Assembly (NCBI GenBank): GCA_026770705.1
Contig: JANJGN010000003.1
Location: forward strand, 115,382,001-115,446,000
Direction of reading: 5' to 3'
Length of the DNA: 64,000 nucleotides
Source: Isurus oxyrinchus
Lineage: Eukaryota
Made by a program: the position numbers and the translations under genes. This document shows positions 1 through 64,000 of this stretch, one piece after another. The notes under the pieces were generated by a model, which saw nothing but the letters and a program-made list of their open reading frames with translations, did no database searches and had not been told where the DNA came from. Position 1 is the first letter of the stretch. Each line of letters begins with the position of its first letter.

Positions 1-23
1 GAAGCAGACTCCACTGACTATTT

Positions 24-1517
24 TGTTATGAAACATTCATATTTTTCATAATAGTGTTGTGGGGTATTGTAAGGAAGGTTTATGGTTGGGAGTGTTGATG
101 GTTTTGCCTGTGTGACTGATCTAAATGAATTAGAGTCAGGTAGGCTGCAAGGTTGAAATTATCAAAAGAGTTAGGTGTAAAACAGACTTTTGAAATGAAA
201 ATGGGCAAGTGAGGGTGAGGATGAAATTTGATTTTAAGATAATTGGGGAGTTGTATGATTTTCAAAGGGTGGTAGGATGTTTAGAACTAACAAGGTAAGC
301 AAGGCCAAGCAGTGTGTTTATTTTTCTCAAAGGTACTGACAATATTGGCAACATGAAAGATTTTTATATTATGAGAAAAGTAAATTTCCCAAGACATGTA
401 GAACAATGGGATTTTACACATGAAAAAAGGATGGAATGGAAGGCCATGGGGGTGTGGCCGTGTAACACCTTGAAAGATACGGGTTCATGTAAAGCAGCCT
501 TGGGGAAAAGCCTCTAACCACCTTTGCAGAGGTCTGCTGTATCCAAAGCCATTGGAATTCCAGTGTCGAGTAGCTGCTGTGGTAATCTTGCTAGATTGCT
601 TGTGTAAATTTAAAATCAATTTTGGACTTTTCCCTTAAAGTGGGTGGGTTGTTGGGCATCAGATTAATTAGGAATTTTGAGATTTGTTATAATATCAAGT
701 AACTGTAATCTTATGTATGGGCAGAAGTTTTACTTTGGCGGGCAGGCACGTGACCGACCCACTCGAGTGCAAAATGACACGGGTTGACATCAGGCAAGCA
801 TCCCGGCATCAATGTGCAGTCACGCAATATTTCGGTTGGTTGACGTCTGCGAGAATCGACAACGCGCCTGCTGACAATTAAGAGGCCTGTTAAGGCCACC
901 AACAAGGTAACTAAAGACATTTTTCACTGTCTGTCTAACCTTATGGTTGGTGGGCAGGTGAAAAGGCCAAGCGGCCTTTGCACTTTTTTGGAAACCTCAT
1001 CCACAGGCAGGATGAGGTTTCCAACATCAAATAAAAACGAAATAAAATTTTTCAAATTTCATTTATAATATGTCCATAATCATGTGACAGGGGGGACATG
1101 TTTTATAATATTTTTAAAATTTTTATTTTTTTTAACCCTTTATCTCCCTGAGGCAGCTCTGTGCCTCAGGGAGATTTTCAAGCGCGCACTCACACGCATG
1201 TGCGAAGTTCATGCTTGCCCTGCTCACCCTCCTCCCCGGCCATGATCACAGGCAGTGATTGGCTTCCCAACTGGCCCCGCCCACCCCTGCCAAGGCCAAA
1301 ATTCTGCCCTATGTCTTTGAATTCTTTTCTTTTGTTAATAAAATGTTTTAATTTAATTTTTAAAATCACTAAAGAGGTTAGTAAACTCCTTACTTCTAAA
1401 TTCAGTGCACAAATCTTCTCACACTAAATAGAAATTGCAAAACCATTGTGATAGTGTGGCCAGGTTTACCTTGTGGATTTGGTCTGCCTGGCACATAACA
1501 CCTGCCTCATCATAACA
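24..1517 (+). mobile_element. Solo LTR (family L-A), interrupted by a MITE
   Basis: Termini TGTTATG...CATAACA, flanked by 4-bp TSD ATTT (20-23, 1518-1521). A homologous uninterrupted copy lies reversed at 46013-46946. Confidence 0.85.
719..1309. mobile_element. PIF/Harbinger-type MITE
   Basis: TIRs GGGCAGAAGTTTT / AAAATTCTGCCC and 3-bp TSD TAT (716-718, 1310-1312). The empty site is visible in the second L-A LTR near 46200. TIRs are shared with the larger Harbinger copies. Confidence 0.85.
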
Positions 1518-1529
1518 ATTTAACCTAAT

Positions 1530-2181
1530 TACTTTAAACAATGCACCTGGAATGAGGGGGTCCCCAGCTTGCTATGACCATATTTGGCAACTGGCTAATT
1601 TGTAAATGGAGGGCAAGTGATAACAAGCTAGCCCTTTGTGGTAAATATCTGAAAGTGTGTTCTCCAATTACAGTAGTGGAAGCTCCCGAGACTACTTTCA
1701 TTTTTACTAGTTTACCATTCACCTGTATGTAACAAATATTGGCTCTGTCTTACCAACTTTCATGTTAAACAATGAAAAATGTCAGAATTTGTTGTTTCAG
1801 AGTCTTCTACACTGAAGCTTTGGAGCTGCAGCATTCCACACGAATCAGGAAATCACCTGAAAGACTGAACTTGTAAATTTCATGACCTGTGTAAATATAA
1901 TGTCATGAGATAAATATACTTGTAAATACAATATGTACAGCAAAGTTAAAGGGGGAGGAATGTAGTAATTATGGTTTTGCTAAATGTTAGACTATACCTC
2001 TAAGAATAGTCCTGTGATGTAAGATCACATGATCTGTGTAAACCAATGTGTTAGCAGTGTGGGCTACCTCCACAGTGTAGAGATAGAGATGGAGTTGAAA
2101 ACACACGTGTGGTTGCTGCTGGCTGTAGAAAGTTGTCTGCAGATCAACTCTATTACAAATAGGTGACAAGACCACACTACA
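1530..2181. mobile_element. Rearranged Gypsy remnant: inverted protease fragment, PPT and short LTR
   Basis: Minus ORF 1534-1722 (NGKLVKMKVVSGASTTVIGEHTF) matches the Gypsy protease at 28962-29147. PPT AAAGGGGGAGGAA precedes TGTAGT...ACTACA (1961-2181). Confidence 0.7.
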
Positions 2182-3264
2182 GCAATTGACAAGCAAATTC
2201 TTTAAAAAAAACACCTGTTGTGGTCACCCAAGAAGTGGAAAGAGAGGGGAACCATTCTACCACTTCTCACCTGGCTGTAACACTACCTTACAAAAAGGTA
2301 TAACTATGCCATCCATGTGCTGCCCTGTAAAGAATAGGTTTAGAAGACTATATCAGTACTATATCAATGAAAGATCAGTGTAGGATTTAAAATATGATTA
2401 TACCTTGGAAGATAATTATTAAATAACTGCCAGTTTTTCTGTTTCATTTTGTAGTATATTATGATTGGATTCTTGAAATTAAATGCTTATGAAAATACAT
2501 AGGTGCATTTGATTGAAAGTTACATTCTATATCTTTTTCAAAAATCAGTCCTTTTTGATTTTATTGCAACTAAAGATTTAACATATAATAACTTTTTTTT
2601 GATGAGACACAGCTGAATCTTATGTGGATGTCAGTTCTGAGAATGAACACTGTTTTACACTTTTGACATTCAGTGTCAGCTTTAAGTACACTTGAGTCAG
2701 CTCTAGCATAACATTTGAACAAATGTGTCCAGCTTTTAATTCCCCAGTCTTAATTTTTCTGCTCCTCACACCAGCCATCCTTTAAAGCTCGCTTTAGTTA
2801 AATTTGAAAGATAGTGACAATCAGCCTTGCATTGTGGTCAGTTTTGTGCTAAAGAGTTGACTTGTTTGAATCTGTAATGAAAACAACTGAGTTAAGACTA
2901 TCTGCGTTGACTTCATATCAGATGCTTAAGCTAACAAAGGGAAGAACATTTCATCTCGTGGATCCAGTTGGATCTATATTTGTCCCCTTAGCATAAAAAT
3001 AGTGTGCTTACCCATTGTGCTGTTCAGTTTCTGATCACAATATTACAGCATTATTAAAAGACTCAGGTTCTGCACTCTACAGCACCTTACCCTGTTTCAG
3101 TGTTTATCTAAGAATTATGCCTGTGCAGCCTTAATTGTTTTGAAAAACCTATCACACTGGGTTGCTACCTGATTGAGGGCTGCCATCTTGATTGTGTTTC
3201 TAGGGCTAGGTTAACACTTTTTCACTCAGTCTTCATTCCATCACATCTAAGGATCCACTGAAAG

Positions 3265-3670
3265 CAATAGCTTAGAAGAATAAGGGCAGCAGACACACGG
3301 CAACACCACCACCTGTAAGTTCCCTTTCAAGTCACAGACCATCCTGATTTGGAATTATATTGTCATTCCTTCTGAGTCAAAGGGTGGGATTTACCGGCCC
3401 CACCTGCTGCAGGAATCATCTGATACCACCAAAAGTCAATGGACTTTTGACTGGGCCGCCGAATCTCCCAAGGCAGGTTCTGCCACGACGGGACCGGAAA
3501 ATGCGGGCCAAGATCTTGGAACTCCCTCTCTTACAGCACTGTGGGTGTACCGCCATCACATGCACTTTGCACTGCATTGGTTCAAGAAGAAGTTCACCAT
3601 CAACTTCTCAAAGACAATTAGGCAGAAGCAATAAATGCGGTCCTTGCCAGTGATGCTCACATCCCATGAA
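3265..3670 (+). mobile_element. CR1-type LINE (family A) 3' end with a small MITE-like insert at about 3381-3509
   Basis: Matches the tail seen at 32620-32895 and 15033-15287. The insert has TIR-like ends GGGTGGGATTTACC / GGAAAATGCGGGCC. Confidence 0.7.
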
Positions 3671-5103
3671 TTAGCCAAGCCTAAACAATCAAGGATCACA
3701 TTTCTCCACTACTATGGAAACAAAAAAAAAATCAGATCCCAATTACTCGGTAACCTTGAAAACCAAAATTTTAATTATTACATTGTGTGTTTGTATCAGT
3801 CATCTGAATCTAGCCTTTTAGTTGGCTGTTTATCAATCAATAAAACCACATCCCAACTTCAAATGGTAATTGGGAGCATATAATAAGGGCAGGTTAAAAA
3901 TTTTAAAATAAAGTAAAAGAACAAGAAAAATAGTTTATATTGGTAGAGATAAAAAAGGTAGATACTAGAAAAGTATAAAGTTATTTATTAATATATGAGA
4001 CGAAGTTAGAGAGTAGGGGAATAAAAGAGGAAAAATGATATGTCAGGAGAAGCAAAGGTAAGAGTTCATTTTTTATTCTTGTTAATTTACAAGTATAGTT
4101 CAGTCGAATATCACAGCAGTAAAGCTGCCTCTTACCTTAGTTTTTTTTGTTGCAATATTATTGTTAATTTTGACAGGGGTGTAAAATGGGTAATAGTGGA
4201 TTGGCCGATCATTATCCACCCCACCTAACTAATAGAAAGGAAAATCAGGTGAGATGTATATCAGACAGCCAATTCCCTGTCACCCATTTTAATTCCCTAC
4301 AATAGTAAGCTCAACCTTGGTATTGCATCAATAAAATTACTGAAACCTAAGGGGCAGTTTTACTGTTGTGATATTCATTATATGGCAGTAACTCAGGCTG
4401 TGATAATATTGCCTTAATGACAGAAGCAAAATAAGTATAGCTGGATCATTATGGAAATAGTTCAGTTGTTGTGAACTGAGCTGCTAAACTGTTTTCGAGA
4501 TAAAACAGACAGAAGATGTCCTTGTACTCTAAATATAAAAAGGTCACTGCATTGTGTAATTGCACAATTGCTTTTACTTTAATTCCCAATCATAACTTTT
4601 TGTTTTACTGGAGACTTCCCAAAAGAATGAAAATTATTTGAATTGTGTTCACTCTTGTTGATCCAAACTGAAACAACATGGGTTTCCACAACTAGCCACA
4701 ATGTGGTTGCTCACAGAATCCTTGTCTGCACTTGATATGTTTCTAATCAAAAATAGTTTACCATCTAGTAGAGTGCAATAGCAGCTAAGGGTCTTACTTC
4801 ACAATGCCAGTGTGTGTTTAAATATACTGTGTAATCAGGCATTTCGGATTTTCAAGCATCATATCCAATTTTAGATTATCAGAAATGGCAGTGGAAACAT
4901 AATATGTTGCAATTATTTTATGATTCAAATAAGCTTTTGGAGAATTTTAGAAATATAATCATGAAAAAGAAAGCATTGTATCCCCCAAACCATTATTTCA
5001 ATTTGAGAGTCTCTTTCATATAGAAGCACAGTGTTTGAATTTCTATACAAATCTCTTTGTGATGTTGAAATTGCACCAGATTTGCTTTTCCTCAGGCTTC
5101 TTT

Positions 5104-5137
5104 GATTGGCTCAAGCTTGTGTCATTGCCATGGTAAC
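5104..5137. promoter_or_regulatory. Candidate RFX X-box next to a CCAAT box
   Basis: ATTGCCATGGTAAC (5124-5137) is close to the X-box consensus GTTGCCATGGCAAC. GATTGG (reverse CCAAT) lies at 5104-5109. Both are in non-repetitive-looking sequence. Motif match only. Confidence 0.3.
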
Positions 5138-5490
5138 AGCTCAGTTCAGGAGGTTATTAACATGTTTCTTTCTGCACACTTCTGCCTGTAGTATGATTTA
5201 GCACCTTCGAATCTCACTCTAAAACTGACTACTTTATTTGAATCCTGAGGATCACGTGATTTATCAATTCTTGGGTGAGTTGTGGTTGGGATTCTTCATG
5301 ACAGCAGAACCCCTCTTATGGAGAGTGTGACAGTGTTAACTGCTCTGGCCAGCCAAGCATACAATGGCATTAATATCAGTGTCATGGGCCCAAATTTCCT
5401 TTTTGGGCCACAAATATTTTCCTTCTTGAGTTCTCTGCCCGAAGGCAGGTCTGACCCATAGTACCATGACCTCCACCATGGATAGGGCAA

Positions 5491-5810
5491 GGTTTGTAGT
5501 GCAGTGGATAGTGTCCCTGCCTCTGAATCAGAAGCTCTGGGTTCAAGTCCCATTCCAGGATTTGATGGTCAGGGAAGGTGCATTCATAATGCAGCCAAAC
5601 AGGTTGAGATTGGACTTGTAAATTCTTCCAACATATGCTAATGGAAGGCAGTAGGAACAGGAGAGATTCCTGGTCAGCCATGTGATGCAAAAAATTGGAA
5701 CTCCTATCATCAACAACCATAGCTTCTGGCTACAACATGCATGTAAAACTGTAAGTTGCCACAGCAACCTCAGATACATAAAAGGAACAAAATTAGGTAC
5801 AATGGCATTC
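5491..5810 (+). mobile_element. tRNA-derived SINE
   Basis: A-box-like TGTAGTGCAGTGG, anticodon-arm-like CTGCCTCTGAATCAG and B box GGTTCAAGTCC, followed by a non-tRNA body. The 3' end is approximate. Confidence 0.6.
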
Positions 5811-6144
5811 AGTAGAATCAATAATTTACTGCTGAATTCTGTGCACATAGACATTTTGTGGCAATGAATTTAGCCCCTTAATACCTATTGAATTACCATC
5901 ATGACAAGTATTCAGAAAAAGAAATGAAGAAATTGAAGAAATGCTCATGTTGACATATACCCTTTTCTCCTGGTTTCAATAAATGTTAACATTTATGAAA
6001 AAAGCAATAAAATCTTTATGGTTGAAGGAAAGACAAAACAGATATGGTTGAAATCGTTTTAAGTGTTTCTCAATTTTTAATTAATTTGACTCGTGCTCTT
6101 AGATTAAATTAGGTAAATTTTAATTATTTGTAGTTGTTAAATTC

Positions 6145-7445
6145 CTACGGTGGAATCTTCTGCACACGGTCCCCGCGTTCTGGCAGCGACTATTTGTGGG
6201 TTGGGAACCCAATTCCCTAATTATCAGGAAATCCCAGAGTCACGGTGTTAGCATTCTGCCTCCAGGTTCCCCTACCAGTCGTGCCCGTTCTGCCAAAGGC
6301 AGGATTTCTAATTAAAGGGACTATGACTTGGTTTACAGTGGGTCACCAATACTTGGATTTTTGAGGCTGAAACCACAGGAATCAAGAGGCAACCTGGAAG
6401 GGCTACTCCCTAATGTCTTACACTCAAACTAGGTGGTCCTTTTGTGATATCTGAGAGGTTGCAGTGATGTGGGTTCTCCAAAGGAGAAGAAGAGGAGGAC
6501 AATTTCTCCAACCAAGCAAGTGTGAGTATAAGGGCTGTGGAAGTCAGCAGCAGGACTATAGTCCCTCAGCCTGGTGGCAGTGCACCAAGAGGATCCAGGA
6601 GGGTGGGAAAGGTGAGTGGTGCAGGTGCCAGCCCCCACACTTCCACTTGCCTGACATTCTGCTGCACATCGCTCCTCAGAACAACACTCCTTGGAGCTCC
6701 ATTCATTCCTCTCTCTTCAGGCACCTGCCATGCCCATCTGAACAGCCAACACACACACAGACCTTTATCCTATTGCCCTCTTGTACCCATGCCTCACAGT
6801 CACCCTCTGCAAATGGTGGCCTTACCTCCTCGCCACATAATTACAGGTGCCCCCATCTCTCTGCTTTCTCTTCTTGGTAGAAAAGAGAGCACAAAATTTG
6901 GCCGGAGGCAGAGACCTGGTAAAGGGTTGGGGTGTGGTGGGGCTGTGGGGGGTTGACTCTCCAGAGACAGGCAACTTATCTGTGAAGAAGGTCTTGTTCC
7001 ACAGAGACCTGGCATAGGAGACTGAACCTGCTGAGGCACTGATGGTCAGCCAAGTTAAGGGAGCCAATCCTTTGCATATAAACCCTGTGTTGGAGGGTTT
7101 CACCTCCTTTCAGCTGGATCACTGTGTCTATCCCATGTTCCCCATGGAGAAGCATGCAGCTAAGGAAAGGTAGTTGGTGCTTCTGGTGTTGCTCCTGCTG
7201 CTGCTGGAACTCTTGGTCGTGGAAAGGCTCCTGATATTGTTGCTCATCCAAGGTGGAAGGTTCTTAATTGACTTCTGAACTACCTTAATTACTTATCGAT
7301 AGATCCAAGGGGATTCATTCCCCTCTTGCTTTCAATCCTGCCCCATAGAAACCAAGAAGAGGGCAGGAAGATCTTGATCCAATGTGATTTTCAGGGGATT
7401 TAACTCACAGCAAGCATGCAAAGTCTGGCTGGGCAAATTCCCCAC
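6145..7445. mobile_element. Degenerate, internally deleted PIF/Harbinger element
   Basis: Minus ORF 6976-7251 has RVYMQRIGSLNLADHQCLSRF, resembling the transposase N-terminus at 20448-20801. A Myb-partner-like exon lies on + near 6480-6615 with a GTGAGT donor. Confidence 0.55.
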
Positions 7446-7699
7446 TCTCCCATAGTGTCTGGGACACTGGGGTTATCCATAACAAGATACAATTTGTAGA
7501 TCCTCATTTCTTTCAGCTGGACTCTCTTCCCCATGCATTGGCTCCCTAGAGCTCACACTTCTAAAGTAAGATTGGTAGGATCAGAATCATTATATGTACA
7601 CCAAGTTGATGTCAGTCATAGATGCCTTTTAGGCCAGGGTATTTCAAATGACAGGGTTTCCCATCCCAGAAGTCAGTAAGGAAGACATCCCTGTGACTC

Positions 7700-8405
7700 T
7701 ACCTGCCCCACAGCCACTTAATGCTTGAATGAGCATCAATTTACAGGCGCGACTTCCGCCCCTCACTCTGGAGGAAGTCCCGACTTAGAGAGCTGCCAGC
7801 CATGATTGGCCGGCAGCTCTCTTAGGTGGGACTTCATTCTGACTGAGGGGTGGAAGTCCTGCCTGCAGCCAAATGATGCCCATTCGAGCGTGAAATAGCT
7901 GCGGGGTAGGCAGAGCCAGCAGCGATGTCTTCCCTGCTAACTCTTCAGATGGCAGGATGGGAAACCCTGCCATTTGAAATATCCTGGCCTCAGTCCCAGG
8001 AGAGAAAGGAAAGGTTTGTTTCAGGGCCATATGGTGGGGTAGGTAGGGAAGGTCTCAGGACGGTGGTGGATACTGGGTGATTGGGGTGTTGGGGGAGAGG
8101 CCAGCGGAGGAGGGAGGTCCAGTGGCCACCAGATCACCCCACCTGTGTGGGGACACCCAAAGTTAGAAGGGAGCTTCTGATGGAGGCACCTCTCACTTCC
8201 CAACCGAGGCCTAAGCTCAGTCATTTTCAGGTTTTCCCCATGCCCGGGAAATCCTGCCAGCCTAAAAATTGAAGATGGGCAGGAAATGGCCCTTAAGTGG
8301 CCAAGAATCACTGCTAGGTAGGGGTGGGTGGGCACCCGTTGGGAAGCCCATTTGTCCTTTTTCACACTCTTAAAACCCATTAGTGGAGGAGTGTGAATTC
8401 AGGCC
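7700..8405. mobile_element. Non-autonomous Harbinger-like/MITE fragment
   Basis: GC-rich subterminal motifs resemble the other Harbinger ends, and it terminates in GAATTCAGGCC. Confidence 0.4.
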
Positions 8406-8680
8406 TCGGTCTATTACAAATGCCAATTTTGATTATAAAGAAATTGGCATCATGAAATTATATTTACTGAAGGAGTCTGTTTAGAAATAATTCAAGGAAT
8501 TCAAGGATATCTTTCCTTCTTTAATGTTTTATTTTGGATGGGCAATTAGGGATGGGCAATAAATGCTGGCCTGGCCAGTGACATCCCTATCCCATAAGAA
8601 AAAATCACCACCTGGATAGAAAGCATGCAGCTATAACCATAAATATAAATTAAGGCCAATCAAATTTGCTACAGGTTTCC

Positions 8681-10312
8681 TTCATGTTGAGGATACCCAT
8701 CATCGTATTGTGTGGCACCACCACCGTGCTAAATGGGATAGATTTCAAACAGATCTAGCAACTCAAGGCTGGACATCCATGAGGCACTGTGGGCCATCAG
8801 CACCAGCAGAATTGTCCCCAAACACAATCTGTAACCTCATGGCCCAGCATATATCCAACTCTGCCATTACCATCAAGCCAGGGGATCAGCCCTGGTTCAA
8901 TGAAGTGTGCAAGAGGACATGCCAGGAGCAGCACCAGGCATACCTAAAAATGAAGTGTCAACCTGGTGAAGCTATAACACTTGACTACTTGCATGCCAAA
9001 CAGCATAAGCAGCAAGACAGAGATAAGCGAGTCCACAAGCAACAGATCAAATCTACACTCTGCAGTCCTGCCACATTCAGTCATGAATGGTGGTGGGCAA
9101 TTAAACAACTCACTGGAGGAAGAGGCTCCACAAATATCCCATCCTCAATGATGGGGGAGCCCAGCATATCAATGCAAAAGATGAGGCTGAAGCATTTGCG
9201 ACAATCATCAGCCAGAAGTGCCGAGTGGATGATCCACCTCTTCCTCCTCTGGAGGAGGACCCCAGCATCATGGATGCCAGTCTTCAGCCAATTTGATTCA
9301 CTCCATGTGATATCAAGAAATGGCAGCAAGCACTGAATACTGCAAAGACTATGAGGCCTGGAAATATTCCGGCATTAGTACTGAAAAGTTGTGCTCCAGA
9401 ACTTGCCATGTCCCTAGCCAAAATGTTTCAGTACAGCTACAACATTGGAATCTACCCTGCTATGTGGAAAATTGTCCAGGTATGTTCTGTACACAAAAAG
9501 CAGGACAAATCCAACCCAACCAATTACAGCACCATCAGTCTACTCTCCATCATCAGTAAAGTGATGGAAGGGGTCATCCATAGTGCTATCAAATGGCACT
9601 TGCTTAGTTATAACCTGCTCACTGACCCTCAGTTTGGGTCCTGCCAGGGCTACTCAGTCACTCAGCTTCTGACCTCATTACAGCCTTGGTTCAAACATGG
9701 ACAAAAGAGCTGAACTCCAGAGGTGAGGTGAGAGTGACTGCCCTTGGCATCAAGGCAGCATTTGATTGAGTGTGGCATCAAGGAGCACTAGTAAAACTGG
9801 AATCAATAGGAATCAGGGGGAAAACTCTCTGCTGGTTGGAGTCATACCTAGCAGAAAGGAAGATGTTTATGGTTGATGGAGGTCAATTTTCAGTTCCAGG
9901 ACATCATTGCAGGAGTTCCTCAGGGTAGTGTCCTAGGCCGAACCATTTTCAGCTGCTTCAACAAAGACCTTCCTTCCATCATAAGGTCAGAAGTGGGGAT
10001 GTTCGCTGATGATTGCACAATGTTCAGCACCATTTGCAACTCTTCAGATACTGAAGCAGTTCCTGTCCAAATGCAACAAGACCTGGACAATATCCAGGCA
10101 TGGGCCGATAAGTGGCAAATAAGTTTCACACCACACAAGTGCCAGACAATGACCATCTCCAGCAAGAGTGAATCTAACCATTGCCCCTTGACACCACAGG
10201 GGCTGCAGCGGTTCAAGAAGGCAGCTCACCACTACCTTCTGAAGGACAATTAGGGATGGGCAATAAATGCTGGCCTAGCCAGTGATGCCCACATCCCATA
10301 AATGAATTTAAA
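8681..10312 (+). mobile_element. 5'-truncated, internally deleted CR1-type LINE (family A), RT pseudogene
   Basis: ORFs carry PWFN, NPTNYSTISLLS, GVPQGSVLG and FADD motifs. Tail GGGATGGGCAATAAATGCTGGCC. Internal deletion near 10190. Confidence 0.9.
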
Positions 10313-11819
10313 GAAATCACCATCCACATAGAAAACATGCAACTATAACAATAAATATAAATTAAGGCCAATCAAATTTGCTACAGGCTTCCCATGTAAG
10401 AAATGCATTTAAACCTGAAACCTCTTTCAAAGATCACCAGCTACAGGATATAGCAAGAGTTTTACATTTAAATTTACATACAACTTGGAACATACCTCAG
10501 ATATATTCACATTATCATTGTGAGGAGATGAAGAAGGTCTGAATCAAAGCAGGAGTGGTAATGCTTGCCAGCGGAACTCCTTAGGTGGAACAACTGTGAT
10601 TTGTGCCTATCATACTGCTAGTTTGTTGAAACATTTAAAGAGGTCCCATCTCAGATTGCACAATTATGTGGAGAGAACTTAAGTGATATTGTGTGTAATT
10701 AGTTTGAGAACAAGTTAGTTGTTCTGCATTTCAGTTTTAAGTTCAGCTCATTGGCTGCATACCCTGGATCATCATTTTGCTTTTTGGACATATTTCTAAT
10801 TAAGATAATGATTTAATAATAAGCACTTTTTAGTAGATGTGATCTATCTGCTTTTTGCCATTTGAGTAAAACACAGTCCAATTCATTTGAGTTAAAGATC
10901 TTTTGTGACTTCCTCTCAACCAATTGAAATGACAAACTTTCAAATGTTGCTCAGGAACTCATATTTTTGCTGTTTCACTGCTCTGATGAGCTCCACTTGC
11001 TCTGTTGCAGTGTACATATGTTCAAGGTGATTTGGTTTTGTAGTATCCAATAGAAGTAGGATTGAGCTACACTAATCCCTCTTTTGATCTCTGAAGTATA
11101 ATCACTGCAGAAATCAGGTCATCACAAGATAGCTCATGATGTGGAAATAATGCAAAGACATCTCCTTTGACTGCAGGGTTTTGACAAAAAAAGGAAACAT
11201 CCTTCTGAAGGAGTAGCCTTGTGATGTCGAATGAAGAGATACTTTAATAACAGAGCTCATTTAAATCATCATTTCTTGTGATTTCACAGCTGCAGTTGGA
11301 GATAATCAGGCAGCTGAATCCCCCACCAAAAGGGGCTCGGCCTGATGTCTGCTATATGACAGCTATTAGCTGCACTTCCAGTGACAGCTGCTCACGTTTC
11401 AAACTGAGTAGTCACAAAGATCAATCCAGCTGGAGTTGCAGAGAAAAAGACTTCCAATGCAAAGCTGTCTGAATATATTCAATTATATATTTTTTTCATA
11501 ATTTATAAGTTTATAAGTTTACCATTCACTGTTTCTTATCCTCGTGCCAACTTTATATTTTTTAAGAAAAGGTAGCTTATTTTAAAGCTGACAACACTAC
11601 CCATTATTTTGGAACATAAGGGTTGTGTTTAAACATCAGGATTTATCGAGTGAGTAATGATCAACTGTACGGCTGGTAGCAATATTTACGTACTGCCCAC
11701 AATTTTTTTTTTATTCTGTTCTCTTGTTCTTTAATTGTGTGTTAAATCCTCCCTTTCCTGAAGTATGCTGCCTATGGTTCCATGTCAGGCTATTTTGCCC
11801 AAGGGAAATAATACTTGGG

Positions 11820-12480
11820 GGGGAGGTGGGGGTGATTTTATGGAGCCTGCAAGAGCAGGAAACATGGCATGCAGGGTGACTGAATTTGGCAGGAGTAAAA
11901 ATTTCAATTTCCCAACAGTGAGCTGCGAAGATTAAGTCAGCGGTGTGTTTGTGGCATTTCAGGTCTCACGTGGTCATGTGGCGGGTTCCCACTTGTAATA
12001 TGTTTGCCTGCCTGAATGCTCATCACTGTAAAGCTTCTTTGAATTGCATCCTCCTTCAAAGATAAAGTCAGAGGTGCAAAAGAATCTTGTGGCGCCTGGA
12101 TCATGTTCATTTAAAAATGGCCTGCAGCATTTGGCTTTGTGCAATTGTGTCTGAGGTCAGCAGTTTTTGTTGTTGAACACCATAGCACAAGGGGCAAGGG
12201 GATGGGAGCAGGAGAACGGCAGCTTGCATGGAGTTTTGGGGCCATCAGTGGTGGGTGGGACGCGGGGGGGTGTGCTGTGTGTGGAGTGGGCTCGAGGGCA
12301 TGGAGGAGTGGGGGTCCAAGGAAGGACAGAGGGTGTGGTCGGATGCATGGAGGAATGGAAATGGGAAGGGCCTGGCATCCTGTGTGTGGTGGGAACAGTC
12401 AATCAGGTAAGAAAATGGGGGGCCTAAAGGTCGGTGTCAGTACTGTCCAAATGTGTGTCCATCTCATGGTGTTGGCTGGC
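11820..12480. mobile_element. Degenerate Harbinger-like terminal fragment
   Basis: Weak similarity to other Harbinger subterminal sequences. Confidence 0.3.
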
Positions 12481-13239
12481 AGGGTCCTTACAGGGCTTTG
12501 AGTTCAATTATACCCACTGAGAGTGATCTTGGACACTGTCCTTTACAATGCTTAGAAGGGAGGGCCAGCTGAGCCTGCAAGATCAGCCATGTCCACAGAG
12601 TGGCGAGTACAATACTGGACACTAATATGAACATTCGATAAAGAGTGAATGCAAAAACACCATTGTTTTTCCCACAATTACGAAATGTCCCTAATTCTTG
12701 CATAACTATCAACAAATGCCAACACTGAGGCGTGCCAGTACATTTAGCTCTCTGACTAAACTAGTCTCAACAAATAGCGATGATGCTCATATGAATAAAG
12801 CGAAACCAACGTAATGTGAAATATTTGTAAGTTAATTTTAAATTTGAAAAGCACTTGTGCCACTGTTGTTCTCTTAATAAGTCTTAGGTTAATGGCAATG
12901 AAGTTGGGTTGGAAAATTTTGGCCATGATGCAGAGCCTCCCCATTTGACCGGAATCTCTTTTATCACCCACCCAAAGCTGCTGCATTGTCAGCTGACAGC
13001 AGGTTTCACCACTGATAAGTTTCTCCTGCCACATGATCACATGTTTCCTGTCATGACCATGTATTCTATCCCTGAATTACTTATGGGCATATTGAACATT
13101 TAAGTAAGATGTGTTTTTTTAAAAAAAGCAAAAGCTGGCTGAGACTGTAAAGTAACCACTTGCTGGAAAATTCCAGTGTCAATTACTCGACCAGCTAATT
13201 CAGAAAGTTGAATTTCACCCTTGGTGTGTGTACCAAGTC

Positions 13240-13897
13240 GGGGGCCCCAGAAGCAGATGCGAAATGTGCTTCCACCCGCAATCGGCCCCTGAATGCAATT
13301 TCATGCTGGCTGGCCAATTAACGGCCAGCCAGCATTAAACGAGCGCTGAGAAAGCCTCAATGCTGCCGAGGAGGGCGGGAAGAGGGTGGGCGCCAACAAA
13401 AGTGAGAGTGTGGGTGGGCTGTTCTAGCAAGCTCCCTGAAGGCAGACAGCTGCTGCAGCTGCAGACCTGGACAGATTAAATGAGAAGAGTAAAATGCAGC
13501 AAACAGTGTCTATGCAGCACATTCATGCACCTGACAGCAGAACTCAAAAAACATCAGTCCCCAGATATCATTTTTTATTATATTTCACCCTGGATATTTC
13601 ACCCCGCACTTGGATGAGGTTACGTTAAAAGCAGGCTGGCTAACTGCTTGTTTTGCCCATGTGATGAGTGTGAAATTGCACAGGCAACATAAAATCATGG
13701 AGAATAGGGTTTTTAATAGCCTTAATTGGCATTTTAATTGTCAACATGCGTGGCTCTGACTCTCGCGCGTGCCCGCCGGTCTCAATATTGCTCGCATGCA
13801 CAGTGATGTTGGGATGCATGCCTGATGTCATTTCACACAATTTCATGTGCGTTTGGGTTAGGCTTGTCCCCACCCGATCAACGCAAGATTCTGGCCA
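13240..13897. mobile_element. Harbinger-type MITE related to 719-1309, reverse orientation
   Basis: Shared subterminal blocks (GCTGGCCAATTAA, GGATGAGGTT) and a right end AAGATTCTGGCC. Confidence 0.65.
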
Positions 13898-13919
13898 GCG
13901 AGAACAGAATGCAACATTG

Positions 13920-16585
13920 AAACATAGAAAATAAGAGCAGGAGGAAGTCATTTGGCCCTTTGTGCCTGCTCTGCAAATCAATATGATCACAGCTGATCTA
14001 TATCTCAATGCCATGCTCCCACTTTCTCCCCATACCTCTTGAGCCTTTAGAGTTTAGAAATCTACCTATTTCCTTCTTAAACACATTCAGTGATTTGGCC
14101 TCCACAGCCTTCTTTGGTAGAGAATTCCACAGGTTCACCACCCTCTGAGTGAAGAAGGTTCTCCTCATCTCAGTCCTAAATGGTCTACTCCGTAGCCTGA
14201 GACTGTGACCCCTTGTTCTAAACCCCCCCAGCCAGAGGAAACATCATCCCTGCATCTAGTCTGCCCATCCCTGTCAGAATTTTATATGTGTCAATGAAAG
14301 CCCTCTCATTCTTCTAAACTCCAGTGAATACAGGCTGAGTCGGCCCAATCTTTCCTCATACAACAATCCTGCCATCTCAGGAACCAGTGAACTTTTGCTG
14401 CACTCCCTCTATGGCAAGTATATCCTTTCTTAGGTAAGGAGACCAAAACTGCACGCAATACTCCAGGTGTGGTCTCACCAAGGCCCTGTACAGCTGCAGT
14501 AAGACATCCTTGTTCCTGTACTCAAGTCCTCTCGCAATGAAGGCCAACATACCATTTGCCTTCTTAACTGCTTGCTGCACCTGCATGCTTGCTTTCATTG
14601 ATTGATGTACAAGGACACCTAGGTCCCTTTGTATATCAACATTTCCCAACCTCATCACCATTTAAATAATACTCTATTATTATCTAATAATATTCTATTT
14701 TTCCTACCAAAGTAGATAACATCACACTTATCCACGTTATACTGCATCTGCCATGCATTTGCCCACTCACTCAACTTGGCTAAATCGCCTTGAAATTTCT
14801 TAACATCCACCTCGCCACTTACATTCCCACTTAGTTTTGTGTCATCAGCAAACTTGGAAATATTACATTTGGCTCCCTCATCGAAATCATTGGTATATAT
14901 TGTGAGTAGCTGGGGCCCAAGCATTGACCCCTGCGGTACCCCACTAGTTACTGCCTGCCATTCTGAAAAAGACCCATTTATTCCTACTCTTCATTTCCTG
15001 CCTGCTCACCAATTCTCAATCCATGCCAATATACACCACCAGCTGAAAGTTCCCCTCCAAGTCAGTCACTATCCTGACATGGAAATATATCGCCGTTCCT
15101 TCACTGTTCCTGGGTTAAAATCCTGAAACTCCCTTCTTAACAGCACTGTGGGTCTACCTATACCACATGGGCTGCAGCAGTTCAAGAAGGCAACTCACCA
15201 CCTCCTTCTCAAGGGCAACTAGGGATGGGCAACAAATGCTGGCCCAGCCAGCAAAGCCCACATCCCATGAATGAATAATAAAAAAAACCCCGCAATCCCA
15301 TGAGCTTTAATTTTACACAATAACCTCTTATGTGGGACTTTATCGTAAGTTTTCTGAAACCTAAATACATCACATCCACTGGTTCCCCCTTATCTATTCT
15401 GCTAATTACACCCTCAAAAAACTCCAATAGGTTTGTGAAACATGATTTCCCTTTCATAAATCCACATTGACTTTGTCTAATCCCATTGATATTTTCTAAA
15501 TGTCCTGTTATCACATATGTTATAATAGACTCTAGCATTTTCCCTACTACTGATGTTAGGCTTACCGGTCTGTAATTCTCAGTTTTTTCCCTCCTTCCTT
15601 TTTTAAATAGTGGAGTTACATTTGCCACCCTCCAGTCTGCTTGGACTGTTCTAGAATCTATAGAATTTTGGAAGGTGATGACCAGCACACCCATTATTTC
15701 CATGGCCGACCCCCTTTAGTACCCTCAGATGTAGATTATCAGTCCCTGGGGATTTATTGGCTTTCAGTCCCATTAATTTCTCCAGCACTGTGTTTTTTAG
15801 TAATACTAAGTTTCTTCAATTGCTCTTTCTCACTAGACCCTTGATTCCCTAGTATTTCTGGGAAGTTATTTGTGTTTCCCTCCATGAAGGCAGAACTAAA
15901 GTAGTTGTTTAATTGCTCTGTTATCTCCTTGTTCTCTATCATAAATCTTCTGTTTCGGGCTGTAAAGGACCTACATCTGTCTTTACCTATCCTTTTCTTC
16001 TTACATATTTATAGATGCTTTTACAATCTGCTTTTATGTTCCTTGCAAATTTACTCTAATATTCTAATTTTTCCCTCTTAAGCAATTTCTTGGTCCTCCT
16101 TTGCTGAATTTTAAACTGTTCCCAATCCTCAGGGTTGCTACTTTTTCTAGAAACTTTATATGACTCCTTTTTGGATCTAATACTATTCTTAATTTCTTTT
16201 GTTAGCTATGGTTGGGCCACTTTTCTTGTTGTGTTTTTGCACCAGAAAGGAACATATAACTGTTGCAATGCATGCATTCATTATTTAAATATTAGCCATT
16301 GCCTATCCAATGTCATGCCTTTTAATGAAGTTTCCCAATCTATCTTAGCCAACTCACACCTCTACCTTCATAGTTTCCTTTGTTTAGACTTAGGACCCTA
16401 TTTTTGGATTGGACTACTTCACTTTCCAACCTAAGGAAGAATTCTATTATGCTATGGTCACAGTTCCCTAAAGGATCACACACAACAAGATTATTAATTA
16501 ACCCCTTTTCATTGCACAAATCTAGGATGTTCTGTTCCCTAGTTGGTTCCTCGACGCACTTGTCTGAAAAAACCATCTTGTACAG
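13920..16585 (-). mobile_element. CR1 LINE (family B) ORF2 pseudogene, EN end plus RT
   Basis: Minus ORFs carry PTREQNILDL, NYRPVSLTSVVGKMLE, KFADDTKL and LVRPHLEYCVQFWSP. The 3' tail is at 13920. Confidence 0.92.
15033..15287 (+). mobile_element. CR1 family A 3' tail inserted into the family B LINE
   Basis: Family A tail with an A-rich end, in opposite orientation inside the RT. Confidence 0.85.
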
Positions 16586-16589
16586 CTAA

Positions 16590-17503
16590 GAGGTGTGATA
16601 CGGCCAGAGGCATTCAAAGGAAAATATACAATGTAAACTGAACTGTAATCTCCTGTGGTTGTGGAGATATTGGAAAATGATTACCATCTCAGCCGAAACC
16701 ACCTTCTGTTGAGTTATATCCCAGACTGTGAACATGAACTGAGTTGAAAAGAAAACAGATCTGGACAATAGACATGTTTGTTTTTCCCTTCGAGGAATAC
16801 ACAAGGAAAGGGTTTTAAAAAACCACCTGCAGCCCTAGTTCTGTGTGCTAGTCTGGTGTTCTGTTCTGTTGCATGTGTGCTGTGAAGGTAATAGCTGAAG
16901 AATCCCTGTCCTTGCAAGTAAAAGAAAATCCCTTTCTCTTTGTTTGCTGGAAACAAGTCACAAGTCAGCAAAACCACAGTCAAAAAGGAAACAGGACAAC
17001 TCCTTTCAGCTTACCTGCAGAACCCAAGAATCTCCTAACCAATTGTTCAACCGCTAAAGTCAGCGTTACCTGAGTCAGCCCAACTTAATGACTGTAACAT
17101 TCCGCCAGCTACTCCTCATAGACAAGCCAAAGGACTGATTCACGTATCTTTTTATAACTTTTATTTTTGGACTCAATTTCTCATTTCTAATCTGCCTGTG
17201 TATATATGCTGCATTTTTATTATTTTTCCTCACATTTAGTGACTAATAAACTCAGTCTTTCTTTGACTCCATACAGCCTAGTTAAATTGGCTCCTTTAAA
17301 AACATAAACATATTTGGACTGGGATAAGATATCCACGAAGGAAGGGATCCTTTTTAAATTAACCTTGTTGCGACCAACCGGACAGGTTGAATAAAGAAAG
17401 GGAGCCAGTTGATCCCTCTTCACCTGTGACCATAACAATTTGGGGTACCTTGTCCTGGATCATAACAAATTGGAGGAATCTTGCCTGGAGACCGGTCGTA
17501 ACA
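16590..17503 (+). mobile_element. LTR-like fragment with duplicated LTR-end/PBS-like units
   Basis: Ends CATAACA, then TGGGGTACCTTGTCCTGGAT (similar to a tRNA-Pro PBS, TGGGGGCTCGTCCGGGAT), then a second degenerate unit ending GTAACA. Confidence 0.5.
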
Positions 17504-17836
17504 CTTCCGTGCACACCACTGGCACTTTAAATTAAAATCAAAATCACATGGGAACCAACAAAAGCAAGAGTGCAGAAGTGCAACTACTTCCTGTCCCACT
17601 GTTGAGAACGATGTGCCACAGTTAAAATTCCACCTGCCTCAACGTCTGTCCAATTCTCACCTGACACATTCAAACAAACACACTTGTAGCAGAAATTACT
17701 GAGTAATGATCAAAAGAAGAAATCCTGCCTGACTTAGTTAAGCCCCTAGTGCAAAGAAACTTTGGTCAACTGCAGCAATCCTTTCTTCCATCCTGGTTGA
17801 GAGTAGCTGACTCTGGCCAACATTAAACATAATGTT

Positions 17837-17940
17837 CTGATGAAGAGTCATAGGGACTCGAAACGTTAACTGTATTCCTCTCCGCAGATGCTCTCAGGCT
17901 TGCTGAGTTTATCCAGCTATTTCTGGTTTTGTTTGCTGTG
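17837..17940 (+). mobile_element. 104-bp Penelope-derived insertion: hammerhead ribozyme motif plus tail
   Basis: CTGATGA-A-GAGTC-ATAGG-GACTC-GAAAC-GTT followed by the pLTR tail. Flanked by an imperfect 14-bp TSD, TTAAACATAATGTT / TTAAACATGACGTT. Confidence 0.8.
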
Positions 17941-18915
17941 TTAAACATGACGTTTTGTAGTTTATATGGTTTACTGCACAGTGATTGTACACTGTAAGGT
18001 AAATCTATGCCCTGTTCTTTTTCAAGTTCTTCTACTCTAGGATTACAAGATTGACTATGACTCTAGATAGTTTCTAAATTCAATTTATTGTTTGAATTTT
18101 AGTATTCAGACCTACGACAAATCTCTTACAATACTATGTCTGAAAGTTCCCTTTATTTACAATCACACTACAGGCGATTAGTCTATAGTTGAATGTAGTC
18201 AGTTGATTAAGCTGATTCTGTTTCTTTGTTCCCTTCTTGTTTACTCTAAGGGCCAGCACTGGTCATTCTTGTCCTTCAAGTTTTAAACGTCCAGTGGGGC
18301 ATGCTGGAATGTTCCTTTCGAGCAATGTTGGTGCTAGTTATAAAATACACATCATCGATCTGCTTCAAAACATCACCCACTTCCTCCTTTAATTTCCACT
18401 CCTGTTGATTTAGCAGCACTGAGAACGCTTTGTGATTTCCAACTCCCACAGTTCTCAATTGTTTTGAGTATCTTCTTATTGGAATAGATGCCCGCAAGTC
18501 TTGACCATGCATTATAAGATGGACATCATTTTGCTTATCAGCAGTTTCATTCTGTGGGAAAACACATTCTGCTGATCACCAGCAGATTGATTGACATCAT
18601 AGGCAGAATTTTCCGCTGAGTGGGCAGGCGCGTGCCCGATCTGCTCGTGCGTAAAATAGCGACTGGTGACGTTGGGCGCAAATCCTGACGTCATTGCACA
18701 CTCGCACGATATTTTGGTCGGTGGGCATGCATGGGAGTCAGAGATGCATCCGATCAATTACGAGGCCATTAAAATGGCAATTAAGCTAGATGTTACATTG
18801 CCTGTGTGTTTTCGCACTCGTTGCACAGGCAAAATGAGCAGGCAGGAAGCTGACAATTTGCTAAACCTCGTCCAAGGGCATGATAAAAAGGGTCTGCAGC
18901 ATTGTGAGTGAGGAG

Positions 18916-20159
18916 TGTAGGGGGTGGTGGTGTGTGTCAGCTTCACCTCTGACTTCTGAGTGGTCCGAATCGCTCCCACTCCCTGGGTTCCAGACCTTGG
19001 ACTTATTTGGGGGTTGTGACAAAGTGCAGCAGACAACTGGTTTTGGTGCAAGAAACAAAAAAAAACTGGGCTTATTGAAATAACAAATGAATTTATAACA
19101 TTAGGATTACATTGAGATTATACAGACTTACAAAGTACACTTAGTTAAGAATGGGGAACACATGGCATAATGAGGGAAAATCATGCTACTAATCCCCTTA
19201 CCCTTGTCCCACCCCCAAAACCTAACTAAATTGAACTAGGAGAGGTCAGGGATCATGCTCACCAACCAGGGTTCCTTGACAGTTCAAAATCCAGCCAGGT
19301 AAGCCGGTTGCAGTTTTGGGGTACGGTTTTTGTGTCCTCTGGGGCCTGCCATCCCCACGTGGTCCTGGTCTGTGGAATCTGCAAAGGTTCTTCAGTTGGG
19401 TGGAGAGCACGGTTGTGGGTGGTCAATCTTCGTGGAGGACTGCGGTTGTGGCCTTGTTGTCTTCAGTTGAGCCTGCCACCCCGTGCCCCTCGCCGTGATG
19501 TTGCCTGCAGGTCTGCAAACCTCCAGATCTCCTCCCTCCGCTTGGCTCAGCTACCTCTCCTAGCTTAAACTCTGCTTCAACTGCTCCAAAACTGCTCACT
19601 CTCCTTCCCTTCATAACTGGTGGCCTGGTTATACTGTTTTTTTGAATTTCTTATCTGAATCCAAATCAAGGTTAGTTCTTTGTCTGATTTTGGTGGGCTT
19701 CTTCAGGTGATTGTTGTCTCGTTGATTTTAATGGGCTCGCGTGATGTTTATCGTTGTCTTCCTGTTCCCGTAACTAGTCTTGAACTGAAAGCCATTGTAC
19801 ATGTGGAGTATCGATAGGTTTGCATAAGTGCATTGATTGCTGCCTACCTGCCTTAGTAGTTAGTCGCGATTATTTATGCAAGATTTTGATGGGCTTTAGT
19901 TCCATGTAAGATGAAGTCCTTCTTGATTGTTTTAAAGGGAAGACTGCATATTCTGTCTCCTCTCCTTGTCTGGTTTCAGGCAATAATCCATACTGCACTC
20001 AACAAGCCCAGGCATATGCAGTCCCAGGCCTTCTTGGGCCTGGCCTCCTGTTTGCAGAGTTCTACACTTAACTCAGCAGTTGGGTCCTCTGCCATAAAAG
20101 TCCAAAAGTCATATCCTTGTTGATGATATGAAAAGTGTGGGAATTTTGAGAACCCTTCA
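18916..20159. mobile_element. Solo LTR (about 1.24 kb) inserted in Harbinger copy 1
   Basis: TGTAGGG...CCCTTCA with TSD GGAG (18912-18915, 20160-20163). Absent from Harbinger copy 2. Confidence 0.85.
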
Positions 20160-20329
20160 GGAGTTTTGGAGATAGTTTGCTACTGGTTGCTTATTGGTAC
20201 TTGGCAGTTTCATCTCTATTTGGGCCTTCATTGCTAGCATTTCCAGACTTCAATTCAGGACTTATTGGTATCTCCAATGCACTCAGAGGATTCAGACCGT
20301 GTGGAGCCTTCCAGGTATCAGACAGCCTC

Positions 20330-21190
20330 CCATTACCCAAGTAGTGCAGATTGCGCTCTCTGTTGATAGCACTCCTTTGAGGAGGAAGTAAGGGGCAGAA
20401 GGGAGAGGAGGCCAGGTGTCCCAGTGCAGCTTCCAGCAGAGTGACCTGTGGGAGCAGAGGCAGAGGCACAAGGGACGCAAGGCCAGCAGGTAGTCCAAAG
20501 CGGAAGGGTCTGCAGAAGACACCACTATCCTGCTGCCAGGGTTTACAGGAGGCGATATAACTACCCCAATATGTCCAAGGTGCAATACCAAATGAGGCTC
20601 TACCTCTCTGGGGAGACTGTGACCTCCATTTGCCAGGTGATTGGGCCTGAGATCAGCTCCGACTGTGTGGGTGGACAACCTATGCCAGTGGCTCTGAAGA
20701 TCACAGTGGCCCTCAACTACTATGCCCCTGGCTCTTTCCAGGGGTCAGTGAGCAATCTGTGTGGAGTCTCTCAGCTGCCCACAGTTGCGCCCAGCTGGTG
20801 ACAGGAATTCTGTTCAGGCAGGCACTGACATTTATTCTTTAACGTATGGGCGAGGCCAGCCAGAGGCTTTGCAGTGATTGCTGGGGTCCCCATGTCCAGG
20901 GTGCAATAGACTGCACACATGTGGCCATAAAGGTGCCAGTGGGTCAGCCAGGTGCCTTCCTCAACAGGAAGGGCTTCCACTCCCTGAGCGTGCAGATAGT
21001 GTGTGATCACAGGATGCAGATTCTGCAAGTTTGTGCAAGGTACCCAGGCAGCTCCAAAAGCACCTACATCCTCAGACACTCCCAGGTGCCGGGGCTCTTC
21101 AGTGTTCCAGCCCGACTTATTGAATGGCTGCTGGGCGACAAGGGCTACCCCATTGAAAAGGTGGCTTATAACACCTCTCTGCCACCCAAT
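20330..21190 (+). pseudogene. HARBI1-like DDE transposase, frameshifted and 3'-deleted
   Basis: Motifs GAIDCTHV, NRKGFHSLSVQIVCD, ARYPGS and WLLGDKGYP. Confidence 0.88.
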
Positions 21191-22160
21191 GCCCACCGAG
21201 GTGTTGGCATCTTCGCTGGTGGCTGCTCTGGGTGTGATGCAAGTGCAAATGGAGCCCTGTGGTCCTCTGGCATCAGGAGTGGCCCTTTGGGTTTCCGAGA
21301 GCGAGTCCATGCTGGCAAATCTGGGGGAGAACAAGGACATGTCATTACTTAAAGTCCAAGGTGCACTGTCACTGTGCATCATGGTGTCATCATCTTTCAA
21401 TGATCAATGGGAACTCCAGGTTTGATGCTCCCATCAACGAAGAGACTACACTAGAATGGTTGCACAATCTGAAACTCACATCTCTGTGCACTGTGCTTTT
21501 ACCTTCGTCCCGCACCTCCGCCTCTCCAAACCTGGTTGCACATAGAGCGTGCTGGCTCTCTTGCTCAAGGGCATTCTGCTTGAACCTGGTGAGCAGCAGG
21601 TTGCTTGGGCCTCTGCCTCTACGTGCTTGGTTATGGCTTGTCTTCTCTGAAAGGACAGAGGCACACTCTCTACCTGCGGCACCGTTGCAGCCTGGCCAAC
21701 CCCAGCTGAGGACCACCTCGTAGGACACATCTGAGTTGCAGCCCTCAAGCCGGAAAGCACTCAGTTCAAGAAGCCAGGGCTCACCCACTTGGCCAGCTCC
21801 AGTGTGATTGACAGTTAGTACTCAGGCTCTAGCACTCCTGAGGTCCACAAGGGAATGGTCACACCTTAACACTTTTGCATGCTGACCCATGCCAACATGG
21901 TACTCACTCTTCCTGAGCGCAGCAGGTCGTTAAACCTCTTCTGGCACTGCAACCATGTCATGGTTGCTGACCTGTGCTGCAATCTCCTCCCATGCCTTCT
22001 TTATGAGTTTCGGTGGCCTCCTCCTCCCATCTCTGGGGATAAGGATGTCCCTCCTAGCAGCCACCTCTTCCAAGCGGACCACAAGGCACTCATCCGAAAA
22101 GTGGGAGGCCGAGTGCCCATTCGACCTCTCCTCCCGCCTAGCATCTCCAGCTGCACTTGA
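21190..22160 (-). pseudogene. Myb/SANT-like (NAIF1/MSANTD-type) Harbinger partner gene, intron-containing, degenerate
   Basis: HFSDECLVVRLEEVAARRDILIP...KAWEEIAAQV...KRFNDL, a GTGAGT donor near 21905, and a second exon EKTSHNQARRGRGP. Confidence 0.8.
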
Positions 22161-22669
22161 CTCCATATCTTGAATATTGAAGACACAGAAGAGATGTTCT
22201 CCCATGGCAGCCTTCAAGGGGCTGCCTGTGCTGTTTTTAAACCGCCTCCAGGTTGTCATTGGACCTAACGGCTGACAGGTCCCCGCCCCAACCCGGCCTT
22301 TCCCGACTAGTGGGGAGCCGTGTTTTACTCTGGGTGGGCCTCAATTGGCCGGCCAGCGTGAAATCACGGTTGGGGGCTGATTGCGGCTGGCTGCCCATTT
22401 CCCGGCCGATCCCTGGCCCGCCAACCGCACCTGCCCGTTGAATTGAAAATTCTGTCCATGTCCCTATAGAATGTCCTTGCCTCTGATGTCAGGCCTCCTT
22501 GCAAGACCTGATGGATCTTTTTGGTCAAATCATGTCCAGTTTGATTGGTCATGTCACAGTTGCATACCTTGGCCAACTAAGTTTGATTGCGGCTACATCT
22601 TTACAGTACTGAGCCCCAGGGAAACTTGTCTATGTTTGTTTTTAACAACATAATAGTCTAGCACATCAA

Positions 22670-23540
22670 CTGGAAAAACTGGTGTTGAAAATAAAGTAAA
22701 TGGGGATTAGTGGAGATGTTTTGCAAGATACACAATGATTGACTGATAGAACCCAGGGATTGTTTACAGAGGAATTGCCATCAGCCTGGGGAATATTTCC
22801 AGTGGAGTCCTACAGGAGTATGCTTTGAGACCTCTTTTGTTCGATTTACATATTTATAAATGATGTGAGGCTAGGCATCAGCAGTTCAGTGGCTAAATAT
22901 GCAGGTGATACAAAGTTGATGAACTTGATGGACTGAAAGGATGACACGATAAGCCATAAGAGGGTGGCACATGAAATGCAATGAAGAGAAATGCAAAGTG
23001 CTTCAGATGGGGACAAAACACTTAGGAAGAGGCTATTACTTAATTGGAAAGAAAACAATGTACATAGAAAATAAAAGAGTTGGGGGCACTGATTGACAAT
23101 AAATTGAAGCTATCACCACAATGCTTGTGCATAAAGTGAACTGGATGTTAGGATGACATAGTCAATATTGGAAATATTGATGGATTCCTGCCACATTATA
23201 AATCATTGGTGGGATTGCACGGAAAATTATGTGAAGACCTCTGGTTGACACAGTACAAAACAGATATTGTGGCTATTGAAAGAAAATGGAAGAGACCAAC
23301 CACAATAATGAAGGGATGGAAGGATTGGATTATGAGAAACAGTTATGTGAATTGGACGTACTGTCATTTGCCAAGAGAAGTTTGAGTAGTAATATGCTTA
23401 CAGTGTTAATGATTGTAAAGGAACTAGATGATACAGACCATTTCAAGCTGTTCCATTTTGTCCAGAGCAGCAGAACCAGAGAACATGATCTGCACTTGAA
23501 GGGGGGTAAATTCATAGACAGAATTTTCCAGACTTAGTCC
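22670..23540 (+). mobile_element. Old CR1 RT/3' fragment
   Basis: Degenerate SGVLQE/YAGDTKL motifs and GLDYEKQL...SRTREH. Confidence 0.75.
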
Positions 23541-23637
23541 CTGCCAGAATAACAGGACCATTTGTGGGTCAGGGACGCAAATGGTGAAAAAGCGAGCTTT
23601 ACCAATGCTTTTTCCCAGAGCCACAGCATTAACATAG

Positions 23638-23981
23638 TGGGAGAGGCTGTGGTATTGATATTGTCACTGGACTAGTAATCCAGAAACTCAAGATATTGCT
23701 CTGGGGATCTGGGTTCAAATCTCACCACAGCCGATGGTGAAATTTGAGTTCAGTAAAAAAAATCTGGAATTAAAAGTCTAATAATGACCATGAAACCATT
23801 GTCATAAAAAGCCATCTTGTTCAATAATCTGGTTCCTCACCTGGCGTGGCCTACATGTGACTCCAGACCCACAGCTTGCTGTGGTTGACTGTTAAATGGT
23901 CTAGCAAGCCACCCAGTTCTTAGGGATGGGCAATAAAATGCTGCCCTAGCTCCCATCCCGTGAATGAATTTAAAAAAAAAA
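23638..23981 (+). mobile_element. tRNA-derived SINE sharing its 3' tail with CR1 family A
   Basis: B box GGTTCAAATC, tail GGGATGGGCAATAAAATGCTG...CCCATCCCGTGAATGAAT and poly(A). Confidence 0.8.
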
Positions 23982-24369
23982 GGTTTCTCAGATTCCTCAG
24001 TCAGTCAGGAAGGGTGGGCAGAATGGGTGGGATGGTACACCCATTCTCTTAAAGGGAGGATTCTTAATAAAAGGGGCCATGACATGTGTTGTGTCAACAA
24101 CAGGGATGGAGAGGAGACCTGGGAATGTCTGTCCATTGGGTCTTTTACCTGGAGGCCCTGTAGTGAAACCTGAGGGACTGCAGTGAGTTGAGCTCTCCCA
24201 GCTCCCTGGGAGGAAGAGACCAGCCTCTCTAACCAAGCAGGTGTGGATGGAAGTGGCTGAGGAAGTCAGCAAGAGATGTGTGCCCGCTCCAACCTAGAGA
24301 CAGTTCACCAAGAGGACCCAGGACTTCAGAAGGGTATGATAGGTAAGCGGCATAACATTTTCTGGTACC

Positions 24370-25460
24370 TAACAAGCGGGGATGGTGAACAGCCTGCAGT
24401 CATGGTCCACATCGGTACCAACAATATGAGTGGAAAAACAGATGTGGTCCTGCAATCGGGAATTTAGAGAGCTAGGTAGAAAATTAGCAAGCAGGCCCTC
24501 AAAAGTAGCAATCTCCAGATTACTCCCACTGCCACATGCAAGTGAGTACAGGAATAGGAGGATAAGGCAGATGAATGTGTGGCTGGAAAGATGGTGCAGG
24601 AGGGAAGGTTTTAGATTCTTGGGACATAGGAACTGGCTCTGGGAAAGATGGGAGGTGTACAGGCCAAATGGACCTGAATGGAGCCAGGATAGAGTTCCTT
24701 GTGGGGAGTTTTGCAAAAGCTGTTGTGGCGGGTTTAAACTAACTTGGCAGGGGCGTGGGGACCAGGAGATAATATCAAAGAGAAATACCAAGGTGCATGA
24801 AATACTGGGAGTGATTGACAGCACTGGAGTAGGGAATAGTAAGTTGATAGGTGGAATAGGAGTAAAAGAGAATGGGATAGAGGCTAAGTCAGGGTGGGTG
24901 TGCATGTATGTGAAAACACAGAGTGTGGTAGACAAGATTGCTAAGCTACAGGCGCAGATTGCCATGTGGAAATATGATGTTGCGGCAATAACAGAGACCT
25001 GGCTCAAAGAAGGGCAGGACTGGGTGTTGAATATTCCTGGGTACAAGGTGTTCAGGAAAGATAGGAAGGAAGAAAAGGAGGAGGGGCAGTGGTATTGATT
25101 AAGGAGAGCATTGCAGTGCTGGAGAAAGCGGTTGTCCTATAGGGGTAAGGACAGAATCTATTTGGCTGGAGCTAAGGAAGGAAAAGTATGCAGTTACATT
25201 GGAGTAGTCTGTAGTGGGAAGGAGGTAGAGGAACAATTTTTTAAGGAAATTACAGAGATGTGCAAAAATTACAGAGTACATATAATGGGGGAACATTAAT
25301 TATCCAAATATAGACTGGGATAGTATTAGTGTAAGGGGCAGAGATGGTCAAGAGTTCCTAGAGTGTGTTCAGGAAAATTTTCTTCAGCATTATGTTTCCA
25401 GTCCAATGAAGAAAACAGCATTGCTGGACATGGTTCTTGGAAATGAGGTGAGCCAAGCAG
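24370..25460 (+). mobile_element. CR1 5' fragment: SGNH-esterase-type ORF1 end and APE endonuclease start
   Basis: VMVHIGTNN and NVWLERWCRREGFRFLGH (esterase ORF1); YDVAAITETWL and PGYKVFRKDR (endonuclease). Confidence 0.88.
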
Positions 25461-26894
25461 ATCAAGGGCTGGATTTTGTATGTCCCCGCTGGGTGTTTTC
25501 AGTGGGGTTGGGGGCAGACATAAAATAGAGTGGGTGCCCAGCCCAGTATCTTTCATCCACTCCCAATCTAACTCCCATAACACGGTAAGTGGGTGGGCGC
25601 AAGTATCGGCAAACCACCCGCCATATGTAAATAAATAAGAAGGGTTATTGAGCTTGTTAACAAGCCAACTACCCCAATAATATGCTGCCCACACCAAAAA
25701 AAGATTGGTGTGTGCAGTTGGGTGGGAGTTGGCAGCCCATGTGACATTGCACAGTACAATAAGTCTCAAAGCTGCAGTCACTTCATATTCCTTAAAAATA
25801 CAGTTACTACATTCCTTCCCCATTACTTTTTTTTTACAATTTGTATTTACAAGAACAACTACATTCATGACATTACAAATATATACATGGGTTATGAAAT
25901 TATAAGTTCAGTCTCTCAGGTGGTTCCCTGATGCGGGTGGAATGTCATAGCTCCATGACTTTAGAATCTCTTACTGAATCTTAATTTTCTGGAACTGCAG
26001 TAACATCAGGTACTTCTTTAGGTACAGGCAGTTCAGTGTTATCTACTCCCACAGAGATGTCTGGTATGTCTATCCTTGGTTGATCAATCACAACGGGGAC
26101 AACAGGTTCTACAATGGTTACAGGTGGAACATCATCTTGTTGGGGTATCTCCCTTCTTCTCAAATGATCCACGTGTTTGCAGGTGATCCAGCCCACACTT
26201 CTACAATGGCAATGGTATGACAAGGGTCCGGTCACAGAAACTATTACACCAGGTAACCAACTCGATCCACCACCGAAGATTCGTACAAATACTGTTTCAC
26301 CAACAGTAAATTCTCACTCTCGACTATGCAAATCATGAGTCACTTTTTGATTCCCTTGACTGTTCTCTATCTTCCCCTCCACATTGGAAAGTACCAGACT
26401 TAATCTCATACGAAGGTAGCACTTCATAAGTAACTCTGAAGGTGTTGAACCTGTAGTAGTGTTGGGAGTCGTTCTATAGTGAAACAGGAAATATGAAAGT
26501 TTAGTCTCCAATGATCCTTCCGATAATTTTTTCATCCCAACTTCAAAAGTTTCTACTGCTTTCTGGGCCAACCCATTAAACGATGGATGATATGATGCTT
26601 TTACGTGTTTGATACCATTTAGGTTCACGAATCTTTGAAATTCAGCACTAATAAATAGAGTGTTATTGTCTGAGACAATGGGTTCTGGCAATCCACTTTG
26701 GGGTAACCTTTCTATAGTTGCACCTGATATTGGCGATCTAAATTCAGATGTGTCTAACCATTTGGAATGTGCATCAATTATTAGCAGAAACATGGTGCCT
26801 AGAAATGGACCTACATGATCTATATGCAGTTTCGCCCAGGGTCGACCAGGCCATTCCCAAAGATGCAGTGGAGCTGCAACAGGCAACTTCTGTA

Positions 26895-27122
26895 ACTTTT
26901 CCGAGTACAACCCCATTTCCATCTGTTTCAGATGAAGTTACATTGTTTCATAGTTTGTCATTGTGAGATTTGAACTCTTGATACTCTTTCGAGCACAACC
27001 CCATTTCCATCTGTTTCAGATGAAGTTACATTGTTTCATAGTTTGTCACTGTGAGATTTGAACTCTTGATCTTGGGGTTACAAACCCAGTACCATAATCA
27101 CTTGGCTATTTAGGCCAAGCCC
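26895..27122 (-). mobile_element. tRNA-Thr(UGU)-like SINE with a tandem 88-bp tail unit
   Basis: Perfect 14-bp TSD AGGCAACTTCTGTA (26881-26894, 27123-27136). Head TAGCCAAGTG...ACTGGGTTTGTAACCCCAAG...GAGTTCAAATCTC. Direct repeat 26902-26982 / 26990-27070. Confidence 0.8.
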
Positions 27123-30007
27123 AGGCAACTTCTGTAGTTGCTGGCACTGGTGACAGTGTTTAACCATTTTTATTTTATATCACTGTCTACACCTAGCCAC
27201 CAGATATAGCTCCTTGCAAGCATTTTCATTTTGGAAATTCCAGGATATATGCTATGCAACTCAGTTAAGGGTGCCTCCCTTCCTTGTGAAGAAACATTGA
27301 CTTGTGCACCCCGTAACATGATATCATCCTGACTGCTCAATTCATTCGTTCGAGTGAAGGATGGCTTCAATTCTTTGGAGACTGGCTTCTGGGACCATCC
27401 TTTCAATACTTAGTCATGTACTCTAGACAAGACTGGATTGTGGTTCATCCAGTTTCTTATTTGACTCTTGAGGAGTTGGAGCATGTTCAATGCTCTCCTG
27501 CAAAGGAAGGTGACTCAAGGCATCTGTATTAGTTATATGCATCCTTGGTCTGTGCATAAAAGTATATTCATATGCTGATAAAATCAAAGCCCATCTTTGA
27601 ATTCTTGCAGAAGCTATAAGAGGGATAGCTTTTTCTTTGCTGAACAGACCCAAGAGTGGTTTGTGATCAGATACTATAGTAAAGTGTTGGCCAGGTGCAT
27701 TCTGATGGAATTTTTTAACTCCAAAAATAATCGATAATCCTTCTTTCTTCATTTGTGAATAACCCTTCTCTGGCATAGAGATGGTTCTGGATACAAAGTC
27801 TATTGACCTTTCTGAACCATCGTCCAACTTGTGAGATAATACCGCTCCCATGCCATTGGGGCATACGTCGCAAGTTAGCACCAATTCTTTTGTCGGTCGC
27901 TGTGTGCTATCAAGTTCAAAGAGTGCAAGACCTGTTTAACTTTCATGAAGGTTTCTTCTTGAGGTGATTTCCAAGACCAACATTGGTTTTTCTTTAATAA
28001 TGAGTGTAGAGGGGCTAGCACCATTGATAAGTCGGGTAGGAATTGACCATAGTAATCACCCATACCCAAGAATGACTTGAGTTTTGAGATATTTGTAGTT
28101 AAGGGTGCCTCCTTAATATCTTTAACTTTTTCTTCTACTGGGTGTAACCCTTGGGCATCCACCTGGTGGCCCAGGTAAAAGACTTCACTTGCCTGAAAGG
28201 TGCACTTTCCCTTTTTCAAGTGCACTCCTGTTTCCAAGAATTGTTTTAAGGCTCCTCCCAAGTTGCCAAGTGTTCCACTTCTGTTAACCTGGTTATTAGA
28301 ATGTCATCCAGGTAGACCATGACTTGAGGTAGTACTTGCAGCAAACTCTCCATCGTCCTCTGGAAAATCGCGCAGACTGAAGAAGTACCAAAAGGCAGGC
28401 ATGTATATTGATACAATCCTTTGTGTGTGTTTATGTTTACAAATCCTCTGGGTGTATCATCCAGTTCTACCTGCTGATATGCATAACTCATATCTAATTT
28501 AGCGTAAGTTCTTCTCCTGCTAATTTGCCATACAGATCCTCAATCCTGGGATAGGGAACTTGTCCAACTTGGCAGCCTTATTTACTGTTAACTTATAATC
28601 CCCACAAATGCAGATGGTCTGATCCAATTTCAAGACAGGGACTATGGGTGCTGCCCATTCCGAAAATTGAGCCAGCTGAATAAAACCCAGCTTCTCTAAA
28701 TGGTTTAATTCAGTGTAAACCTTCTCTCTCAGGGCATAAAGCATGGGCCTGGCTTTAAAAAATGAGGAGTTGCTTCAGAGTCAACATAGATCTTAACATG
28801 CAGACCCTTGACTTTCCCCAGTTTCTCTTGAAATAGATTGTCATATTTCTTTAGCAACTCTGGCAGTCCTCCAGCTCTCAGCAGGAAACTTTCAGACCAA
28901 TTTTTAATTTATTTTAGCTAATCATGACCTAGAAAGCTTGGTCCTTCACCTTCCACTACAATCACAGGGAGCTGTGCTGTCTGGTGCCTGTAATAAACAC
29001 TTTCACTTGTATGGCTTCACCAGTATACATTTTCAATTTGGCTGAAGTCTGCTCCATATTCAATTGTTGAGTACCCTTATTTAAATATTTAAATGTGTGC
29101 TCCCCCACTACAGTGGCTGATGAACTGGTATCCACTTCCATAATCAAAGGTTTTCCATTGACCTGCAGAGTAACAGTGATTGGCTGTTTTCACTACTTTC
29201 ACATTAAATAGAGAATAAACATCAGAAGTAGTGGTTTCTGGTGCCTTCACATTAGGTACTTCGATCAGTTTAGTTTGCTGCTTGGGAGCCTGTCTCAATC
29301 TTGCTTTACATTGTTTACATGTGCCCTCTTTTATGACAATAATGGCACTCCACCTCTTTAAAATGGCAGGTTTCATGAATATGGATACTTCCACATTGAT
29401 AACAATTCATTTTCAGATTTGCTGTTGAGCTGTTTCCTGTATATTTTTTAACATTTTCAGGTAGCAGGCACTGTCTCCCGCTTCGCAGCTGATTCCCTGG
29501 TTTTTGTGCCACACCCGGCCATCTCTTCCCGCCCCAATGGGAAAATTACTCCATTTTGTACACCCTGTAAGGCCTATGAATCCCATTTGGTGCTTTCCAT
29601 CGCAAACGCTATTTCCAATGCTCTTTTAAAATTGATATTCACTTCGGCTAATAACCATCGTGGAATGGCATCATCCTGCACACCACAGGCCAAACGATCC
29701 CTTAACATTTCATTTAGGGTCTCCCCGAAGTCACAATGTTCAGTTAGCTGTTTCAATGTATGTTGCTATGGTCTTCCCCGGGGCTCTTAATCTCAAATTA
29801 AATTTGAACCTCTGCATGATTATGGAGGGTTTGGGTTGAAAATGACCCTTTATGAAGTTTACTAATTCATTGAATGTCTTCGAATCGGGAGCATTCAGGG
29901 CCCTCAAACTATGGATTAAATTGTAAGTTTTACTCCCATAGATGCTTAGGAGAATTGTTTTCCTTTTTTAATCCACTATAGTTTTGTTTGCTTGGGAAAA
30001 AAGCAAG

Positions 30008-30860
30008 AGAACATAAGAAATAGGAACAGGAGTAGACCATTTGGCCCCTCGAGCCTGCTTCGCCATTCAATAAGATCATGGCTGATCTTCTTGTGTTTCA
30101 ATTTCCACATTCCCATCTAACCCCAATAACTTTTGATTCCCTTGCCTAACAAGAATCTATCTACCTCTGCCTTAAAAATATTCAATGACCCCACCTCCAC
30201 CACCTTCTAAGGCAGAGAGTTCCCAAGTCACACAACCCTCTGAGAGAAAAAAAATCTCCTCATCTCTGTCCTAAAAGGGTGAGCCCTAATTTTAAAACAG
30301 TGCCCCATAGTTCTGGAATTACCCACAAGAGGAAACACCTTTCGGTGTCCACCTTGTCAAGGCCATTCAGGATCTTGTATACTTCAATCAAATTACCCCT
30401 TACTCTTCTAAACTTGGAAACAAGCCCAATCTGTCCAAATCTTTCCTCATAAGACAACCCACTCATTCCAGGTATCAAAGTAGTAAACCTCCTTTGAACT
30501 GCCTCTAACGCATTTACATCCTTCCTTAAATAAGGAGACCAAAACTGCGCACAGTATTCAAGATGCAGCCTCACCAATGCCTGTGTAACTGAAGCATGAC
30601 ATCCTTACTTTTATGCTCAATCCCCCTTGTAATAAAGGATAGCACTCCTTTAGCCTTCTTAATTACTTGCTGTACCTGCATACTAACGTTTTGTGACTTA
30701 TGTACTAGAACACCTAAATCCCTCTGCATCTCAGAATTGTGCAGCCATTCTCCATGTAAGTAATACTCAGTTTTTTTGTTCTTCCTGCCAAAGTGAACGA
30801 CTCTACATTTTCCCACATTAAACTCCATTTGCCAGATCTTTGCCCACTCACTCAATCTAT
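30008..30860 (-). mobile_element. CR1 family B 3' fragment inserted in Gypsy gag
   Basis: RLHLEYCAQFWSP and WQMEFNVGKC motifs. The Gypsy gag resumes on both sides. Confidence 0.9.
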
Positions 30861-31344
30861 CAAGGCATTCTATATATTGACTCCAATCCCCTATGGATGA
30901 GCCAAAGGGGTTAATCCTGCCAAAAAGTGGCATATATTATCCCTTTCTTCTGTTGAAAACAGGATACTTGCATTCAGTGCGTGAGGGACAGCACCGGAAC
31001 CAATTTATCCTCGTTGCTGGTTGTTATACACTGGATTTTCCAGACAGGTTTTTCATAAGGAACAGTGAACTTTACTCACAGGGTTTCAGCAGCAGTTACA
31101 TGCTTCCATCAAGAACCACAACTGGACACAAACACCATCCCTAAGGTTCCCCATGCTTAGAGCTGATTCGTTCACACTGTCACATGATACTACACAGTAC
31201 AATAAGTCTTAAAACTACAGTCATTACATTCCTTAAAGCTACAGATGCTACATTCCTTAGAGTTATAGTTACTACTATAAAAGCTACTACTACTACTAAA
31301 GCTACAGTGACTACATTCCTTAAAGCTACAGTTACTGCAAGAAG

Positions 31345-31736
31345 TTAGGACTGTTTTCCTTGGAGAAAAGAGGTATTCAAAATCATGAGGGGTCTGGACA
31401 GAGTAGATAGGGAGAAATTGTTCCCACTCATGAAAGGATCTAGAACAAGAAGGTCCAGAATTAAAGTAATTAGTAAAAGAAGCAAAAGTAATATGAGGAA
31501 AAACTTTTTCATGCAATAGGTGGCTGCAGTCTGGAATGCACTGCCTGACAATCTGGTGCAGGCAGGTTCAATCAAAGCATTCAACAGGGAATTAGACTGT
31601 TATCTGAAAAGGAAGAATGTCAGGGTTATGGGGAGAAGCCAGGGATGAAGGCACTAGGTTCGTTTGGAGAGCCAAAGTGCAGACACAATGAGCCAAATGG
31701 CCTCCTTCTGCACTGTAACAATTCAGTTATTCTGTG
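31345..31736 (+). mobile_element. CR1 3' end fragment
   Basis: Typical CR1 ORF2 C-terminal coding sequence and tail. Confidence 0.75.
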
Positions 31737-31779
31737 AACCTCCACACTCTGACTTTCTCAGCAACCTCCTAAATAGCAG

Positions 31780-32895
31780 GTGAGGTGAGAGTGACTGCGC
31801 TTGATATCAAGGCAGCGGCATTTGACCGAGTGTGGCACCAGGGAGCCCCAGCAAAATTAAAGTTAATGGGAATCAAGGCGAAAGTTTGCCACTGCTTGGA
31901 ATCATACCTAGCACAAAGGAAGATGGTTATGGCTGTTAGAGTTTGCTTACCTCAGTCCCAGGACATCGCTTTAGGTGTTCCTCAGCATAGTGTCCTAGGC
32001 CCAACTATCTTCTGCTGCTTCATCAATGACCTTCCTCCCTACAGATGTAGGGATCTTCACTGATGATTGCAGCATTCAGTACCATTTGCATCAATGTCTG
32101 GACAACATTTAGGCTTGGGCTGATAAGTGGCAAGTAATATTTGTGCCACATTAATGTCTGATAATGACAATCTCCAACAAGAGAGAATCTAACCACCTCC
32201 CCTTGACATTCAATAGCATTACCATCGCTGAACTCCCCACCTGGGGATATCTGGGGATTACCATTGATCAGAACCTTAACTGGACCAGCCATATAAAAAC
32301 TGTGTCTACAACCACACGTCAGAGGCAGGGAATTCTGAGGTGAGTAAATCACCTCCTGACTCCCCAAACCTGTCCATGGCACAAATTAGGAGTGTGATGG
32401 AATACTCTTCACTTGTCCGGGTGGGTGCACTTCCAACAACACTCAAGAAGCTCAACACCATCCAGGACAAAGCCCTTTTGATTGGCACCCCATCCGCCAC
32501 CTTCAACATTCACTCCTTCCACTGTCATGAAATAATGACAACAGTGTATACAAAGTACACCGCAGCAATTTTCCAAGCCTCCTCTGACATCACCTTCCAA
32601 ACTCAAGATATCTACAACCTAGATAAACAAGGACAGCAGACTGATGGGAACACCACTACCTGCAAGCTCCTTTCCAAGTCATACACCATCCTGACTTGGA
32701 ACTATATTGCCTTCACTCTTACTGGGTCAAAATCCTAGAACTCCCTCCCTAACAGCACTGTGGGTGTACCTACCCAACATGGACTGCAGCGGTTCAAGAA
32801 GGCAGCTCACCACCACCTTCTCGAGGGCAATCAGGGATGGGCAATAAATGCTGGCCTTGTCAGTGACACAGAGCCTATGAAAGAATTTAAAAAAC
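31780..32895 (+). mobile_element. CR1 family A RT/3' fragment
   Basis: LDIKAAAFDRVWH and GVPQHSVLGP motifs plus the family A tail. Confidence 0.88.
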
Positions 32896-35339
32896 ACTGC
32901 TCAGAACAACACACCATGTAGCTCCACTCATTCGTCTCTCTTCCGGCATCTCCTCATGTCCCCACCTGAGCAGCCAACAGTCACACTCACTCTCAGACTA
33001 TTGCCCTCTCACACCCACAGTTCACAGTCATCCTCCACAAATGAAGTCCTTCCCTCCTCTTCACACAAGCCATTTGTAATGCTTATAGGCGAGAGGCAGA
33101 GACCAGGTGAGGTGGGGATTGGTGTTGTTTCTCCTCTTGTCCCTCAATGGAGGTGCAAGTTGGAGCTGGAATAGCTGCACCACATGATGCTTTGAAGGCT
33201 GGCAGCAAGGAAGCTAAAAGTGAGTGAAGTGTTAGACAGATGAAGTGCCTTTCAAGAAGTTGGCAGTCATCTGTCAATCAGTGGTTGCACTCTTTGAGAG
33301 AAGAAGTGCTGTGAACAGCAATCTGTCACCTGGCCATAGCTGGAGCTCTTCAGTTTCACTGATCAAAGTCTTTGTAGCTTGTCAGGGTGACTGATGAAGC
33401 TCTTCCTACTGTGCACTCATTTCACTGACCCTGGCAAGTCGCAACAGCTTGGAAAACAGGTGCCCTGGCTCGGAAATCTAGAATTGAGGGTTAAAACACT
33501 TCCTAAAACTTGGCTCCTTAAGTATCTGCCCAAAAGGTCCAATATGTTCCCCACTCACATTTAATCCTACCCTGGTGAAACTTGGAAGTGGGTGACATGA
33601 TATCAGGATCCTGGCCCAACATCACAGTTAAGGGATTTGACTTCCTGCATGCATGCAAATCCACCTTCTGTTTTCTGGGAAATTGAAAATGGAACATTCT
33701 TACAAGTAACAGAAGCAGAACACACAAGTCTACAAGGCATGCTGAAATGTGCAGACGACCTGTTCTTAGGCATATAGAGGTTCCCCTTTACCCTCAGAGA
33801 ACCTACCCACACTCAAGCCATGCGTATGGCTTGAACGGAATGACCAGTGAGACAAGTTTCTTCTGATAATTCACCATTACATTGAATCACTGATAACTCC
33901 ACAGTACAAAACCCAAAATTTAAAACAAATTATTCCCAGTACCCGACAAAACCTACAAAAACACAGGCAAAACACCTCTTGTCCTGAAACCTTAAGAAAA
34001 AACCCTCAGACCAATATCACCAAGATATGACTGAAACAAGTCATAAGGCACCAGCAAAAAACACCAAGTTTTCACCCCAAACCTTCACAAAACCTTCAGA
34101 CCAATATCACTACAATTTGGCTGAAACATACAATCCCCAACATGGCTGGCCTGTCTGATGTTGACTGTAGACCTGGGTCAAGGTGACTAAATTTGACCCT
34201 CCTTCTTGGCTGCAGCCCAAAACCTTCAGGCCAGCATCACCATATGACATGACTGAAAACACTACAATCCCCAACATGCTGGTCTGTCCAATGGGAACTG
34301 TAGGTCCGCAAGCCAGGCTGACCCTTCCTGACCCTCCTTCTTGACTGCAGCTTATCTTTTTAAAAATCTATAGTTCCATAAATTTCGCAGTTTGAGGGGA
34401 TTTCGATCCTACATCTCTCCCCTTTAATATTTCTTTTATACCTTAAGTGAGATATTACTGCTGCTGAATCCTCTGCCGTGTTGGGGTATTGCAGGTCCCA
34501 GCTAAACCTTACAATTTTTAGAGGATCTATTCATTTAACTCCATCAACCCAAATCTCCCTTTAAATAACCCTTACAATTGCACCTGTTTTGCCTTGCATT
34601 TTAATTTACATGATAGTATAAGTAAATAGAACACCATAACTAACTGTATAATTGCTAATACATATGATACAATTCAAATCGAAGGGTGGGGGCTTTGATA
34701 TTAAAACCAATATCACACCAAGGTGGGGTAGTTATCTCCCTGATCTCATCTCTTGTTTTACTGTTCTGCTGGAGGGTATAATAATGTTTTTTGTGAAAGC
34801 TCCAGCTGTTTTACCAGCTTTGTTAAACGTTCAGGTAATGGCAGTATATCACAACCAAAACGAGATATTACTGCTCAGTCACATGACTTTTGCCAACCAT
34901 GGGTGACAGTAAATGTTTCCTCCCCTTAACTAAGTTACATACATACATATCTCAGCAGTTACCCATTTTACAACATCTCTTCTCTTTCTTTGCAGTTGCA
35001 TATAATCATATGGACATCTGTCTTTCTTACATCTACGTCTTCTCAAATCACACAGCAAATACAATACAATAATAAATTGCACAATAACAAAAAATGAGGA
35101 GCAATACAGATCTAGGGATGGATCTGAATACCTGTGCCAAAATATATCCCTGGTATCACTGACCTCTCTGGGGTGAAACAGCTTATCCATTGTAACTTAA
35201 ATGTGATCTCTGAATAATATCAGCTTAGATTGACACCCTTTCAGTATGACACTGCAGACCTGCAAATCACCTCACTCAATATCATCAAAATTACATCATG
35301 CATGGTCTTAAAAGATCCTCCAGCTCTCCCTTCATCTGT

Positions 35340-35500
35340 ATCCATCTTGTGGTTTCCCACTCAAGGTACTTGCAATTTCTATGCTTTTGCTCATCCTTCT
35401 TGTGGCTCCTCACTCAGGGTTCTTACAATATCTGTACCTTTGTTCACCCGTCTTGTGGTTTCCCACTCAGGGTTCTTGCAATTCCTGTGCTTTTCACATC
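35340..35500. repeat. Three imperfect tandem copies of a unit of about 53 bp
   Basis: TCTTGTGGTTTCCCACTCA(A/G)GG(T)TCTTGCAAT occurs three times. Confidence 0.8.
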
Positions 35501-37602
35501 TCAAAATTGTCCTAAATCCAAACAACAGTGTTGTTGGGCAGACAGATTTCTTGTAATATTTAATTTACTTCTTCTTCAAAAGAAACCCCCTTTTTATATC
35601 AGTAGAAACCAACTGGATGGTCAGTGTATGCCTTTTTGTTTTCCTAGAATCCCTTTGAATTTCAGATAACTTTCCCTCAAAATGTTTAGAGTGTGAACCC
35701 ATATGAATTATAATTAATTCATCAATTTCAATTTCTTGTGCCCAAACTTGCTGGTTTTGAAAAGTCTGACATTCATTGGTCAATGTGTTTACATCAGATT
35801 TCCCATACTCAAGCACTTTGTTTGGGAAATAACCAATGGCCTGAATGGGATAAGACCAAATTCCTCTTAGTTTTCCTTTTTTAGAAAAGAAAGTCTTTAG
35901 CTCATGACTATTTTGTCAAAGCTACTGCAGATCTTGTTACTTGCAATTTACCTGTAAGAAAAATACAAAAGATCCATTTTGCTCAGGGCAAAATGGGTTA
36001 ATTTGTCCAAACATATCTGACAATTGAGAAGCTTAAAAATTTCGAAATGCCCAATACAAATACATTTTGTAGAAACTGTTTCTACGTTTTGATTTCTTAA
36101 CGTTCCCCTCAGGCTGTATTTTAAATTATTCATCCAATTGTTTAAAATTCCAAGCTCTCTTTTTTATTTCTCCTACTTTATGCCATCTAAACTCAAGTTC
36201 CAATTAGCAGAATCTCCAATCTCAAAATTTTCCCTTTTCTAGGGACAAAATTCCCAAATCCTTAAACTTTGTAATGAGTTTTTAAAACCAATTCAAGTAG
36301 GATTAGCCATGATCGCTTCAAATATCCCAGATTCCAATCAACCCTACCAAACATTAACACTACCTTGTGCTCACATGTGTCAATTCATATCCGGATTAAA
36401 ATTCCCACATGTTTATCAAAATACCCTGGAATCATGATTCTGGCCAGTAATCATGACTCCAGGTTCCTACCGTGAAGATTTTACTTCATTCACTCCCTTT
36501 TAAGGAAGATATCACAATTCCTATTGTGAAATTTACTTTAACTCAAGAGTAGTAAAACTTGCTACTATAAAAATCTCAGTTTCAGGAGAAATTTTAAAAC
36601 ATACTCATCTGCGCAAAATTGTTATCACATTCATATTCTCTCCTTTTTGGAAGCATTCAGCTCTCTCTCTAAAATATTCCTTTAACTTTATCATTGGTTA
36701 ACAAACCAACGAACGTAGCGCATGTTTTACAAAGAAACAAAAGAAAATAAGTCCTGGGTTCCCAAGGTCTTCTTTCTTCAAGATGCCTTTTGAAACACCT
36801 GTAAGTAGGAACTCAAGAAAAAGGTCAATTTTCACAGTACAACATCCTAACTTCAGACAAAATTTAAACCTAACAGCAGCCTCACACAGCACGGGAGAGG
36901 ACCCACTTTATCTCTTTCTCTCTCAGTATAAAAAACACCTTTTTTTACAGTTCAATACTCATGTTATCATAACTTCTTTCTCAGTTACACCAGTTGTAAA
37001 AAAAATACAGCTTTTGAAACATATTAAACAACCAGTTGATTTAAAGCCACATACAGAAACAGACACCAGGGGTTAAGTGATACGGCCAGTGGCTTGCAAA
37101 CACACGGAGAAATCAAAGAGACAAAAGACCCAGTCTCTCTCTTTCTCTTTCTCTCTCACACACACAGACACACACTCAGCACAAAACAATAACACAATTG
37201 GATTTAACACTTACAATATTCACCCTGTGGCAGGCACTGAACACTGGAACACAGACGCACAAAATCAATAAAAAAACACAAACAGAAACTGAATCCACTT
37301 CTATACACACAAAGTTGCTTTAACTGTTCACACAGCATTTTAACTATACCGTGGGTCTATCAATTTAATTTCTTACTTTCCCCTGACCATTTTCCATGAC
37401 CCCGAAGTTTCTCTTATGTCTCAACCTTACCCAAACAACTGGACCATGATCTCACTGTTAAGAAGCACATCTCTTCTTATCTCAGCAGGGATCAGTACCT
37501 AAGATAAAAACAAAGAAAACTGCGGATGCTGGAAATCCAAAACAAAAACAGAATTACCTGGAAAAACTCAGCAGGTCTGGCAGCATCGGCGGAGAAGAAA
37601 AG

Positions 37603-37642
37603 AGTTGACGTTTTGAGTCCTCATGACCCTTCGACAGAACTT
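37603..37642 (-). ncRNA. Hammerhead ribozyme motif in 3' pLTR, GAAA mutated to AAAA
   Basis: Same as the copies at 40905 and 41921 except for the substitution at 37614. Confidence 0.65.
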
Positions 37643-38114
37643 GATTTCGAGTCCAAGAAAGAGTTGAAATATAAGCTGGTTTAAGGTGTGTGTGTGGGGG
37701 GCAGAGAGATAGAGAGAGAGAGAGGTGGTTGTGTGGACAAACAAGCAGTGATAGAAGCAGATCATCAAAAGATGTCAGCAACAATGGTACAATAGAACAC
37801 ATAGGTGTTAACGTTAAAGTTGGTGATATTATCTAAACGAATGTGCTAATTAAGAATGGATGGTAGGGCACTCAAGGTACAGCTCTAGTGGGGGTGGAGA
37901 GAGCATAAAAGATTTTAAAATATTTAAAAATAATGGAAATAGGTGGAAAAAGAAAAATCTATATAATTTATTGGGGAAAAAAAAAGGGGGGAAACAGAAA
38001 GGGGATGGGGATGGGGGAGGGAGATCACGACCTAAAGTTGTTGAATTCAATATTCAGACCGGAAGGCTATAAGGTGCCTAGTCGGAAGATGAGGTGTTGT
38101 TCCTCCAGTTTGCG

Positions 38115-40769
38115 TTAGGCTTCACTGGAACAATGCAGCAAGCCAAGGACAGACATGTGGGCAAGAGAGCAGGGTGGAGTGTTAAAATGGCAAGCCACAG
38201 GGAGGTTTGGGTCATTCTTGTGGACAGACCGCAGGTGTTCTGCAAAGCGGTCGCCCAGTTTACGTTTGGTCTCTCCAATGTAGAGGAGACCACATTGGGA
38301 GCAACGAATGCAGTAGACTAAGTTGGGGGAAATGCAAGTGAAATGCTGCTTCACTTGAAAGGAGTGTTTGGGCCCTTGGACGGTGAGGAGAGAGGAAGTG
38401 AAGGGGCAGGTGTTACATCTTTTGCGTGGGCATGGGGTGGTGCCATAGGAGGGGGTTGAGGAGTAGGGGGTGATGGAGGAGTGGACCAGGGTGTCCTGGA
38501 GGGAGCGATCCCTATGGAATGCTGATAAGGGGGGTGAAGGGAAGATGTGTTTGGTGGTTGCATCATGCTGGAGTTGGCGGAAATGGCGGAGGATGATGAT
38601 CCTTTGAATGCGGAGGCTGGTGGGGTGATAAGTGAGGACAAGGGGGACCCTATCATGTTTCTGGGAGGGAGGAGAAGGCCTGAGGGCGGATGCGCGGGAG
38701 ATGGGCCGGACACGGTTGAGAGCCCTGTCAACGACCGTGGGTGGAAAACCTCGGTTAAGGAAGAAGGAGGACATGTCAGAGGAACCGTTTTTGAAGGTAG
38801 CATCATCGGAACAGATGCAACGAAGGCGAAGGAACTGGGAGAATGGGATGGAGTCCTTACAGGAAGCGGGGTGTGAGGAGATGTAGTCGAGGTAGCTGTT
38901 GGAGTCGGTAGGTTTGTAATGGATATTGGTGGACAGTCTATCACCAGAGATTGAGACAGAGAGGTCAAGGAAGGGAAGGGAAGTGTCAGAGATGGACCAC
39001 GTGAAAATGATGGAGGGGTGGAGATTGGAAGCAAAATTAATAAATTTTTCCAAGTCCCGACGAGAGCATGAAGCGGCACCGAAGTAATCATCGATGTACC
39101 GGAGAAAAAGTTGTGGAAGGGGGCCGGAGTAGGACTGGAACAAGGAATGTTCCACATACCCCATAAAGAGACAGGCATAGCTGGGGCCCATGCGGGTACC
39201 CATAGCCACACCTTTTATTTGGAGGAAGTGAGAGGAGTTGAAGGAGAAATTGTTCAACGTGAGAACAAGTTCAGCCAGACGGAGGAGAGTAGTGGTGGAT
39301 GGGGATTGTTCGGGCCTCTGTTCGAGGAAGAAGCTAAGGGCCCTCAGACCATCCTGGTAGGGGATGGAGGTGTAGAGGGATTGGACGTTCATGGTGAAGA
39401 GGAAGCAGTTGGGGCCAGGGAACTGGAAATTGTTGATGTGATGTAAGGTGTCAGAGGAATCACGGATGTAGGTGGGAAGGGACTGGACAAGGGGAGAGAG
39501 AAGGGAGTCAAGATAACGAGAAATGAGTTCTGTGGGGCAGGAGCAAGCTGAGACGATCGGTCTACCGGGGCAGTTCTGTTTGTGGATTTTGGGTAGGAGA
39601 TAGAAGCGGGCCGTCCGAGGTTGGGCGACTATCAGGTTGGAAGCTGTGGGAGGGAGATCCCCAGAGGAGATGAGGTCAGTGACAGTCCTGGAAACAATGG
39701 CTTGATGTTCAGTGGTGGGGTCATGGTCCAGGGAGAGGTAGGAGGAAGTGTCGGCGAGTTGACACTCAGCCTCCGCGAGGTAGAGGTCAGTGCGCCAGAC
39801 AACAACAGCACCACCCTTGTCAGCGGGTTTGATGACAATGTCAGGGTTGGACCTGAGAGAATGGAGTGCAGTAAGTTCAGAGAGAGACAGGTTAGAATGG
39901 GTGAGAGGAGCAGAGAAATTGAGACGACTAATGTCGCGCCGACAGTTCTCAATGAAAAGATCAAGAGAAGGTAAGAATCCAGAGGGAGGGGTCCAGGTGG
40001 AGGGAGAATATTGGAGATGGGTAAAAGGATCTGTTGAACTGGGAGAGGACTCCTGCCCAAAGAAGTGAGACCGGAGATGAAGACGGTGAAAGAAGAGTTC
40101 AGTATCATGCCGAGCCCGAAATTCATTGAGGTGAGGGTGTAAGGGTATGAAACTAAGTCCTTTGCTGAGCACTGAACATTCAGCATCAGAGAGGGGAAGG
40201 TCAGGGGGTATAGTGAATACACGGCTGGGGCTGGGATTGGAAGATGGGGTGGGGACGGAGGGACAGGCTGGGGTGGAGGGTCCTAGATGGGTGTTGGTGT
40301 CGATGAGTTGTTGGAGCTTGCGTTCCTTAGCAGTTGAGAGAAAGAGAAAAAGTTTCTTGTTGAGGCGTCGGATGAGCCGAAGGATAAAATGAAACTGGGG
40401 GCACGCGCAGCTTTGAAAAAGGGTACGGCGGTGCTGCTGGAGGGAGAGGTCGAGTGTGTTCATATGGCGGCGCATGGCACTGAGTGTGGATTTCAAAATG
40501 TGACGGGAACAGCAGTCTGAGAAACGTTTTATGTCCCGGAGATACCGGTAATCCTGGGTGGGTTCGAAAGATGAGGGGTGGAATTTCAGTGGAAATCCAC
40601 GTGGGGTAAGTCGGAGACGGAGACAGTCACTGAGAAAGGAGATATGGCTGTGAAACACCTTGTCAAACACCAGGAGGGAAATGGAAAGCAAAGAAGGTGA
40701 ACAAGGCAACAGAGAGATACGGAAATCTTGTCGCAGAGAGGAACAGAACTTCTTCAAGGAGGTAGGCAT
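38115..40769 (-). CDS. Penelope-like RT plus GIY-YIG endonuclease, C-terminus cut by a premature TAA
   Basis: KPADKGG, LPKIHK, GRPIVS, GVAMGTRMGPSYA, YIDD, Cys motif CPRKRCNTC, VYCIRC..C.LLYIGET. First ATG is at 40769 (the ORF track starts at TTG 40793). Confidence 0.93.
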   Translation of the reverse strand: MPTSLKKFCSSLRQDFRISLLPCSPSLLSISLLVFDKVFHSHISFLSDCLRLRLTPRGFPLKFHPSSFEPTQDYRYLRDIKRFSDCCSRHILKSTLSAMRRHMNTLDLSLQQHRRTLFQSCACPQFHFILRLIRRLNKKLFLFLSTAKERKLQQLIDTNTHLGPSTPACPSVPTPSSNPSPSRVFTIPPDLPLSDAECSVLSKGLSFIPLHPHLNEFRARHDTELFFHRLHLRSHFFGQESSPSSTDPFTHLQYSPSTWTPPSGFLPSLDLFIENCRRDISRLNFSAPLTHSNLSLSELTALHSLRSNPDIVIKPADKGGAVVVWRTDLYLAEAECQLADTSSYLSLDHDPTTEHQAIVSRTVTDLISSGDLPPTASNLIVAQPRTARFYLLPKIHKQNCPGRPIVSACSCPTELISRYLDSLLSPLVQSLPTYIRDSSDTLHHINNFQFPGPNCFLFTMNVQSLYTSIPYQDGLRALSFFLEQRPEQSPSTTTLLRLAELVLTLNNFSFNSSHFLQIKGVAMGTRMGPSYACLFMGYVEHSLFQSYSGPLPQLFLRYIDDYFGAASCSRRDLEKFINFASNLHPSIIFTWSISDTSLPFLDLSVSISGDRLSTNIHYKPTDSNSYLDYISSHPASCKDSIPFSQFLRLRCICSDDATFKNGSSDMSSFFLNRGFPPTVVDRALNRVRPISRASALRPSPPSQKHDRVPLVLTYHPTSLRIQRIIILRHFRQLQHDATTKHIFPSPPLSAFHRDRSLQDTLVHSSITPYSSTPSYGTTPCPRKRCNTCPFTSSLLTVQGPKHSFQVKQHFTCISPNLVYCIRCSQCGLLYIGETKRKLGDRFAEHLRSVHKNDPNLPVACHFNTPPCSLAHMSVLGLLHCSSEA

Positions 40770-40904
40770 TTCTTGAAGAGCAGTGGCAGTCAATTAAACA
40801 CAGAGATAAAAACAAAGAAAACTGCGGATGCTGGAAATCCAAAACAAAAACAGAATTACCTGGAAAAACTCAGCAGGTCTGGCAGCATCGGCGGAGAAGA
40901 AAAG

Positions 40905-40944
40905 AGTTGACGTTTCGAGTCCTCATGACCCTTCGACAGAACTT
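40905..40944 (-). ncRNA. Minimal type I hammerhead ribozyme motif in 5' pLTR
   Basis: AGTT-CTGTCGA-A-GGGTC-ATGAG-GACTC-GAAAC-GTC-AACT. Confidence 0.72.
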
Positions 40945-41920
40945 GATTTCGAGTCCAAGAAAGAGTTGAAATATAAGCTGGTTTAAGGTGTGTGTGTGGG
41001 GGGCAGAGAGATAGAGAGGTGGTTGTGTGGACAAACAAGCATTGATAGAAGCAGATCATCAAAAGATGTCAGCAACAATGGTACAATAGAACACATAGGT
41101 GTTAAAGTTAAAGTTGGTGATATTATCTAAACGAATGTGCTAATTAAGAATGGATGGTAGGGCACTCAAGGTACAGCTCTAGTGGGGGTGGGGGGAGCAT
41201 AAAAGATTTTAAAATATTTAAAAATAATGGAAATAGGTGGGAAAAGAAAAATCTATATAATTTATTGGGGAAAAAAAAGGGGGGGGAAACAGAAAGGGGG
41301 TGGGGATGGGGGAGGTAGCTCACGACCTAAAGTTGTCCGCAAGAATGACCCAAACCTCCCTGTTGCTTGCCATTTTAACACTCCACCCTGCTCTCTTGCC
41401 CACATGTCTGTCCTTGGCTTGCTGCATTGTTCCAGTGAAGCCTAACGCAAACTGGAGGAACAACACCTCATCTTCCGACTAGGCACCTTACAGCCTTCCG
41501 GTCTGAATATTGAATTCAACAACTTTAGGTCGTGAGCTCCCTCCCCCATCCCTACCCCCTTTCTGTTTCCCCCCCCCTTTTTTTTTCCCCAATAAATTAT
41601 ATAGATTTTTCTTTTTCCACCTATTTCCATTATTTTTAAATATTTTAAAATCTTTTATGCTCCCTCCACCCCCACTAGAGCTGTACCTTGAGTGCCCTAC
41701 CATCCATTCTTAATTAGCACATTCGTTTAGATAATATCACCAACTTTAACTTTAACACCTATGTGTTCTTTTGTACCATTGTTGCTGACATCTTTTGATG
41801 ATCTGCTTCTATCACTGCTTGTTTGTCCACACAACCACCTCTCTCTCTCTCTATCTCTCCGCCCCCCACACACACACCTTAAACCAGCTTATATTTCAAC
41901 TCTTTCTTGGACTCGAAATC

Positions 41921-41960
41921 AAGTTCTGTCGAAGGGTCATGAGGACTCGAAACGTCAACT
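41921..41960 (+). ncRNA. Minimal type I hammerhead ribozyme motif in inverted pLTR
   Basis: Stem I AGTT/AACT, stem II GGGTC/GACTC, GAAAC-GUC. Predicted cut after 41956. Confidence 0.72.
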
Positions 41961-43569
41961 CTTTTCTTCTCCGCCGATGCTGCCAGACCTGCTGAGTTTT
42001 TCCAGGTAATTCGGGATCAGTACCTGTTGCATGCCCATTTTCCCTTTTAAGTTCCAAGTTTCCTTTCATGCCCTGCATCTTACATTCTCTGACTTGTGAT
42101 AAGCCTTGCCACATTTCTCAGCACAATAAACTGTTCTAACCAAAAGCTCTGTTACCTTCTCAACTCTCAGCTTTTCCTCCTCCATCCATTCTTGAATGAA
42201 CACAACTTCTGCAAAAGGGACTCTGTCCCCCACCTCCAGGCACTCAGTGGGTAGTGTCTTGAACTCTTTATTAGACAACTTCTCTACTTCAGGGATCTTG
42301 TCCCTTTTCTGTTCCTTTACCAAATGGTAAGCAACCTTCATACCCTCACACCCAGTCTTCCAGTCCTGAGTCTGTGCCTCAACCTCATAATATAACCTCT
42401 GATACTTGTTTCTCTCTTCCTCTATCTTAGAGACCTGCACGGATAATAGCTCATGGCCTATTCATGCCTGGACTGTCTTGTGGCCCTTTCTGTCTTTAGT
42501 TCCTTCTTCAAACGGTTAACTACCGCTTCCCTGTCTGAGGCTTGTTTCCTCAGGATCTCTTCTTCTTGTCTGGGTTTAATATTTTCTCACAGATCTTCAC
42601 GGTTTTGATGGTCCTTTCCATACAACCACATTGCCTTTTCTATCTTCTTTTGCCTTTGGGATGACTCAGTCCACCCCATGACCCACCCTAATGGATCCTT
42701 TGAATTAGCTATTTCTCTTAACCAAGCCTCACTTGGCTTTAGCTTCTCATAGCTATGCTTCTGTAACCTCATTTCCATTGTCATGGGAGGATCATTTCTC
42801 CACCCCCACTTTGTCCCACGGTACAGTCTGTTCAGCCATATCACCTACAGGTGTCCTGACATGGTCGCTAATTCTGTAGGGGTTCCCCTTTTCCCTCAGA
42901 GATCCTGCCCGCACTTAAGTTTGTGACACCAGATTCACAAGTGTATGGCTTGAACAGAATAACCAGCGAGACACGTTTCTTCTGATAATTCACAATTGCT
43001 TTATTGAATCACCAATAACCCCACAGTACAAAATTCAAAATTTAAAACCACCAGTTCCCAGTACCCGACCCAAAGTCACCATGACTTGGTTAAAACTTAC
43101 AAAAGCACAGGCAAAACACTACATCCTGTCCTGAAACCTTAAGAAAAAAATAACCCTCAACCAATATGCCCAAGATATGGCTGAAACAAGTTACAAGGTA
43201 CTGGCAAAAAACACCAAGTTTTCGCCCCAGACTGTCACAAAACCCTCAGACCAACATTACCACGATATGGCTGAAAACAATTACGATCCCCAACACGGCT
43301 GGTCTGTCTTGTAAAAACTGTAGGTCCGTGAGCCAGGTTGACACTTCCTGACCCTCATTCTTGACTGCAGCTTATCTTTTTTGAAATTTAGAATTCCACA
43401 AATTTTCCAGTTGGAGGGGATTTCGATCCTACAGGCAGCACACTAACTACACTACTGAAAAATATTCTGGAACATACATGATGAATAAGTGGACACTGTA
43501 GATTTTCTTCGTTGGGCTGTTGAAATACAGACTGTAAGAAACAAGCTTACTCCACCAGCAGAAGTGCAG

Positions 43570-45070
43570 CATAGGAGCAGGAGTAGGCCATTCAGCCCAT
43601 CGAGCCTGCTTCGCCATTCAATACAATCATGGATGAACATCCACTTTAATTCCTTTTCCCTTTATGTCATTAGTATTTAGAAATCTGTCAATCCCTGCTT
43701 TAAACATACTCAATGACTGAGTTTCCCACAGCCCTCTGGGGTAGAGAATTCTAAAGATTCACAACCTCTGAGTAAAACAAATTCTCCTCATCTCTGTGCT
43801 AAGTGGCTTCCTCCTTATTCTGAAATTGTGTCCCCCTGGTTCTAGGCTCCCCAGCCAGGGGAAACATCTTACCTGCATCTACCCTGCCTATCCCTTTAAG
43901 TATTTTGTAGGTTTTAAGCAGATCACCTCTTATTATTTGAAACTCTAGAGAATACAGGCCCAGTTTCTCCAATGTCTCTTCATAAGACAGTCCTGCCATC
44001 CCTGGACAAAATTGGTGAACCTTTGTTGCACTCCCTCAATGGCAATAATACCCCTCTAAGCAAGGGGACCAAGATTGCTCACAGTACCCCAGGTGCGGTC
44101 TAGCCAAGCTTCTATACAGTTGAAGCAGGACTTCATTACTACCATACTCAAATCTTCTTACAAAAAAGGCCAACATACAATTAGCCTTCCTAGTTGTTTG
44201 CTGCACCTGCATGTTAGCTTTCAGTGACTTATTGATGAGAACACCCAGGTCTCTTTGTACATCTACACTTTCTAATCTCTCACTATTTAAAAAATACTCT
44301 GCACATCTATTCTTCCTACCAAAGTGGATAACCTCACCTTTTTCCACACTATATTCCATCTGCCATGTTCTTGCCCACCTCATTAAGTCTTCGCTTTGCA
44401 TCTTCCTCACAACATACATTCCCACCTAGCTTTATGTCATCTGCAAACTTGGAAAATATTACATTTGGCCTCCACATCCAAATCATTGATATATATTGCG
44501 AACAGCTGGGTCCCAAGTACTGATCCTTGTGGTACCCCCACTAGTCACAGCCTGCTAACGTGAGAATGAGCTGTTTATTCCTACTGTCTGTTTTCTACCT
44601 GTTGACCAATCCTTAATCCATACCAATATATTACCTCCTATCCCATGTACTTTAATTTTTCTAACAAACCTCCAGAAAATCAAATACTTGTGAATATCCA
44701 AGTATATTGCGTCCACCGACTCTCCTTTGTCAATTTTATTAGAAACGTCCTCAAAAAACTCCAACAAGTTCATCAAACATGATTTCTCATTCATAAATCT
44801 ATGTTGACCATGTCCAATCTAACCATTATTATCCAAGTGTCCATTTATCACATACTTTAGAATAGATTCTAGCATTTTCCCTACTACTGATGTAAGGCTA
44901 ACAGGTCTGTAGTTCCTTGTTTCTCTCTCCCTCCCCTTGATAAATATTGGGGTGGCATTTGCTATCTTCCAATCTGCAGAAACCATTCCAGAATCTATAG
45001 AATTTTGGGAAGATGGATCACTAATGCACCCACTATCTCATAGCAACCACTTTCAACACTCTGGGATATT
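43570..45070 (-). mobile_element. CR1 family B RT fragment
   Basis: KSCLMNLLEFFE, WQMEYSVEK and LARPHLGYCEQSWSP motifs. Confidence 0.9.
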
Positions 45071-45139
45071 GGGAAGAATAATGGGGGGTTTCTGCCCTTG
45101 TCTAAGTTCATCTGCTGCTGAAAATCCTCAGCCATGCCA

Positions 45140-45392
45140 CCATTACCTCTAGACTTGACTATTCCAATATTTCTTACCTGACCTTATATCTTTCACCCTT
45201 CATAAACTTGAGTTCATCCAAAAACCTGCTGCTTGTATTCTAACTTAGGTCAAATCTTATTCACACTTCATCCCGTTGCTCACTGATCCACATTGACTCC
45301 AACTCCAGCAATGCCTTGATCTTAAAATTATGACCCTTGTTTTCAAATACCTCCATGGCTTCATCCCTATCTATCTCTGTTACCTCCTTCCA
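45140..45392 (+). mobile_element. L2-like LINE 3' fragment, 5' half
   Basis: Encodes a degenerate KLEFIQKPAA...PLLTDPH.L motif typical of L2 ORF2 ends. Appears to continue at 61125. Confidence 0.6.
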
Positions 45393-46012
45393 CCATTGTG
45401 AAGTTCTTGGGAAAAAAACAGTGATACTTAGCAAGTTTCAATAAGAAGCAAAACCATTGCTACTGCTGTTCAAAACATTTTCCTGTATTCTCCTTCTAGA
45501 CTCAGGGCTGCCAGGGCCACTCAGCCTCATTACAGCCTTGGCTCAAACATGGGCAAAAAGAGCTGAACTCAAGAGAGGAGGTGATAGTGACTGCACTTTG
45601 ACATCAAGGCAATATTTGACTGAGAGTGGTATCAAGTTGCCCTAACCAAACTGAAGTCAATGGGGATCAAGGGAAAATTCTCCACTGGTTGAAGTCATAC
45701 CTAGCACAAAAGGAAGATGGTTTTGGTTGTTAGGATGTCAATCATCTCAGTCCTGGGACATTGCTACAGGAGTTCCTCAGGGTAGTGTCTAAGTCCAACC
45801 ATCCTCAACTGTTTCATCAATGATCTTTCTTCCATCATAAGGCCAGAGATTGGGATGTTCTTGTAGGTTCGCATAATGTTCAGCACCATTCACAAATTCT
45901 CAGATACTGAAGCAGTCTGTGTCCACATGCAGCAAGGCCTGAACAATGTTCAGGCTTGGGTAGATAAGTGGCAAGTAACATTTGTGCCACACAAGTGTAG
46001 GGCAAGGACCAT

Positions 46013-46946
46013 TGTTATAATATGGCTTGGTATTTGCCAGGCTGACCAAATCCATAAGGGAATCTTGGCCAGGCTATCACAATAGTTTTGCAATTTGTAT
46101 TTGTTATGAGAAGGTTTGTGCACTGAATTCAGAAGTAGAACACCTTTAGATATTTTAAAAATTAAATTAAAACATTTATTAACAAAACAAAAGAATAAAA
46201 CATACAGACACGATTACAGTTGCACAGTTACATAATATAATAACAATTCCCAAAATTCCTAATTAACCGGACTCCCAGCTACACATCCAATTTAAGGCAA
46301 CAGTTCAAAATAGATTTTAAATTCATAGAGACAGTCCAGTAAGGTTACCACAAGCGCCCACTTGACTGTGGAATTCCAAAGGCTTTTAGCACAACTTTGG
46401 TTACTCGAACAACAGACTTCTGCAAAGTGGCTAGATGTTTTTCCCACGTCTGTTTCACATGGTGTACCTTTCAGATCTCACATGGCCACCCCCACATAGC
46501 CTTTCACCCTTCTTTAAATATATTTTTCCTTCTTTGATTTCTAAACCCCATTGTTCCCACATGTCTTTGGAATTTACTTTTCTCATAATATAAAAATGTT
46601 TTATGTTATCATTATGGCCAGCATTTTTGAGAAAAATCAACATAATAACCTTACCCTATTTATCTTGTCAGTTATAAAAACCTTATCATGTCTCTTTGAA
46701 AATCCAACAACTTTTCCACATATCTTAAAATGCAAACTTCATTCACTCCCTATCTGCTGACTTTACCTTAGTTCATTCATTAGCATTTCAAATGGCCTTT
46801 TACACCTAACTCTTTTGATAATTTCAATCTTGCAGCCCATCGTTCCCTAATTTAATTAAATCAGCCACAGACACACACATGCACACACAAGCCTACTTTA
46901 CAAAATCCCACAATAATATTAAGAAAAATATACTAGTTTCATTACA
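46013..46946 (-). mobile_element. Solo LTR (family L-A)
   Basis: TGTTATA...CATTACA with TSD CCAT (46009-46012, 46947-46950). Reverse homolog of 24-1517. Confidence 0.88.
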
Positions 46947-47579
46947 CCATCTCCAACAAGGAAGAATCCAACCATCTCTCTTTGACATTCAATGGCATTA
47001 CCATCACTGAATCCCTCACTATCAACATCCTTGTATTGACCAGAAACTGATATGGACTAGTCGTATAAATACTGTGGCTGCAAGGGCAGGTCAGAGGCTA
47101 GGAATCATGTGACAAGTAGCTCACTTCCTGACTCCTCAAAGCCTGTCCACCATCTACAAGGCATAAGTCAGGAGTGTGATGGAATATTCTCAACCTGCCT
47201 GGATGATTACAGCTCAGTAGCACTCAAGAAACTTGATGCCATGCAGGACAAAGCAGCCCACTTGATTGGCACCCCATCCAGCACCTTAAACATTCACTTC
47301 CTCCATCACTGATGCACAGTGGCAACAGTGTGTACCATTTACAAGATGAACTGCAACATCTCCAAGGCTCCTTTGACAGCACCTTCCAAACCTGTGAGTG
47401 ACCTCTACCACCTAGAAGGACAAGGGCAGCAGATGACTAGGACCAACACCATCTGCAAGCTCCCCTCCAAGTCACACACCATCCTGGGACATGGAACAAT
47501 ATTGCCATTCCTTCAGTCGCTGGTTCAAAAGCTTGGAAATCCCTTCCTAACAGCACTGTAGGTTTTCCTGCAATGCAAT

Positions 47580-48213
47580 GGCCTGAATTTTACCCTTGAC
47601 AGGCCCGGGACCAGTTGGGAAATAGGCCCCTGACTGTGATCGGCCCATGACCACGATTTCATGCTGGCTGGACAATTAAGGCCCGCTCTGCGTGAAATGT
47701 GTCTTCACAGTGGTCGGGAAGGGCTGGGTGGGGGTGGGGGCCTGTTGGACGCTGGGTCCAATGGCAACCCGGTGGGCAGTTTAAAAATGGCACAGGCAGC
47801 TCCTTGAAGGTTGCAGGGAAGAACACATATTCTGCATTTTTGAGAGTGAAGCTATGGCCTCAACAGCAGCTGGCAATGCCAGGTGGGAGGGTAGGTCGGG
47901 TGGGCACTTGGCCCCCTGGTTTTCGATCAATGGCCTTGCGGTGCTCTTGGAGAAGGTGGCTGGCAGGAGGGACACCATCGTCCCCAGAGATGGAAGGAGG
48001 AGGCCACCACATCAGACAGAAAAGCTTGGGAGGAGGTGGCAGCTGAGGTCAACAGCCACAACATTGTGCGGCGCACATGAGTGCAATGTTGCAAAAGGTT
48101 CAATGACCTGCTGCGCTCAGGATGGGTGAGTACTGTGTTGGCATGGATCATTGTGGTGAATTGTTAAGGGCTGACTGTAACCACCGGCCTGCCACACCCC
48201 CCCACCCCCCACA

Positions 48214-48244
<31 letters not shown>

Positions 48245-51200
48245 GTGGAGCTCAAGGGTGTTAGAGTCTGAGCGCAAACTGTCAATGATGCCGGAGCTGG
48301 CCAAGGGGTTAAGCCCAGGCTGCTTGGACTGAATGCATTGTGGCTCGAGGGCCATAACTCGGATGTGCCCTGCAAGGTGGGGTTGGCCAGGCTGCAATGG
48401 CGCTGCAGGTAGAGAGTGGATTAATCAATGCTCCTCTGTGCTTTCAGTAGATGACAAGCCATAAAAACATTGAGAGGTCGGAGACAGGCAAAGGCCCTCG
48501 AAAGCCCCTAATATTGAACAAGTTTGAGCAAGATGCCTTGGAGCTGGAATGCCACCACCCACCTCATTCAACTGGCCACGGAGAGGCGGGGGTGTCAGAC
48601 GAAGGTAAGAATGCAGTGCACAGAGGTGACAGTTTCAGATGGTGCAAACATTCTTCTGTAGTCTCATCATTGATGGGAGCCTCGAAACTGGAGTCTCCAT
48701 TAATCATTGAAAGATGATGGCACCATGATGCAGATCTCCATTGACTCACCAGGGTGCCTGGCATGCACAGCGACAGTGTGATTACTTTAACTAATGACAT
48801 GTTGATACTCTCCCTTTGATTCGCCAGCACGCATTCGCTCTCAGGGCCCTGAAGAGCCATCCCTGGGATTCAGCTGCACCTGCATCACACCCTTTCTCTG
48901 AACCCTAAGCAGATACCAGCACCTCAGTGGGCATTAAATCTTCGGCTAGAATGGCGGTGCACAACAGTGAGAGCAGTTCACACTCGCTTGAGGTGCAGGC
49001 AGAGGCAGAGTGCCCAGAGTGCTGGTAATTGGAGGACTGCTGCAGACCAGGACCATGTTGAGTAAAGGCAGATGATGGGCCTCTGGAGTCGTCCATTAGG
49101 CGGCACATGCTGGATGTCCAGTAGGATGTGCGGGAGGATTTGACAGAGATCCATGAGGGTATGTGTGCCATGGTCTCTGTTGTGGAGGGCATGCAGAGCA
49201 CAACCACATTGACCCTCATGGCCGAGCACACAGCCTCCTCCAAGAAGAGGGTGGTGACTTTCATGGAGAGGCAGCACCAGGGACATAATTAGGGGTTCCT
49301 GGGGTTGCGGGCAGACCTGCAAGCCATCACACAGGCAATGACCTCAGTTGATGAGCGCCAGTGTGGGAGATGGATGAGGCACCCAGTATCCAAGCTAGGC
49401 GCCCATCCATTAATGGTGAGCAAGGAGGACCACAGCGACCTCACGTTGGCACACGAGCTGCTTGTCATCTCTGCGGGCTCCTCTCAGGGCACTCTGGATG
49501 ACGGCAGCAGCTCCTCCTCCCCTCTGCCAGTGGCTGTGGCATCTGATGAGGCTGTGATGACTGGGGAGATGCCAGCCGTGGCACTGGCCACTCCCTCCCA
49601 GGCGGGGCCAGCACAGGCTCCACGGGCCAGAGGACGACCGCCAAGGTCATCAAGGCCAACAGGACAGCAGAGTGAGCAGGTTGTCTCCAGTGCCGCTGCC
49701 AGCTATGGGAGGGGGCACCAAGACATAGCCCTCGTAAATGTAAGTTTAAGGCACCATGAGAACAAGAGGGGCTGGTTATGGGTGATCTTCTTCTGCAATA
49801 TTTTACTCATATGTTTACTAGTGTGAAAATGAACACCAGAGATGGTAATGTTAATTTGCTTTGAGTGTGAAAATTACATAAATTTTGTTTTTGTCATAAT
49901 GTTCTGAGTATGCTTCACCTTTTTTCCCTGGTGCAGGGTTTGTCAGTATGTAATGTTGGATGTGAGTGGCTCTAGACTTTATTGTACAGGCACTGGGTGG
50001 ACTTTGGGTTCAAATGAAAGGGTCATTTCAAACATCTGGGATGGAGGCGGCAGCCCCAGCAGGAGGTGGAAGCAGATCTTTGGCAATCTAATGAAGAAGC
50101 GTTGGTGTCCCTGCCTCCCTGGAGGTTACAGAGGTCTGCCTCCACGCCCTCAGCTTTCCCCTCAATGTGCACCTCTTCTGGCACACTACTTGATTCATCC
50201 TCTGTGGCCTGTGGAGCGGCCTCAAGATCCTTTTCCACCAGTGGGTCCTCCCTTGCCATTGCCAGATTGTGGAGGTCACAGCATGCAACCACTATCAGTG
50301 ACACCTACTCTGGGGGGTATTGTGGTGCACCTCCGAATGGTCTAGGTATTAGAAGTGCACCTTCAGAAGACCTATGGTTCTCTCTATCACCGTCCTTGTG
50401 GAAGCATGACTCCAATTATAACATTGCTCTGCCTCTGTTCTTGGGTGGATGAGAGGCGTCATAAGCCACCTTTTCAACAAATAGCCCTTGTCACTCAGCA
50501 CCCATCCATCTAGTTGGGCTGGAGCAGTGAATAGCCTCGGCACCTGGGAGTGTCTCAGGATACAAGCATCATGGGAGCTGCCAGGGTACCTTACACAGAC
50601 TTGCAGAATCTGGGTCTTGTGGTCACACACTATCTGCACGTTCATGAAGTGGAAGCTCTTCCTGTTGATGAAGGCACCCGACTCACCCACTGGCACTTTG
50701 ATGGCCACATGTCTGCAGTTGATTGCACCCTGGACGCGGGGGAATCCTGAAATCACTTCAGATCCTTTGGCTCGCCCAGCCTGGCTGGCCTCATCCATCT
50801 GGAAATGAATAAATGTCATTACCGCCTGAACAGAGCTTCTGTCACCAGCTTGATGCTACTGTGGACAGCTGGTTTAGACAATCCACAAAGATTCTCCACT
50901 GACTCCTGGAAAGAACTGGAGACATGGAAGTTGAGGGTCACTGTGACCTTCAGGGCAACTGGCATGGGGTTTCCACCCATACAGTTGGAGCTGATTTCAG
51001 GTACCCAATCATCTCACAAATGGAGGTCAATGTCTCCCTTCAGAGATGGAGCCTCCTTCGGCACTGCATCTCAGACATGTTGAGGTAGCAGCATCACTGC
51101 CTGTAAACTCTGGCAGCAGGCTAATGGTGTCTTCTGCGGCCCCTTCTGCCTTGGACTACCTGTTGGCTCTGCGCCCCTAGTGCCTGTGCCTCTCCTCCCA

Positions 51201-51608
51201 CAGGTCCCTCACCTGGAAGCTGCATTGGGACACCAGGCCTCCTCCCCCTTCTACCCTTCTCTTCCTCCTCAGAGGCGGCACCACCAGCGGAGAGCACAAT
51301 CCCCATTACCAGGGTACAGAAGGCTGTCTGATATATGGAAGGGTCCATGTGGCCAAAATCCTCCAGGGGCCTTGGAGACACCAATGAGTCCTGAAATGAA
51401 GCCTAGAAATGCTAAGAATGAAGCTCAGAACTGAGATGAAGCCGTCAAGTTCAAATAAAGAATAAGCAGCAAACAATCTCCTAAACTCCTCACTACTCAC
51501 AATGGCAATGCTGCTGCTAACCCTTTTTATCCTGCTCTTGGATGAGTTTTTGCAAAATGTGGTCTGCCCACCTGCTCGTTTAGCCCGTGAGGCTTAAATT
51601 TCTGCCTA
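47580..51608 (-). mobile_element. PIF/Harbinger transposon copy 2, near full-length and degenerate
   Basis: TIR-like GGCCTGAATTTT / AAATTTCTGCC. Transposase on minus (50349-50819: GAINCRHV, GSSHD, LSDKGY, IERTIGLLK). Multi-exon Myb/SANT gene on + (47854 to about 49760). Confidence 0.9.
48216..48244. repeat. Poly-C homopolymer
   Basis: About 29 consecutive C in the Myb-gene intron. Confidence 0.9.
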
Positions 51609-51739
51609 TAGATTGCAGTGCATCAAGAAGGCAGCACACCACCACCATCTCAAGAGCAATTAGCGATGGGCAAGAAATGATGCCCTAGCCAATGATGCCA
51701 GTAACCCATGAACAAATTTTAAAAAATCTCTCTCTGCTG

Positions 51740-53020
51740 GCACATGAATACAGTAACCAAAGATGGACAAAACGAACAATGTAATTTTCAATATGCTACA
51801 TCCCTCCTCTTCTTAGTAAATAACAGGCATAGCGTGTTTCAATGGTTTGTTTCAAAAAGTGTAAACAATAAACTTAAACATCACTTGAACATTCAACTTC
51901 AGTAACACTTACATATTCTAACTTTTCTGTTAATTTAACGATGCTCTCAATCCTGTTCAATGCGATGAATGATTTGTCCACCAACTGAAAATAGTTCACT
52001 TTGTGGCATAATCATTTAAGTATGGCAGATGTTTTCTCTCATGAGTAGGACATTGCCTGACATCAGGCGTGGTCTCATTTAATTCATGTTCTTCATTTGC
52101 GATATTGATGGTTGAATCGGATTCAATGCTTACAAAAGGTGTTTTCAGTGCTTTGAAGAATGACACGTTTCATGTGATGATTTGTGAACCACACTTAGCA
52201 ATGTTCATTGATCCTTTTGTGTTTGTCACAACAAGTGGCTGGATTCAGGGGGTTATTTGATTTTCTGTTTGCTTTTCAGCATGACCATTCCACAAGCACT
52301 TTAACTCAAGGCTCTAGTGCTGTAGCTCTAAATGTCATGTTTTGCCCTGCATTTACTTTTATTTGATTCCTCTGTTCTCTATACTGTTCATGTAGATGTT
52401 GATCATTATCTCTGCAGGGTATGTCAGGTAGATATGTGCACATAAGATTTGCAAAGATAAGTGTTGCTGGAGGTTTTCCAGTGATCGAGTGAGAAGTCAC
52501 TATATGATTGCGAAGAAGCAAATAAATTCCTTTCTCTTAGCTCTAGCAGTAAATATCACTTTTTCAAGGTATTCATAAATCTCTCAACTTCTCAATTAGC
52601 TCTTGTCCAATGGGGTGTGATTTTTTGATGAGTGAAGCCCGGGTAATTCATGAATTTACTGAACTCAGTCACTGTTGAATGGGGGTCCATTGTCACTTCT
52701 CATCATTTGAGGGACTCCAAACAAGGCGAAAGCCTGGTCAAGCTCTGAGATGACTGCTTTCATTGAAGTTGACATGACTGGGAATCTGCTGAAGCTGTCA
52801 GTGGCAACAAGCAGGTGTTTACCACTGTGCAAATCTGCAAAATCAACACTAACTTCAATCCATGGTCCTGGAGCTAGTTCAGACAACTTCAGCGGATCAC
52901 AGAAGTTTGACATTGTGGTTGCTTAACATGGCAAATACTGATTATTTTGTGCTCTATCATGTGGTCAATCCCCGGAACCAACTTTTTCCCTAAGGAGTTG
53001 TTTGGTTTTGACAAAGTTAA
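51740..53020 (-). mobile_element. Old Gypsy integrase/3' fragment
   Basis: PWIEVSVDF...DSFSRFP...RSDNGPPFNS. Confidence 0.8.
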
Positions 53021-53340
53021 ATGCACTGTCTGAAGGTACACAGCATTTGCAATAAGGTAGATGAATTAGTGGCATCAGAAGTGAAAGGGTATGATCTAAT
53101 TGCCATCAGGGAGAAGAGGTTGCAGGGTGACCAAGACTGGGAACTGAATGTATTTGACACTTAGGAAGGATAGGCGAAAAGGAAAAGGAGGTAGCACTGT
53201 TAGTAAAGGATGAGATCAGTACATCAGTGAGAGATGAACTTAGATCAGAAGGTCAAGATGCAGAATCAGTTTGGTTGGAGCTAAGAAACAGCAAGGTGCA
53301 GCAAACATTGGTGGGAGTTGTTTATAGGCCATCAAATAAC
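53020..53340 (+). mobile_element. CR1 endonuclease fragment
   Basis: ESVWLELRNSK...VGVVYRP. Confidence 0.8.
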
Positions 53341-54138
53341 AGTCTACTGCATTTGCTATTCCCAATGTGGTCCCCTCTACATTGGGGAAACCAAACGCAG
53401 ATTGGGTGACCACTATGCTGAACACCTTCGGTCTGTCTGCAACCATGACCCAGACTTTCCTGTCGCTTGCCATTTCAACACACCATCCTGCTCTCATGCC
53501 CACATGTCCTTCCTTGGCCTGCTGCAATGTTCCAGTGAAGCCCAATGTAAACTGGAGGAACTGCACCTCATTTTCTGATTAGGCACTTTACAGCCCTCTG
53601 GTCTTAACATTGAGTTCAACAACTTCAGACCATGAAGTCTCTCCTCTATCTTCACCCCTTATTAAGCCCCTTTTCAAAAACTTATTTCTATTTTTTAGCC
53701 ACTTATTTTTATTTTTATTCATTTATTCATTGTTTTATTCCCTTTTTATCCCTTTATGCATCTTTTTCTCCAACAACTGCCCCCTCCCTCCACCCCACCC
53801 CCAAAAGGGCCAGCTGTTACTTGTTCCATGTTGCTCTTTCACAGAATACTTATCCTTGTTCTGCGATTAACACATTCTGCTTTCTTACCTTTATGCCACT
53901 ATCAGCACCTCCTTTAGCCCTAACCACTACCATTAACACTCACTTTGTCTTTTCGTCCATGACATCTTTGTCAATCTTTCCTTGACCCAACCTATTGCTG
54001 GCCTCCTATACAGCTTCACCTGCCCCGCCCCCTAAAACAGTATCAATTTCATCACATTTCTACTTCTCTCTGACAAAGGGTCATATAGACTCGAAACGTT
54101 AACTCTGTTTCTCTCTCCACAGATGCTGTCAGACCTAC
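53341..54138 (+). mobile_element. Older 5'-truncated Penelope fragment: GIY-YIG end plus pLTR with a decayed hammerhead at 54070-54104
   Basis: VYCICYSQCGPLYIGETKRRLGDHYAEH...SEAQCKLEE; CTGACAA-A-GGGTC-ATATA-GACTC-GAAAC-GTT. Confidence 0.88.
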
Positions 54139-56995
54139 TAATAACATAGTATACCTCATTAAGTTTCTTTTTAATCAATAAGGTCAAGTAAATCTTGCCT
54201 TCAGTGGTTCACCTTGCATGGGTAACAGAATCAGTGCCATATTCCCAGGTTTATAAGTGTGTTCTTCAGCTGTGTTTTCTCATTACCTGTTGAAAAATCT
54301 TAAGTTGTTCTCAAGCAACTGTATATGCCTTTGACAGTCTGTCTTGGAATTAGGGCACAAGACCCAAAAGAGTAATTCCCTTTCCTGATCCAGAAAGTTC
54401 TCGTTAATAAATTTAAATGGTCCTCTTACTTTGTGCCCATAAGCTAACTCAAAGGGACTGAAACATAATTGTTGATTAATTTGGTGCATCCCAAATTGCA
54501 AGGAATTTCTCTATCCCAATCCTCTGGATATTCAAGACAATAAGCTTCGATTACAGTATTTAAGTTTTGATGTCATCTTTCCAATGCCCCTTGTGGCTGT
54601 AGGTGATATAAGTTTTACTCTTAAACTGCATTTAGTTTCCTGGAATACCTTTGACATAAAATTTGACCCTTGGTCAGATTGAACTTCTCTGGGCAATCCA
54701 CACCTAGTGAAAGACTGAATTAACTCTTCAATTACTGCACTTATCTTTCTAAATGGAATGGCCTCTGGCAACCTCACAGACAAATCCACAATAGTAAAAA
54801 GATATTGATACCCTGTTTTAGTTTTAGATAAGGGTCCAACACAATCCAGTAGAACCCTACTAAATGGTTCATCGAAAACTGGGATAGGAATCAATGGAAG
54901 TGGTTTACTTGATAGCTGGGGTTTTCCAACCATTTGACATGTGTGATACATCTTGCAGAAGTCAACCACACCCCTGTGCAATCCGGCCAGTAAAAACTTT
55001 CATTATTTTAACCTGAGACTTTCTTATTCCATTGGAATCTCATTTGCAGTCCTTAAAATTTCTCTGCGATAACCAGAAGGGACAATAATTTGATAGACTG
55101 TAGTCCATTTCTCATCCACTGGTCTTTGAGGAGGTCTCCATTTCCTCATTAATATATCATTGTTTAGGTAATAACATTCAGGAACCTTTTCTGATTCATC
55201 CTCAGAATACAGTGTTTGAGACAATCCCCACAAATTAGGACTTACCTGCTGGATTTCAATTAAAAATGTCTGCTACATATGTCAGCCTCTTTCCTTTCAA
55301 GGTTTTTATCCTCATGCAGTTTCCAAAAAAAAGTCCTGGATAATCAAATACCTGAATCATCATCCCTTTTGATTGCTTTTGCCTCAACTTGTCTCACCTT
55401 ATGAGCCTGAGACATCATCACTGCACAACCTGGGAACAATCCACAATGTTCCTCCTGCAAAATCTCAGTTTCCCTCACATCAACTGGCTCTCTTGCAACT
55501 CTTGGAGATAATACCATATCACCTGCCAAATCATTCCCAATAAAAAAATCTATCCCTCCAATAGGCAACATTGGAACAACTGCTACGTAGCAACTCAATG
55601 TGCCAAGCCAATTTGATACTTAACTTTTTATAAGGGAAAAGGTTCATACCTTCCAAGAGTATCCTCTACCAGTACCTTATGTTTCACCAGACTATGTGGA
55701 AGATAAGCATATCATCAGCCACTGAATAACTGAACTGATCCAGTGTATCTCAAAATATGAATTTGTTTACTTATTTTGTTTCAGGAATAAGAGAATACTA
55801 CTCCCTTGGGAATAAAACATTTATAATCTTAAGTAACATGTCTCACTGCATCAGTACATAAAGAAGTATTTCCTTGACTATTCCACCACTGTAGCAGGTT
55901 CTGAGGGACACCTTGCAATTGGACGTTTACTACTCATTTCTTTTACCGATACAGTCTTTTCTGAAGACTCCTTTGACATTCCTCCTGCTGCAACTAGTTT
56001 TCCTTTAAGTTGCCAGCAACTTGATTTCACATGCCTGGTTTACTGCAATGAAAACATACAGATTTCTTCACATCATCTATATCTTCAATATTACCAGCCT
56101 TATTAACTATAATAGGCTCAGCCTTCTCCTTAAAGCCAGAATCTTTTCCAAATTTGTGATTCCTCAAGATTCCTTATGGGTTCATTAATGGAGATTTAAC
56201 ACTCCCTAATTGTCTATCTGTGATATCATATCCTCGGGTAAAACCTCAGCTTCTCTTAATTTAGAAATTTTCTAGTCCTCCAGATGAAGCCTAATAGCTA
56301 CTGGAATAATTCCTAAATTCCTAACTTCTTCTGGGGTCATGAATCCTCTCACATTTTCAATATTTCCTTGAACGATTCCACCAGTCCCACAACATCTCTT
56401 TCTCTCGAGCATATTCTACAAAGGCCTGGTTCAGTTTTTTCATGACAGTGTGAAAACTTAACTGATATGCCTTGAGAACCAACTCGTATGCATTAAGAGC
56501 TGTATTTTTAACTGTCTCATAATCTGAAGATTGCTCTCCTGAATGACTTGCATGAACATCCATCACCTTACCAACTTTGCAAAATCAAAGCCTATGTCCC
56601 CTTGGGCCACTGTAACTGTATAGCAGTCTTCTCAAATGATGTAGAATATCTTTCTGACCTTCAGTAAATTTAGGCACTAAGTGAATATCTTTTGCAAAAT
56701 GAAGATTCGAACCACCGTCTAAACCACCAGTTCTTCCTCACCATGTAAACAGTATCTTCCTTATTCCAGGGCAAACTGTCTCTCTCTCCTTTCCCTTTGA
56801 GCTTCTAATTCAAGGTTTTTAAGTTCCATTTGCTGTGCTGTTTTCTCCCTTGCTGCCATTTTCCTATCTCTTTCTCATTCAAGCTTTTTTAAGTTCTCTT
56901 TCTTTTCCCTTTTCTTTTAATTCAAGCTGCTTCATCTCCAACTGAATCCTAAACCAACTCAAGCTGTGATTTATCCGGATTAACAGTTTCTATTT

Positions 56996-59912
56996 TATAG
57001 TAATTGTAGCTTTAAAGAATGTAGTGACTGTAGCTTTGAGACTTATTGCGCTGTATACTATCATGTGACAGTGTGAATGAATCAGCTCTAAGCCCGGGGG
57101 ACCTTAAAGTGGGAGTTCTTCTTCTAGATGTGGAGCTTGATGGAAGATGTAACCACTGCTGCAGCCTGTAAGTAAAATATGATGTTTCTAAATGAGAAAT
57201 CTGCCTCAAGTCCATAACAAACTGGCGATGAACACTGGGTCCGGCATTGTTCCTTACCCAGCAACCATGAGAATCTTGTTTAAACAGAAGAACAGGTAGG
57301 TATGTCACACTTTGATGGTATTGACCCCTTCAAACCATCCACAGAGGATTGGTGTCAATATATAGAATGCCTCGGGTTCTATTTCCAGGCAACCAAAATA
57401 ATGGGGAGGAAAAGAGGAGAGCAATTCTTCTAAGTGTTTGTGGGACTAAAGCCTATAATTTAATCCAAAGTTTGATGGCCCTGAATGCCCATGATTTGAA
57501 GACCTTCAGTGAATTGGTTAAGGGACACTTTCAACCCAAAACCTCAGTCACCATGCAGAGGTTCAGGTTTAATTCAAGGGTTAGAGCCTTGGGGAAGACC
57601 ATTGCTACATATGTGGTGAAATTAAAACAACTGACTGAACACTGTGATTTTGGGGAGACCCTAAGTGATATGCTCAGGGATAATTTGGTCTGTGGTGTGC
57701 AAGATGATGTCATTGAACAACAATGATTAGCTGAAGTTAACCTCAATTTTAAAAAGGCATTAGAAATAGCGCTCTCGATGGAAAGCGCTGAATAAGACAT
57801 ACAGGTTATACAAGGTGCTGTTTTCCAGTTGGGGTGTGAATGGACAGCCAGGTGTGGCACAAAAAGCCAGGGCTCCACCACAAAGCAGGACACAGTCCCC
57901 GCTACCCGGAAATTTTAAATAAATACAGGAAAAAGCTCAGCAGCAAATCTGAAAATGAATTGTTACCGATATGGAAGGATATCATACTGCTGAAACTTGC
58001 CCTTTTAAAAAGGTGGAGTGGTATTTTTGCCATTAAAGAGGGCACATACTTAAGCATTGTAAAGCAAGATTGAGACAGACTCCCAAGCAGCAGACTAAGT
58101 TAATTGAAGTACACAATGTGGAAGAAGCAAAAACCACCAATTCTGGTATTTACTCCCTATTTAATGTAAAAGTAGGGAAGACAGAGCCAATCACTGTTAC
58201 TCTGCAGGTAAATGGAAAACGTTTAATGAAGGATTGATGCTTCAACTACTGTAGTGGGAGAGCACACCTTCAAGTATTTAAACAAGGGTACTCAACAACT
58301 GAATTTGGAGCAGACTTCAACCAAATTGAAAAGATACGCTGGTGAAGCTATCCAATTGAAGGTATTACCACTGTACCTGTTTATTATAAGCAGCAAACAG
58401 TTCCCTGTCATGGTAGTGGAAGGCGAAGGACCAAGCCTTCTAGGTTGCAATCGGTTGAGGGTAATTTCAAAAGGAAGCTGGAAGAGTTCCTGAATTGGGA
58501 AAACAACAAGACAAAGTACTTCAGAATGAGCCTGGAGAGTTCAAGGACCTTAGCAGGGTGCGAAAGGAGTGTGTAGTCATTCAGCAACCTGAGGAAATGA
58601 AGACTGTCTTAAACAGCAGCAGGAAAGAACAGCAGAAGAGACTCAAGGAGACTGCTGAATTACAGAATTCAAGATGAAGCGAGTGAGCTCCGTAAAGAAA
58701 AGGAAACCTGTTGAAAGACCTTCACACATGACAAAGACCCCTCAGTCAAAGTTTCTACCTCTGGAAAATTACGAAGGGAAGCAAAAAGAATTTAACGTCG
58801 CCCTGAACAAACTGAAGAATCAGTTGGGAGAGAAGACGCAGCAATTTTCAAGGTTTCAGGAGGAAGTCAACAGATAGAAGAAGGAGACAGAAGAGCTAAA
58901 GAATCAGCTGAATGGAACAAAAGAGGCATCAGAAGGAATAGTTGTGGAGCTTTCCAAAATGCAAGTGGGTGTTGAAGCCATGGGCAGCTCAACCCCTGAA
59001 CGGAACCAAGATGAGATTTCGCCTGAAAGAAGTCTGGCCACCTGTGAAGTCAAAATGATGATGAGACTAAACTCTGTGGTAGACTGAAGAAGACAAGATG
59101 GATGATGGTTCAGAAAAGACAATGAACAATGACCCACACTACTACAGGTTCACCACCTTCAGAGTTACTTATGAAGCGACACCTTTGAATGAGATTAAGC
59201 CTGGTACTTCCCAATTTAGAGGGAAAGATGGAGAAAAGTCAAGGGAATCAAAAAGAGACTCATGATTTGCATAGTCGAGAGCAAGAATTTACTGTTGGTA
59301 AAGCAGTGTACGTACGAAAATTCGGTGGTGGATCCAGTAGGTTACCTGGTGTAATAGTTTCTTTGACCAGACCCTTGTCGTACCACATAGAAGTGTGATC
59401 ACTCACAAACACGTGGATCATTTGAAAAGAAGGGAGATACCCCAACAAAATGATGTTCCACCTATAACCATTGTAGAACCCGCGGCCCCTGTTGAAATTG
59501 TTCAACTAAGGATAGACATACCAGATGCCTCTGTTGGAGTAGATAACGCTGAGCTGCCTGTGCCTAAAGAGGTACCTGATGTTGCTACAATTCTAGATAA
59601 TGTGGATCCTGTAAGAGATTTGAAAGCCATGGTAGATGTTCTTATAAATACAAATTGTACAAAAATTTTAAAGGGGGAGGAATGTCGTAATTGTAGCTTT
59701 AATGAATATAGTGACTGTAGCTTTAAGACTTATTGTGGTCTATAGTATCATGTGACAAAGTGAGTGAATCAGCTCCAAGCAAAGGGAACCTTAGAGTGGG
59801 AGTTCTTCTCCTAGTTGTTGGAGCTTGATGGAAGCATATAACTGCTGCTGCAGCCTATAAATAAAGTTCAATGCTTCTATGAGAAACCTGTCTGGAAAAT
59901 AAAATCCAAACA
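56996..59912 (+). mobile_element. G-A family Gypsy derivative with RT/RH/IN core replaced by coiled-coil cargo
   Basis: LTRs 56996-57219 and 59683 to about 59912, PBS TGGCGATGA, PPT 59670-59682. Gag/protease and IN C-terminus are colinear with 25735-31340. Confidence 0.88.
58466..59130 (+). pseudogene. Coiled-coil cargo ORF remnant, UACA-like
   Basis: KFLPLENYEGKQKEFNVALNKLKNQLGEKTQQFSRFQEEVNR*KKETEELKNQL. Homologous to 63250-63800. Confidence 0.6.
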
Positions 59913-61124
59913 TTCTTCAAATTCCAAATGCTGTGCTACTGCATTGACTATCTCTGCTTTTTTAGCCATTGCTTTTATCTCTAACTTCACCTCTCCTAGT
60001 AATTCTATTAACCTCATCTTTGTTAATTGTTGTAAATTACTCAGGGATAAATTTTCCCTCTTCAAGAAAGTCTTAGCAGCTGACACAGCCATCCTGCTGT
60101 TCACTTAGTATAGTGAAATTCACTGTGAGCTCCTATCAACCTAAAGTTTAGCAAATTCCCGCATACCCATTATAATCTGTGAATTCATGATCCCACTCGA
60201 GACCCTAATTGTGTGGATCCCAGTAAGAAGTATTTTTTAATCCAAAAGCCCAGGTATTTACTAAAATAATGAAGCCACAAGGTCTGTGATTTAAAACAAA
60301 ATAATTTTATTTTACAAAATCAAAGAACATGAATACTAATAACTACACTCTATCTTAAATAGACAGTTTTTAAAGATATAAAATGAACACAGTTACCTAT
60401 ACTCTAAAACAAACTTAACTTAAATTTACTTCTACACTCATTTGACTTACACCCCAAAAAACTCAAGTCAGATACTCATCAGAAATTGGAAGGTTAACCA
60501 TTTGGCATAAGTGCTGTTTCAAAGATTCATTTTGGGCCTTCCACTTACTTCTGGCAAAGTTGTCCCTTCAAATCTCCTCCAACCATCCCATTGTTGCAGA
60601 CTCCCAGTTCAGCACAGGTGTTCCTAAAGTAGTAAGCATAGCCACCTTGGATCAAAACTCCCCTGGTTCTAAGGTTCTTTAGCTCTGGAGTTTTCAACCT
60701 AAAATGTTTCTCTCTCTCCCTCTCTCTCTCTTTTCTCAGCTCTGCTATCCCAGAAGTCCAGATCACTACTAGGAGTCTTCAGTTAACAGAATGTTTGAAC
60801 TTTTTAAATCAACACTGAATTTCAACTGAACTCGGCTCAAAAATTATGTTTCCTACAACAAGCTTCTACAACAGGCTTTAAAAAATTAAAACCCTGGTTG
60901 AGACCAGACCACACCTACAATCTACCCGCCCTTAAAATAAACTTCTTGTTGACCCTTTTTCTATTGTTTATCTCCCAGGCAACTTGGTCACATGAACAGC
61001 TGCTGGAGACAAAGTGCTTTACCAGAAATCATCTCCTAGAGAAACCTAATTCTCAAAGGGACCATCACTCCAACATAAAATATAGGTAATTCCCTTAAAG
61101 CATATGGGTCATCACAATTGTTAT

Positions 61125-61290
61125 TCAGCCCTACAATCCTTCAAGATCTCTGTGCTTCTGCAATTCTGGCCTCTTGCATATGTTTAATTTTCACCTCTCC
61201 TTGCCATTAATGCTAGCTGTGCTTTCAGCTGCCTCGGCCGTAAGCTATTGAATTCCCTCCTTAAACCTCTCTACTTCTCGATCTCACTTG
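61125..61290 (+). mobile_element. L2-like LINE 3' fragment, 3' half
   Basis: CAGCCCTACAATCCTTCAAGATCTCTGTGC...GCTTTCAGCTGCCT...GAATTCCCTCC is a typical L2 tail. Confidence 0.6.
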
Positions 61291-62581
61291 TCTATGCTCC
61301 AACTCTAAAGCAGAAAACCTTTGTTGGGAACAAATGAGGACGAATCCAAGTTGTAGTGGTTTCTGCATAATATGGTTATCCCCTGACTAGAGATCTAATG
61401 GGTTTCTAAATTGGTCCCAATCCAAATTTTTGGGCTGTTATTTTCTAGACATAGTTTTTGCAAACCTCAAATTATGGAAGTATTGGAATCATTATTCTAA
61501 CTGAGGAACACTTGCATAAACTCTTTTGTGTTATTACCAACCAAGGAATTCCAAACTAAAATGTATGAAAATGAATGCACAGTGTATAAGTAATGAAAAA
61601 GAAAGAGGCATTGATTATGAAATCATTACATAATAACTGAATCACAGCTGCAGCTATGATAGGATTGACAATAAAATGTATCTAGATATATAATTCTAGG
61701 AGAACTAGAGAAGGAAGAAAGGGAGGTGAGGCAGGGCATTAATTGGAATCAGCCTTAATGTTCTACAATTTAAAGATTTAAAGATTGGAGGAGTGGTCCA
61801 AATTGAGCTGAGAAATGGCATGGATTTGCTTTTTCTACTGCAATATGCAATGCATCTACATTACTGAGTTTCTTTTGGACCAGCCATGGCTGCACCAACT
61901 AGCTCTTTTTTAGTTTTGTTTTCTGTAAATATCATTTGTATTCACCTCATGTCCGATGGCAGAATCATCATCTGATTAAGACAGTGAGAAATGCCATTTC
62001 CAAAGTATTATGCTCCAGGTGCAGTCTCCAGGTCTTTTATTCTGAATGATTATAATATGTTTGGTGGCTTTCTTTCCTCAGAGTCTATCATAGCCTACCA
62101 TTCCACTGCAGATGAGCACCTGAAAAATATGATACACAGTCAATAGACCCAAGCTGCACTGCAGACTGCAGCTTGCTTAAGGTCACATTGAGCTCAGCAA
62201 TAAGACACCTCTACACATCCTTGTATGTGACTTCAATCCCAAACTACTTACTCTGTAATATTAGACGAACACAGGCAGTAAGAATGCCTTTTTTCCAACA
62301 CAAAAAAGACTTAAGCTGGGGTGTAAAACGTGACTAGTTATCCTGTACCAATTGCAAAATCTAAATGGTGTGAAATTACCTGCCTTCCACCTTTCAGTTT
62401 CAGTCTGTTTGATCTAAAATCCTAAACTGACTCCCAAGTTATTCTTTAGTGTCAGTTTGGTTGGAAATCACTTTGCATCCATGCAGAAGGAGAAACACAA
62501 TGGCAGACTAAGTTAATTCTTAGATTATTGTCTGTTATGTCTTACCATGGGGTCACTTTATCTGTCAGCAGACTGGTTGAT

Positions 62582-64000
62582 TACAATATACTGCAGACGC
62601 AGAGACCAATATGAAATGAAGCACGTACTATTTATTTACACAAACAACAGAGCACTAACATGATGTGTTCTTCTCCAGCCAGACCCTACTCTAACCTAAC
62701 ATTAACATGGTAGCCCGTGCTACACAGCCATTGGGTCCTACAGTCACGAAGTCAATTTGCTCACATTCTTTTAAAGGTGTATTACACCTCAGATTACCAC
62801 ATCCCTCCCCCTTTACTTGAAAGTACATTTTACAATATGTTAACTATTTACATAAATTAACCATTTACAAATTCAGTCTCTCAGGAGGCTTTTTCAAATG
62901 TGTCGACCATCATAGTTCTACAACTTTGGATGGTTTATCTGAGGCCTCTCTCTCAGGAGGAACCGGTAAGTTTGCCTCTTCAATTCTCTCAGATTCAACG
63001 GATCCTACAGGTACTTCCAAAGCAAGAGGAGTTCCTTCTACATGTGGTGTAGACTCCAACAGGAATGTTTTCACCCTCTTTCAGGCCCCATCGCATGTAC
63101 TCCTGCTGCCCCTCCCTCCAAGTTCAAGAATATGAAGGGCAACTGTGAGGAAAATTTTGAGAATCAGGATATTGGGCAAGGCTAAATTTAACACAGAATG
63201 ATCAGCTGCCTGCTGTGTGAAAAAAAAATTCGGGGCCTTGATAGTAATTTCACTTTCTCTTCCTACGTGTCTTCTTTTGATGGGCTTTCTTCTTGGCAGC
63301 ACTGACTTTAGTCTCGGCTTCCTCTTCAACTTCCCTATTGGCCAGACTGGGCTCAGGTGTGAGCTCAACTTGAGTGAACTCGGCAGTTGAGTCTTCCAGC
63401 ATTTCCTCATCTGTCAGCTCCTTTGAAAAGTCAGGGATCTTTAGTTTTAAGGCTTCTTGGTTTTCATGTAACTGATTCTTCAGCTCTTACATTTCTTTTT
63501 TATATTTGTTAGTTGTTTCCTGGAGAATTAAGTATTGTTGCGCTTTCTCAGCTAATTTATTCTTCATCTCAGCCAGAAACATGCTAAATTCTTTCTGTTC
63601 TTCCTCATATATTTTTAGTGGTACAAATTGGAATCTGAGGGAATCTTGCAATATGTGAAAGTCCTTCAGCAGATTCTCTCTTTCTTTTTGGAGGTTACTG
63701 ATTTCAGCTCGAAATCTGTCCTGAAGCATCAGCTCTACAAGTTCCTTTTATTGAGTATTTACATGCTCCTTTCCCAAACAGCAATATTTCCTGCTCCTGA
63801 TTGAGATTGCAGTTATACCCTTTACACTTATGTCTTCCCCAGTATCTGTCTTTAGTCTAGTATCCGAGTTTTCCAGCTTTAATGAGTGGCCTCCTCCATT
63901 CAGATAAACGTGTGTTCCCCTATGACTGTCGTGGATGTGCCTGTATCCACCTCCATTCGAATGAGTTTTCTGTTGACTTCTACTGTCACGTAGATTAGCT
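62582..64000 (-). mobile_element. Second Gypsy derivative with a different LTR: protease, coiled-coil cargo, PPT, 3' LTR (runs off the window)
   Basis: Minus strand reads RMEVDTGTSTTVIGEHTF. PPT AAAGGGGAGGGA, then an LTR starting TGTGGT at 62801. The LTR end is approximate. Confidence 0.8.
63250..63800 (-). pseudogene. Coiled-coil cargo ORF remnant, UACA-like, with a basic C-terminal tail
   Basis: QFVPLKIYEEEQKEFSMFLAEMKNKLAEKAQQYLILQETTNKYKKEM*ELKNQL...KKKAHQKKTRRKRK*. Confidence 0.6.

Follow-up and report, generated by a model that had tools for sequence, protein, structure and literature searches.

A high-copy Gypsy element family in Isurus oxyrinchus with a UACA-derived coiled-coil fragment fused to Gag and protease in place of the reverse transcriptase-integrase core

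The window that we analysed is a stretch of 64,000 nucleotides from the shark Isurus oxyrinchus (contig JANJGN010000003.1, positions 115,382,001 to 115,446,000), and we count positions from its first letter. At 56996-59912, on the forward strand, it contains an LTR element of 2.9 kb. The 5' LTR (56996-57219) and the 3' LTR (59683-59912) are direct repeats that are 83.7% alike over 57000-57206 and 59687-59893 in a self-comparison of the window. A putative primer binding site (PBS-like sequence, 57223-57235) lies directly 3' of the first LTR, and there is a polypurine tract at 59670-59682; by our reading of the sequence, both are at the expected places. The 5' end of this copy has decayed, and the TG and CA ends of the LTRs are present in family copies L003 and L028. 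Among the seven copies with both ends located, one has a perfect 5-bp target-site duplication and two more match at four of five bases; the window copy matches at three of five.

The self-comparison also shows that the element is colinear with a pol-containing element on the other strand of the window (25735-31340), as an earlier, sequence-only reading of this DNA had claimed. The two match at 57005-57372, across gag and protease (57382-58445, 76%), and at the integrase end (59133-59632, 85%). Reverse transcriptase (RT), RNase H, and the integrase core are absent from the block between the protease and integrase ends. What remains of the element's own coding region is a decayed gag (57302-58200, with capsid and zinc-knuckle region), whose column yardsticks are nearly identical to those of the pol-containing family; a decayed aspartyl protease (58200-58465), which in sister copies matches Pfam gag-asp_proteas under the curated cut-off and whose frame is common across copies; and, after the family's stop codon, a C-terminal remnant of integrase (59133-59632). 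The window copy is broken by several stops and frameshifts. We call the LTR backbone of this family B; two others, A and C, are described below.

According to the sequence-only reading, the pol core was replaced by 665 bp of unrelated, UACA-like coiled-coil sequence at 58466-59130. The UACA part stands for 58559-59005, but the ends of the insert are something else. An old linker between protease and RT that moves with the cargo occupies 58466-58558 (from 58466 to about 58550 there is a weak alignment with the corresponding linker in the pol-containing element). A short remnant at 59093-59125, with the family stop codon near 59122, comes from RNase H: copies with pol, among them window 27802-27832, match 59093-59123 in their RNase H region. 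Between the UACA match and this remnant is a cargo tail (59006-59092) that is similar to backbone A and C copies and does not match the region of the host UACA gene. By these alignments, about a third of the insert is pol-derived or unassigned, and its edges are still pol-derived.

The host UACA gene and its exons are located in the same genome (C25, about 4.808-4.893 Mb), and two parts of its 2.7-kb exon align with the window insert at 72-74% DNA identity. Piece 1 (58559-58903) corresponds to G000:C25:4882696-4883047, with 74.4% identity over 352 columns, and piece 2 (58895-59005) to G000:C25:4883489-4883599, with 72.1% identity. The join between them is an in-frame deletion of 450 bp at which 9 bases overlap, and the same deletion is found in 40 distinct loci. 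Both pieces are present in all 30 family loci that we compared to the host exon at the DNA level. In the copies compared, the cargo falls wholly inside a host interval of 1.55 kb (C25:4882050-4883600), and neither the N-terminal ankyrin repeats of UACA nor its full exon set is in the cargo. The cargo is a fragment of UACA and not a UACA paralogue. At the protein level, a natural open frame of a sister copy matches five proteins of cartilaginous-fish type, of which four are named UACA by their source and the fifth is unnamed; the best match, to shark UACA, has E = 4.8e-37, and identities are 59-61%. The single-chain model of the cargo predicts that residues 29-100 and residues 108-177 each form a long helix (mean pLDDT 71.5, pTM 0.26). 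Elements related to backbones C and A also lie near the host UACA gene, on the opposite strand (G000:C25:4785884-4786259 and 4912437-4914758).

Could the likeness to UACA be mere coiled-coil composition? Pfam and PDB sequence searches with the cargo give generic coiled coils only, with the Pfam families below cut-off, and taken alone the Pfam result would fit this explanation. However, the cargo aligns to UACA with a score of 385, as compared to a maximum of 93 for 100 residue shuffles, a maximum of 158 for 100 shuffles of seven-residue blocks, and 86-87 for two TPR coiled coils, so correcting for composition does not remove the match. Together with the DNA-level match to two defined exon stretches, in 30 of 30 loci, this rules out composition. 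A one-off later insertion is ruled out as well, by identical junctions across copies: among the other loci that we fetched, the integrase-end remnant follows the insert in 29 of 29 and the sequence continues upstream into the protease region in 28 of 29. We give these two explanations virtually no weight.

Searching the genome with the insert gave 4,084 first-look candidates (which are not copy numbers), and all 40 of those that we scored match; the 39 that are not the window copy itself are 84-90% identical to its insert. This is a non-autonomous, high-copy Gypsy family, much as had been suspected from the one copy, and all copies examined have decayed. We also considered a Gag-derived host gene that has been domesticated. 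The window copy is broken, and among 150 scored matches of 19,837 candidates, the longest frames are about 500-510 codons and there is no intact host-retained copy, so we rejected this idea.

Gag-NC, protease, linker, and cargo form one reading frame across copies, which ends near 59122. That they might be a single open frame had been raised as a question about the family, and the answer comes from the other copies. With natural open frames as references, one frame extends in most copies from about 57946 across the protease, the linker, and the cargo, and over this span there is no codon position that is a stop in most of the backbone B copies. A stop lies just after about 59122 in 25 of 28 other copies. 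The natural stop-free frame of a sister copy, with 508 codons, maps to window 57522-59001. The most common lengths of some intervals are not multiples of three, and these coincide with indels that are private to the reference copy. For the capsid-to-zinc-knuckle part of backbone B, the reference-frame test is ambiguous, and the frame rests on the one natural 508-codon frame and on column counts. At one codon of Gag, 12 of 22 B copies have a stop, as compared to 3 of 11 pol-containing copies and 0 of 18 C copies; the 12 copies do not cluster (permutation P = 0.36). Given this stop codon, a share of the B copies may have moved without the protein. Of the active-site residues of the protease, the first is the same as in the reference copy in 21 of 24 B copies, the second in 22, and the third in only 11. 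In backbone C, natural frames run from the protease through the cargo to the stop in 27 of 29 other copies. In backbone A, the frame counts from Gag to UACA are 8, 7, and 6 of 21 by a crude method, and one natural frame crosses the join.

The UACA cassette sits on three LTR backbones. One more of them is in the window: an element with a different LTR (backbone C; 62558-64000, minus strand, UACA match at 63476-63712) runs past the window end. There are 2,336 genome candidates for backbone C (again, these are not copy numbers). The element continues in L036 to 4594, and in sister copies the frame ends in a strongly basic tail; the window copy is without about 110 bp that are present in others. 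A search with the part of UACA that is absent from the window insert gave 244 matches from 150 scored candidates, plus the host exon. All 20 of the backbone A loci that we examined carry longer pieces of UACA, from the one 1.55-kb host interval, and a flanking repeat pair that is consistent with LTRs is detectable in 14 of the 20. In these 20 loci we found no similarity to the gag or protease of the helper, and direct BLAST of the backbone A Gag against the backbone C Gag gave no match. The N-terminal frame of backbone A may resemble a retrotransposon Gag, which we offer as a lead only. Beyond what had been read from the window, then, there is a two-piece cargo, purifying selection on it (see below), three backbones, and spliced TPR in a sister lineage.

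This TPR is a second coiled coil in many backbone A copies, which matches TPR proteins and passes the Pfam cut-off for Nucleoprot-TPR in four of five frames tested (1,827 candidates, not copy numbers). The host TPR gene is at G000:C16:74253892-74271208. All 20 of the backbone A loci that we examined contain a TPR piece, which covers 5-9 exons in each of them; as many as nine host exons in a row are joined and the introns are gone, which implies capture from spliced mRNA. The evidence for this is direct for TPR and would extend to UACA, whose piece lies in one exon. At internal deletions of the cargo there are overlaps of 6-15 bases. Sub-lineages keep different and partly non-overlapping pieces of UACA, and some copies carry TPR pieces without detectable UACA next to Gag. 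In L087-L106, pieces of TPR mRNA are often beside UACA pieces, in several orders and with tandem rearrangements. After the end of UACA and before TPR begins, there is a further helical segment (L106:1253-1600, L048, L190), part of which recurs in backbones B and C as their tail. Its source may be UACA that has diverged, or else a third gene; an ESM Atlas search with this segment returned only unrelated coiled-coil clusters.

The pol-containing element in the window is itself decayed, and its family (3,075 candidates) is likely the helper of backbone B, with which it has the LTR, Gag, protease, and integrase end in common. Copies of this family match Pfam RVT_1, RT_RNaseH, Integrase_H2C2, and rve above cut-off and in that order, so that pol is arranged as protease-RT-RNase H-integrase, which is the Gypsy order; by resemblance, we assume that the clade is Mag-like. 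The pol-containing copy in the window has an 88-bp tandem duplication (26895-27070) and is interrupted at about 30010-30855 by a repeat that also occurs at 13921-14774 and 43571-44378.

How did the same cargo come to lie on different backbones? Between backbone B and its pol-containing relatives, pN is 0.01-0.03 across Gag and protease, and there are 5 changes in 133 codons at the integrase end. In the 150-bp bin with the end of the protease and the linker, the difference jumps to pN 0.21 and pS 0.45. The cargo of B differs from that of A by pS 0.25. We looked at 45 stretches that belong to B's helper family, and none of them showed UACA. The protease of C is common to another pol-containing family: of 30 loci with a C-type protease, 16 continue into pol and 14 into cargo. 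Also, the 450-bp deletion is common to B and A, the main match of C stops at that same position in the host, and of the 59 codons at which B and the host agree, the A yardstick departs from the host at just 1. Because of these last three observations, we think that there was probably one capture and that A is closest to its origin. The simplest reading is that linker and cargo moved together, as a cassette, onto new helper backbones.

The cargo is under frame-specific purifying selection as a protein on element branches, although the counts are small. We used uncorrected Nei-Gojobori counting over 48-92 codons in the best-scoring 30 copies of each family, and for changes on element-only branches we used the columns where A equals the host. 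On the element branch of B there are 20.5 nonsynonymous and 15.5 synonymous changes in the cargo (pN/pS = 0.31), and on that of C there are 20 and 24 (pN/pS = 0.20). Changes that are private to one copy have pN/pS of 0.84 (B) and 0.63 (C), and in the two shifted frames the ratio is 0.86-4.0. Fisher P is 0.007-0.013 for B and 0.0005-0.0008 for C. No stops are present among the column yardsticks of the cargo (139 for B, 72 for C, and 354 for A). The integrase end, which lies after the stop, is near neutrality (pN/pS of 0.87-0.97 for singletons). All six of the deletion lengths that are seen in at least two distinct loci (102, 126, 210, 450, 453, and 753) are multiples of three, while none of the three independent single-locus deletions (43, 137, and 743) is in frame. 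From this count we left out a 2,070-bp pairing that was seen once and probably aligned by chance, as well as the lengths 98, 451, and 766, which were each seen at a single locus and lie beside recurrent ones. In-frame deletions may be favored by repeat-derived microhomology in coiled-coil DNA. The TPR variants that are common to at least three copies (73.5 nonsynonymous to 26.5 synonymous) look near neutral and show no clear selection. The cargo has also diverged a great deal: B is identical to host amino acids at 91 of 139 columns, and C has drifted to about 65% DNA identity with the host.

The capture seems to be old. In the cargo of A, 0 of 20 residues that are derived in the host's own lineage are present, as compared to 11 of 13 that are common to host and catshark, 3 of 41 that are catshark-specific, and 1 of 21 that are horn-shark-specific. 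This pattern places the capture near the ancestor of host and catshark, and we would date it to about that ancestor, which lived in the Jurassic. A basking shark protein (P0011) and a catshark protein (P0020) match element copies better than they match host genes, and these predicted proteins look like element fragments rather than host genes. In a search for annotated fusions in other species, we found one protein (from basking shark, with 177 amino acids) and none at 279-889 amino acids. The insertion in the window is at the same site in a second organism, where contigs bridge both flanks with a difference of about 1.3%.

What does the cargo do? We propose, at odds a little better than even (roughly 55%), that the fused UACA piece is conserved as a protein because it is a self-association domain that takes the place of the RT dimer and aids both assembly with a helper and the copying of the element's RNA. 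Host mRNA would have been packaged along with the element's RNA and captured by template switching, and the captured UACA would have replaced the RT-RNase H-integrase core, in frame behind Gag and protease. After this one capture, the cassette would have been transferred to new helper backbones by recombination near the end of the protease. The coiled coil would stand in for the RT dimer as an oligomerisation domain; the fusion protein would assemble with proteins of a pol-containing helper family, which would copy the element's RNA in trans; and the fusion protein would benefit its own RNA in cis. This last step would follow from the selection that we see along replicating lineages of an element that lacks pol, which suggests that the fusion protein helped its own RNA. 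There is some precedent in HIV-1: RT-RT contact promotes the activation of the protease (PMC11998509), and a leucine zipper behind the protease raises both the multimerisation of Gag-protease and cleavage (PMC3291649). However, the zipper also lowers particle yield via premature cleavage, so the element would not necessarily gain from such a fusion.

Because both of the unrelated donors are long coiled coils, because the cassette tolerates many deletions and reorderings, and because its model consists of two long helices, we favor generic self-association over the alternatives. Still, the cargo might be kept for binding host partners of UACA or TPR, for instance to target the nuclear envelope or pore or to damp defence or cell death. 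The constraint on amino acids is real, and we take both donors to be nuclear-envelope or pore-associated proteins, which counts for this idea. Also, genes that were captured by crocodilian endogenous retroviruses are under purifying selection and were proposed to act on host partners (PMC4299795). But sub-lineages keep partly non-overlapping UACA pieces or only TPR next to Gag, the ankyrin repeats were not captured, and C is at about 65% DNA identity to the host; a generic property accounts for these facts better than a specific interface does. We consider binding of host partners to be unlikely. It is slightly less likely again that the cargo is a tolerated spacer behind a Gag useful in cis, with selection for nothing but a long, open, harmless frame that would serve RNA stability or length. 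The many large deletions, the high protein divergence, and the near-neutral TPR variants would all be expected of a spacer. On the other hand, missense changes and not just stops are depleted, and solely in the UACA frame; the cargo reached new backbones intact, while near neutrality is seen at the integrase end after the stop; and if pol had simply been deleted, the element would be shorter and would have no cargo.

Another idea is that the fusion is a defective-interfering protein, which poisoned the helper's particles by co-assembly or by forcing the protease to dimerise, and that the spread of the element was a by-product. The early cutting of Gag and the reduced particle yield with zipper-fused HIV-1 protease (PMC3291649) are in keeping with interference, and the cargo families are comparable to the helper in number of candidates (4,084 and 2,336 versus 3,075, none of which are copy numbers). 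Nevertheless, the selection is seen along replicating element lineages, no intact host-retained copy is among the 150 scored matches (with longest frames of about 500 codons), and backbone A appears to be without protease. We think that interference is improbable. As for the self-association reading, it could be taken further: a portable UACA/TPR coiled-coil cassette may have been grafted repeatedly onto the Gag-protease of active Gypsy families, so that each graft becomes a non-autonomous family whose fusion clamps into the helper's particles and outcompetes the helper's RNA, with the cassette, and not any one element, as the long-lived selfish unit. We would not bet on this stronger version, which we hold tentatively. 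If it is true, sharks host an ancient parasite-of-parasites strategy.

The capture of host genes by LTR elements is already known; what is different here is the scale, the fusion to Gag and protease in place of pol, the exchange of the cassette among helpers, and the repeated choice of coiled coils. LTR-mediated retrocopies are known in animals (Tan et al. 2016, PMC5131818). As described there, these also have pieces of sense host mRNA in LTR elements, give in-frame products, and sometimes combine several parental genes in one element, but they are young and number from units to tens per species. The shark chimeras, in which host coding sequence is flanked on both sides by LTR-element sequence, form families with thousands of candidates, on three backbones and with selection at the protein level. 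The crocodilian endogenous retroviruses with KIT-ligand and nectin3 are similar in that these are vertebrate LTR elements with captured host coding sequence that is under purifying selection and shared between species (PMC4299795). According to the same source, they are retroviral, have 6-9 copies, and carry separate, nearly complete ORFs beside or in place of env, whereas the shark elements are Gypsy and have coiled-coil fragments that are fused to Gag (or Gag-protease) in place of RT-RNase H-integrase. In maize, the LTR retrotransposon Bs1 transduced several host genes into a chimeric ORF (cited in PMC7264820); it is a plant element, and the account of it given there mentions neither cassette exchange nor a coiled-coil theme. 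The nearest layout is an engineered one, the HIV-1 Gag-protease-leucine-zipper, which has a dimerisation helix directly behind the protease and in place of RT (PMC3291649). That construct lowered particle yield, while the shark layout arose naturally and persisted. In the literature that we searched, there is no report of this shark system; subscription journals, Repbase/Dfam, and supplements were outside the scope of that search and could hold these families under neutral names.

These elements also recall the gag-onc fusions of acutely transforming retroviruses, which depend on helpers, have lost pol, and have host mRNA fused to Gag, as in the shark element. Gag-onc retroviruses are short-lived isolates from the laboratory or from tumours and carry signalling domains; the shark element is an old germline radiation with structural coiled coils. 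Non-autonomous LTR elements are usually regarded as shells of cis signals. In the shark families, the ancestors of thousands of candidates retained, under selection, a protein domain from the host as they spread across unrelated backbones, and the coiled coils came from two unrelated genes. This makes for an extensive natural data set on the uses that a retroelement can have for captured host sequence, and a natural counterpart of the engineered Gag-protease-zipper fusions. There is likely an annotation trap as well: predicted shark genes that are UACA-like or TPR-like (for example P0011 and P0020) can be fragments of retroelements.

Two other features of the window may be mentioned. At 1642-2005 (minus strand) there are fragments similar to the protease of this Gypsy group and to its integrase end, with no UACA match. 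And 37502-42012 contains direct and inverted repeats of 500-680 bp that are 96-98% alike and much younger than the other repeats in the window.

Follow-up and report, generated by a model that had tools for sequence, protein, structure and literature searches.

Nonautonomous Gypsy Retrotransposons of Isurus oxyrinchus with a Captured Fragment of Host UACA behind Gag and Protease

Architecture of Families A and B

The window analyzed here is a stretch of 64,000 nucleotides of the Isurus oxyrinchus genome (assembly GCA_026770705.1, contig JANJGN010000003.1; C3:115382001-115446000), which holds a family A element at 57–59.9 kb and a family B element from 62.5 kb on (Table 1). Both families are ~3-kb nonautonomous Ty3/Gypsy retrotransposons (element length ~2.9–3.6 kb) with a single Gag-protease-cargo frame each. 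Paired LTRs with TG...CA ends, a PBS-like sequence, and a polypurine tract are present, and no reverse transcriptase (RT), RNase H, or integrase core was found in the A or B elements. The CCHC knuckle and the catalytic DTG are kept in most copies, the protease matching the Pfam aspartic protease at an E value of about 2e-5, under the curated cut-off. The two families are colinear, with gaps of 3, 29, and 8 codons.

A search of the 4.98-Gb genome with the B peptide returned identities of 61–80% apart from the self match in the best 150 scored of 10,169 candidates, and a search with the A cargo DNA had 40 scored of 4,085 candidates, neither candidate total being a copy number. When the noncargo 3′ region of B was used as the query, the Gag-protease-cargo region was present in 28 of 29 other loci.

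Several variants were noted among the copies. Arg replaces Gly in the C-terminal motif of the B protease in 15 copies (Gly in 36), and in 8 family A copies the catalytic Asp-Thr is followed by Ser; such copies may represent subfamilies whose protease is impaired. One B copy (L031) has a 208-nt near-palindromic repeat inserted at positions equivalent to window 64835-65080, and similar insertions recur in many loci, giving repeated junk peptides on translation. A further decayed Gypsy element, similar to integrase in part, occupies 54535-54999 (minus strand) and about 55000-56990 and 59910-60900, and element A appears to be nested inside it.

Table 1. Features of the two nonautonomous elements and of the family A helper lineage in the window
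Feature	Position	Strand	Remarks
autA, decayed autonomous Gypsy (Gag-PR-RT-RNase H-IN), helper lineage of A	25740..31260	-	LINE insertion near 30010-30855
Family A 5′ LTR	56996..57219 (start approximate)	+	followed by PBS-like sequence
Family A Gag and protease	57380..58465	+	76% identical to helper in window
Diverged protease-RT linker remnant	58466..58558	+	travels with cargo
Family A UACA-derived cargo	58559..59005	+	450-nt deletion joins host exon nt 1511-1862 to 2304-2414
Family A linker, basic tail, stop	59006..59125	+	
Family A integrase 3′ remnant, polypurine tract, 3′ LTR	59126..59893	+	LTR from 59683
Family B 3′ LTR (TG...CA)	62533..62801	-	LTR pair 87% identical
Family B polypurine tract	62802..62814	-	
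pol 3′-end remnant, common to B and helper autB	62815..63075	-	
B-specific post-stop segment	63076..63249 (bounds approximate)	-	no match to C, A, helpers, UACA, or ninein
Basic tail	63253..63306	-	out of the family C frame; dN/dS compatible with neutrality
Linker	63307..63372	-	joins UACA to ninein in family C; source not found
Second UACA-derived piece	63373..63486	-	from host exon nt ~2304-2414; in B acidic and mostly disordered by prediction
First UACA-derived piece	63476..63747	-	host exon nt 1626-1862 matches DNA 63712-63476; predicted single helix, heptad core kept
Family B aspartic protease, broken in window copy	63814..63999	-	private 119-nt end deletion; Gag runs on beyond window
Family B 5′ LTR	just beyond window, equivalent to 65301-65592	-	then PBS-like TGGCGAC

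The Family B Copy Compared with Family A

The sequence-only reading had proposed that the B copy carries the same cargo as the A copy. The likeness is real at both levels: the peptide of minus-strand 63253-63747 aligns with that of 58749-59051 at 45.5% identity over 101 residues (E = 1.7e-18), with 62% identity of the DNA along 442 bases. No shuffle of the coiled coil reached the local score of 205: the highest was 68 among 2000 plain shuffles and 95 among 2000 that preserve the heptads, and paralog and ninein coils used as controls gave 59–99.

The same reading had the B protease running into the cargo in one frame interrupted by one stop. Sister copies do read through, so that the statement stands for the family, but in the window copy indels at 63935-63907 shift the catalytic part of the protease to another frame, and stops occur twice, at 63748-63750 and 63487-63489. 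The end of the protease and the junction are missing through a private 119-nt deletion at 63814/63813, and the loss of 1 nt at 63775/63774, relative to a natural sister copy, brings the frame back; the single open frame of this copy is an accident of compensating private deletions. The basic tail said to end both peptides is common to the two families, but the A tail quoted is out of frame in the window copy through a private 1-nt deletion. The family A cargo, placed at 58466-59130, is UACA-derived from ~58559, the part before this looking like a pol linker remnant.

Origin of the Cargo

A host origin of the cargo was the point missing from the earlier reading. A profile built from 29 natural open cargo copies was searched against 1.84 billion proteins and matched ray UACA (E = 3.7e-22). 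The matches comprised eight proteins: UACA of a ray, an arowana, and a lizard, three shark gene models (two from basking shark, one from catshark), and two unnamed proteins. The shark gene models look like element copies, the catshark model joining UACA to the linker and ninein-like sequence. A single cargo copy searched among longer proteins had no match, UACA being seen only with the profile. No Pfam family reached its cut-off for the cargo, no solved structure matched it, atlas searches gave generic coiled coils with low recognition, and Rfam had no match within window 55–64 kb.

The genome's own UACA exon (contig C25; 911 open codons, 63% identical to ray UACA) aligns with A at 72–78% DNA identity (nt ~1510-1862 plus 2304-2414), with B at 65% (nt 1626-1862), and with a third LTR family, C, at 78–87%. 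The cargo scores are 224 and 171 to host UACA versus 73–96 to two paralog-like exons and 59–99 to ninein. On these matches the cargo of A and B is a captured fragment of host UACA. The long open exons of UACA paralog-like genes, L136 (C1) and L139 (C12), served as controls only.

Family C (~4.2–4.4 kb) has its own LTR and a frame of about 860 codons, in which longer UACA pieces are followed by a 25-codon linker, a ninein piece, and a TPR piece. The ninein piece covers residues about 1178-1266 (E = 1.6e-29; the genome's own ninein is 78% identical to that of horn shark), and the TPR piece is over the Pfam cut-off. In all four C copies examined, seven to eight consecutive host TPR exons are joined without introns, and the piece therefore came from mRNA; the UACA and ninein pieces each lie within one exon, so splicing cannot be read from them. 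No protease was detected in any of 13 family C loci. Two further C-chassis elements, L141 and L142, have UACA, ninein, and TPR pieces that differ in order and extent.

Relative to the host UACA exon there are deletions of 282, 126, and 450 nt. One element ~45 kb before the window (L168; C3:115331400-115337900) is an intermediate between C and A/B, because it combines the C chassis with the A/B deletion (451 nt measured) and still has ninein and TPR. The A/B cargo descends from the UACA-ninein-TPR chimera of family C via nested in-frame deletions. A 1-nt deletion common to A and B, relative to five C-type copies, changes the frame of the last codons, which then read as the basic tail and a stop; the tail sequence is already basic in the shifted frame of C. 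No source was found for the 25-codon linker or the B post-stop segment in these comparisons. Overlaps were seen at internal deletions.

Helper Lineages and Recombination

Among 30 loci with the 3′ end of B, 17 carry the cargo, 11 have integrase and no cargo, and two have neither. The integrase-bearing loci are ~4.7-kb autonomous elements (autB), that is, an autonomous partner with the Gypsy order PR-RT-RH-IN shares its ends with the nonautonomous family. The median K2P distance between paired LTRs is 0.15 in B (14 pairs), 0.16 in A (16), and 0.17 in autB (6), values not turned into years for lack of a calibrated rate. Candidate target-site duplications of 5 bp flank 4 of the 11 elements with both ends parsed (one exact, three with one mismatch; two B and two autB); the window B copy has none.

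The LTRs of A and B are unrelated, as the earlier reading had it, the A LTR occurring in 0/18 B loci and the B LTR in 0/18 A loci, and the proteases are diverged. Net K2P distances of the protease are 0.026 between A and autA, 0.003 between B and autB, 0.515 between A and B, and 0.469 between autA and autB; those of the cargo are 0.37 between A and B and 0.18, 0.47, and 0.09 from the host to A, B, and C, respectively. In the protease tree (five rows per group) each family pairs with its own helper (support 100/100), and an A+B clade was rejected (p-AU 3e-5). Plain co-descent of A and B was ruled out by these distances and by the rejected clade. The cargo tree is poorly resolved, and the common origin of the A/B cargo rests on the shared junctions.

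In LTR, Gag, and most of the protease, A and B each match their own autonomous helper, from which it follows that the module was moved by recombination whose crossovers lie inside the protease. In B the identity to the helper drops about 25 codons before the junction marker, and in A 10–15 codons before it. The shared segment past the crossover is closer to the autA linker than to the autB linker, which suggests a direction of module transfer between A and B.

Selection on the Cargo

The alignments comprised 28 of 30 A loci and 61 B copies after duplicates were dropped; 27 of the B copies were chosen regardless of cargo and 34 by cargo protein similarity, a choice that lowers the within-family benchmark and so works against the contrast. 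Read over majority-occupied columns, the frame has no stop in 567 codons of B and, apart from one Gag column, none in 602 codons of A. Net A–B dN/dS of the cargo is 0.43 [0.27–0.72] compared with 0.84–0.85 within families at kappa 3, and 0.18 compared with 0.58–0.59 at kappa 1, the transition bias kappa being assumed, not fitted. The value is thus not near 1. By part, it is 0.36 [0.20–0.60] for the first UACA piece, 0.65 [0.24–1.39] for the second (not significant), and 0.68 [0.29–1.55] for the tail, an interval that includes 1. The cargo is under weaker constraint than the protease (0.13) or Gag plus protease (0.26).

Net A–B distances at codon positions 1, 2, and 3 are 0.42, 0.27, and 0.83, a position 2/3 ratio of 0.33 [0.19–0.54]. 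Nonsynonymous and synonymous changes number 79:53 between families versus 1555:661 per-copy events (p about 0.014), a modest contrast. The branch to B accounts for most of the change (dN 0.29, dS 0.76), and dS from host to B exceeds 1. Of the internal indels shared in the Gag-to-UACA part, all seven that were examined have lengths divisible by three, compared with 92/376 private deletions, although long deletions in coil repeats are perhaps biased to stay in frame. The probability of no stop under neutrality is 0.008–0.014. We place weight on the per-copy and codon-position tests, since the singleton benchmark (p = 8e-6) and shared-versus-singleton contrasts are inflated by recurrent mutation.

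The UACA part of the cargo evolved under purifying selection between A and B, and the decay of copies within each family is nearly neutral. This selection is established for A and B, not for family C. The sequence-only reading had offered as alternatives that the cargo was maintained as protein or recombined between LTR families; dN/dS, codon positions, and indels favor the former, protease distances, helper matches, and tree tests the latter, and both hold together. Contigs of three presumed-RNA runs and one other cover pieces of family B and not the locus flank, and have no bearing on expression; translation of the chimeric frame is suggested indirectly by the selection.

Coil Structure and Basic Tail

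With the heptad register picked on the host sequence, 10 of 12 core residues are identical between host and B compared with 35/78 elsewhere (p = 0.027), and a stop-free neutral simulation gave this core identity with P = 0.01–0.04. A test of conservativeness was not significant (p = 0.058), and 10 of 12 noncore hydrophobic residues stay hydrophobic too. AlphaFold predicts one helix over residues 2-124 (block pLDDT mostly 89–98), a disordered acidic stretch, and a weak terminal helix; a homodimer prediction scored 0.19 (mark 0.32), which counts neither for nor against dimerization. The tail, rich in Lys and Arg in B, is a shared frameshift product with no detectable selection, and its earlier description as a nuclear localization signal (NLS) is without support.

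Proposed Mechanism and Rival Explanations

The reading we prefer, which on balance we consider probable, is that these are nonautonomous Gypsy elements whose Gag-protease frame runs into a UACA piece in the place of pol, that the module is under protein-level selection and moved between helpers, and that an oligomerizing coil likely replaces Pol self-association. The history starts from the joined UACA, ninein, and TPR pieces seen in family C, presumably captured by template switching onto co-packaged mRNA. The nested in-frame deletions connect C through L168 to A and B, the shared 1-nt deletion ending the frame with the basic tail. The A and B chassis match two different autonomous families, with the crossovers observed in the protease C-terminus, presumably by exchange of co-packaged helper and parasite RNA, and purifying selection acted on the first UACA piece and the heptad core. 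We are highly confident of the history up to this point. To the last step we give about even chances: the element RNA would yield a Gag-protease-coil protein, the coil would aid multimerization and protease pairing, the RNA would be packaged mainly in cis, and RT and integrase would come from the helper.

Selection acts on replicating lineages rather than inserted copies, so the protein, from retroelement biology, likely served its own RNA, and a coil with a kept core where RT would sit fits an oligomerization role. That the coil oligomerizes in the place of pol is our best guess at its function. In HIV-1, a leucine zipper behind the protease raises multimerization and cleavage, with premature cleavage and fewer particles (PMC3291649), and RT-RT contact aids protease activation (PMC11998509). 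Protease pairing cannot have been the job of the coil in family C, where no protease is detectable.

The coil may instead be tolerated filler, selection keeping only a soluble, helical, stop-free tail with which Gag-protease is stable and the RNA escapes decay, coiled coils folding at any length. Its repeated shortening, which took the cargo of about 860 codons in C below 200 codons in A and B, would fit, as would the acidic second piece predicted to be disordered in B, the apparent interchangeability of coiled-coil donors, and family C lacking a protease. Yet, frequent as deletions are, the part of the UACA exon at nt ~1680-1830 was kept in C, L168, A, B, and L141, and heptad-core identity exceeds that of the stop-free neutral simulation; we regard filler as rather unlikely. 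Less probable still is an interaction of the captured coils with host partners (UACA, TPR, ninein, or complexes of these) by which particles would be guided to the nuclear pore or centrosome, the tail acting as an NLS. In its favor, TPR is a nuclear-basket, ninein a centrosomal, and UACA a nuclear/cytoskeletal protein, and the B tail is basic. Outside the core, however, B retains just 35/78 host residues, A and B lost ninein and TPR, and the tail is a frameshift by-product whose dN/dS interval spans neutrality.

Passive baggage, or camouflage against silencing at the RNA level without protein function, agrees with the near-neutral decay of copies within families, and captured host sequence is proposed as camouflage for plant elements (PMC13317346). 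It is already largely refuted, and we consider it very improbable: between A and B third codon positions changed ~3 times faster than second ones, dS from host to B is above 1, shared indels stay in frame where most private ones do not, and the frame would rarely have remained free of stops under neutrality. A host gene domesticated from one copy could account for open fragments in two basking-shark gene models, but it is between families of high copy number that the signal is seen, stops are numerous among the private variants, and among the matches listed none of 149 other places exceeds 80% identity to the window peptide; we give this almost no credence.

Comparison with Known Systems

No published description of these families was found in the literature searched, most subscription journals, supplements, Repbase, and Dfam being outside its scope. 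They belong to a known kind, the gene-capturing nonautonomous LTR element, and are new within it; the earlier suggestion of an undescribed class was too strong. Acutely transforming retroviruses are helper-dependent and carry a host fragment in the place of pol as a gag-onc fusion, but their fragments are signaling domains and they are not known to be inherited as large families.

Bs1 of maize is likewise an LTR element with three host gene fragments joined into a translated chimeric frame (PMC13317346); it differs in being a plant element with enzyme fragments, whereas the families described here are vertebrate and high-copy, every donor is a coiled-coil protein, and the fragment lies behind the protease and moved between helpers. 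In LTR-mediated retroposition in animals (PMC5131818), mRNA pieces also replace internal frames by template switching, may combine several genes, and may spread further as nonautonomous elements, but the cases are young and 14/21 older ones have loss-of-function changes, in contrast to the frame kept here over large divergence by selection in the replicating lineage. CrocERV29 (KIT ligand) and CrocERV31 (nectin3) are further vertebrate LTR elements with captured host mRNA and purifying selection on the captured frame; they are retroviral, with 6–9 copies reported, and carry the insert between pol and env or in place of env, not as a Gag-protease fusion in place of pol (PMC4299795). The engineered HIV-1 construct has the same layout, its coil directly behind the protease in the place of RT, but it is laboratory-made and lowers particle yield (PMC3291649), and serves as an analogy of mechanism only.

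Captured host fragments are usually seen either as baggage of short duration or as a source of new host genes. The fragment described here was kept as protein across the large divergence between families and was transferred to a new chassis, and a second clade did likewise with a different coil, which makes it testable what nonautonomous LTR elements need a protein of their own for. The copies also yield false UACA, TPR, and ninein gene models, as in at least 150 matches to the TPR domain in this genome and in "uncharacterized" shark proteins in NCBI.

Recurrence in Other Gypsy Clades and Other Elements of the Window

A Pfam search of the genome for the TPR domain gave at least 150 scored matches of 1,646 candidates. 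Twelve of the scored matches (L156-L167, e.g., L159:1881-6931) form family D, of a Gypsy clade apart from A/B, in which a different protease is followed in frame by joined TPR exons, open for >2.4 kb and with no UACA. This second Gypsy clade captured TPR behind its own protease. In another locus (L171, 391-1826) a Gag knuckle region and DTG protease precede another ninein piece. We tentatively propose, at somewhat less than even chances, that replacement of pol by a captured host coil is a recurrent adaptive route, in which the coil would take over from RT as self-association module, would have been taken up repeatedly, from mRNAs of UACA, ninein, and TPR, and would be portable between helper lineages. 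Three loci (L170, L171, and L172) are relatives of the C chassis with another ninein piece.

The window contains two further kinds of element. At 38115-40793 on the minus strand lies an 892-codon open frame with no Pfam match at 1e-4, whose motifs suggest a Penelope-type reverse transcriptase ending in GIY-YIG; its flanking repeats are 96–98% identical, and the element looks young. Remnants of DDE_Tnp_4 (Harbinger-type) transposase occur at 20843-21349 on the plus strand and 50352-50855 on the minus strand, in stretches that are 78% identical over 1 kb.
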